Shown: positions 1 to 32,000 of the stretch, one piece after another | How positions within the stretch are numbered: position 1 is the first letter of the stretch | Layout of the letters: every line of letters begins with the position of its first letter | Assembly (NCBI GenBank): GCA_945897365.1 | Contig: CAMDFD010000008.1 | Location: 1 to 32,000, forward strand | Length of the DNA: 32,000 bases | Origin: Bordetella parapertussis | GTDB lineage: Bacteria > Pseudomonadota > Gammaproteobacteria > Burkholderiales > Burkholderiaceae_B | Reading direction: 5' to 3' | Notes under the pieces: generated by a model | What the model was told of the DNA's origin: nothing | Database searches by the model: none | What the model saw: only the letters and a program-made list of their open reading frames with translations | Position numbers and translations under genes: made by a program

Positions 1-2079
1 GCTGTAGTTGGTGGGGAGATTGCCGCTATAGGTTAATGCTGTAGTAGATGGGGAAGAACCATTACCGCCTTGGGCGTTGTTTAGTAAGCCGATGATGCCA
101 TCGTTATAAATTCCGATGCCTTCTTCAGCCGAGATTGTTCCCGAGTTGGTTAGGGTGTTGATGGTGCCAACGTTATAAATTCCAGCGTCTCCACCGGTGA
201 TCATGTATGAGTTGCTGAGGATTCCAATGGTAGAGTCGTTATTCAGGACTCCATAAAGCTCGCCGAAGATCGCGCCAAAGTTATTCAGTACATTGATGGT
301 GCTACTATTGGAATTACCAATTCCATAATCTCCACCAGAGATCGCGGCTCCCGAAAAATTATTCAGTGTTCCGATGATTGAGTTATTGTTATAAATTCCA
401 AAGCCTCCACCTCCACCTAAAATTGCCCCAGAGTTGTTCAGCGTGGAGATAGTAGAGTTCTCATTACTAATGCCATCAAACCCGCCGGAGATTGTGCCCG
501 AGTTGTTTAGGCTATTAATGATGGCGTCTATATAGTTAAGAATTCCGACTCCGCCTCCTTCGTCCGTGATCGTGCCCGAGTTGGTGATGGTATCGATGAA
601 ACCCAGATTAAGAATTCCGTATCCACCCACACCGGCCGAAATCGTACCCGAGTTAGTTAGTGTGCCGATGCTGCCGATGTTCTCGTTAGTAATTCCTCTT
701 CCATTATCTCCAGCTGAGATTGTGCCTGAGTTGGTGATGGTATCGATGGTGCCAAAGTTATCAATTCCGTATCCATTATCTCCAGCTGAGATTGTGCCTG
801 AGTTGGTGATGGTATCGATGGTGCGATTGTTATAAATTGCGTATCCATTATCTCCAGCAGAAATCGCGCTTGAGTTATTTAGAGTCGCGATGATGCCGTT
901 ATTGAGAATGCCAAACAAACCACCAGAGATGGTGCCGGAGTTATCTAGCGTGGTGAGGGTGCCTTGATTATTAATTGCGGATCCACTCACCCCAGCTGAG
1001 ATTGTGCCGGAGTTGTTCAGCGTGGCGATCGTAGCACTAGAATCATTAACGAGTCCATGGGTTACTCCGAAAATCGTACCTGAGTTATTAAGAGCATTAA
1101 TGGTATTGATGTTAGCAACCCCATATCCAATAACTCCAGCAGTTGAGATCTCACCGGAGTTATTCAATGTCGTAATTTCGCCCTCATTAAGAACGCCATA
1201 TCCACCATCTCCAGCGGAAATCTCGCCCGAATTATTATTTAGAGTGGTGATGGTGCCAACGTTATAAATTCCAGCTCCAATGACTCCGGTCGAGATCGCA
1301 CTGGAATTGTTTAGGGTGGTGATGGTGCTATAGTTAATAATCCCGACTCCCTCATCTCCCGCCGAGATCGTGCCAGAATTGGTTAAGGCGGTAAAGGTGC
1401 TCCGGTTATCGATTCCCACTCCGCCTAATCCAGCCGATATCGTATCCGAGTTATTCAGCATGTTGATAGTGCCCTCGTTATAAATTCCGATCCCAAGGAC
1501 TCCGGTCGCGATCCTATTGGAATTGTTTAGAGTGGCGATGGTACCGAAGTTTTGAATTCCTCTTCCATAATCATAATCAGCAGAAATCTCACCTGAGTTA
1601 TTCAAGGTGCTTATTGTTCCGCCGACAAAGTTTGTGATGCCCTGGTCCTGCCCAGAGATCTCTCCACTCGCCAAGTTATTTAAATTGCCAATGGCATAAA
1701 AGTTGCTAATACCATTTCCGATGCCGCGAATGAGTCCACTATTGTTTAAAGTCGAAATAGTTCCTTCGTTATCGATCCCTGAATAGATTGTTCCATCAAT
1801 TTGGCTACCAACGCTATTGGTCAAAATGCCAATGCTACTGCTCGTTGTTTGATTTAATATGCCCCAATTGCCATAAATTGAAACGCTTGGTTCAATGGTT
1901 ATTGCGCTCTTTGTGGTTCCAGATATAACTAAATCACGGCAGTTAGTTGAAATGACTAAAGGATTGGAATCTAAATCACATGTAGGAAAGCCGTTTGCGT
2001 AGGCTTGATTAGAAAACCAGCTACCGCCAAGCCAAAACAGACTGATGGCGAGATACTTTATTGGCGATTGAATTTTCAT
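1..2079 (-). CDS. Exported repetitive beta-helix / autotransporter-passenger-like protein, N-terminal 693 codons (the gene continues beyond the window start)
   Basis: The reverse-strand ATG at 2079-2077 gives MKIQSPIKYLAISLFWLGGSWFSNQAYA, which is signal-peptide-like. More than 25 copies of a ~24-aa unit follow (G-I-x-N-x-G-T-I-x-T-L-N-N-S-G-T-I-S-A-G). By my hand translation the frame stays open to position 1, and no complete ORF in this frame appears in the track. The gene is missing from the track because it is open-ended. Confidence 0.75.
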   Translation of the reverse strand, partial: MKIQSPIKYLAISLFWLGGSWFSNQAYANGFPTCDLDSNPLVISTNCRDLVISGTTKSAITIEPSVSIYGNWGILNQTTSSSIGILTNSVGSQIDGTIYSGIDNEGTISTLNNSGLIRGIGNGISNFYAIGNLNNLASGEISGQDQGITNFVGGTISTLNNSGEISADYDYGRGIQNFGTIATLNNSNRIATGVLGIGIYNEGTINMLNNSDTISAGLGGVGIDNRSTFTALTNSGTISAGDEGVGIINYSTITTLNNSSAISTGVIGAGIYNVGTITTLNNNSGEISAGDGGYGVLNEGEITTLNNSGEISTAGVIGYGVANINTINALNNSGTIFGVTHGLVNDSSATIATLNNSGTISAGVSGSAINNQGTLTTLDNSGTISGGLFGILNNGIIATLNNSSAISAGDNGYAIYNNRTIDTITNSGTISAGDNGYGIDNFGTIDTITNSGTISAGDNGRGITNENIGSIGTLTNSGTISAGVGGYGILNLGFIDTITNSGTITDEGGGVGILNYIDAIINSLNNSGTISGGFDGISNENSTISTLNNSGAILGGGGGFGIYNNNSIIGTLNNFSGAAISGGDYGIGNSNSSTINVLNNFGAIFGELYGVLNNDSTIGILSNSYMITGGDAGIYNVGTINTLTNSGTISAEEGIGIYNDGIIGLLNNAQGGNGSSPSTTALTYSGNLPTNYS
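701..916. repeat. Three consecutive 72-bp tandem units inside the repetitive gene
   Basis: The units start at 701, 773 and 845. Segments 701-752 and 773-824 are identical over 52 nt. More diverged 72-bp (24-codon) units fill most of ~100-1700. Confidence 0.85.
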
Positions 2080-2180
2080 GAATATCCAAGGGTTTAAATA
2101 TTTCTATATTTAATAACTGTCTGGCTGCCACGCCTTACTTAAAATACTATAAAAATTAAGAGGTGTTGGGAGCGGAATTA

Positions 2181-2199
2181 ATGTCTTTTTAAAGGACAT
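2181..2199. repeat. Degenerate copy of the 20-bp palindromic motif (ATGTCTTTTTAAAGGACAT)
   Basis: It matches 17 of 20 positions of the consensus ATGTCCTTTCAAAAGGACAT, with one deleted base. It lies ~200 bp outside the tRNA-Phe repeat at 2400. Confidence 0.45.
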
Positions 2200-2363
2200 T
2201 ACACGAAAAGGATACTCCCTTCAATTGCGGGCGGATAGTAAGAGCGGTCAAGTAGGACCCAATATCACCACTTGTAAGGTCAACACTCTGACTTCAGATA
2301 AGCTACGCTGAATCTAGGTAGGTAACCATCCGTTACTTTAGGGACAAATGGCTAGGGTGGAAA

Positions 2364-2390
2364 TGAAAAAAGAGAGCTAGAAGCTCTCTT
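2364..2390 (-). terminator. Rho-independent terminator that would follow the displaced tRNA-Phe 3' end
   Basis: An 8-bp stem AGAGAGCT/AGCTCTCT (2371-2378 / 2382-2389) has a 3-nt loop. On the minus strand a T-run follows it (complement of the A-run at 2364-2370). Confidence 0.55.
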
Positions 2391-2399
2391 TTTGAATCT

Positions 2400-2447
2400 T
2401 GGTGGCCCGGGGCGGAATCGAACCACCGACACAAGGATTTTCAATCC
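2400..2447 (-). repeat. 48-nt copy of the 3' end of tRNA-Phe (distal att-type repeat of the island stack)
   Basis: TGGTGGCCCGGGGCGGAATCGAACCACCGACACAAGGATTTTCAATCC is identical to 18561-18608 of the intact gene. It runs from the CCA end into the anticodon loop, and the sequence diverges immediately afterwards. Confidence 0.9.
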
Positions 2448-2802
2448 CGTACTCACCGTCTTTAGACTATAGATTTCAAACGGTTAAGTCACCCCGTAAA
2501 AATGTCGCGCACAATTTGTGCTTATAAATCATGATGTTGGGGCGGGTCGTGAAAACTGTGAGCACATATTGTGGCAGCGTTTGCGAAATTGCTCAAGCAA
2601 AAATGTGTAACGAAAAATTGGGCGGGCGCTGCGGCATTGGATCGACGCTGCTGAAATCTGCCGCATATTTCCCACACTTCGCAGCCCCTTGTCGGTCACA
2701 CCTTATGTAGGTCGTCCAAAGGCAGCAATGGGCATAAACTTTGAGTAGCGACTGAGATTTCGATACAGCCCCGATTGGGGAGTAACAGTGCAAACGACTG
2801 CG

Positions 2803-2985
2803 TCAAATTTGCGCCGCAGCTGCCCGTTGTAATTTCTTTTGAGCGGCTTGCACTTGTTGACGCTTGCGCTCAGCCTTAACAGCCACTTGTGCGCGGTCTA
2901 CATTCTGTTTCAGCACTGCAATTCTTGCCTGTGCTGGAGTTTGTGGCAGTTGGGGTTTGATTGTTGTGACTTCGTAAATCAGCAT
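2803..2985 (-). CDS. Small basic hypothetical protein (60 aa, Ala/Gln/Lys-rich, probably helical)
   Basis: An ATG is preceded by GGAGAG at a 5-nt spacing. The gene lies just downstream of, and on the same strand as, the 146-aa gene. I recognise no family. Confidence 0.45.
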   Translation of the reverse strand: MLIYEVTTIKPQLPQTPAQARIAVLKQNVDRAQVAVKAERKRQQVQAAQKKLQRAAAAQI

Positions 2986-3009
2986 TGGTCTCTCCGTTGC
3001 TGTATTTAC

Positions 3010-3039
3010 TCAACTGTCGTGTAACACGACACTTCAACA
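3010..3039. repeat. Inverted-repeat partner A with palindromic core GTCGTGTAACACGAC (3016-3030)
   Basis: Its reverse complement matches 15751-15783 at about 30 of 33 positions (TGTTGAA..GTCGTGTTACACGACA..GTTGA). Confidence 0.6.
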
Positions 3040-3051
3040 ACAGGGTTGTTA

Positions 3052-3072
3052 AGCGTCCCGTTACAGGACGCT
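3052..3072. repeat. CGTCC-N7-GGACG palindrome, copy i (AGCGTCCCGTTACAGGACGCT)
   Basis: A perfect 7-bp inverted repeat AGCGTCC/GGACGCT surrounds CGTTACA. Related copies lie at 14341-14363 and 15548-15570. Confidence 0.6.
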
Positions 3073-3077
3073 TGCAC

Positions 3078-3515
3078 TCAACGCTTAAAGCCAGAACGCA
3101 GCGCACCGCTAGCGGATTCAATTTGAGCATCAAGCTCGCCAGTCTCAACGGCAGTTTTAATAATCTGCAGTATCCCTACTAGATGATCTGCAGCGCCAAC
3201 TTCGACGGTGGCTTTGCCTTTTGCTAGCTCAAGCTGTTTTGCACCATAACGTACAGTTAAACAAACTTTGCCATCTGTATTGGTCCACCACATGGGACGA
3301 ACACGCCGCTGTATTTCAACAGTCTTACGGCTGCCATCTTCACTGGCGACAGTTTTGAAACGAGTTGTGTTGTATGTCTGCCCTTGTTGTTGAGCAAGTG
3401 CCAACTGGATTTGATCAGCAAGTTTGCCAGCTAATTTATTGCGACGAATCTGGATAGGTGCCAATGCGGCTGTGCGTTTGGTATTACTCAACTTCAAATT
3501 TGCGAGTGCACTCAT
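3078..3515 (-). CDS. Conserved-looking hypothetical protein (146 aa from the internal ATG)
   Basis: The tracked ORF is 3078-3653. The ATG at 3515 (MSALANLKLSNTK...) has AGGAAA upstream, and the 46-codon N-terminal extension looks non-coding. I vaguely recall ~145-aa proteins of this type from proteobacterial islands but cannot name a family reliably. Confidence 0.65.
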   Translation of the reverse strand: MSALANLKLSNTKRTAALAPIQIRRNKLAGKLADQIQLALAQQQGQTYNTTRFKTVASEDGSRKTVEIQRRVRPMWWTNTDGKVCLTVRYGAKQLELAKGKATVEVGAADHLVGILQIIKTAVETGELDAQIESASGALRSGFKR

Positions 3516-3664
3516 TATGTATTTCCTAGATGTTGATTGGGCACACACAGACTGTATTTTCATATCGCCGACAAGGTCGATCAATTTCACCAAAATGCCA
3601 TAGAAAACTAAGAAATCAGGCTGTTTTTCGTATAGAAATATTTGGTCAGGCATAAATAATTGCG

Positions 3665-3857
3665 AGTTGCTTAGTGAGTTGCATTAGGTTGCTTGAAGAA
3701 AGAAGTTGCTTGTTACTAGTTACTTGTTACTGCTGTGGGACAAATGAGTAGCTCTGACTGCAACGCAGCTACTCGTGCAACCCCAGTCACTCAGTGACAG
3801 GCAACCCGCGACAAGCGACTTCTTTTGTTCCCTGCGACTTCTCGCAACTAATGCAAC
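3665..3857. promoter_or_regulatory. Divergent intergenic control region with dyad-arranged pentamer arrays
   Basis: RGTTGC occurs at 3665, 3677, 3687 and 3704. GTTAC occurs three times at 7-bp spacing (3712, 3719, 3726). An 8-bp-stem hairpin lies at 3746-3753/3767-3774. The complementary GCAAC occurs at 3760, 3777, 3801, 3844 and 3853. Confidence 0.4.
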
Positions 3858-3893
3858 CACTGCGACCAATCCATATTCTTAAAGGAGAAACAA

Positions 3894-4343
3894 ATGGAGA
3901 AGGAAATCGCGGTTCGTTTATTCGAAAACAAAAAGTTAGGAACTACATATGGCAAAGGCCTTTATCGATCAGCAGTACTAAATGCCAGCGTTGAGATTAA
4001 AGATCCGCACGTGAAATATTTATTAGATTTTTATCAATTCGACCGCTGGCAGCACACGGCCACGACAGATAATCAAATTGCCATGCTTGACCAAGTGGCT
4101 GAGCATTGTTCGTCAACAGATTTGACCAGTTGGGTGACACGCTACAACCCAACAACAAAGGAAAAAACGCCAGTCCAAGGAATAGCGATCTTGGATGAGC
4201 AAAGCCAAATGCTTCGAGTGATTGTGATTGATCCAGAGTTCAACATGGAGGATTCGTGGATCTTACCTGTTAGGGCTTGTAGCGTGACTCGCAACAATTC
4301 ACCCAGCTTGATTGCGACCAATACAGAATTGGCTAGTTGGTAG
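3894..4343 (+). CDS. Hypothetical protein (149 aa)
   Basis: An ATG has AAGGAG 8 nt upstream. The composition is protein-like. I recognise no motif. Confidence 0.6.
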   Translation: MEKEIAVRLFENKKLGTTYGKGLYRSAVLNASVEIKDPHVKYLLDFYQFDRWQHTATTDNQIAMLDQVAEHCSSTDLTSWVTRYNPTTKEKTPVQGIAILDEQSQMLRVIVIDPEFNMEDSWILPVRACSVTRNNSPSLIATNTELASW

Positions 4344-4462
4344 AAAAAAGCTCTTACACAGAGAAGTGCACAGACAAAGTCTTCGAGATAAATGCGAATT
4401 GTTAGTAATTCAATTACTCAATTAAATCGTTCTGTGTAAGAGTCCATTTTGAACATAAATTT

Positions 4463-4720
4463 TTAGAAGAACCACCAAATCCAAGTTCCGATTACATAAA
4501 AAATTCCAGAACCAAGAGAAGAAGCAATCATTTGAAAAATACCAGTTTTAACTTCACCCTTGACCATAACAATGATCGATAGAATGAATGCGACATTCGT
4601 GAGTACCAAACCCACTATGCCCAAGCCTGTTATCGGAATTAAGAAGCATGCCCAAGCAATTAGAACTGTGATCCAACCGGCTCTTACTGGAGGTTCCATT
4701 ACTTTTGAAGGAATACTCAT
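4463..4720 (-). CDS. Small membrane protein (85 aa, ~3 hydrophobic helices)
   Basis: The ATG at 4720 (MSIPSK...) is preceded by GGGAGAG; the track's start at 4732 is a TTG. Three long hydrophobic stretches are present. Confidence 0.6.
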   Translation of the reverse strand: MSIPSKVMEPPVRAGWITVLIAWACFLIPITGLGIVGLVLTNVAFILSIIVMVKGEVKTGIFQMIASSLGSGIFYVIGTWIWWFF

Positions 4721-5230
4721 TGTCTCTCCCAAATATTTTATTAATCAGTATTTTTCCAATAAATGCCAAAATAAAAACCAAAATCAATTTAGCATTCAAT
4801 TCTAAAAACAACAATTAATTTGTGATTTTTGATGGTTTTCATTTCATGACTTTCTGTTGGGTAAATGTCTGGTGCTATTGGCTACGAAACTGGGTTTCTA
4901 ACTGAAATCTTAATTAGCGCCCTGTAAAAAAAGCCCTACAAGCAAAGATCAAGCTCGTTTGAATATCAACACAGCTGGCTCGATAAATAACTGCTTGTAG
5001 GGCTCTGAATTTTCTGCAAAATCTTCGTGGGAAAAGAGCCACAAAACGGCAATTATGAGAACCAAAGGTAATTCGTATTTGCTTTGGTTCTGTACTTATA
5101 TAACCGCTAAGTCGTTGAATTCTGGGAGAAATCACACATGCTAGGTATCAACAAGAAACAGGTCGTCCAAAAATTAAAAAGAAATTACGCTTATTCCATA
5201 GCAATGCTTTGGTTAAGGAAGAAGCCCAAA

Positions 5231-5806
5231 ATGAGCAAACAAGCAAAGACGTTAACACCACAAGATTTGCGCCGTGTAATGGACTATGTAGCAACCCGTC
5301 CACACGCAGCCCGCAATCGTGCGATTGTTTTAATGATGTTTTACGCAGGGCTTCGCGTTGGAGAAACAGCCAGCTTGCGGTTACAGGATGTGATCGACGC
5401 AAATGGGCAAGTTCGCGATGAATTCGTACTGCGACCAGATCAAACCAAAGGTCGTCAAAGCAGAACAGTATTTGTCAGTGAGAAATTAAAGCGTGAATTG
5501 ACTGTGTACATCGCAGCAACAAAGACCCTGCATCCCAACGATAAGCTGTTTTACACACAGAAGAACTTGTGTGATGGCTTTAGTGCCAACACGCTGACGC
5601 AACACTTGTTTTGGATGTACCGTCGTGCAGGTATACAGGGAGCTAGTAGTCATTCGACACGTCGTACATTCATTACCAATTTAGCTGCGCAAGGGATCTC
5701 CGTTCGTGTACTGGCTAGCTTGGCTGGACACGCCAGCATAGCCACTACCCAAGCCTATATCGATGTAAATGATGACCAGAAGCGTAAGGCAGTGGAATTG
5801 GTGTGA
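5231..5806 (+). CDS. Short tyrosine recombinase (191 aa, catalytic domain only, FimB/FimE-like size)
   Basis: Motifs are RPHAARNRAIVLMMFYAGLRVGE (Arg I), HSTRRTF (His-x-x-Arg), LAGHASIATT and QAYIDV (Tyr nucleophile). There is no N-terminal SAM-like core-binding domain. The ATG at 5231 has AAGGAAG upstream; an alternative ATG lies at 5138. Confidence 0.85.
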   Translation: MSKQAKTLTPQDLRRVMDYVATRPHAARNRAIVLMMFYAGLRVGETASLRLQDVIDANGQVRDEFVLRPDQTKGRQSRTVFVSEKLKRELTVYIAATKTLHPNDKLFYTQKNLCDGFSANTLTQHLFWMYRRAGIQGASSHSTRRTFITNLAAQGISVRVLASLAGHASIATTQAYIDVNDDQKRKAVELV

Positions 5807-5852
5807 TGTCCGTTCAAAAGGACAAAACCATATTATCCTTTCAAAAGAACAT
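5806..5852. repeat. Tandem pair of the 20-bp palindromic motif (copies 2a and 2b)
   Basis: Copy 2a is ATGTCCGTTCAAAAGGACAA (5806-5825) and copy 2b is TTATCCTTTCAAAAGAACAT (5833-5852). Copy 2a begins on the last base of the recombinase stop codon. Copy 2b ends 6 nt from the stop of the convergent gene. Confidence 0.8.
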
Positions 5853-5858
5853 AACCAT

Positions 5859-6866
5859 CTATGCCAATAGATCGCTGCTGCCGTCTAAGAACGCAGGGAG
5901 TCGTCTGCGTACTTTGCTGTCTGGCATTCTATATTCGTTATCTAGACGATTGCGTCTAATGACCTCTGATTTCAGCTCAGTTAAATATGTCTCTGTCAGC
6001 CACACCTGCCAAGCAGACGTATTTGTAGCATAAGTACTCACAGCAGCTTTAAAGTCTTTTTGATGCTTGGCTCCGAAAGGGGCGTAATCATCAGGTAGGA
6101 CTATCTTGCTGTTGTTGGGAAAAGAACCACGCTCCACATTCAACAGAGTTCGTTCAGCTTTGTACAGGTAACGACCTGTCAGGCTATGCAATTTATCGAA
6201 TGGGCTACTGCCTGTATTAAATGCAATACGTTCTGCTGTTCTTACCTTGAGACTAGGGGCGATTTGTAGCCTATCCCCAATTCGCCAGATCTCCGTGCGT
6301 GGATACAGCAGTCGGTACAGCAACACCAAGTATTCAATTTCCAGTGTTCGCAGCCTGAAGCGTTTGGTGTGCAGCCTAAGAAGCGCATTACTCCTCTCGA
6401 CTACATTGAGATCGCGTCCCCGATGCCTTGGCACACCGTCAATCTGTTGCTCCAACAGGTCTTTGAGTTGTTTGAAGATGGTGGCTTTGCGTATGGTCAG
6501 CGGAATTTCAACGATCAAGCTGTTTTCATACAGCTCGATCTGAGCGTCAGTATTTGTTGGCTCAAGATCGACAGTACGCACTTTGGCTGGACGTTTAGCT
6601 TCGGCAAATACCGCACTACCTGTTGCCGCCCACCACTGGCTAAACCACCGTAAGGATAAGTCGCCAGCCCTTTCATATGCTTCAGCAACCACAGGGTCTG
6701 TAGGCGTAACGCTGGCGTGGCGTGCGTACCAATAAACTGGACTTAGCCGTAGGAACTGCCACCACCAGAAATAAACACTCCTCTCGGCATCGTGAGCCAG
6801 CAGCGTGTCATCAGTACGTGTAAATCCGGGCAAGCCTTTGAAAAAAGGATGTTTTTTTATTTCCAT
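5859..6866 (-). CDS. Hypothetical protein (335 aa) with a Trp-rich N-terminal segment
   Basis: This is a long ATG-initiated ORF with the distinctive stretches YFWWWQFLRLSPVYWYA and WFSQWW. I cannot assign a family. Confidence 0.7.
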   Translation of the reverse strand: MEIKKHPFFKGLPGFTRTDDTLLAHDAERSVYFWWWQFLRLSPVYWYARHASVTPTDPVVAEAYERAGDLSLRWFSQWWAATGSAVFAEAKRPAKVRTVDLEPTNTDAQIELYENSLIVEIPLTIRKATIFKQLKDLLEQQIDGVPRHRGRDLNVVERSNALLRLHTKRFRLRTLEIEYLVLLYRLLYPRTEIWRIGDRLQIAPSLKVRTAERIAFNTGSSPFDKLHSLTGRYLYKAERTLLNVERGSFPNNSKIVLPDDYAPFGAKHQKDFKAAVSTYATNTSAWQVWLTETYLTELKSEVIRRNRLDNEYRMPDSKVRRRLPAFLDGSSDLLA

Positions 6867-6996
6867 TTCATAACTGTAACAACTTTATCAATTATTCGAA
6901 AGTATCTGTTACGAATGACAAAATGCTCTTCATCGATGAGGCACAAACAACGGCACTTTCGCCACAACCGCCGAGTCGATAATTTGGAGAGTAAAA

Positions 6997-7851
6997 ATGA
7001 CTACAACCTTCGCGCAGTCCCCCGTCCTGACCACAGCAGTATCGGGCAACAAAAGTGCTGCAATGCAGCAAAATATCGTAGGTGAACAAAAGGTCGCTAA
7101 TTTGATATCGACTCAGCAAGCCAATTCGATGCGTCAGCGTATCGAGCAGTTGGCTGTGGAAGTTAGTGTTTGGGAAACAGGCGCATACACTGATTCAAAC
7201 AAGATCCTTTATGGCTTGTTGCAAAAGTCGTATGCCCTGTACTTAGATCTGACCAACAACGCGGATGGCAATCTCAAGCACCGCAAACAGGGCTTGGCTG
7301 ACTACTTGTCGCTTTCGGGTATGAGTGGTTATGAGGACAAGCCCTTGCCACAGCGCATCATTGCTTGCGTGTTTGGCAAGCGTGACCGTCGTCGTATGTC
7401 AACCTATCACGTGGTCCTGCGCTACATCATTGCTCAAAAATGGGACGTGGCAGCTGTGCCAGCAAACATCGCAGCTGCGGGTGGTGTACAGGAAATCTCG
7501 CTGGGGCGTCCTTCAGGCAGTTTGACAGCTAAGGAAAAGGCTGCGGTCGCAGGCCGACAGATCAATCAAACAGTGCTTGCAACTGTTCACGGCGCAGAGC
7601 TTGTCAAAACTTTTAATCCTGATTACTCAGGCGAGCAGTTTGCTGCGGTGTTGACACAAGAAGCAGATGGCAGCTTCAGCATTCACTGTGTGGTCAAGAG
7701 CACTACAGCGGTCAACGCAGCTTTGTCAGCTTATTTCGCAGCCAACAAAGATCAACTCAAGCAGGCGATTGATCAACAACAGGCAGCCAAAGCACAGGCC
7801 AATTTGGATGAGCTTAAAGCTGCAGCCGTCAATCACCCACTCGCAGCTTAA
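6997..7851 (+). CDS. Hypothetical protein (284 aa) with an Ala/Gln-rich, coiled-coil-like C-terminus
   Basis: An ATG has GGAGAG 6 nt upstream. It is divergent from the 335-aa gene and followed 45-57 nt later by the AAA+ gene. I recognise no catalytic motif. Confidence 0.7.
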   Translation: MTTTFAQSPVLTTAVSGNKSAAMQQNIVGEQKVANLISTQQANSMRQRIEQLAVEVSVWETGAYTDSNKILYGLLQKSYALYLDLTNNADGNLKHRKQGLADYLSLSGMSGYEDKPLPQRIIACVFGKRDRRRMSTYHVVLRYIIAQKWDVAAVPANIAAAGGVQEISLGRPSGSLTAKEKAAVAGRQINQTVLATVHGAELVKTFNPDYSGEQFAAVLTQEADGSFSIHCVVKSTTAVNAALSAYFAANKDQLKQAIDQQQAAKAQANLDELKAAAVNHPLAA

Positions 7852-7908
7852 ACAAATCGGGGGGGCGCAAGCCCTCCCAATAATCTGAACTAAAAATTGG
7901 AGAACACT

Positions 7909-8574
7909 GTGTTTAAAGAAGAAGATTTTGTCCCAAAGACAACAGCTGACTTGGTATTTGGCAACGCTCAATCTAAGTCGCTACTGGATGACTTGATCAG
8001 TGGTAACTATCCGTTTCCTGCCGTTGGCAAATGTGGAATTTTGCTGTGGGGAACTTGGGGTACTGGTAAGACTGCTGCTGCCAAGATCATTCCAGATGCG
8101 ATGGAAACTGCTCAGTTCAGCACAGACTCAAACTGGCACTTCGAACCTTGCGTAGCAGGTGGTAATGGACCTGCGCTCCTGAATCGGCTGGATAATCAAA
8201 CCCAGTTCGTTTCGTTCAACGCTAGTGGTCGTCATTACATCGTGTTAGATGAGGTTGATAACTTGACTGCAAATGCACAGTTGCATTTGAAATCAATTAT
8301 GAATCGTAAGGATGTTGTTTGGATTATGACTACCAACTACATCACGGGGATTGATCAAGGCGTTCAAAATCGATGTCATTTGATAGAGATGAATGCAGCT
8401 GACGCATCTGCGTGGTTGCCGCTGTGCCGGCGTGTGCTGGCATCTTGCGGTTCGGCACCGTTGCCAGACGCGGTTTTGCTACCAATCATTACAGCAGGCA
8501 AGGGTTCGGCGCGAGAGATCATCAACTCAGTAGCTCAAGTTGCTTTTGATCGAGCAAGAAAACAAGCCACGTAG
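7909..8574 (+). CDS. Clamp-loader-clade (RFC/DnaX-like) AAA+ ATPase lacking a collar domain (221 aa)
   Basis: It has Walker A GTWGTGKT, Walker B YIVLDEVD followed by LTANAQ..LK..M, sensor-1 MTTN, and NRC in the position of the clamp-loader SRC arginine-finger motif. The GTG at 7909 has GGAG 6 nt upstream; the track's start is a TTG at 7897. Confidence 0.8.
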   Translation: MFKEEDFVPKTTADLVFGNAQSKSLLDDLISGNYPFPAVGKCGILLWGTWGTGKTAAAKIIPDAMETAQFSTDSNWHFEPCVAGGNGPALLNRLDNQTQFVSFNASGRHYIVLDEVDNLTANAQLHLKSIMNRKDVVWIMTTNYITGIDQGVQNRCHLIEMNAADASAWLPLCRRVLASCGSAPLPDAVLLPIITAGKGSAREIINSVAQVAFDRARKQAT

Positions 8575-8577
8575 GTT

Positions 8578-8597
8578 ATGTCCTTTCAAAAGGACAT
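8578..8597. repeat. Perfect copy 3 of the 20-bp palindromic motif ATGTCCTTTCAAAAGGACAT
   Basis: It begins 3 nt after the stop codon of the AAA+ gene. Confidence 0.85.
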
Positions 8598-8672
8598 TGA
8601 CGTTGCCTTCTATTTTTTAGCCAATTCACTAATCTCATTCAAATCACAGATTTTTAATTCAAAGGACTAAAA

Positions 8673-8987
8673 ATGAAACAGTTTCAATCTGACGCAATCC
8701 CTCACACTTGTGCAGACGCAAAAATCAACAAGCTGCGATATGTCGACGCTGTATTCGCGTTAGAAGTAAAAAATGCAAAATATCGTGGAGCAGTTTTTAG
8801 CGGCATCATCGAACTTGTGAACGGGACTGACAGCATTCGTAAGTACAAAGGCACTGACCGCGCAAATGTCAAGCTAGCTTGGTTTGGTCAGGAGCTCAAA
8901 AAGCGTAATCCGTTCGTCAATCTAGCTAACGCAGAAATAACACTATTGCCTTGCTATACAGGTAAGGTTGTAGCGTCATTGGGGTAA
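8673..8987 (+). CDS. Hypothetical protein (104 aa)
   Basis: An ATG has AAGGA 7 nt upstream. I recognise no motif. Confidence 0.5.
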   Translation: MKQFQSDAIPHTCADAKINKLRYVDAVFALEVKNAKYRGAVFSGIIELVNGTDSIRKYKGTDRANVKLAWFGQELKKRNPFVNLANAEITLLPCYTGKVVASLG

Positions 8988-9040
8988 AAGTAATGGTAGA
9001 TATGATGATCCAGTTAGCTAAACTTGTCTCTGTGGTTTGA

Positions 9041-9238
9041 AAGAGCGGGCACGCACAAGCGGGCACTCCACTCACCAAGTTCCAAGCCTTGGGTGGATGG
9101 CTCACGATACAGATGGTCATGCGTTATGCCCACCTGTCTCCGGTGCATCTGACCGAGCGCGGAAGCAATGTACTATTTACGGCACAGCCAGCCCTAGAAA
9201 CACAAAAGCCACCGACAATGGTGGCTTTAAGTGCATGA
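9041..9238 (+). pseudogene. C-terminal remnant of a tyrosine integrase gene
   Basis: The frame starting at 9041 reads KSGHAQAGTPLTKFQALGGWLTIQMVMRYAHLSPVHLTERG...*. This is the typical integrase C-terminus (GTPL..LQ.LGGW....MV.RYAHL, including the catalytic Tyr). A stop lies immediately upstream at 9038-9040 and there is no N-terminal part. The hairpin AAAGCCACC/GGTGGCTTT at 9205-9228 overlaps its end. Confidence 0.75.
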
Positions 9239-9249
9239 TTTTACTAGGA

Positions 9250-9297
9250 AATACTGATGCCCCCCCCGTGAGTCGAACACGGCACCAACGGATGATG
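9250..9297 (-). repeat. 48-bp repeat M1 containing a tRNA(CAU)-like 3' end (degenerate CCA)
   Basis: On the reverse strand it reads anticodon loop CAT, stem TCCGT, T-arm CCGTG-TTCGACT-CACGG, acceptor GGGGGGC, then A-TCA. It has 2 mismatches to 13584-13631. Confidence 0.75.
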
Positions 9298-9389
9298 GGG
9301 GGCGGGCGCTCTAAGAAAAACCACTAGGATTTCAAGAGCTAAGTTAATCCTCCATTTTAAGATACACGGTCAGCAGAGTTGAAAGCTCG

Positions 9390-11057
9390 CTACGTCTTGG
9401 TGCCCAGTAAGGGAAACATTTCATTCGCAAACTCACCGGCAACCTTTAATGCCTGAGCGCCTGTAATTTTGGCATTCGGATCTTTAGGTAAGGAAGGCAC
9501 AGCATACCCAGTACGATGCGCAAATTTTATGATCGCTGGAATCATCGCCTGGGCTAACTCTGAATAGGCAGTGTCCAAATTATTAGGATCAGGTGCAACG
9601 TAAGGAGGGGCAGGCCTAGCCATGAGGTTGGGCCAAGTGCTAGGGTCCCGTGGCGTTTTTAAGTTGAAACAGGTTTCCAATGTTCTAGCACTTGCATCAC
9701 GTTGAGTAAACGGCTGACCTAAGTCCCAGACTTTGCGTAGAGTCGCAATCATGGAGGTATGTCGAAACTCTTGAGTAAACACAGTCTTTTCAGAAATCCA
9801 AGGCGAGATCATGATTGCCGGAGTCCGATAGCCCGACCAAGTGAAATCAAAATCATATTGAGCCTTGGGGGCAGAGGCCTCAGGAGCAGGCACCCGCGAA
9901 GGTGGCACGTGATCGTAGGTGCCACCGGGCTCATCCCATCCAATAAACAATGTTGTATTCAAGACATTCGCACCCGCTTGCTTCGTACCCATTGCCTTGT
10001 AAGCGTTATAAATACGAGACAAAAAAACTTCTCCACTCAGTACCGATGACGGGGGATCTAGTGCCAGGTTCTGACCCGCCATAATGGCCATGCCAGCACT
10101 GGGATGATAGTCAGCATGTCCATTGACCAGCGGCGGCTCAATAAATGCAAAATTAGGTAGTGTGCCATTCGCACAGTCTTTTTCATACTCAGAAAAAGGC
10201 ACGATATGAGTCGCAAAATACTTTCGTAGTACAGGCATACTTACCAAACCTGTAAAGGATAGTGGGTCAGGCTGTCCCACATAAATTTTCCAAGTTTTAC
10301 CTTTTTCAGAGAGGCGATTAAAAATAGTTTCTGCCTTGTTATCAATCAGAAAATTATCGGCTGGCGAGTTAACGACAAAACCAGACGAGGTGCCCGCCAC
10401 CCAAAAAGAACGGTTGGGAAACGTCTGCGATGGCACTTCTGAAAACCAATGATCAAAACAAGAAAACCCTCTGGCTAAGCCAGTAATCACTGGAATTTGC
10501 TCTGGCACAAAGCCAGTCATGATTTCAGAGTACTCTTTATAAGTCGGCTGGCGAAGATGATCAGCGGTAAAGTTGCTGATGTAATCTGCAACAAAGCCTT
10601 GCATATTGGGGATGGAATCAGGTGACTGCGGAGCATTCCAAGGGGCAGCCATATCTTTACCCATCTTGAACTTATTATGTTCATCAACGGTATTGAACAT
10701 CTGCGTCAGGGTATGAGGATATTCTTCACCAGGATCGGATGTGGGCGAATTCATCGAGGTTGCCACCCCGTAGTGAACCCTCCCATCAGGCGACTGATGC
10801 TGAGCCCAAGAGGGAACTGAATTACTCAGCTTTTTACCTACGACACCCTCAAATTGCGGCACCTCACCCTGCTGGTACAAGTACCCTAAAATATTATCGA
10901 AAGAGCGATTCTCAAATAGCACCAAAATCACATGATTCATCGCACTATCTTTAGTTAACTCAGTTTTGAGCTCAGCAAGTGCGGGATTTCCGAGAGCAAC
11001 TGCAGCGCTTCCTGCTGCAGTCGTTTTAAGAAACTTTCGACGATTAAAGGCATTCAT
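9390..11057 (-). CDS. Tat-exported phosphoesterase family protein (phospholipase C / AcpA acid phosphatase type)
   Basis: The N-terminus is twin-arginine, MNAFNRRKFLKTTAAGSAAVALG..ALA. The hallmark VLFENRSFDNILG is present. The protein is 555 aa from the ATG at 11057 (GGAG upstream); the track's start at 11069 is a TTG. Confidence 0.85.
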   Translation of the reverse strand: MNAFNRRKFLKTTAAGSAAVALGNPALAELKTELTKDSAMNHVILVLFENRSFDNILGYLYQQGEVPQFEGVVGKKLSNSVPSWAQHQSPDGRVHYGVATSMNSPTSDPGEEYPHTLTQMFNTVDEHNKFKMGKDMAAPWNAPQSPDSIPNMQGFVADYISNFTADHLRQPTYKEYSEIMTGFVPEQIPVITGLARGFSCFDHWFSEVPSQTFPNRSFWVAGTSSGFVVNSPADNFLIDNKAETIFNRLSEKGKTWKIYVGQPDPLSFTGLVSMPVLRKYFATHIVPFSEYEKDCANGTLPNFAFIEPPLVNGHADYHPSAGMAIMAGQNLALDPPSSVLSGEVFLSRIYNAYKAMGTKQAGANVLNTTLFIGWDEPGGTYDHVPPSRVPAPEASAPKAQYDFDFTWSGYRTPAIMISPWISEKTVFTQEFRHTSMIATLRKVWDLGQPFTQRDASARTLETCFNLKTPRDPSTWPNLMARPAPPYVAPDPNNLDTAYSELAQAMIPAIIKFAHRTGYAVPSLPKDPNAKITGAQALKVAGEFANEMFPLLGTKT

Positions 11058-11367
11058 CTCTAACTCCAATTTAAAATTCAGATATCACGGAAAGTGCGAG
11101 GCCAGCCATCGTTTTCTTCAATGCACGCATCACTTTCCCTACACAAGAAGTTGATTACTTCAGTGGCCTTTCCGCCTTGAGAGCGTGAGCCTTGCGGGCA
11201 AAACGTATGATGCTTAAAAACAGAGCAACTGCCTCTTTCACTCGCACGACTGTAGGCTATTGGCTTAGCAATACGAATGTACTTTGGTACAGTTTTGCCG
11301 CAATAACCCTAAATGGTTTACGCTATCAACAGGTTTTTTCTCTGACGTTTTTATTGATGCTGAGAAT

Positions 11368-12810
11368 ATGAATGCGTTTGCCGTCCTGAGCCTGATCTAC
11401 TTTCTCTTCACGATCATTTCAAGCATTATTTTGTACTGCTCGTTCAGAAAAAAATTAGACGCATCTGCGATTTACTTTTTGCTGTCTGAACTTTCAATGG
11501 CGACTACCTGCGCGGCCATATTTCTGGTCAACATACAGGTGATTGACGTCAATGCCACTTCAATTGGCATCCCAAATTTCGGGGCGTTAGCCGCCGAACT
11601 CTGCATTCTGTTTAGTCTGCTATCGATCGTGAAGCCGGTTAGCCGACGATGGTTTATCTTAGCCATTTCAATGCTGGGCTTAATGACCATACTTCTTGAA
11701 TCAATGAGAAGCCCAACGGAATATCGCATGGTGATTCTGGTTAACGCCATGGCTCTAACCTGCCTGTTCGTCATCAACTACTTTCTTTGTCGACGCAAAT
11801 TACTGCCGTTGTTACAGACGAATGGGTTTATGCGCCTATTTGGATGGTTTGAATTAGGCTTAGTAGGTTTTGGTTTGCTGCGATTGCTCGGAAGTTTTAT
11901 CGGAACACCGGTCATCCCAAGAGAGGTGCCAACTCAACTGGCGATTATTACGTTTGCGCTATATTTGGTGGTCGGCACTTTCCGCTATTTGTGCTACGTC
12001 GGATTTCGGATGACCTGGGTAGATCCAAATAATCCATCTGAGAATTTTCTCAACAAACCTTTAGTGAAGGCCATCGAAGAAAAACAACAATTTTTACAAG
12101 GGTTCATTGCATCAAATCGCATGATCGGCGTGAGTGCCCTAGCGAGTTCCCTCGCCCATCAGCTCAGTCAACCACTCACAACGATTGCATTCAGAGCTGC
12201 AACAACTCGACGAGAGTCAATTGAATCCGAGGAAAACTCTAATTTGATTGCCTCTCTAAATGAAATCAGTACTCAGTCAGAAAAACTTGCTGATCTCGTT
12301 CACAATCTCAGAAAATTATTTGGCGCTAAAAGCGATCAATTTAAAATCATCAATCTTCAAAAAATTACGAATGAAATTCTTGAAATCATTGCGCCTACGC
12401 TTGAGCAGAAAAAAATCACTTTACTTGTCAAATACCAAATAAATCCAATGGTCTTTGGCGATAGCGTTCAATTGCAACAAGTACTTATCAATATATTCAA
12501 CAATGCAAGCGAGGCACTGAGCGAGATTGGGGTTAAAGAGCGAGAGATTTCAATTACGCTAAGCGAACGTGAACAATTAGCGGTCATGACGATCGCCGAT
12601 AATGGTCCAGGTATCAATTCAGCAATACTTTCATCTATGTTTGAGCTTTACAACACCACAAAAGAGAACGGCTTAGGAGTTGGTCTGTGGCTTAGCAAAA
12701 TAATTATTGAAAAGCATCAGGGTCAAATTCGCGCATTTAATCGTCCCAACGGTGGAGCCATATTTGAAATTGAATTACCTCTACATGAGGCGGAGAAAAA
12801 AACGCAATGA
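11368..12810 (+). CDS. Sensor histidine kinase with a 7-TM N-terminal domain
   Basis: Seven hydrophobic helices precede the H-box SSLAHQLSQPLT, N-box NIFNNASEA, and G-boxes DNGPGI and GLGVGLW. The start is uncertain (ATG 11368 versus TTG 11284). Confidence 0.85.
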   Translation: MNAFAVLSLIYFLFTIISSIILYCSFRKKLDASAIYFLLSELSMATTCAAIFLVNIQVIDVNATSIGIPNFGALAAELCILFSLLSIVKPVSRRWFILAISMLGLMTILLESMRSPTEYRMVILVNAMALTCLFVINYFLCRRKLLPLLQTNGFMRLFGWFELGLVGFGLLRLLGSFIGTPVIPREVPTQLAIITFALYLVVGTFRYLCYVGFRMTWVDPNNPSENFLNKPLVKAIEEKQQFLQGFIASNRMIGVSALASSLAHQLSQPLTTIAFRAATTRRESIESEENSNLIASLNEISTQSEKLADLVHNLRKLFGAKSDQFKIINLQKITNEILEIIAPTLEQKKITLLVKYQINPMVFGDSVQLQQVLINIFNNASEALSEIGVKEREISITLSEREQLAVMTIADNGPGINSAILSSMFELYNTTKENGLGVGLWLSKIIIEKHQGQIRAFNRPNGGAIFEIELPLHEAEKKTQ

Positions 12811-13463
12811 AGGGGATGCGGGTCATCATTGTTGAGGACGATGCAGCGCTGAGGTTAAGCCTGACCGCGTGGCTTTCAAAGGACTATGTAGTGAGTTATT
12901 TTGAGTCTGCTGAAGCTTTACTCGAAGCACTCAAGGACTTTAAATTTGAAGATGGGTTGCCCACATGCATGCTGCTAGACTTTCAAATGCCGGGCATGAA
13001 CGGCGTTGAGCTACAAGCTCAACTTCATCGGATGGGTATTGAATATCCAGTCATCTTCATGAGCGGCAATGCATTACAAGCCGATATCATTGATGCCTGG
13101 CACGGAGGGGCCGTTGATTTTCTACTCAAGCCATTTAATGTCGACAAATTAAACGAAACTTTTTTAGCACTTTTTCAAAAGTGTGAAGACATAAAATCTT
13201 CTTTTCCACCGGCGATTCATAAAGAGGCGGTGGTAAATATCCCCATCAGTCCACGCGAGGCTCAAGTACTTTTGTTGCTCGGCACAGGTCATAAGCAACA
13301 CGAAATTGCGGAGATGCTACATGTCACTCTTCGAACAATCAAATGGCATAGAGCCAACCTGAAGGATAAGCTTGACTTAAACACGCTTGTTGAATTAGCA
13401 AGATATTGCATTGAAAATCGTGCATCAATAGAAAATATTGCAACGCGTAAGCTGAAACATTAG
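12807..13463 (+). CDS. Response regulator, REC plus LuxR/FixJ-type HTH
   Basis: It has VIIVEDD, LLDFQMPGMNG and LLKPF (receiver domain), then a C-terminal SPREAQVLLLLGTGHKQHEIAEMLHVTLRTIKWHRANL. Its ATGA start overlaps the kinase stop. Confidence 0.9.
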   Translation: MKGMRVIIVEDDAALRLSLTAWLSKDYVVSYFESAEALLEALKDFKFEDGLPTCMLLDFQMPGMNGVELQAQLHRMGIEYPVIFMSGNALQADIIDAWHGGAVDFLLKPFNVDKLNETFLALFQKCEDIKSSFPPAIHKEAVVNIPISPREAQVLLLLGTGHKQHEIAEMLHVTLRTIKWHRANLKDKLDLNTLVELARYCIENRASIENIATRKLKH

Positions 13464-13583
13464 TCGTTCGCTCGCCCTAGGGTGCCGCGGGTGGCACCGA
13501 GAACCAGTAAAAGCAGACAGAGCGGTAGCATGACTCAGAAAAGAAAAACGGATTTGAGAGCAAACCGCCCGCAAACCCGCATC

Positions 13584-13633
13584 AATACTGGTGCCCCCCC
13601 CGTGAGTCGAACACGGCACCAACGGATTATGAG
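13584..13633 (-). repeat. Repeat M2 containing a tRNA(CAU)-like 3' end with an intact CCA
   Basis: On the reverse strand it reads CTCATAA-TCCGT-TGGTG-CCGTG-TTCGACT-CACGG-GGGGGGC-A-CCA. The sequence 5' of the anticodon loop cannot form the D-arm or acceptor stem, so this is a fragment. Confidence 0.8.
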
Positions 13634-13691
13634 AGCGCATACTCTAGCTAGCATAGCAACAAAGTTGCACGTCTGCAGCATAGCGTTTACC

Positions 13692-13778
13692 AACTGTACA
13701 CGCAACGTGTGTTTTAACTGTACGTAACTGTGCAAAACTGTGCATACAAGCGTGTGTAAATGTACTGGTATTTGTGCA
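13692..13778 (+). repeat. Array of AACTGTRCR nonamers (iteron- or arm-site-like)
   Basis: The copies are AACTGTACA at 13692, AACTGTACG at 13716, AACTGTGCA at 13726 and AACTGTGCA at 13736; the last three have exact 10-bp phasing. Weaker copies are AAATGTACT at 13758 and ATTTGTGCA at 13770. Confidence 0.5.
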
Positions 13779-14201
13779 CCATAATTCAAATTACATTGGC
13801 TTAATCGACAACAAGCATTTAACGTAGCAAGCGTGTACGCACCAATTCAACGAACTGCTACGTTTTAATGGACACGGGACGCTGTATGAATTGCGACCAA
13901 TTTCCTAGACACTCGCTAGCTTCTGGTTAAACTACCATCCGAATTTTACTGACGAGGTAATTATGATTGTGAGCAAGAGTCGTTACTACCCTGCGAACGA
14001 AGGGGTGGAATGGTACGGACTTCACGAAATATTTAAATGCGATGCAAGCTGGGATGGTCGTTTATGATCCCGGACCCAAGTTAACCGATGCTAGTACTGA
14101 TCGATCGAGGGTTAAAGCACGCAGCCAATTCCGTATTTCTGTAAAAAACCTGTCGATTCTTTATGAGAAATTTGAAGATGTTGCATTCTGATTTTTAACT
14201 T

Positions 14202-14221
14202 TTGTCTTTTCAAAAGGACAA
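14202..14221. repeat. Copy 4 of the 20-bp palindromic motif (TTGTCTTTTCAAAAGGACAA)
   Basis: It matches the consensus at 17 of 20 positions and has the same TTCAAAA centre orientation. Confidence 0.7.
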
Positions 14222-14340
14222 AACTAACTTATTCCCCAGCTAGTAGCCTGTGCCTGCGTCGGCTCTGCAGCATGTCAATATTCATCTCCCCTGACAGTGG
14301 CCGAGCGTAAAATCGGTCAATCATTTCAACACTGGTTCAA

Positions 14341-14363
14341 CCGTCCCGTAACTAGACGCTTGA
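14341..14363. repeat. CGTCC-N7-GGACG family, copy ii (CCGTCCCGTAACTAGACGCTTGA)
   Basis: It matches 15548-15570 at 22 of 23 positions. The single difference (A for G) breaks the palindrome. Confidence 0.6.
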
Positions 14364-14370
14364 TCATTCG

Positions 14371-14396
14371 GTCATGTCCTTTCAAAAGGACATGAC
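14371..14396. repeat. Copy 5 of the palindromic motif, extended to 26 nt (GTCATGTCCTTTCAAAAGGACATGAC)
   Basis: The 20-bp core at 14374-14393 is perfect, with 3 extra paired bases on each side. It ends 4 nt before the integrase stop codon. Confidence 0.85.
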
Positions 14397-14400
14397 TCAT

Positions 14401-15666
14401 TCAAGCCAACTGCCCTGCCGCCATGGTAGCTGTAAGTTTACTGTAGTGCCGTTCAATCATCAGCACGGAGTTTCCCATCTGCCTTGCCAGCGTGTGTATG
14501 TCAGTGCCATTCTCCAGCAGTTCCAGTGTGGCGTAGGTATGCCGTAGTGAATACAGCGTACGTGCCTGACCACTACCCGTCAGCAGTAATCTCGTATCCT
14601 TGAGCAATCGCTTGAACATGCCATCCACTCTTGCTGGTTGATGCAAGTCCTCGCAACGAAATACCAGTTGTGAGCAATTGCTGGTCAATAATTGATCAAA
14701 TGTCATGCCTGTAATATCACTTTGCCGTGCGTGTAGTCTTTCCAACACAGCTACTGCAGCATGTTTGGCAATCAGCCAGCGCCCCCCAGTTTTGCCATCC
14801 ACCCAAATTCGCAAATATCTAACGCCCTTGTCTTTGTGCCAGCTGATGTGTTGCCAACGAATGCCTAGTGCTTCCGTGCCATGTCGCATGCCTGTGTACA
14901 GCAACATCTCTACATAGTCACGCACCAAGGGTCGTGTGATCCGCTCTATTGCCAATCTGCCCTGACCAGTCCACTCAGGCATTGCTGCCACGAGCTGATC
15001 AATCTCAGCACGAGTAAACGCTGGACGAGCGACACTTTTGATGCCAACGGTTGTTAATTTAGGTATCTTGGCGTTGGGACTGATCCAGCCATTTCTAACA
15101 CCAGTTTCACGCAGACGATTCCAAGCCGAAGCGAAATTCATCAGTGTTGATGCTCTGGGCCGCTTGGCCATCTGCCGATCACGCCACAGCTCGAAGTCCA
15201 CAATGTCTTGATGGGTCAGCTGTTCAAATTGTGTGTCGCCGAAGTAGGGCAAGAAGTAACGTTCAATACAACTCACATAACTGTCGTATGCGGTCTTGCC
15301 ACGAGCAGCATCTATTTGTCGCCTCAGTTCTTCCAATGCGACAGCCGCAATTTGTGCGAAGCTGCGTGCGTTGTGTGCTAAGCCCAGTTTCAGGCGAAAT
15401 CTGGCAAGGTCATAAGCTTCACAGGCAACCGCAACTGCCAGCTCAAGTGATGCTCGTTTCGTTGACTGCCTGTGCCACGCACCGTTCCGGATGCGATAGC
15501 GGAATTGCCACAGTGGGCTATCCACACGACGAAACACAACTACATCACCGTCCCGTAACTGGACGCTTGAGGGTTGTGCGTATTGGAGACGGGCAAGTGA
15601 GGGGCGGTCGTAGGTAGGTGAGGTTACAAGTGCGAGAGTTTGGAGGAGATCTCGCTTGCGGGACAT
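14401..15666 (-). CDS. Tyrosine-type site-specific integrase (421 aa)
   Basis: The C-terminal catalytic domain has LYTGMRHGEAL-like YTGMRHGTEAL (Arg I), YSLRHTYATLELLENG (Arg II region) and MIERHYSKL (Tyr nucleophile). Its long N-terminal domain is typical of island integrases. Confidence 0.9.
   Translation of the reverse strand: MSRKRDLLQTLALVTSPTYDRPSLARLQYAQPSSVQLRDGDVVVFRRVDSPLWQFRYRIRNGAWHRQSTKRASLELAVAVACEAYDLARFRLKLGLAHNARSFAQIAAVALEELRRQIDAARGKTAYDSYVSCIERYFLPYFGDTQFEQLTHQDIVDFELWRDRQMAKRPRASTLMNFASAWNRLRETGVRNGWISPNAKIPKLTTVGIKSVARPAFTRAEIDQLVAAMPEWTGQGRLAIERITRPLVRDYVEMLLYTGMRHGTEALGIRWQHISWHKDKGVRYLRIWVDGKTGGRWLIAKHAAVAVLERLHARQSDITGMTFDQLLTSNCSQLVFRCEDLHQPARVDGMFKRLLKDTRLLLTGSGQARTLYSLRHTYATLELLENGTDIHTLARQMGNSVLMIERHYSKLTATMAAGQLA
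15548..15570. repeat. CGTCC-N7-GGACG family, copy iii, inside the 5' part of the integrase CDS
   Basis: CCGTCCCGTAACTGGACGCTTGA encodes ..SSVQLRDG.. on the minus strand. Confidence 0.6.
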
Positions 15667-15750
15667 TAGCGGAATAGGGCTTGTGTATTCATACTGCTAT
15701 TTTAATTTCTGATTTGCGAGAGGTCGACCTGACTTTTTGGTTGGCTACGA

Positions 15751-15783
15751 TGTTGAACGGTCGTGTTACACGACACCCGTTGA
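15751..15783. repeat. Inverted-repeat partner B with palindromic core GTCGTGTTACACGAC (15760-15774)
   Basis: It matches the reverse complement of 3010-3039. It lies ~95 nt upstream of the integrase start codon. Confidence 0.6.
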
Positions 15784-15937
15784 CCACTTCAAGCCGTTAG
15801 CACGAAGTCAGCACCGAAATCAAACCTGACACAGCAATTCTTACGCAGCGGGTAAAAATGGGTGGCATCCTTCTAGACCCTAAATTTTATTAAAAAGTTC
15901 TAACAGCTAATATATATCCCTCAATCAAGGGAAAGTT

Positions 15938-16354
15938 ATGCCAACAATCCGTCAATATAAAGACACCACCGACCGAATCCAAGTTGTTGAACTCTGGAGA
16001 AATGTGTTTGGTTATGAAACGGCACACAACGAACCGAACTTGGCTATTTCAAAAAAGATAGCTACAAATGATGGTTTGTTTTTTGTCGCAGTTGAAAATA
16101 CAGATATCGTAGGAACGATTATGGCAGGCTACGATGGGCATCGTGGTTGGTTGTATTCTGTCGCAGTAGTACCAAATAAACGACGCAGCGGCTTGGGCAG
16201 CTCACTCGTTGAACACGCCGAAAAAGCACTTGCTGATTTGGGAGCTATGAAAGTCAATCTCCAACTGCTTGCTACAAATGAAGCGACTGCCGCTTTCTAC
16301 AACTCTATTGGTTACTCAGTTGAACCTCGCTTGAGTATGGGGAAAGTGCTATAA
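15938..16354 (+). CDS. GNAT family N-acetyltransferase (YpeA-like, 138 aa)
   Basis: It has VGTIMAGYDGHRGWLYSVAV.P..RRSGLGSSLV, the acetyl-CoA binding R/Q-x-x-G-x-G/A motif context. Its size and layout resemble small GNATs. Confidence 0.85.
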   Translation: MPTIRQYKDTTDRIQVVELWRNVFGYETAHNEPNLAISKKIATNDGLFFVAVENTDIVGTIMAGYDGHRGWLYSVAVVPNKRRSGLGSSLVEHAEKALADLGAMKVNLQLLATNEATAAFYNSIGYSVEPRLSMGKVL

Positions 16355-16475
16355 GAAGCTACCCAATCAGTGATTTTTAGAACAATGTCATTTCATTTTT
16401 TAATACCCAAGGCGAGAAACTTTATTCAAAAGTTTTAACAATAGAGCCTAATCGTTTGCTATAGATTTTGGCTTA

Positions 16476-16514
16476 GGCTATTTAGCTCAGTCGGTTAAAG
16501 CGATGGAATCATAA
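16476..16514 (+). pseudogene. Orphan 5' half of an elongator-tRNA-Met-like gene, ending in the anticodon loop
   Basis: GGCTATT-TA-GCTCAGTCGGTTAAAGC-G-ATGGA-ATCATAA has an acceptor strand, D-arm, anticodon stem and a loop with CAT. The following TTTAT cannot pair with ATGGA, and no T-arm follows. Confidence 0.6.
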
Positions 16515-16601
16515 TTTATCACCTCAGTGAGTGCTTATATTAGTGCTCATGGTGTCAACAAACAACCAAAGATAGCGCGAGGGTGGTGGAAGGTCAGAAA
16601 T

Positions 16602-16701
16602 ATCCAGTTACAAGCCCACACAAGCAAAAACCCCAGCGCGCTAGGGTTTCAAAATTCAGTGGTGGCCCGGGGCGGAATCGAACCACCGACACAAGGATTT
16701 T
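16602..16701 (-). repeat. 42-nt tRNA-Phe 3'-end copy (16660-16701) plus ~58 nt of the same downstream flank/terminator found beside the intact gene
   Basis: Segment 16660-16701 is identical to 18561-18602. Segment 16602-16659 matches 18499-18560 with a few substitutions and a 3-nt indel. Confidence 0.9.
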
Positions 16702-16834
16702 ATAAATCAGAGAGGTCAATACAAATCTTGCATCCTTAATCTCTGATATGTATTGACTTCGAGCCTGATAGAAACTTAATATTTATGGAAGTTAATTCGG
16801 TAGTCTTTATTCATTTTTACCGCCAAGGTCACGT

Positions 16835-17635
16835 ATGCGTTTTTACCCTTTTTCAAGGATGCTTAAAATATCTTTTGTATTCACAACTATTTTGACTTTG
16901 GGTCTTGTGGCTTGTGGTGATGGTAGTAGTAATGGCGGCAGTGCGGCAAGCGATAGTCCAAGTACGTACTATGCAGTAACTACATTAAGCGATTCTGGGC
17001 CTGGCTCCCTGAGGGCGGCTATTGACTCAGTAAATGCTGCTCCTTCAACCCAGTATTCAGGAATCACTTTTTCTGTATCGGGGACAATTACTTTGGCAAG
17101 TGACTTGCCGCCGATCACAAACAAGGTGTTAATAAATGGAGCGACTGCACCAGGATACTTTACTAACAATACTACTTCACTCCCAGTGGTTGCAGTTAAC
17201 TTCAACAACCTTGGAACAGGTTTTAATTTCGATAACGGCTCAGAAGGTTCGGGTATCTGGGCACTATCGATTTATGGCTCTACTTCAAATGCTGTATCTT
17301 TAATAGCAAGTCGTATCTCGGTCCTTAGCAATTACATAGGCGTCAATCTGGTTGATCAAGTGCTAGGTAATGCTGGGAGCAGTATTTATATTGCCACCGC
17401 CTCAACTGCCGACATTATTGATTTAGATAACTTGTCTGCAGGTAATGGTGTGGATGGGATTCTAGAAATTTTACGAGCGCGCCGGGCCCAATATTCTTCG
17501 ACTAGCCGCTCTTCTTGTAATACTTGCAACCCATCTTCATGCCCACCTGATATTTGTTCTGGTTACGGACCCCCAGTCTGCTGTCCATCCGGCTCTGGCT
17601 CCACAACGTGCTGCGCGACAGGAGGAGGAAGATAG
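16835..17635 (+). CDS. Lipoprotein with a CSLREA-like / right-handed beta-helix N-terminal part and an aberrant Cys-rich tail (probably a truncated adhesin gene)
   Basis: The lipobox is LGLVAC. The sequence TTLSDSGPGSLRAAIDSVNA is followed by beta-helix-like repeats up to ..GNGVDGI. After ~17455 the sequence changes character, to ..CNTCNPSSCPPDICSGYGPPVCCPSGSGSTTCCATGGGR. Confidence 0.55.
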   Translation: MRFYPFSRMLKISFVFTTILTLGLVACGDGSSNGGSAASDSPSTYYAVTTLSDSGPGSLRAAIDSVNAAPSTQYSGITFSVSGTITLASDLPPITNKVLINGATAPGYFTNNTTSLPVVAVNFNNLGTGFNFDNGSEGSGIWALSIYGSTSNAVSLIASRISVLSNYIGVNLVDQVLGNAGSSIYIATASTADIIDLDNLSAGNGVDGILEILRARRAQYSSTSRSSCNTCNPSSCPPDICSGYGPPVCCPSGSGSTTCCATGGGR

Positions 17636-17810
17636 TAGGATTAACATAGGGACGCGATGCAATAACTACTCACCTGATTTATGGCAGCCAGTTATCAAGG
17701 GTGACGACAATCTTGCCAAGCCCTTCCTAAACAAAAATGTAGTATTAAAGTTTTGCTCATACTGTGTATATCGAATATAAATGTTTATCGACAAACATCA
17801 CCTCTAGGCT

Positions 17811-17840
17811 CAAAAGAAAATAGCCCAACAAGTGGGCTAT
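17811..17840 (-). terminator. Hairpin plus T-run following the 21-nt tRNA-Phe fragment (minus-strand sense)
   Basis: The stem is ATAGCCCA/TGGGCTAT (17820-17827 / 17833-17840). The minus-strand T-run is the complement of CAAAAGAAAA (17811-17820). Confidence 0.5.
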
Positions 17841-17849
17841 TGTGATTCT

Positions 17850-17870
17850 TGGTGGCCCGGGGCGGAATCG
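17850..17870 (-). repeat. 21-nt copy of the extreme 3' end of tRNA-Phe
   Basis: TGGTGGCCCGGGGCGGAATCG is identical to 18561-18581. Confidence 0.8.
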
Positions 17871-17888
17871 TCCAAGACTCGAGGATAC

Positions 17889-18206
17889 TTAATCCCGCAT
17901 CCATTTGACTAGATCTCGACGCTGATGCAGCACTCTGAAGACATCAACTTGATCAGGTATTTCTTTGTAGACAACTAGATAGGGGAATTTCTGAAGGGGC
18001 CAACTTCGGACATCACTACGCCCGATTTGTTCTCCTAGCCTGAGTGAACCCGCTTTCGGGTACTTGATCAAAAAGTTAAAGGATTTTTCTAGTGCCGCCA
18101 CAAACTTATCACTGACCAGAGGTGACATTAACGATCGGTAATAAGAGAGTGCGACTTCTACGTCTAGTTTGGCTCTAATGTGTAGCGCCAGAAGTTTGCT
18201 AGTCAA
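17889..18206 (-). CDS. parE: ParE/RelE-superfamily type II toxin (105 aa)
   Basis: Its size, the ..A..D...A..YY.. N-terminus, the PYLVVYKEIPDQVDVFRVLHQRRD C-terminal pattern typical of ParE, and a 4-nt overlap (TTGA) with the upstream antitoxin gene support the call. Confidence 0.8.
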   Translation of the reverse strand: MTSKLLALHIRAKLDVEVALSYYRSLMSPLVSDKFVAALEKSFNFLIKYPKAGSLRLGEQIGRSDVRSWPLQKFPYLVVYKEIPDQVDVFRVLHQRRDLVKWMRD

Positions 18207-18442
18207 AGGTCTTTTTTGGCAGCTATTTGGTTTCGTAGCGAAGCAATGTAGTCTTCAACGCTTATCACTTCGGCAGGCGAGGCTTCACCCTCTTCGATCA
18301 GCGCTCGAACACGAGCCCGATCCTGTTCTTTCTGTAAAACATGTAGAACATATTCGTCAGTTGAGACAAAGCCTTGCTGGCTCGACTCTGAGTCGACAAA
18401 AGACTGTAATGAATCTGTTAGTTCTAAGCTCATTTTTGGCAT
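18203..18442 (-). CDS. parD: ParD-like (CC2985-type) antitoxin (79 aa)
   Basis: MPKMSLELTDSLQSFVDSESSQQGFVSTDEYVLHVL resembles the RHH-type ParD N-terminus. It lies immediately upstream of, and overlaps, the toxin gene. Confidence 0.75.
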   Translation of the reverse strand: MPKMSLELTDSLQSFVDSESSQQGFVSTDEYVLHVLQKEQDRARVRALIEEGEASPAEVISVEDYIASLRNQIAAKKDL

Positions 18443-18515
18443 ACCCCAATGCTAGGCGTTGAAATTGAGTTTGGCAATGACTGGACACTGTCCGAAACAT
18501 CCAGTTACAAGCCCC

Positions 18516-18550
18516 CAAAAGCAAAAACCCCAGCGCGAACGCTAGGGTTT
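18516..18550 (-). terminator. Terminator of tRNA-Phe
   Basis: On the minus strand AAACCCTAGCG-TTC-GCGCTGGGGTTT is followed by TTGCTTTTG, directly after the CCA end. Confidence 0.6.
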
Positions 18551-18560
18551 CAAAATTCAG

Positions 18561-18636
18561 TGGTGGCCCGGGGCGGAATCGAACCACCGACACAAGGATT
18601 TTCAATCCTCTGCTCTACCGACTGAGCTACCAGGCC
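18561..18636 (-). tRNA. tRNA-Phe (anticodon GAA), 76 nt with encoded CCA
   Basis: The reverse complement GGCCTGGTAGCTCAGTCGGTAGAGCAGAGGATTGAAAATCCTTGTGTCGGTGGTTCGATTCCGCCCCGGGCCACCA folds into a canonical cloverleaf. It has a 7-bp acceptor with one G-U pair, D-arm GCTC/GAGC, anticodon stem GAGGA/TCCTT, and T-arm GGTGG-TTCGATT-CCGCC. Confidence 0.95.
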
Positions 18637-18677
18637 AACTGAAGGACGAAATATTACACCAATTCAGACAAGCATGC

Positions 18678-19658
18678 TTAGTCTAGCTTGGTGCTGGTCC
18701 GTTTAAGGATGGCAGCATAAAAGTCACTTTCCTGGGCGAGCATGGTGCTGAGCTCTTTTGGTGACACGACAGTGACGTCCATCGCCTGATTTTCAATCTT
18801 CTTTTGAATGTTGCCATCTTTTTGTATCTCAGCCATGACGCGATTGAGCTTGGCGACGACGTCGGGTGGTGTGTTGGCAGGCGCGAACATCGCCGTCCAG
18901 GTTCGGATACCAAAATTCGGTACGCCACCTTCTGCAACCGTAGGGATGTTATTGAGAGCACTGCTGCGCTCGGGGCCAGTGGTCGCGATGAGTTTGATGC
19001 GACCGTCTTTGACCTGCTCCATCATATTGCCGACCAAGGATGTGATCATGACATCGACGCGTCCCGCAACGAGATCATTGAGTGCTACACCGGCACCTTT
19101 ATAGGGGATGTGGAGCATGTTGATCTTGGCGGCATCGTTGAGTGCCTCCGCAGCTAAATGTTGAGCCGAGCCGTTTCCCGAAGAAGCAAAATTCACCTTA
19201 CCCGGGTTGGCTTTTGCATACTTGATGAAATCGCTAACGCTGTTGACACCGATATTGGCGGAAACCAAGACGCCCATGGATTGGGTCGTCGCTAACGAGA
19301 CGGGCTGTAGGTCTTTCAGAACGTCATAGGTCGGTTTTTTATGCAAAAGTGGTGTAATCACCGTGGCGGGGGTGCCCCAAAACAAGGTGTAGCCGTCCGG
19401 CGCCGCTTTAATGACGGAGTCCGTGCCAATAAGTGTGCCAGCACCTGCGCGGTTTTCGACCAAAACAGGCTGGCCAAGCTTAGTGCTAAGTTCTTGGGCA
19501 AAAAGTCGGGCCACAATGTCGGTAGACCCGCCCGGCGCATAGGCCACGACGATGCGAATGGGTTTGTTGGGGTAGTCCGGGCTCGCAGAGGCTTGCTGAG
19601 CGGCCCAAAGCGGCAAAATTGCGAATGCGATCCGAGTGATAATTTTTTGAATGTTCAT
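18678..19658 (-). CDS. Bug/TctC-family tripartite tricarboxylate transporter substrate-binding protein
   Basis: A signal peptide is followed by [48 protein letters not shown], which is typical of the Bug family. The ATG at 19658 has AGGAG 6 nt upstream. Confidence 0.9.
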
Positions 19659-19790
19659 AACATCTCCTGTGTGAGGTATTGTACGGAATGTCTCGGGCTC
19701 CGGTCCAGGAAAGGGCATTACGTGAACAACCTAGTTTGCACCCTTATAATAAGAGTTGTTACGTAGATTTAACAAAAAATTCCTTTATCT

Positions 19791-21065
19791 ATGTCGGTTA
19801 GCGTCCTCGCTCTTGGGTTGAACCACGTCTCGGCACCTGTTTCGGTGCGCGAGAGGGTATCCATGCCCGAGGATTTAGTACAGCCAGCACTGAATGCCTT
19901 GCGTCAGGCCTTCGGAGGCTCGGTCAAAGAAGCCGCGATTCTTTCAACCTGTAATCGCACCGAGCTTTACTGTGCGGCAGAGCCGCAAGTCGCGCAACAA
20001 CTTCCTGCGTGGCTCGCTGACTTTAATCGTATCGAGGCTGGGGAACTTGCACCACACGTGTATTTGCATGGGCGAGATGATGCTGTGCGGCATGCTTTCC
20101 GCGTCGCGAGTGGTCTAGACTCCATGGTGTTGGGCGAGCCTCAGATCCTGGGGCAAATGAAAGATGCAGTGAGGACTGCAAGCGATGCAGGTGCGCTGGG
20201 TACCTTGTTACATCAGCTCTTTCAACGCACTTTTTCCGTGGCCAAAGAAGTCCGTTCCACCACCGCGATTGGTGCGCAGTCTGTTTCGATGGCCGCTGCC
20301 GCTGTGCGACTTGCTGAACGCGTATTTGGTGAGTTGTCGACATCCAAGGTCCTCTTTATTGGTGCTGGCGAGATGATTGAGCTCTGTGCGACGCACTTTG
20401 CTGCCCGTCAGCCAGGTGCGATCGTGGTTGCCAACCGTACTCTTGAACGTGCAGAGTCTCTGGCGAAACGTTTCTCTGCTACCACCATGCGCTTGGCAGA
20501 CTTGCCTGACAGGTTGGCTGAGTTTGACGTGGTGGTGTCCTGTACGGCCAGTACCTTGCCTTTACTGGGTCTGGGGATGGTCGAGCGCGCCACAAAACAA
20601 CGCAAGCGCAAGCCGATTGTGATGGTTGACTTAGCCGTGCCTCGGGACATTGAGCCTGAGGTCGCGCAGCTTGACGATATCTATTTGTACTCTGTAGATG
20701 ATCTTGCTTCCGTGGTGCAGAGTGGTACAGAAGCCAGACGTTCTGCCGTGGTGCAGGCCGAGGCCATCATTGATGCACGCGTCAGAAACTTTATGCATTG
20801 GATGCAAGTCAGGGCGAATGTCCCCGTGATTCGCGATCTGCAAACAACCGCTCAGGCCGTGCAGGCTCAGGAGCTTGAGCGCGCTCGCCGGATGCTGGCT
20901 AAGGGCGAGTCGCCCGAGGCCGTTCTCGAGCAGCTCGCTCATGGTCTGACGCAAAAATATTTGCACGGGACTTTAGCTGCGCTCAATCATAGCGAAGAGG
21001 CAGAGCGTCAACAATTGTTGGGCTGGCTGCCCCGTATATTTCCGTCTGGATCCGAACGCCGTTAG
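19791..21065 (+). CDS. hemA: Glutamyl-tRNA reductase
   Basis: LGLNH..AP...RE and [10 protein letters not shown] (catalytic Cys) are present. It is 424 aa long and followed by prfA, as in many proteobacteria. Confidence 0.95.
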
Positions 21066-21146
21066 CGACACTGCTGACTGATCTCGCTTAAAGCGAGTGG
21101 TACACCGTTCTAATCCCCCCAACTTTTTAAAACAAGACCGTTCTTC

Positions 21147-22229
21147 ATGAAACCTTCAATGCGCGCTCGCCTTGAGCATCTTTCCCGTCGCTTGGTTGAG
21201 GTCGATGCCTTGCTCTCAGAGCCTGATGCGGCCAATGATATGAATCAGTTTCGCAAGCTTTCGCGTGAGCGTGCCGAGCTTGAGCCAGTCGTCAAGGCGT
21301 TCGAAGCCTTTGAGGGGGCGAACAATGATTTGGCCGGTGCCAAGGAAATGTTGGACGATCCCGAGATGAAATCGATGGCGCTCGAGGAGATCGAGGCGTG
21401 CAAACAGCGCATCGAAACACTCGCTGCCGATTTGCAACTTCAGTTATTGCCCAAAGATCCTGACGATGGGCGAAGCGTCTTTGTAGAAATTCGTGCTGGC
21501 ACAGGGGGCGACGAAAGCGCACTTTTTTCAGGGGACTTACTCAGGATGTACACGCGTTACGCCGAGCAGCAAAGCTGGCGCGTCGAACTGATGTCAGAGA
21601 GCCCCTCCGAGTTGGGTGGTTACAAGGAAGTGATCGTTCGAATCGACGGCGATGGTGCCTATGGACGGCTCAAGTTCGAGTCTGGGGCGCATCGTGTTCA
21701 GCGGGTGCCTGCGACGGAAGCGCAAGGTCGGATTCATACATCAGCTTGCACCGTTGCAGTCATGCCTGAGGCTGATGAGGCGACCGATATTGTGATCAAT
21801 CCCAGTGACTTGCGGATAGACACCTTTCGAGCGAGCGGCGCTGGTGGTCAGCACATTAACAAGACCGACTCTGCAGTCCGTATTACGCATTTGCCAACCG
21901 GTTTGGTTGTGGAATGTCAGGACGATCGCTCACAGCATCGCAATAAAGACAAGGCCCTACAGGTCTTGGCCGCACGCCTCAAAGACAAAGTGCAGCGCGA
22001 GCAGCATGACAAAGAGGCCGCCCAGCGCAAAAGCCTGGTGGGCTCTGGCGATCGTTCCGAACGGATCCGCACCTATAACTTCCCGCAAGGTCGCTTGACA
22101 GACCATCGCATTAATCTCACCTTGTACAAATTGGGCGTCATCATGGAGGGCGACCTGAGTGAAGTCACTGGCGCATTGATTGCTGAACATCAGGCAGAGC
22201 TTCTTGCCGCGCTGGGTGACGGCGTCTGA
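21147..22229 (+). CDS. prfA: Peptide chain release factor 1
   Basis: It has the PAT tripeptide (RVQRVPATE) and the GGQ motif ([25 protein letters not shown]). Confidence 0.97.
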
Positions 22230-23044
22230 TGCAGACCGGTCAATCCCTTTTGCAGTTGTGCGGTTTGCCTCGGCTAGAGGGTCGTATGCTGCTTGAGTTT
22301 GTTTTGCAAAAACCCCGTGAGTGGCTGCTTGCGCATGATACAGACCCACTCACCCCTGAAATGTCGGCACAGTTTTTGACGCTTGCGGCCCAGCGACGGC
22401 AAGGCGTCCCCATGGCGCATTTGATCGGTTGGCGGGAGTTTATGGGGCATCGTTTTGAGGTCAACGCCGCGGTGTTGATCCCACGTCCTGAAACTGAACT
22501 CTTGGTTGAGGTGGCTTTGGCCTCCTTGGGTGGATTATCGACGCCTGCCGTGCTTGATATGGGCACCGGGAGCGGCATTGTGGCGATCACTTTGGCACTT
22601 GCCCGTACGGATGCTTTTGTCACCGCGACAGATGTCAGTGTGGAGGCTTTGGTTGTGGCACAGCGCAATGCTCAGGCACTGAGCGCACGAGTTCAATGGT
22701 GGCAAGGGAGCTGGTTTGAGGCCTTGCCGCAGGAGGCAAGATTCAACGTGATTGTGTCTAATCCCCCATATATTGCCGCCAACGACGATCATTTACTGCG
22801 AGGCGACTTGAGGTTTGAGCCTGTCCAGGCGCTCACGGATGGCCGAGACGGTTTATCCGCACTTGAAATGATCATTCGTGGGGCGGGTCGTCGACTTTTT
22901 TCAGGCGCTAGCCTCTGGCTCGAACATGGTTATGACCAGGCTGAGGCCGTGGCCCAGTTACTGACGCAGGCCGGATTTAAAACGGTGCAAACACACGCCG
23001 ATTTGGCGAATTTGCCCCGTGTGACCGGTGGCGTGTGGGCATAA
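22229..23044 (+). CDS. prmC: Release-factor glutamine N5-methyltransferase
   Basis: It has the SAM-binding DMGTGSG and the NPPY motif (VSNPPYI). Its start overlaps the prfA stop (TGATG). Confidence 0.9.
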   Translation: MQTGQSLLQLCGLPRLEGRMLLEFVLQKPREWLLAHDTDPLTPEMSAQFLTLAAQRRQGVPMAHLIGWREFMGHRFEVNAAVLIPRPETELLVEVALASLGGLSTPAVLDMGTGSGIVAITLALARTDAFVTATDVSVEALVVAQRNAQALSARVQWWQGSWFEALPQEARFNVIVSNPPYIAANDDHLLRGDLRFEPVQALTDGRDGLSALEMIIRGAGRRLFSGASLWLEHGYDQAEAVAQLLTQAGFKTVQTHADLANLPRVTGGVWA

Positions 23045-23123
23045 GGATTTATCGCCACTCTGCCTCTTATAATATTGTTTTAGTGGTTATTCCCACCTCT
23101 ATTTTTTATCGATCAGGACCATC

Positions 23124-23450
23124 ATGAGCGACGTTCAGCAATTTATCCGTGACACTGTCACAAACAATCCAGTTGTATTGTTTATGAAAGGCACAGCGCA
23201 GTTTCCGCAGTGCGGTTTTTCTGGCCGTGCGATTGAAATTCTCAAAAGCAACGGCGTGACCAAGCTGGTGACTGTCAATGTGCTCGAGGACGAAGAAGTC
23301 CGCAGCGGCATCAAGACCTTTTCGCAGTGGCCAACCGTCCCTCAGTTGTATGTCGGCGGCGAGTTTATCGGCGGCTCAGACATCATGGGCGAGATGAACG
23401 CCAGCGGCGAACTCAAGACCGCCCTGGATCAGGCTGGCGCCACCACATAA
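23124..23450 (+). CDS. grxD: Monothiol glutaredoxin (Grx4 family)
   Basis: It has the CGFS active site in PVVLFMKGTAQFPQCGFS and the WPT.PQLY..GEFIGG motif. Confidence 0.92.
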   Translation: MSDVQQFIRDTVTNNPVVLFMKGTAQFPQCGFSGRAIEILKSNGVTKLVTVNVLEDEEVRSGIKTFSQWPTVPQLYVGGEFIGGSDIMGEMNASGELKTALDQAGATT

Positions 23451-23479
23451 TCTTACGTCGAAGGGGACCCGTCGGCGGG

Positions 23480-24373
23480 TCAGTGGGATGACGGGAGCTC
23501 GACTCTCCGTATCGTTGTTTCCGAAGATTCGAGAGGCGCCGGATCAAAAGCGGTATCACCCAGTGGATTCGCTTTCCCGTTAGGTCTCAATCCCACAAAA
23601 TCAAACAACTGTGGGTCCATCAAGTGAGACGGCGTCACGTTGGCTAAGGCTTTAAAAATATTCCAGGCACGCCCGGGATATTTTTTATCCCACTCCTGCA
23701 GCATGCGCGTGACTTCTTTACGCTTCAGATTTTCTTGGGAGCCGCACAAGTCACAGGGGATGATGGGAAACTGTTTCCACTCTGCATATTCGATCAAATC
23801 TGTCTCGGGCACGTAGGCGAGGGGCCGAATGACGGTGTGTCGACCATCATCTGAGACAAGCTTGGGTGGCATGGCCTTGAGTTTTGCGCCATAAAACATA
23901 TTCAGAAAAAAAGTACCGAGAATGTCATCGCGGTGATGACCCAGCGCGATCTTGGTTGCGCCAAGCTCAGTGGCCACGCGATACAAATTACCGCGCCTCA
24001 GTCGAGAGCATAATGAACAGGTTGTTTTACCCTCGGGGATCAGTCGCTTGACGATCGAGTAGGTGTCGCGTGTTTCGATGTGAAACGGCACGCCGACTTG
24101 GGTCAAATGTGCAGGCAAAACGTCGGTGGGAAAGCCCGGCTGCATCTGATCGAGGTTAACGGCAACGATTTCAAAATCAATCGGCGCACGACTGCGCAAG
24201 GTCATCAAAATATCGAGCATGCTGTAGGAGTCTTTGCCTCCGGAGACACAGACCATCACACGATCGCCGGCTTCGATCATATTAAAGTCAGCAATCGCTC
24301 GACCCGTTTCGCGCATGAGTCGCTTTGAAAGTTTGTTTTGTTCGAGGCGCAGTCGCTCGAGGTCAGCCTGCAT
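23480..24373 (-). CDS. ttcA: tRNA 2-thiocytidine(32) synthetase
   Basis: It has the PP-loop SGGKDS and the [10 protein letters not shown] and CDLCGSQ cysteine motifs. The ATG at 24373 is preferred over the TTG at 24379. Confidence 0.92.
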
Positions 24374-24375
24374 GA

Positions 24376-25476
24376 TCAATAGCCCTGCTGTTTGAGGTGA
24401 CGCGTCACGGTCTCACGGTCACCTGAAAAAATAATCCGAGAGGCTTTGCCAGCTCGTTGATGTTCGTACATTGGATCGTAATATTCGGTGAGTAAGGGTC
24501 GAATCCAATCGCGGTGAACATCAAGCGTACCTGTGGACTTTTGCGAAGCGAGCGCCTCAAGCATGCGTTGATTCAGGCGGGCATGACGTTCACCCCCTAG
24601 ACGTTTGTAGAGATTTTGCAGGCTTTCCAAAAGCCGTGCTGAAAAAGCTTCAAATCCAGCCTCTGCACCCAGTTTGCGCGCAAACTGCCCACCGAGGTCC
24701 TCGACATAGTCATGCAAAATACGTTCGACGCGAGACTCTGTGGGCTCCTCAACCCAAATCACAGGGCTGAGCTGCATAATGTCACGCAAGGGGATGGGAA
24801 GAGCACATTTGCCAATGAGCCTTGATTCATCTTCAAGGGCGATATTGAATTTGCCTGCGGCATGCAGGCGCATAAACACAATCGCCAAACTATTGTCGAA
24901 ATCGATCTGTACAGGCTGATCGGTGGCGTGTTTGCCAAAACTTGAGCCTCGATGGTGGGCAAGTTTTTCTAAATCGATCGCGGATGTCAGTTGTTGGATG
25001 ACTTCGGTTTTGCCACAACCTGTAAATCCTGCGATCAGAACAAACTTGGATGAGTTAATCGACTGCGCAAGTTTTTCAATGAGAAAACTACGCATGGCCT
25101 TGTAGCCGCCGATGATACGAGGGTAGGGCAAGCCCGCATCAGCAAGCCATTGTTGTGAGATACGGGAGCGCAGGCCGCCTCGAAAGCAATACAAATAGCC
25201 CTCGGGATGTTCTTGTGCGAATCGTACCCATTGCGCGACGCGTTGTTCTTTGGTGTCGCCAGAAACTAGCGTATGGCCAAGAACGATGGCTGCGTCTTGA
25301 CCCGCTTCTTTGTAATGCAAGCCCACGCGATGACGTTCTTCGTCAGTCATCAAAGGCAGATTCACAGCGCTTGGAAAAGCACCTTGGGCAAATTCGATGG
25401 GTGCCCGTACATCCAATAAAGCTACACCTCGCAAGAGAACTGAAGAGAAATCTTCAGTGTCCGGTCGTGCGCTCAT
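24376..25476 (-). CDS. selU: tRNA 2-selenouridine / geranyl-2-thiouridine synthase
   Basis: It has an N-terminal rhodanese domain with CFRGGLRS and the P-loop GFTGCGKT. It is 366 aa long. Confidence 0.88.
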
Positions 25477-27263
25477 GACGGTTTCGCCTCAATAAGATGA
25501 CATTCCGCCGGGGGCGGAGAGGCAAGCGTCAGCGCAAAGCAGCGCAACTCGTCACGCCTAAAAATATGGACTTGGATTTTTTGACCAGGTTGGTAACTCG
25601 CCAAGAGCGTGTCTAAAGTGTTCGCTCCGGCATCGACCCGAACCCCATCAACGGCGACGAGAATGTCATGGGCTGAGATCCCAGCCTGGTGTGCTGCGCC
25701 CCCTTCGATTACCGCAGTGATGACGAGCTGTTCCCCCTGTTTGCGTGTGCGAATATCTAGCGTGGGTCGCGTAGGGGCAGCTTTCCACTCCAGGCGAATA
25801 CCTTGCGTGGCAAGCAGTTCTTTAAGGGGGAGGTCTTGGCTGCTGTAGGCCCAGCGATTGATGTCGTCCAAAACATCCACACCAGTCGCCTCGCGCACCA
25901 GTTGTGGAAAACCTTTCTCAGAAAGTCCGATTGGATTGCCCTGGTAGAAGTCGCGTCCGTAACGTTCCCATAGCAAACGCATCACATCATCGAGGCTTCG
26001 CTGCTGGTTGGTAGCTTGCCGAATCGTGAGGTCGAGTGCAAGTGCGACCAGGGAGCCCTTGGTGTAGTAGCTAATGATCGCATTGGGGGCATTTTCATCT
26101 TGCTTGTAATAACGCGTCCAGGCATCAAAAGAACTCTCCGCGACGGATTGCTTATGACGACCAGGCGTGCTTTGGACAGAAGCAATTTGTTTGCCGAGTG
26201 TTTTCAAATAAGTTGGCTGACCAATCACGCCGCTGCGTAGCAAAAACAAATCGTCGTAATAGGAGGTAAATCCTTCAAAGATCCACAGCAAGCGCGTGTG
26301 GCTTTCTGACGATAGTTTGTAGGGCGCGAAAGTGGCGGGCTTGATGCGTTTGACATGCCAGGTATGAAAATACTCATGACTCACTAAGCCTAAAAAGGTT
26401 TGATAGCCTTCAGGTGTTTTGTCTTGTCCGAGCGTGGGCAGGTCTTTGCGTGAAGCCATCAGGGCAGTCGATGCGCGGTGTTCTAGACCACCATAGGCAT
26501 CACCCGTGACCATGGTCATGAATACGTACTTAGTCGCGCTATCGAGAAATGGCACGCGCGCAGTATCGGGTTCAAAAAAACGAATTTGCGCTTCACAGAT
26601 TTTTTTAACGTCGTGGGCAATACGTTTTAAATCGAGATTGGGAATGAGGCCAGTAAACACCATTTCGTGTTGGGCCCCGCAGGCATCAAAGTTGATGACC
26701 TGTGGGCGACCCATTTCGATAGGGTGATCGATCAGCGCATCGTAATTTTCTGCGATGTAAGTACCAAAGCCATTGCGCCCCTTTGTTGCGTTGCCGCGTG
26801 TGTATTGAGGCATGCTGGTAAAAACACGCCAGCTCACAGGATTGGGTGGTGGGAGTAACGTCAGGCGGCATGGGTGCTCTTGCTGACCTTGTACCTCCAG
26901 AAAAACGCTGGTGCCATTGAGGAAGCAGTGCGTTTCGTCGAGATGCGCGCCTCGTACGGATAATTCCCATGCGTAAATCACGGTGGTAATGGTCAGTGGA
27001 CCTGCACAAGGAGCGACGCGCCAGCGATGATTATCTAACTTGGTAAGCGTGACGGACTGCTTGCCCGAACGCGCTGAAATGTGTTCGATGTGACGTGAAA
27101 AGTCTCGTATCAGATAACTGCCAGGTATCCAGGCAGGCAGGGAGACGATTTGCCCTTTTGGGTCCGGTTCTGCGATGCGCACCGTCGCCCGCAGCCGATG
27201 TCCGGACAAATCAAGGGGCTCGAGGCTGTAAAGTAGAGGTTTGCGGTTAGATTGTCGATTCAT
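25473..27263 (-). CDS. M61 family (glycyl aminopeptidase-like) metallopeptidase with a C-terminal PDZ domain
   Basis: It has [11 protein letters not shown] (HExxH) and EGFTSYY, with a PDZ-like C-terminus ([20 protein letters not shown]). A 4-nt overlap joins it to the selU start. Confidence 0.85.
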
Positions 27264-27300
27264 AGCCTCTATCTTATTTCACATTTTCACGGAGACATCC

Positions 27301-28077
27301 ATGAGCGAAAATTTTGTGTTGGTCGAAACGCGCGGTCGTGTCGGTCTTTTGACGTTAAATCGCCCCAAGGCGTTGAATGCCCTCAATGATCAGCTGATGG
27401 ATCAACTGGGTGCAGCTTTAGTGGCTTTTGATGCGAATGATGACATCGGCTGCGTAGTCATCACAGGGAGTGAAAAAGCATTTGCTGCAGGTGCGGACAT
27501 TGGTGCGATGAAAGACTGGTCCTATATGGATGTTTACCGCACTGAATACATCACTCGCAACTGGGAAACCTTGCGCACTATCCGTAAACCCGTGATTGCT
27601 GCGGTGGCTGGCTATGCGTTGGGTGGAGGGTGCGAGCTTGCCATGATGTGTGACTTTATTTTGGCCGCTGACTCGGCAAAGTTTGGCCAGCCTGAAATCA
27701 AGTTGGGCGTGATTCCTGGAGCCGGCGGCACGCAGCGCCTGCCCCGTGCCGTGGGTAAAGCGAAAGCGATGGAAATGGTCTTGACAGGCAGAATGATGGA
27801 TGCTGCCGAAGCAGAGCGCGCTGGCTTGGTTTCACGCGTGGTGCCTGCTGAGCGACTTTTGGAGGAGGCGATCGAGACAGCCACTGTGATCGCTGGGATG
27901 TCGATTCCAACAGCCATCATGGCAAAAGAGTCTGTGAATCGGGCTTTTGAGTCGTCCTTGCACGAAGGAATATTGTTTGAGCGCCGTGTTTTTCACTCGT
28001 GTTTTGCAACGGAAGATCAAAAAGAAGGCATGTCTGCATTTGTGGAAAAAAGAAAGCCCATCTTTAAAAATAAGTAA
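27301..28077 (+). CDS. Enoyl-CoA hydratase (crotonase family, 258 aa)
   Basis: It has [24 protein letters not shown] and [15 protein letters not shown]. The ATG at 27301 has GGAGA upstream; the track's start at 27241 would overlap the divergent gene. Confidence 0.9.
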
Positions 28078-28187
28078 TTCTTAATATTTAAGGAAAAAGT
28101 AAGCTTGTTTAGGGGTTTTGCACCAAAAAAATGCATTTTGCACCAAAGAAAGGCATAAAAAGAGTTAAAAATCTGTGTGATTAGGGT

Positions 28188-28217
28188 TTGCATCAATGTC
28201 TAAAAAACAGTTATACT
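28188..28217 (+). promoter_or_regulatory. Candidate sigma-70 promoter of the atp operon
   Basis: TTGCAT (28188-28193) and TATACT (28212-28217) are separated by an 18-nt spacer, upstream of atpI. Confidence 0.35.
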
Positions 28218-28241
28218 CATTTGGTTTGCCGAAAACGGCAG

Positions 28242-28745
28242 ATGAATGACAAATTGCAGGTGTCACAAATGCAAATCCAAGCACCTGAGGCATCGGCGTC
28301 TGAGTTGATACCTGAGCCTGTTGTGTTGACTGAGGCCGATCTGGCTCAGATGAATGCACGAGCCCGCTTGGATCTCATGCAAGTTGTTTTTGCACAGCTT
28401 TTGATGTCGTTTGTCGTTGCTTTGTTGGCTTGGGTGATTGGCGGTTTAGATGCTGGTTGGTCTGCCTTGGCTGGTTCCGTGGCGTATTTTGTTCCGAATT
28501 TTTTGTTTGCTTTACGACTGTTTTTAGCGACGTTTCGTCCTGGTGGTTCAAGCGCCATTGTTTTTTTGGCGGGTGAGTTCCTCAAGGTGGGTGCTTCGGT
28601 CGGATTGCTGTGGTTGTTGGCACATGTAGGTGGTGAGCGGGTGGTGTGGTTGGCGGTGATCGCCGGTCTGGTCGCAGCGCTCAAAGGCTACGTGTTGGTG
28701 CTGATGTTCGGAAAGCGTGCTGTGCCACGCCCGACAAACAGTTAG
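28242..28745 (+). CDS. atpI: ATP synthase protein I
   Basis: It is a hydrophobic small protein immediately upstream of atpB. The start is uncertain (28242 or 28269; the track's start is 28188). Confidence 0.7.
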   Translation: MNDKLQVSQMQIQAPEASASELIPEPVVLTEADLAQMNARARLDLMQVVFAQLLMSFVVALLAWVIGGLDAGWSALAGSVAYFVPNFLFALRLFLATFRPGGSSAIVFLAGEFLKVGASVGLLWLLAHVGGERVVWLAVIAGLVAALKGYVLVLMFGKRAVPRPTNS

Positions 28746-28771
28746 TTTGACGAATTTTTTAGAGATCTCTC

Positions 28772-29653
28772 ATGGCTGCTGCAGCTGACGTATCGCCCCA
28801 GGCCGCATATATTCAGCACCACTTGGTGCACTTCAATAGCATTGGCGAAAAGCAATCTGCTATTGCCGACTTCAGCGTCCTTAACTTTGACTCGATGTTT
28901 TGGTCATTTTTAATGGGTCTCGTTGCCGTCGGTTTTATGTGGATGGCGGCTAGGCGCGTCACCTCCGGCGTTCCGGGTCGTTTTCAAGGTTTTGTGGAAA
29001 TGCTGGTCGACATGGTTGATCAGCAGGCGCGCAGTATTGTGCCTAGCGAAGAAACGCGTAAGTTTGTCGCACCTCTAGCGATGACCGTATTCCTCTGGAT
29101 CGTTCTGATGAATGCGCTCGATTTGATTCCAGTCGATCTCGCGCATTACGTATTTCATCTGATGGGGATCGGTTTAGCTGTTGATGATCCCCTGCACTAC
29201 CACCGCATTCTTCCAACGGCTGACTTAAATGTGCCGATGGGCATGTCAATGGGCGTGCTGTTGTTGATGCTTTATTACGGCCTCAAAATCAAAACACCTG
29301 GTGGCTTTGTCAAAGAACTGTTTACTGCACCTTTCCATGGTCATGGTTTCGCGGCGATTGTGTTGGCCCCAGCAAACTTCTTATTGAATTTGGTCGAGTA
29401 CGCCGCCAAATCAGTCTCTCTTGGTATGCGACTCTTCGGCAATATGTTTGCGGGCGAACTCGTGTTTATGTTGATCGCGTTGCTAGGCGGTGCATGGACA
29501 GGCTTCAATGCGATGAGCGTGGGTCTGGGCATCGGTCACATCCTTGCTGGTTCGATCTGGGCCATCTTCCATATTTTGATTGTTTTGTTGCAGGCCTTTA
29601 TCTTCATGATGTTGACCCTGGTCTACATCGGACAAGCGCACGAAGGTCATTAA
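28772..29653 (+). CDS. atpB: F0F1 ATP synthase subunit a
   Basis: It has the conserved [13 protein letters not shown] motif with the essential Arg, is polytopic, and sits in the expected operon position. Confidence 0.95.
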
Positions 29654-29744
29654 ACGAGTAGTGGGTGCCTTGCCTTTGGCGAGGTCACTGTCAGGTTTTA
29701 CTTAGCGGTTTTGTAGTGCAAATTTTCGATATTTCAATTTTTGA

Positions 29745-30011
<267 letters not shown>

Positions 30012-30142
30012 ATCGACAGGATGCTCACAACCCTTTTGGGAGTGAGCGCACGTGCCAAGGGTGGGCTCTACCCCTGGCTTATTGATTCAGCCCGTTCTGG
30101 TAATGTTGCCAGAAGGGCACAAGATGTAATAGGGAAACGACC

Positions 30143-30613
30143 GTGAATCTGAACGCGACGATCTTTTTCCAGATGATCGTGTTCTTTGTCTTGGGTTGGG
30201 TCACGATGAAATTCGTGTGGCCACCTCTGACAAAGGCTATCGACGAGCGACGCCAGAAAATCGCTGAAGGCTTGGCTGCTGCCGAAAAAGGCAAAACAGA
30301 CCTCGCCCAAGCACAGGCGCGCATTGGTTCGATCGAGGCATCTGCGAAAGCTGAGCTGCACACCCGCATGATTGAAGCCGAAAAGCAAGGCACTCAAATT
30401 ATTGAGCAAGCCCGTGCAGAAGCTGAAACCGAACGCGCGCGCATTCTTGCGCAGGCCAAACAAGATGCTGCACAAGAAGTCCAGCGCGCACGTGACGCAT
30501 TGCGTAACGATGTTGCGAATCTCGCGGTGAAAGGTGCCGAGCAGATTCTCAAGCGCGAAGTGGATGCCCGCGCCCACGCCGAGTTGCTCACGCAACTTAA
30601 GGCGCAGCTTTAA
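30143..30613 (+). CDS. atpF: F0F1 ATP synthase subunit b
   Basis: The GTG start gives [17 protein letters not shown], a single TM helix, followed by a long charged helix. It sits in the expected operon position. Confidence 0.92.
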
Positions 30614-30627
30614 TCTCCGAGGTCGAC

Positions 30628-31167
30628 ATGGCAGAACTATCCACCGTTGCTCGTCCTTACGCTGAGGCACTTTTTGCTGTAGCGAGACAAGACGCTGCCG
30701 GATTGGCCGCTTGGGCTGATCAGGTCCAGCAGCTAGCTGATATCGCAGCGGTCGAAGACGTGCGTGTCGCAATGGCTGATCCGCGCCTAGAAGACGCGCA
30801 GCGTGCAAGCGTATTTTTGAGTCTGGTTAAGCCTGCAGCTTCTGCTTCGCTACAAAATTTTGTAACGTTATTGGTTGCAAACGACCGTCTCTCACTGTTA
30901 AGTCATATCGCAGAGCAGTTTCATGCTTTGCGCGACGAGGCTGAAGGTGTCGCACAGGCTGACATCACTAGCGCGTTTCCAATGACCGATCAGCAGGTTT
31001 CAGACCTTATTAAGCTGCTTGAGCCAAAGTTTGGTCTCAAGCTTAAGCCCCACGTGAACGTTGATGCCTCCCTGATTGGTGGCGTGCGTGTTCAAGTGGG
31101 TGACCACGTACTCGATACCTCCGTGCAAGCGCAGTTAGTCCGCATGCGCGACACGATGGCGGTTTAA
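30628..31167 (+). CDS. atpH: F0F1 ATP synthase subunit delta
   Basis: It starts with the OSCP-family sequence [10 protein letters not shown], is 179 aa long, and lies between atpF and atpA. Confidence 0.92.
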
Positions 31168-31196
31168 CCCGCCCCAAAGATTCCAGGAGTCTGAAC

Positions 31197-32000
31197 ATGC
31201 AACTCAATCCGTCAGAGATTAGCGAACTACTCAAGAGCCGTATCGAAGGTCTGGGCACATCGTCCGATATTCGTACACAAGGCACGGTCGTTTCCGTGAC
31301 CGACGGCATCACCCGCATTCATGGTCTGTCAGACGTGATGCAGGGAGAAATGCTTGAGTTCCCCAACAACGTTTTTGGTCTTGCGCTGAACTTAGAGCGT
31401 GATTCTGTGGGCGCTGTTATTTTGGGTGATTACACAGGCGTTTCCGAAGGTGACGCAGTCAAGGCAACTGGCCGCATTCTCGAAGTGCCCGTTGGCCCAG
31501 AGCTGCTTGGTCGCGTAGTGAATGCTTTGGGTGTGCCGATCGACGGCAAAGGCCCAATTAATGCCAAAGAAACAGACGTCATTGAAAAAGTGGCGCCAGG
31601 CGTGATTGCACGTAAGTCCGTGTCACAGCCTATGCAGACTGGCTTAAAATCAATTGACTCCATGGTGCCAATCGGCCGTGGTCAGCGCGAACTGATCATT
31701 GGTGACCGTCAGACAGGTAAGACAGCTGTCGCGGTTGATGCCATCATTAACCAGAAAGGCAAGGGCGTAAAGTGCGTCTATGTCGCGATTGGTCAAAAGG
31801 CTTCGACTGTCAATAACGTGCTGCGTAAACTCGAAGAGTTTGGCGCGCTTGACTACACAATCATTGTGGCCGCTACTGCTTCTGATTCCGCTGCGATGCA
31901 GTATTTGTCAGCGTACTCTGGTTGCACGATGGGCGAATACTTCCGCGATCGTGGCGAAGACGCTTTGATTGTTTATGATGACTTGACCAAGCAAGCGATT
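31197..32000 (+). CDS. atpA: F0F1 ATP synthase subunit alpha, N-terminal 268 codons (runs off the window)
   Basis: It starts [18 protein letters not shown] and has the Walker A motif GDRQTGKT. It is not in the ORF track because it is open-ended. Confidence 0.95.

Follow-up and report, generated by a model that had tools for sequence, protein, structure and literature searches.

The near-perfect palindrome named P here is a conserved cis-acting, sequence-specific recognition site of small integrative islands of freshwater bacteria, and it marks the places where their gene blocks were gained, lost or rearranged. Its most likely function, which we hold to at somewhat below even confidence, is that of an island-specific module-junction recombination site. 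P was analysed in a window of Bordetella parapertussis DNA (the whole stretch of 32 000 nt, contig CAMDFD010000008.1, positions 1 to 32 000) and in related islands. The island family is previously undescribed; a literature search on DUF6641 and on such islands returned nothing. It extends over more than 120 metagenomic loci and genomes of Polynucleobacter, Fluviibacter, Zwartia and Alcaligenaceae, with distant relatives in soil bacteria. The islands measure 6–15 kb and nearly all of their proteins have no assigned function.

The island of the window is integrated at tRNA-Phe(GAA) (18561..18636, minus strand). Copies of the 3′ half of this tRNA form a distal att repeat (2400..2441) and an internal att repeat (16660..16701), the latter dividing the 14-kb island from a 1.9-kb remnant. 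The island genes encode a DUF6641 protein, which is a core member (3078..3653, minus strand), the beta-rich o149 of no assigned function upstream of sTyr (3894..4343, plus strand), the short Xer-like tyrosine recombinase sTyr, which consists of the catalytic domain only (5138..5806, plus strand), the conserved o335 without a recognised domain (5859..6866, minus strand), whose slot is occupied by very divergent alleles, the conserved helical protein o284 (6997..7851, plus strand) and an AAA+ ATPase resembling the small subunit of the clamp loader RFC (7897..8574, plus strand). In other islands the AAA+ gene is replaced by f1, encoding a protein of ~525 aa with no assigned function. A cargo region bracketed by P sites (8598..14201) contains two small ORFs, a TAT-signal phosphoesterase, a histidine kinase and a LuxR-type response regulator. 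A nested segment with 48-nt direct repeats at its flanks lies inside this cargo. The island integrase (14401..15666, minus strand) is a tyrosine recombinase of 421 aa with an N-terminal SAM-like domain. Neither the integrase nor a core protein has an identical sequence in the records.

The sTyr ORF encodes 222 aa from the first ATG; the length of 191 aa given in the initial annotation applies if translation begins at the probable start Met32 (5231). All of the catalytic residues (R-K-H-R-H-Y) are present. The best matches were XerC-like proteins, XerA and XerD, and a match to IntI4 was weak and partial. sTyr was found in 20 of the 21 islands with enough flank, and no other island protein is as conserved, its identity still being 48% at a distance over which P stays perfect. 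The possibility that o149 is a detached core-binding domain of sTyr or an HTH protein was rejected, its AlphaFold model (pLDDT 86) being beta-rich with no PDB match.

At up to 3 mismatches the window contained 5 copies of P against 0 expected, and 100 dinucleotide-preserving shuffles gave 0 matches. All 5 copies lie inside the island. Beyond 14393 the window has no further copy, the 13.4 kb of core sequence included. The initial annotation had described the motif as non-random, restricted to the island and adjacent to both recombinase genes, all of which was borne out. Exact copies of ATGTCCTTTCAAAAGGACAT were confirmed at 8578..8597 and 14374..14393, the latter within a 26-nt palindrome (14371..14396), as were variants at 5806..5825 (ATGTCCGTTCAAAAGGACAA; 2 mismatches, 8-nt spacer class), 5833..5852 (TTATCCTTTCAAAAGAACAT; 3 mismatches, a degenerate site) and 14202..14221 (TTGTCTTTTCAAAAGGACAA; 3 mismatches). 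A copy at 2181..2199 (AATGTCTTTTTAAAGGACATT; one arm mismatch), earlier listed as weak, truly belongs to the 7-nt spacer class and lies ~200 nt outside the distal att repeat.

The placement of these copies at the ends of the recombinase, 335-aa, AAA+ and integrase genes was as claimed. The first base of the copy at 5806 is the last base of the sTyr TGA stop codon, and the orthologous position is occupied in L026, L063, L078, L087, L153 and others. The copy at 5833 ends 6 nt short of the point where the convergent o335 (335 aa) stops; the two sites form a doublet 7 nt apart, and similar doublets occur in L110 and L140. The copy at 8578, 3 nt past the AAA stop, marks the start of the cargo region. 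DNA homology of the window to L026 and L017 stops at 8596–8599, and the position is kept in L009, L153 and L155, with proteins ~30% identical. The cargo region ends at the copy at 14202. The 26-nt palindrome ends 4 nt before the integrase stop codon (14401–14403), a position conserved in L014, L063 and many further islands.

Metagenomes from lakes, soil and wood yielded ~100 related islands; together these contain 224 unique copies, in which the spacer is 7 or 8 nt long. Their density was 0.50 per kb inside the islands versus 0.04–0.06 per kb more than 1 kb away, a drop of more than tenfold. Each island has 5–7 P sites at gene 3′ ends, with units on both strands, and the blocks separated by P are the integrase, DUF6641-o149-sTyr, o335-o284-AAA or f1, and cargo units. 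P was rejected as the att site of the integrase: tRNA-derived direct repeats bound the islands and P is internal to them. A phage or plasmid origin was rejected as well, the 18-mer having 0 copies in 2.9 million viral contigs and o284 being absent from phage and plasmid collections.

A gene 3′ end is the neighbour of 199 of the 217 intergenic copies, and the median distance to the stop codon is 5 nt; P occupies 46% of convergent, 31% of co-directional and 3% of divergent gaps. A palindrome in this position could be a common terminator, whether rho-independent or bidirectional, or a host repeat of the REP kind (the initial annotation had offered a REP-like element and factor-dependent bidirectional terminators as alternatives), and a few unrelated genomes carry the same 18-mer inside classical terminators (L058, L022). 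We nevertheless regard this as very improbable. Terminators have a GC-rich stem, a U-run and compensatory changes; P has no T-run, and no base-pair covariation was found among the related-island copies. A true terminator (a covarying GC hairpin with a T-run) sits between P pairs, and a terminator scan called no P copy. The sequence is conserved across phyla, the same 18-mer being kept where island proteins share just 22–48% identity. REP or BIME-type repeats are found at high copy number in core intergenic regions genome-wide. On the incomplete host genomes covered, the REP alternative was refuted: representative genomes contain only 1–4 exact copies, all beside island genes or tRNA-Phe att remnants, and the core sequence of the window and the viral contigs contain none.

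It is also improbable that P acts in RNA, as a hairpin (5–8 bp stem) recognised by an island protein or RNase at mRNA 3′ ends with a role in stabilisation, processing or factor-dependent termination. The location just after stops would suit such a role, and, the site being a palindrome, the same hairpin would form in transcripts from either strand, so that one copy can serve two convergent genes. The predicted hairpins have energies of −8 to −16 kcal/mol (z-scores −3 to −6), and a 7- or 8-nt spacer would merely alter the loop. However, compensatory changes are absent, pair 6/13 is mismatched in ~30% of sites, the palindrome is not continued into the flanks, no U-run follows and Rfam holds no matching family. 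Nor would a mere difference in loop length be expected to stay constant throughout an island and to track a protein lineage, as the spacer class does. P is not a selected hairpin, and intrinsic terminators and structured RNA were both rejected.

As a DNA site, P measures 17–20 bp and reads TGTCC-TTTYRAAA-GGACA, with asymmetry confined to the central 2 nt. Two forms occur across the family, TGTCC-TTTNAAA-GGACA (7-nt spacer) and TGTCC-KTTYRAAM-GGACA (8-nt spacer). The window site differs from its reverse complement at 2 nt, so it can be read as 9+2+9 or as 5+8+5. In 97 related loci (737 kb) the TGTCC/GGACA arms were counted with a 7-nt spacer (n = 132), an 8-nt spacer (n = 166) and other spacings (5–19), which is the tyrosine-recombinase-type layout of inverted arms round a centre of 6–8 bp. 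The initial annotation had gone further and assigned P the anatomy of loxP, FRT and dif with an asymmetric 8-bp centre, in which it was wrong. Those sites have an asymmetric, direction-giving and freely varying centre; that of P is palindromic apart from the middle CA, and TTT(N1-2)AAA is as strongly conserved as the arms, with variation only in the middle 1–2 nt. They have conserved arms of 9–13 bp; conservation in P beyond the A/T core amounts to ~5–6 bp per arm, the flank outside TGTCC being unconserved except for a weak bias towards A/T at its first base. We take the sequence of P to be unrelated to that of dif. A uniform orientation of the centre was correctly reported for the window; at equivalent junctions of related islands the orientation is mixed, and P as a directional site was rejected. 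The P sites of one island often have differing centres, and the spacer class is uniform inside any one island.

The structural comparison of islands bears on the proposal, made in the initial annotation and partly supported, that P splits the island into exchangeable modules. The four segments named there correspond to family-wide blocks (DUF6641-o149-sTyr; o335-o284-AAA; cargo; a short spacer next to the integrase). From one island type to another, P-bounded blocks have changed places or orientation, and the motif is found at the joints. One P-bounded slot contains either AAA or f1. Cargo with P on both sides includes a restriction system (4.6 kb in L155), toxin–antitoxin genes and genes of no assigned function. 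In L078 two P sites enclose 641 bp encoding the toxin–antitoxin pair RelB/YafQ, and L063, with flanks 95% identical, has a single P there. The same cassette type in Polynucleobacter acidiphobus is flanked by the palindrome of that island. Four cassette families (f6, f42, f55 and f65) recur in different P-adjacent slots, with identities of 80–87% that exceed those of the island core (22–69%).

Other results qualify this picture. In a systematic indel search among loci at least 80% identical, only one of four events fell exactly at P, and gene replacement was also seen at breakpoints without P. The single P-bounded indel could arise by slippage between direct repeats of 18–20 bp without a recombinase. 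No structural variation was seen within a single population. Island types share at most 73% DNA identity and are too diverged for breakpoint mapping, and recent inversions between them were rejected as a line of evidence.

If P is a module-junction recombination site, site-specific recombination there would add, remove or flip modules. Two inverted arms of 5–6 bp round an A/T-rich crossover region of 7–8 bp would suit an Xer-like enzyme; XerCD substrates have central regions of 6–8 bp. sTyr would be the only recognisable candidate catalyst, and FimB and FimE are active recombinases of ~200 aa that lack an N-terminal domain. The integrase would work elsewhere, at the tRNA att site. Recombination at P would be rare on evolutionary time scales, and the o284/AAA+ pair may help to read or regulate the site.

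Against recombination stands the 'spacer' of P, which is itself palindromic and conserved like the arms. In this the site looks more like two contiguous half-sites of 8–9 bp for a dimeric binding protein, and contiguous half-sites would leave a gap too small for a tyrosine-recombinase crossover. Mixed orientation and differing centres within an island would further hinder recombination between P sites. In a set of loci sampled centred on o284, which may bias the spacer-class call, the class was perfectly predicted by the o284 clade (66/66, nearest neighbour) and the AAA clade (46/46), and not by sTyr, the integrase, DUF6641 or o335, which weakens the module proposal with its element-encoded recombinases. 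sTyr proteins 88–92% identical adjoin different spacer classes, and the class does not follow the sTyr phylogeny.

The main rival reading, which we consider possible and distinctly short of probable, is that P is an operator-like binding site of o284, which would work together with AAA+ or f1. At many places in the island two contiguous half-sites (TGTCCTTT) would be occupied by a dimer, which would act as a roadblock or an insulator where genes converge or adjoin, or P would be an initiator or centromere-like site of the excised island, comparable to the KorB OB sites of RK2, mycobacteriophage stoperators or lambda O iterons; any recombination at P would be incidental. The half-sites of P, contiguous, symmetric and each varying independently of the other, fit such a dimer. 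In at least two sister pairs, even the P that comes right behind sTyr agrees with the o284 type. o284, AAA and P have remained neighbours where protein identity is ~30%, and also in an Acidobacteria prophage in which −10/+6 kb contain no tyrosine recombinase. The order P, hairpin/T-rich segment, P that follows AAA or f1 resembles an origin flanked by initiator sites. o284 has two invariant motifs, the basic RDRRR and GGVQE. However, no DNA-binding fold can be recognised in it and no structural relative turned up (searches of PDB, BFVD, Pfam, PHROG and PADLOC gave no match). P is nearly absent from promoter-bearing divergent gaps, and as a promoter operator it was rejected. Binding by o284 alone leaves the P-bracketed cargo and cassettes and the exact P–cassette–P indel unexplained, and the co-variation of o284 and spacer could instead reflect a need for matching partner sites within an island.

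A broader proposal seems to us rather unlikely: o284 and its interchangeable partner (the RFC-like AAA+ ATPase or the ~525-aa f1) would be a new kind of site-specific DNA machine reading P, and the island an integron-like platform of non-integron parts, with cargo (restriction systems, toxin–antitoxin pairs, signalling genes) captured at P downstream of o284-AAA and the backbone genes themselves exchangeable P-bounded units. Freshwater Burkholderiales share the arrangement with Acidobacteria and with prophages of both.

The finding would define an undescribed, widespread family of 6–15 kb islands whose blocks are delimited by one conserved 17–20 bp site. As a recombination junction, P would add a third natural system of modular cassettes to the integrons and pdif modules, and its own minimal Xer-like enzyme acting on a very short symmetric site would be a possible compact recombination tool. 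If o284 reads P, this would be the first functional handle on the o284 family, its AAA+ partner and DUF6641. Either way, a simple, testable model of the shuffling of defence and accessory genes in streamlined freshwater bacteria is obtained.

Among known systems, integrons carry an IntI-type integrase beside attI, and their promoterless cassettes come next in an array that runs in one direction. Their attC sites contain RYYYAAC...GTTRRRY boxes (R''/L''-L'/R') and form a long imperfect hairpin with extrahelical bases. Like integrons, the islands encode a tyrosine recombinase, P abuts or overlaps the stop codons of the units, and a cargo array including toxin–antitoxin genes extends from a fixed place beside conserved genes. 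Unlike attC, P has no GTTRRRY/RYYYAAC boxes, does not form such a hairpin and gives no sign of single-strand folding; the units run in both directions with their own signals, and sTyr (~190 aa) is Xer-like, not IntI-like. In consisting of the catalytic domain only, sTyr resembles FimB and FimE (~190–200 aa), which act on short inverted repeats. The Fim enzymes flip one promoter segment that has a 9-bp repeat on either side, whereas the islands have their several sites at gene 3′ ends.

The KorB OB sites of IncP plasmids and the lambda O iterons are palindromes of 13–19 bp with an A/T-rich centre, bound by a dimeric protein of the element whose gene adjoins that of an ATPase or helicase loader. 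OB sites are dispersed over the replicon, mostly in association with promoters, and the lambda iterons are clustered at a single origin. P shares the palindrome with an A/T-rich centre, and the o284 gene adjoins an ATPase gene, but o284 has no similarity to ParB/KorB or O protein. The stoperators of Cluster A mycobacteriophages are asymmetric 13-bp sites of a monomeric repressor, oriented with transcription (PMC9283540, PMC6550527). Like them, P is a multi-copy site spread across a mobile element, close to stops where the intergenic gaps are short, and co-evolves with an element-encoded protein (PMC9283540, PMC6550527). At stoperators the bound repressor, which the element encodes, blocks the elongation of transcription. 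Unlike them P is a symmetric dyad, the island core genes yielded no protein of HTH or repressor-like type and the co-variation with o284 is suggestive only.

The pdif modules of Acinetobacter plasmids comprise one to a few genes, including toxin–antitoxin genes, and are shuffled between related replicons; the pdif sites measure 28 bp (11-6-11), have distinct XerC and XerD arms and are recombined by the host XerCD (PMC6449649, PMC13141974). Like pdif, P is a multi-copy short site at the boundaries of small accessory modules. Unlike pdif, it is a symmetric site of 17–20 bp with identical arms and a conserved A/T core, belongs to chromosomal islands with a short recombinase of their own, and sets apart the backbone genes as well.

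The window was scanned for the 20-mer ATGTCCTTTCAAAAGGACAT. Exact copies were found at 8578-8597 and 14374-14393, and variants with 2-3 mismatches at 5806-5825, 5833-5852 and 14202-14221; there was no copy to the right of 14393, and 100 dinucleotide-preserving shuffles of the window gave no match. All five 20-mers lie within a 14-kb island. These positions agree with the initial annotation, whose distances from palindrome to stop codon were also all correct when checked on the window sequence. The 'asymmetric 8-bp centre' that it described was a misreading: the site, ATGTCCTTT-CA-AAAGGACAT, is a 9+2+9 palindrome with 2 nt differing in its reverse complement, so that the centre is asymmetric solely at the middle dinucleotide. 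The uniform orientation proposed for this centre holds for four copies in a row in the window but is not a general rule, as both orientations of the central CA/TG occur at equivalent junctions and inside single islands. The weak copy at 2181-2199 belongs to a class with a 7-nt spacer. It lies about 80 nt upstream of a very large gene on the minus strand (1-2100), which crosses the left edge and contains more than 20 degenerate 72-nt (24-aa) repeats.

The tRNA-Phe(GAA) gene is located at 18561-18636 (minus strand), and three to four copies of its 3' half are present (2400-2441, 16660-16701, a partial copy at 17850-17870, and 18561-18602). About 70 nt of the terminator sequence downstream of the tRNA is duplicated too, at 16593-16659. 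The repeats identify the window as tandem integrative elements, namely the 14-kb island (approximately 2442-16659) and a 1.9-kb remnant (16702-18560) whose sole ORF encodes 266 aa. The core genes to the right of the island include hemA, prfA, prmC, ttcA, mnmH and atpB. The islands end in direct repeats derived from tRNA, and the palindromes lie between these repeats, which rules out the palindrome as the att site of the integrase.

The island carries genes for DUF6641 (3078-3653, minus strand), o149 (3894-4343), a short tyrosine recombinase, sTyr (5138-5806), o335 (5859-6866, minus strand), o284 (6997-7851), an RFC-like AAA+ ATPase (7897-8574) and the 421-aa integrase (14401-15666, minus strand). 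sTyr retains the R-K-H-R-H-Y catalytic residues and aligns best with the catalytic domains of XerC-like, XerA and XerD proteins; it lacks an N-terminal core-binding domain. The cargo genes encode a phosphoesterase, a histidine kinase and a response regulator. A 48-nt direct repeat (9250-9297 and 13584-13631, 96% identical), which on the minus strand corresponds to a tRNA 3' end (T-arm, acceptor strand, ACCA), flanks this 4.3-kb phosphoesterase/histidine kinase/LuxR response-regulator segment. The segment looks like a nested integrative-element remnant without its own integrase.

Palindromes of a second family, TGTCGTG-T(T)AA-CACGACA, are found both 3' of the DUF6641 gene and 5' of the integrase start (window 3015-3031 and 15759-15775; L070 3251-3267; L152 7620, 13436 and 14095). 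Copies of a third dyad box, CCGTCCCGTAACTGGACGC, are concentrated around the integrase gene and the island ends (window 3053-3071, 14341-14359 and 15548-15566; L004 around 580-600; L087 2821, 11805, 13737, 14041 and 14097). These boxes may be arm-type or excisionase sites of the integrase. One copy falls inside the 5' end of the annotated integrase ORF, so that the gene may actually begin further downstream.

The exact 18-mer was found at 61 loci among 185,579 species genomes, with about 17 expected by chance according to our own calculation. Most matches were singletons in unrelated phyla, some of them within classical terminators (L058). Those accompanied by the island gene set came from a cluster of freshwater Burkholderiales MAGs and, in one case, from an acidobacterium, with the motif at equivalent places. 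Viral contigs gave no match to the 18-mer, and searches of the phage and plasmid collections found no o284. The 80 clusters of the o284 family are all named hypothetical, and no Pfam domain is assigned to any of them. Related loci were gathered through o284 and centred on it: a metagenome scan supplied 80 additional loci (L072-L151), contig look-ups the Fluviibacter and Polynucleobacter islands, and distant o284 relatives the soil and wood metagenome loci. Much of the metagenomic set consists of short, partly redundant loci, and ORF calls were mechanical. Many islands of the family are located off tRNA sites (L065-L069, L080, L092, L104, L116, L130 and others), between two paralogous porin genes that are 71-90% identical, terminators included, as if the island had carried or duplicated a porin gene. 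The acidobacterial locus L157 (1-4142 and 10001-13336), on the same contig as L009, has its o284-AAA-DUF6641 genes in a prophage whose genes for the portal and the large and small terminases lie 6-10 kb upstream of them, a setting that hints at a replication or early module of a phage as the source of the island backbone.

Across 97 loci (737 kb), TGTCC...GGACA was counted 166 times at a spacer of 8 nt and 132 times at one of 7 nt, against 5-19 times at any other spacing and 26 times in shuffled sequence; at most one arm mismatch was allowed, so degenerate copies such as 5833-5852 were missed. Deduplication left 113 sites of the 8-nt class (TGTCC KTTYRAAM GGACA; form ATGTCCTTTCAAAAGGACAT) and 111 of the 7-nt class (TGTCC TTTNAAA GGACA; form ATGTCCTTTAAAAGGACAT). 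Nearly every island is restricted to one class. The TTT/AAA core is as conserved as the arms, and the flanks show no palindromy. Covariation is absent (pair 6/13: TA 76, TC 25, GA 9, GC 1, as expected for independent positions), indicating recognition by sequence and not a selected hairpin. With neither covariation nor an Rfam match (the search returned tRNA only), a function of the palindrome at the RNA level is improbable. In one island lineage a 7-spacer palindrome, kept in seven loci, lies within the AAA+ coding sequence about 38 nt from the gene start, where it encodes DVLSKDK (L139, L143-L149; e.g. L143 2104-2120). The right half-site AAAGGAC is Shine-Dalgarno-like (window 8660-8672; L069 10859-10881 and 13757-13782) and in some islands the palindrome ends 3-6 nt upstream of the next start, so it could influence downstream translation initiation.

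In the loci sampled, palindromes numbered 0.50 per kb within islands, falling to 0.31 per kb over the next kilobase and to 0.04-0.06 per kb farther out. The copies are largely intergenic (217 of 298, with 85% of the sequence coding according to crude ORF calls), and 199 are next to the 3' end of a gene, with a median distance to the stop codon of 5 nt. They occupy 46% of convergent, 31% of co-directional and 3% of divergent island gaps, and the divergent o335/o284 promoter region is free of them in 73 of 75 cases. The palindrome is thus an island-specific, sequence-recognised element at gene 3' ends and block boundaries. That it is an ordinary terminator or REP element is very improbable, given the fall in density outside islands and a terminator scan that called none of the palindromes. 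A canonical terminator (CCGAGC...GCTCGG followed by T6), which does covary, lies between the palindrome pair beside the integrase.

The palindrome is conserved across phyla, its copies bracket cargo and one cassette difference is bounded by it exactly. L063 and L078 have flanks that are 95% identical; between sTyr and o335, L063 has a single palindrome and L078 has two, separated by 641 bp encoding a RelB antitoxin and a YafQ-like toxin. RelB is 87% identical between L078 and L114 (backbone proteins 46-58%), and the cassette family f65 shows 80% identity in the L145/L146 pair (backbone 22-69%). Families f6 and f55 were found in differing slots adjacent to palindromes. The bounded slot after o284 is filled either by the AAA+ gene or by f1, an unrelated gene of about 525 aa; cargo always starts at the palindrome after one of these and ends at another copy (window, 8578 to 14202; L026, L070, L153, L155). 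In L155 (2679-7432) a 4.6-kb type I-like restriction-modification operon, encoding an 853-aa helicase/nuclease and a 670-aa methylase/specificity fusion, lies between two palindromes directly downstream of o284-AAA. In the Polynucleobacter acidiphobus island, gene ends carry a TGTCGTG-type palindrome, TGTCGTGTTTAACACGACA, in place of the TGTCC palindrome, and copies of it flank a RelB/YafQ-type cassette. The DUF6641-o149-sTyr and o335-o284-AAA blocks, each of which is palindrome-bounded, are ordered and oriented differently from one island type to another, in agreement with the segmentation into modules that was proposed from the window. The expectation that block breakpoints coincide with the motif was borne out by the L063/L078 cassette and not by L143 and L147, where the replaced segments have no palindrome at their breakpoints.

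We tentatively regard the palindrome as a junction for site-specific recombination, for which the short Xer-like recombinase sTyr would be the catalyst. Several observations complicate this model. Gene-by-gene mosaicism is common among islands, an indel was located at a palindrome in one case of four (loci at least 80% identical), and centres often differ between the sites of one island. The nearest relative of o284 gives the right spacer class in all 66 cases and that of AAA in all 46; sTyr predicts the class in 81-92%, and the integrase, DUF6641 and o335 in 79-94%. Members of one sTyr clade (at least 70% identity) fall 4:4 into the two classes: immediately behind the sTyr stop, AAA-type islands (L133, L124/125, L098) have a palindrome with a 7-nt spacer and f1-type islands (L140, L110, L063, L078, L087) one with an 8-nt spacer, and this switch is seen in sister pairs 92% and 88% identical. 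The acidobacterial prophage retains o284-AAA-palindrome-DUF6641, with no PF00589 gene within -10/+6 kb. The main alternative, somewhat less probable, is that the palindrome is bound by o284 and its ATPase partner and would serve as a roadblock, insulator or initiator site, recombination there being incidental. Confident models were predicted for o284 and o149; fold comparison found no structural relative of either and so could not name the protein that reads the palindrome. Objections to the recombinase-site model are softened by L153 and L154, which keep the perfect 18-mer at an sTyr identity of 48% to the window and at identities of 32, 31 and 22% for o284, AAA and o335. XerCD accepts central regions of 6-8 bp, and uniform spacing within an island could therefore reflect matching of partner sites.

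No mention of DUF6641 or of such islands was found in a literature search. There is a minority chance that o284 with the AAA+ protein or f1 constitutes an entirely new site-reading machine. The closest known systems are pdif modules (PMC6449649, PMC13141974), integron cassettes and stoperators (PMC9283540, PMC6550527). The palindrome lacks the defining features of pdif modules and of integron cassettes, and probably also those of stoperators; we rate the islands as a system of modular cassettes that relies on a short recombination-type site.

Follow-up and report, generated by a model that had tools for sequence, protein, structure and literature searches.

Positions 5231–8987 of the window (the whole 32,000-nucleotide stretch of DNA analysed here) raise a simple question: what do five adjacent genes do when only two of their products carry recognizable domains? 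We found all five open reading frames where the preliminary description of this DNA had placed them and, as it had proposed, domains were recognizable only in a short recombinase (PF00589, 9e-29) and an ATPase (PF00004, 5.6e-8). The features of the block, and of the island in which it lies, are as follows.

3015–4343, no strand: companion backbone, common to the same island family
3015–3031 and 3053–3071, no strand: palindromes in the companion backbone
3078–3653, minus strand: DUF6641 gene, in the companion backbone
3894–4343, plus strand: 149-aa gene (p149), in the companion backbone
5231–5806, plus strand: short recombinase gene, 191 aa (222 aa from the upstream ATG at 5138)
5807–5851, no strand: tandem palindromes between the convergent stops of the recombinase and 335-aa genes
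5859–6866, minus strand: 335-aa gene, Trp-rich helical protein
6867–6996, no strand: divergent intergenic region between the 335-aa and 284-aa genes
6997–7851, plus strand: 284-aa gene, orphan protein
7859–7878, plus strand: G+C-rich stem-loop between the 284-aa and ATPase genes
7909–8574, plus strand: AAA+ ATPase gene, 221 aa from GTG 7909 (ORF open from TTG 7897)
8579–8596, no strand: right-boundary palindrome, a perfect copy 5 nt past the ATPase stop
8673–8987, plus strand: 104-aa orphan gene, adjacent cargo
14203, about 14342, 14375, about 15549 and 15751, no strand: palindromes of the integrase region (14203–15775)
14401–15666, minus strand: island integrase, 421 aa, inward-facing (PF00589; phrog_1, 1e-35)

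Layout and limits of the block

The 335-aa and 284-aa genes diverge from a spacer of exactly 130 bp, as had been described, and we presume that 6867–6996 is the promoter and operator region of both genes; no match to the sigma-70 consensus was found in it. Gene callers start the recombinase at ATG 5138 (222 aa). The likely start of the ATPase is GTG 7909, with GGAG 7 nt upstream, and the resulting 221-aa call is shared with two metagenome contigs whose 335-aa and 284-aa proteins are the same as here. Good ribosome-binding sites had been claimed for all five genes, which fails for the 335-aa gene, where there is no obvious Shine-Dalgarno sequence. A second amendment concerns the 284-aa and ATPase genes, between which stands a G+C-rich hairpin, GGGGGGGC-GCAA-GCCCTCCC (−8.0 kcal/mol, z = −2.6).

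The palindrome TGTCCTTTCAAAAGGACA occurs at 5807, 5834, 8579, 14203 and 14375 (≤2 mismatches), on one strand throughout and always within the island; scanning the window with ≤3 mismatches gave nine matches (both strands of the five sites), against 0.03 expected. Two copies lie in tandem, TGTCCGTTCAAAAGGACA at 5807–5824 and TATCCTTTCAAAAGAACA at 5834–5851. The second of these and the copy at 8579–8596 bracket 5859–8574, confirming that palindromes delimit the core of the block. The 104-aa gene, originally counted as a member, lies beyond the boundary palindrome and is absent from the conserved set. It is local cargo outside the conserved module: strong E-values were obtained only in contigs encoding identical 335-aa and 284-aa proteins, the one other match (in locus L025) is weak and falls within an unrelated, much longer ORF, no family match was found in Pfam, NCBIfam, PADLOC or PHROG, and its cluster has three members.

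A conserved core of small tRNA-gene islands

The recombinase, 335-aa, 284-aa and ATPase genes are the conserved core module of small tRNA-gene islands in freshwater Betaproteobacteria, not cargo. More than 60 loci, belonging to Polynucleobacter, Limnohabitans, Methylopumilus, Rhodoferax, Zwartia and many metagenomes, contain the divergent 284/335 pair with a short recombinase, and the combination is present in practically all related loci whose flanking sequence is long enough. All related loci keep the divergent arrangement, the recombinase gene adjoins the pair in nearly every one, and conservation of the module holds even at ~25% identity. The pair, the ATPase and the short recombinase occur together in dozens of loci, so the combination is not peculiar to this genome. 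The trio of 335-aa, 284-aa and ATPase genes thus recurs elsewhere, but it is not obligatory: the slot after the 284-aa gene holds the AAA+ ATPase in 36 of 55 loci (~65%) and an unrelated orphan protein of ~500 aa (p532) in 16 (~29%). This replacement argues against a tight 284–ATPase machine. No Walker A motif was seen on reading the sequence of the p532-type protein, and its identification as a polymerase was rejected by profile tests (hhalign probability ≤1%).

The host islands measure ~9–14 kb and have a large integrase at one end. The island in the window sits in a tandem attachment-site array at tRNA-Phe, with repeats at 2379–2441 and 16639–16701, and its cargo includes a TAT-signal phosphoesterase and a two-component system. 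Its companion backbone matched PF20346 (1.6e-12) and phrog_31551 (3e-27); in our first set of loci, DUF6641 occurred in 20 and p149 in 13.

In architecture, the island family resembles tycheposons and PICI-like islands, which are likewise small, target tRNA genes and are flanked there by tandem arrays of partial-tRNA repeats (10.1101/2020.12.28.424599; Methylophilaceae islands, PMC10872708), carry an inward-facing tyrosine integrase at one end, combine a small conserved module with nutrient-type cargo and have genome-streamlined planktonic bacteria as hosts. However, the hallmark primase, helicase and polymerase of tycheposons are not recognizable in the present islands, and the module of recombinase, 335-aa protein, 284-aa protein, ATPase and palindromes is unmentioned in 10.1101/2020.12.28.424599 and PMC10872708. 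In agreement with the preliminary description, we could match the combination to no described defence, replication or transfer system in Pfam, NCBIfam, PADLOC, PHROGs, PDB (sequences and folds), BFVD or the literature. The core module is widely conserved and previously undescribed, and two of its proteins match no known fold.

Three roles had been suggested for the block. Maintenance or replication of the island and assistance to the recombinase both stay in contention, with the data tilting toward some connection with the palindromic sites; defence cargo fits least well, because the module is constant throughout the island family. Anti-phage or anti-plasmid defence, or phage interference, would make the ATPase or p532 an effector and the 284-aa and 335-aa proteins sensors. 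The island setting and the orphan proteins would suit such a function, phage satellites are common among such small islands, and the 335, 284/ATPase and p532 subtypes are diverse and freely recombining, a pattern typical of defence loci. Nevertheless, we consider it very unlikely: within the islands the module is what stays constant and the variable cargo is made up of other genes, a recombinase and cis-acting sites invariably accompany the module, it has no significant PADLOC match (TRIP13, at 7.7e-5, covers only the P-loop), and it is absent from IMG/VR and from the phage collection searched.

The four proteins of the module

The recombinase covers positions 2–170 of the 172 in PF00589, and the R-K-H-R-H-Y residues can all be read in its translation. 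Its best relative in PDB is XerA (4a8e, 3.5e-18), with the alignment confined to XerA residues 102–274, and it is an Xer-type (XerA-like) catalytic domain only, without an N-terminal core-binding domain. The short tyrosine invertases FimB and FimE (~190–200 aa) also consist of a catalytic domain without a core-binding domain, and they need accessory DNA-binding proteins. The recombinase shares their size and catalytic-only layout but scores 32.5 bits against NF007370 (cut-off 221) and has XerA and XerD as its closest relatives; rather than a small invertible promoter segment, the unit between sites is a 2.7-kb three-gene block.

Neither the 335-aa nor the 284-aa protein had a match in Pfam, NCBIfam, PADLOC, PHROG or PDB sequences. 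A Foldseek search of PDB and BFVD with the confident AF2 model of the 335-aa protein (pLDDT 85.9, pTM 0.80) gave no match (best E-values 1.7 and 1.5). Judged from its sequence, the protein belongs to a large orphan superfamily, in which 873 clusters at 50% identity reach E ≤ 1e-3. It may contain a helix-turn-helix at about residues 170–205, for which the hints were weak (0.075 and 0.16 on a consensus sequence); PF20109 was matched by one of 82 family members.

The 284-aa protein was modelled confidently, with a pLDDT of 83.4; the model had no Foldseek match (best E-value 1.1), and no DNA-binding fold was recognized in it. Its N-terminus is disordered and its C-terminal part is a coiled coil, with a 50-residue helix, a helical domain and a beta hairpin between them, and alignment columns reveal an invariant F-x3-DRRR-x3-Y motif in the helical domain. 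Similarity to the window 284-aa protein was the best predictor of palindrome class (AUC 0.92, against 0.13 for the 335-aa protein, 0.42 for the recombinase, 0.38 for DUF6641 and 0.44 for the integrase), a co-variation confounded by physical linkage and host lineage. We regard the 284-aa protein as a candidate for reading the palindromes.

The coiled coil and invariant arginine patch of this protein would also suit one that coats or bridges the palindromes as ParB or KorB do, with the ATPase as its NTPase partner, either segregating the excised circle or insulating or repressing island operons, while the recombinase and the 335-aa protein do separate jobs. The element-specific palindromes are dispersed at operon ends, and in some relatives one stands ~105 nt upstream of the DUF6641 start, in a divergent promoter region; the 284-aa and ATPase genes form one operon, and palindrome class follows the 284 clade. 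Such a partition or silencing role is nonetheless unlikely, given that the ATPase is of the AAA+ rather than the ParA-type Walker class, that the 284 model is unlike ParB, KorB or any PDB fold, that 29% of loci replace the ATPase by a protein without a visible Walker A motif, and that sites directly past stops between convergent genes are not operator positions.

The ATPase is a member of the AAA+ clamp-loader clade comprising domains I–II only, with no collar domain. It matched the clamp loader phrog_168 (2e-22) and the RFC small subunit (2chg, 2e-5), and its translation contains a Walker A motif (GTWGTGKT), a Walker B motif (VLDEVD) and sensor 2 (GSAREIIN), with NRC where the SRC arginine finger is expected. 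Clamp loaders (RFC small subunit, DnaX, T4 gp44) are its best matches in every library and share with it Walker A and B, the SRC-type finger, the sensor-2 GxxRxxxN and the lid. In contrast to them, the ATPase ends after domain II, without the collar for pentamer assembly, all its scores fall far below curated family cut-offs (40.9 bits for NF001679, cut-off 303), and it is encoded with two orphan proteins, not with clamp or polymerase genes. MuB, TnsC/TnsD, TniB/TniQ and IstB exemplify systems in which an AAA+ transposition regulator is paired with a DNA-binding selector and serves a DDE transposase. By analogy, the module may resemble them in setting a small AAA+ ATPase gene, within a mobile element, next to the genes for a recombinase and a site-selecting protein, but the DDE transposases set them apart and the likeness is one of general architecture; AAA_22 was below its cut-off in the Pfam search, and no specific match to MuB/TnsC-type ATPases was obtained.

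A clamp-loader relative also invites the idea that the module replicates or maintains the excised island. The 284-aa protein would then be an origin-binding initiator with sites in and around its own gene, as for lambda O, the ATPase would load host replication factors, regulation would fall to the 335-aa protein, and the recombinase would be only a multimer resolvase at the adjacent palindrome. In favour of this idea, the ATPase falls in a replication-associated AAA+ clade, no other recognizable replication function was found in the islands, and many relatives have a palindrome within the 5′ part of the 284 coding sequence, at a spacing that is conserved. The recombinase gene, moreover, always abuts a palindrome, much as cre abuts loxP and resD abuts rfsF. 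Tycheposons and PICIs carry a small replication module in a comparable position (10.1101/2020.12.28.424599). However, primase, helicase and polymerase were not found, nor was an iteron cluster or AT-rich unwinding element near the block; the 284 and 335 folds match no known initiator, and the p532 polymerase idea failed. The palindromes are dispersed, 0.6–1.2 kb apart and mostly at gene ends, and the internal GTC palindrome is absent from the window's own 284 gene. We regard a replication role as a real contender, but a rather unlikely one.

Palindromes and a possible mechanism

Across 562 kb of related loci we counted 124 palindromes, against 38 ± 5 expected. These GTC...GAC palindromes of 17–19 bp lie just past stop codons at module ends, with median distances of 3–11 nt past the stops of the 335, ATPase, recombinase and p532 genes; they rarely stand after the stop of the 284 gene. 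An equivalent palindrome follows 60% of 335-family genes (median 3 nt from the stop), and 51% of related ATPase genes have one within 80 nt past the stop. The exact 18-mer occurred in 120 metagenome contigs, 44 with family genes and ~16 more with p532. The palindromes are specific to these elements.

Could they be merely REP-like or terminator-like hairpins unlinked to the proteins, with the four genes sharing a regulatory role, for example with the 335-aa protein as an activator of excision? They form hairpins of −6 to −11 kcal/mol right past stop codons, host DNA flanking two loci (L006 and L037) holds similar palindromes, the window and its closest relative have the central bases in opposite orientation, as happens at hairpins, and one distant 335-family member weakly matches a transcription-regulator domain. 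Yet no palindrome has a T-tract or matches the intrinsic-terminator pattern, copies stand within the 284 coding region and in promoter regions, and the same sequence is repeated within one island and differs between islands. At least 44 of the 120 contigs with the 18-mer belong to the island family, ~60 with p532 carriers. We find this explanation doubtful.

We tentatively prefer to see the module as the island's own DNA-handling core acting via the palindromes, a reading that is possible but short of probable. Probably dimerizing through its coiled coil and bearing an invariant DRRR patch, the 284-aa protein would bind the island's GTC...GAC palindromes, and the short Xer-like recombinase, without a DNA-clamping N-terminal domain, would be brought to them and recombine them. 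Such recombination would resolve multimers of the excised circle and, over evolution, would swap and flip modules between islands, much like dif modules. The divergently transcribed 335-aa protein would be the module's regulator, and the collar-less clamp-loader-type ATPase would be an exchangeable accessory motor or loader working with the 284-aa protein; the roles of these two proteins are guesses.

Tyrosine recombinase sites usually have arms of 11–13 bp and a spacer of 6–8 bp. The palindromes, near-symmetric, 17–19 bp long and of variable spacing, are unlike such sites, which counts against this mechanism, as do the flipped centre in the closest relative and the five window copies, which are all direct repeats and would favour deletion. 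The window and the two metagenome contigs encoding the same 335-aa and 284-aa proteins share one arrangement, offering no direct sign of exchange at these sites.

The dif (pdif) modules of Acinetobacter plasmids are moved by XerC/XerD (PMC13141974, PMC6449649, PMC9947245). They, too, are discrete gene modules bounded on both sides by short palindrome-like recombinase sites, occur in varied contexts and orientations, and involve an Xer-family catalytic domain. The present sites, however, are 17–19-bp near-perfect palindromes rather than the 28-bp 11-6-11 sites of XerC/XerD, and the recombinase is a single, island-encoded protein without a core-binding domain, whose action at the sites we infer.

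Homology of the window with L024 and with L013, its closest relative, begins at 3048/3049, at a palindrome; it stops at 5802 with L024 and ends at 8599 with L013. These three breakpoints lie ≤5 nt from a palindrome, in favour of recombination there; two further ones, at about 4100–4330 and 4924–4932, lie away from palindromes and count against it. Across loci, 11.8% of sharp homology endpoints fall ≤15 nt from a palindrome, against 3.6% under an intergenic null, a modest, ~3-fold enrichment based on 85 non-independent endpoints. Junctions carry double palindromes and hybrid half-sites, and relative to the recombinase the 335/284/ATPase block is found either way round. At 90% identity the recombinase cluster has 208 members, against 6 for the 335-aa and 9 for the 284-aa protein, so one recombinase type may serve many variants. 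L024 encodes a recombinase closely similar to that of the window (phmmer, 1.8e-116); its palindromes differ, and between them lies a divergent, inverted 335/284/ATPase block.

Genes and proteins of the block

The preliminary description had listed five adjacent genes at 5231-8987, only two of them with recognisable domains, and all five open reading frames are present at the coordinates given there. The two are the short recombinase and the ATPase; the 335-aa, 284-aa and 104-aa proteins had zero matches in Pfam, NCBIfam, PADLOC and PHROGs. The spacer between the 335-aa and 284-aa genes measured 130 bp, the length first reported for it, and the palindromes proposed as limits do bracket the 335-284-ATPase segment. 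The 104-aa gene had to be reassigned. At strong E-values it occurs solely in contigs encoding identical 335-aa and 284-aa proteins, and it sits outside the boundary palindrome; it is therefore cargo rather than a member of the block.

Features of the block in the window
5231-5806: short recombinase gene; PF00589 at 9e-29 over the whole catalytic-domain model
5807, 5834 and 8579: palindrome copies bracketing 335-284-ATPase
7909: GTG, behind GGAG, most likely the start of the ATPase gene

The recombinase has the catalytic domain of Xer-type tyrosine recombinases, with all residues of the R-K-H-R-H/W-Y set (R42, K73, H151, R154, H177 and Y186, read in the 191-aa translation). Its alignment to XerA 4a8e covers only residues 102-274, the C-terminal half of Xer proteins (3.5e-18), and that to the XerA model is confined to residues 92-261 (93.9 bits, cut-off 220). 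The protein therefore lacks the N-terminal core-binding domain of Xer recombinases, and it also lacks their full-length XerC/XerD/XerA equivalog match; JGI annotates it as XerD. In protein clusters at 90% identity, the recombinase (window 5138-5806) falls in a cluster of 208, versus 6 for the 335-aa and 9 for the 284-aa protein, and one and the same recombinase type seems to accompany a wide range of partner variants.

The ATPase is an AAA+ protein of the clamp-loader clade, matching the PHROG clamp loader (phrog_168, 2e-22) and the RFC small subunit 2chg (2e-5) in alignments that span domains I-II. Its translation contains Walker A, Walker B, an arginine finger (NRC in place of the SRC of RFC small subunit/DnaX) and a GSAREIIN sensor 2. 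Unlike these clamp loaders it has no C-terminal collar domain, as the protein (221-225 aa) ends after the lid domain at about profile position 210 of 322, and its score (40.9 bits, cut-off 303) lies far under every curated cut-off.

AlphaFold predicted the 335-aa protein with confidence (pLDDT 85.9, pTM 0.80) as mostly helical, its N-terminal bundle being rich in Trp. In the 284-aa model (pLDDT 83.4) the N-terminus is disordered and is followed by a helix of 50 residues, a helical domain with an invariant F-x3-DRRR-x3-Y motif, a beta hairpin and, at the C-terminus, a coiled coil. Foldseek found no match for the 335-aa model in PDB (best E 1.7) or BFVD (best E 1.5), nor for the 284-aa model in PDB (best E 1.1), and profile searches of the 335, 284 and p532 alignments (p532 is a second orphan family, described below) against PDB sequences were likewise negative. 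The profile and structure searches suggested in the preliminary description thus place the 335-aa and 284-aa proteins in no known family or fold. When 82 distant members of the 335 family and family consensus sequences were scanned against Pfam, only sub-threshold hints of a helix-turn-helix (HTH) or transcription regulator emerged; the weak HTH hints around EIWRIGDRLQIAPS are under significance, and we treat them as a lead, not a result.

A module shared by related islands

Relatives of the 335-aa protein numbered 187 in a word-indexed search and 873 clusters at 50% identity in an exhaustive profile search, and those of the 284-aa protein 80 to 175; every relative of either family with a source name is labelled hypothetical protein. 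Gene neighbourhoods, 32 loci from species genomes and our own ORF clustering all agreed on a common layout, in which the ATPase and 284 genes share a strand, 335 is divergent and a short recombinase of 168-230 aa stands alongside. The rest of the related islands comprises a DUF6641 gene, in many cases a gene for a 149-aa protein, and a large integrase located terminally, and the gene arrangement is kept down to about 25% identity. The neighbourhood survey called for at the outset thus found the genes together widely outside this genome. There is good support for the module being the constant core of a family of islands, with its cis-acting sites and recombinase as parts of that core.

The hosts are Polynucleobacter, Limnohabitans, Ca. 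Methylopumilus, Rhodoferax, Zwartia and other freshwater Betaproteobacteria. Polynucleobacter, Limnohabitans, Methylopumilus and their relatives count among the most abundant bacteria of fresh waters, and their islands carry niche-defining cargo. Adjoining tRNAs vary from locus to locus, and in one Rhodoferax genome the entire island is 9.1 kb between tRNA repeats. A multi-locus tRNA scan gave zero tRNA in two related loci, L003 and L013 (the closest relative of the window); against this, repeat and BLAST results placed tRNA-like sequence at L003 5184-5662 and a match to the window tRNA-Phe at L013 8896-8999.

No 335-family relatives were found in IMG/VR and a phage collection, no 284 family in plasmids, and no DNA similarity to E. 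coli genomes or to plasmids. The sole plasmid trace of the 335 family is a degenerate homologue (31% identity) on three Bradyrhizobium plasmids, for example at 216129-216807 of Bradyrhizobium barranii plasmid pBb144S4a (L045). It lies among insertion sequences, with a CyRepA1-family replication gene about 2.4 kb upstream of it, and stands alone, with neither a 284 nor an ATPase partner.

A scan for the 18-mer palindrome of the window uncovered a second island set, in which p532, an orphan of about 490-532 aa unrelated to the ATPase, lies directly after 284 (for example L163 4779-6374, and at least 15 other loci). Like a cassette, it has palindromes on either side. Of 55 loci with enough sequence downstream of 284, 36 had the ATPase in this slot, 16 had p532 and 3 had neither. 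The ATPase is exchangeable within the module. Because ATPase and p532 alternate after 284, the invariant core consists of 284, 335 and the short recombinase, usually with DUF6641. The 335/284/ATPase trio set out in the preliminary description therefore does recur, but not strictly, and 335 subtypes combine freely with subtypes of the 284/ATPase pair.

The position of the module and the clade of its ATPase would both suit replication of the excised island, the main rival to the mechanism that we favour, in which 284 reads the palindromes for a recombinase. Iterons or an AT-rich origin were looked for near the block and none was found. An attempt to show that p532 is a polymerase also failed: although the invariant D..., K...FG and HD motifs of this family are reminiscent of polymerase motifs A, B and C, a T7-like or PolA-like polymerase received a probability of at most 1% from hhalign, run against E. 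coli PolA, both T7 polymerases (DNA and RNA) and an alignment of six phage RNA polymerases. We regard replication as a serious but doubtful reading.

Palindromes, their candidate reader and module junctions

The palindrome TGTCCTTTCAAAAGGACA is present in five copies in the window, on one strand and all confined to the island; allowing up to 3 mismatches, a scan gave 9 matches on both strands versus 0.03 expected by chance. Related islands have analogous 17-19-bp palindromes of the form GTC-stem-loop-stem-GAC (124 observed vs 38 ± 5 expected), whose inner sequence is constant within one island and differs between islands. They typically lie a few bases 3′ of stop codons. Many relatives have an additional palindrome inside the 5′ end of 284, about 210-280 nt upstream of the 335 start, and some have one in the divergent recombinase/DUF6641 promoter region. 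As intrinsic terminators they were rejected, since none fits a stem plus T-tract pattern.

Share of genes followed by a palindrome no more than 80 nt beyond the stop codon
p532: 86%
335: 60% (median distance 3 nt)
ATPase: 51%
Short recombinase: 48%
284: 11%

An exact scan of metagenome contigs for the window 18-mer returned 120 contigs, 44 with family genes and about 16 more with p532; the motif is therefore element-specific, not a host repeat. Host-wide REP elements are thereby largely rejected for the window class, about half of the 18-mer contigs carrying family genes. There are counter-cases: in two related loci (L006 1987, 3371, 6521 and 20941; L037 299-361), intergenic host DNA beyond the island also has palindromes built on this general plan (TGTCGGTTCAACCGACA). 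They could be left over from former islands or represent a repeat family of the host.

To relate palindrome class to protein, loci were classed by their dominant half-site, and the similarity of each protein to its window counterpart served as predictor.

Prediction of the window palindrome class from protein similarity (AUC)
284: 0.92
ATPase: 0.72 (few cases)
Integrase: 0.44
Short recombinase: 0.42
DUF6641: 0.38
335: 0.13

In Zwartia vadi (L024), the recombinase, 149-aa gene and DUF6641 are closely similar to those of the window, and the 335/284/ATPase block is divergent, inverted and flanked by another palindrome class. These comparisons point to the 284-aa protein as the putative specificity partner, with physical linkage and host lineage as confounders. 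That the palindromes are instead unrelated hairpins and the genes have a regulatory role is improbable in our judgement.

Homology of the window with L024 (3048-4333 and 4924-5802) and L013 (3049-4102 and 4932-8599) begins and ends at the palindromes at 3053, 5807 and 8579. Across loci, 11.8% of 85 sharp homology endpoints (identity at least 88%) lay within 15 nt of a palindrome, versus 3.6% under an intergenic and 1.1% under a uniform null, a modest enrichment; no rearrangement was seen directly. An integrase module and a whole core module are among the units with a palindrome at each end, and junctions often have two tandem palindromes or hybrid half-sites, a pattern like that of dif modules (PMC13141974, PMC6449649). 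Relative to the recombinase, the 335/284/ATPase block is found in either orientation. As the two orientations come with divergent genes, they reflect module replacement, not a proven switch; active inversion was rejected, the window and two metagenome contigs encoding the same proteins all having one arrangement. At the palindrome after 335 (window 5807-5824, L013 4816-4833), the central base pair of letters reads in opposite directions with respect to the gene (CA vs TG), and the palindrome after the ATPase has the same orientation in both, so that the boundary sites are direct in the window and inverted in L013. This might reflect the flipping of a hairpin loop, or be a relic of recombination.

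We tentatively favour a mechanism in which the 284-aa protein would read the palindromes and recruit the recombinase, itself devoid of a core-binding domain, for resolution and module exchange, with the 335-aa protein as a putative regulator and the ATPase as a candidate accessory; as a whole, we give this combination somewhat less than an even chance. A split site-specific recombination system, in which an Xer-like catalytic-domain recombinase, a separate co-evolving 284 reader of novel fold and an exchangeable ATPase cut and paste palindrome-bounded modules, is unlikely. If true, it would be self-encoded cassette exchange, analogous to integrons and dif modules and built from different parts, and could drive genomic-island mosaicism in abundant freshwater bacteria.

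Known systems differ from the module in definable ways. Integrons have an IntI with an extra domain and attC-bounded promoterless cassettes with attI; the window recombinase scores 54.5 bits against TIGR02249 (cut-off 265), and the modules have their own presumed divergent promoters and sites of 17-19 bp. Dif modules are recombined by host XerCD at 28-bp XerC/XerD sites of alternating orientation; the sites here are 17-19-bp GTC...GAC palindromes. For FimB/FimE invertases the recombinase reaches 32.5 bits against a cut-off of 221, and the window has no short invertible promoter segment with inverted repeats, its palindromes being direct. Partition or insulation of the island would be another use for palindromes and a reader, yet ParABS/KorB systems have a ParA-type ATPase and a ParB-fold centromere-binding protein, whereas the window ATPase is AAA+ and the 284 model has no PDB fold match; we hold this reading to be about as improbable as unrelated hairpins. 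Defence, which the preliminary description had entertained, is very improbable: the ATPase had only P-loop-level matches in PADLOC-DB 2.0 (TRIP13 7.7e-5, DolB 1.2e-3), and 335 and 284 had none.

Literature searches on DUF6641, and on tyrosine recombinase with AAA+ ATPase, integrative element and clamp loader, returned nothing relevant. The initial statement that the block matches no described system is borne out for the module and its protein families, of which the libraries and literature searched contained no description; the type of island is already known. As the one constant part of a widespread island family, the module comprises two families whose confidently predicted structures match no solved structure (the 335 superfamily with at least 873 clusters at 50% identity), together with a tyrosine recombinase reduced to its catalytic domain, a collar-less clamp-loader ATPase and element-specific palindromes that track 284. 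Whether recombination, replication or partition is true, several orphan families would gain a function, and the function of the module would give a handle on the workings of small islands. Several cultured strains carry it, making the question directly testable. Among these carriers are Limnohabitans sp. DCL3 (NZ_CP171842), Polynucleobacter sphagniphilus MWH-Weng1-1, P. aenigmaticus MWH-K35W1, Polynucleobacter sp. AP-Reno-20A-A9 and Zwartia vadi IMCC34845.

Island setting in the window

The island architecture is that described for tycheposons and PICI-like islands (10.1101/2020.12.28.424599, PMC10872708). As in tycheposons, integration is at a tRNA gene with partial-tRNA repeats, often in tandem arrays, and an inward-facing integrase lies at one end. 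Unlike them, no ORF of the window island has a domain of the hallmark replication genes (primase, helicase, polymerase).

Features of the island in the window
2379-2441, 16639-16701 and 17840-17870: copies of the tRNA-Phe 3′ part
14401-15666, minus strand: island integrase, 421 aa, facing the island interior and adjoining the attachment-site copy at 16639
18561-18636: tRNA-Phe gene (the fourth occurrence of the 3′ part falls at 18540-18636)

From these repeated 3′ parts the window therefore contains a tandem array of integrated elements, and with four occurrences at least three are integrated in tandem. The block lies inside the largest (about 2441-16639), whose G+C is below that of the flanking hemA/prfA/TctC host DNA. 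Raw reads with this exact island are those of run ERR3719157 and of the sample behind ERZ27280279. The two small tandem elements (16.7-17.8 kb and 17.9-18.5 kb) encode an orphan protein of 266 aa and a ParE toxin (17889-18206).

Within the largest element, 48-nt direct repeats that resemble a tRNA T-arm (within 9040-9297 and at 13584-13631; 96% identical) enclose a 4.3-kb insert encoding a TAT-signal phosphoesterase (9390-11069) and a two-component system (histidine kinase and LuxR-type response regulator). Directly left of the first repeat is an integrase C-terminal remnant (about 9040-9200, '...LGGW..MVMRYAHLSP'), and insert and remnant look like a nested or decayed second element. Complete ORFs of at least 100 aa are not listed before 3078; degenerate 72-nt (24-codon) repeats on the minus strand cover 1 to about 1700, possibly 2400, and the left end of the window is probably the tail of a very large repetitive surface-protein gene running off its start. 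The 335/284 spacer has an inverted pair, TGTAACA...TGTTAC (6877-6914), which may be an operator; the other palindrome classes of the island (3015, 3053, 14342 and 15751) are likewise centred on the core of this pair, GTAAC/GTTAC.
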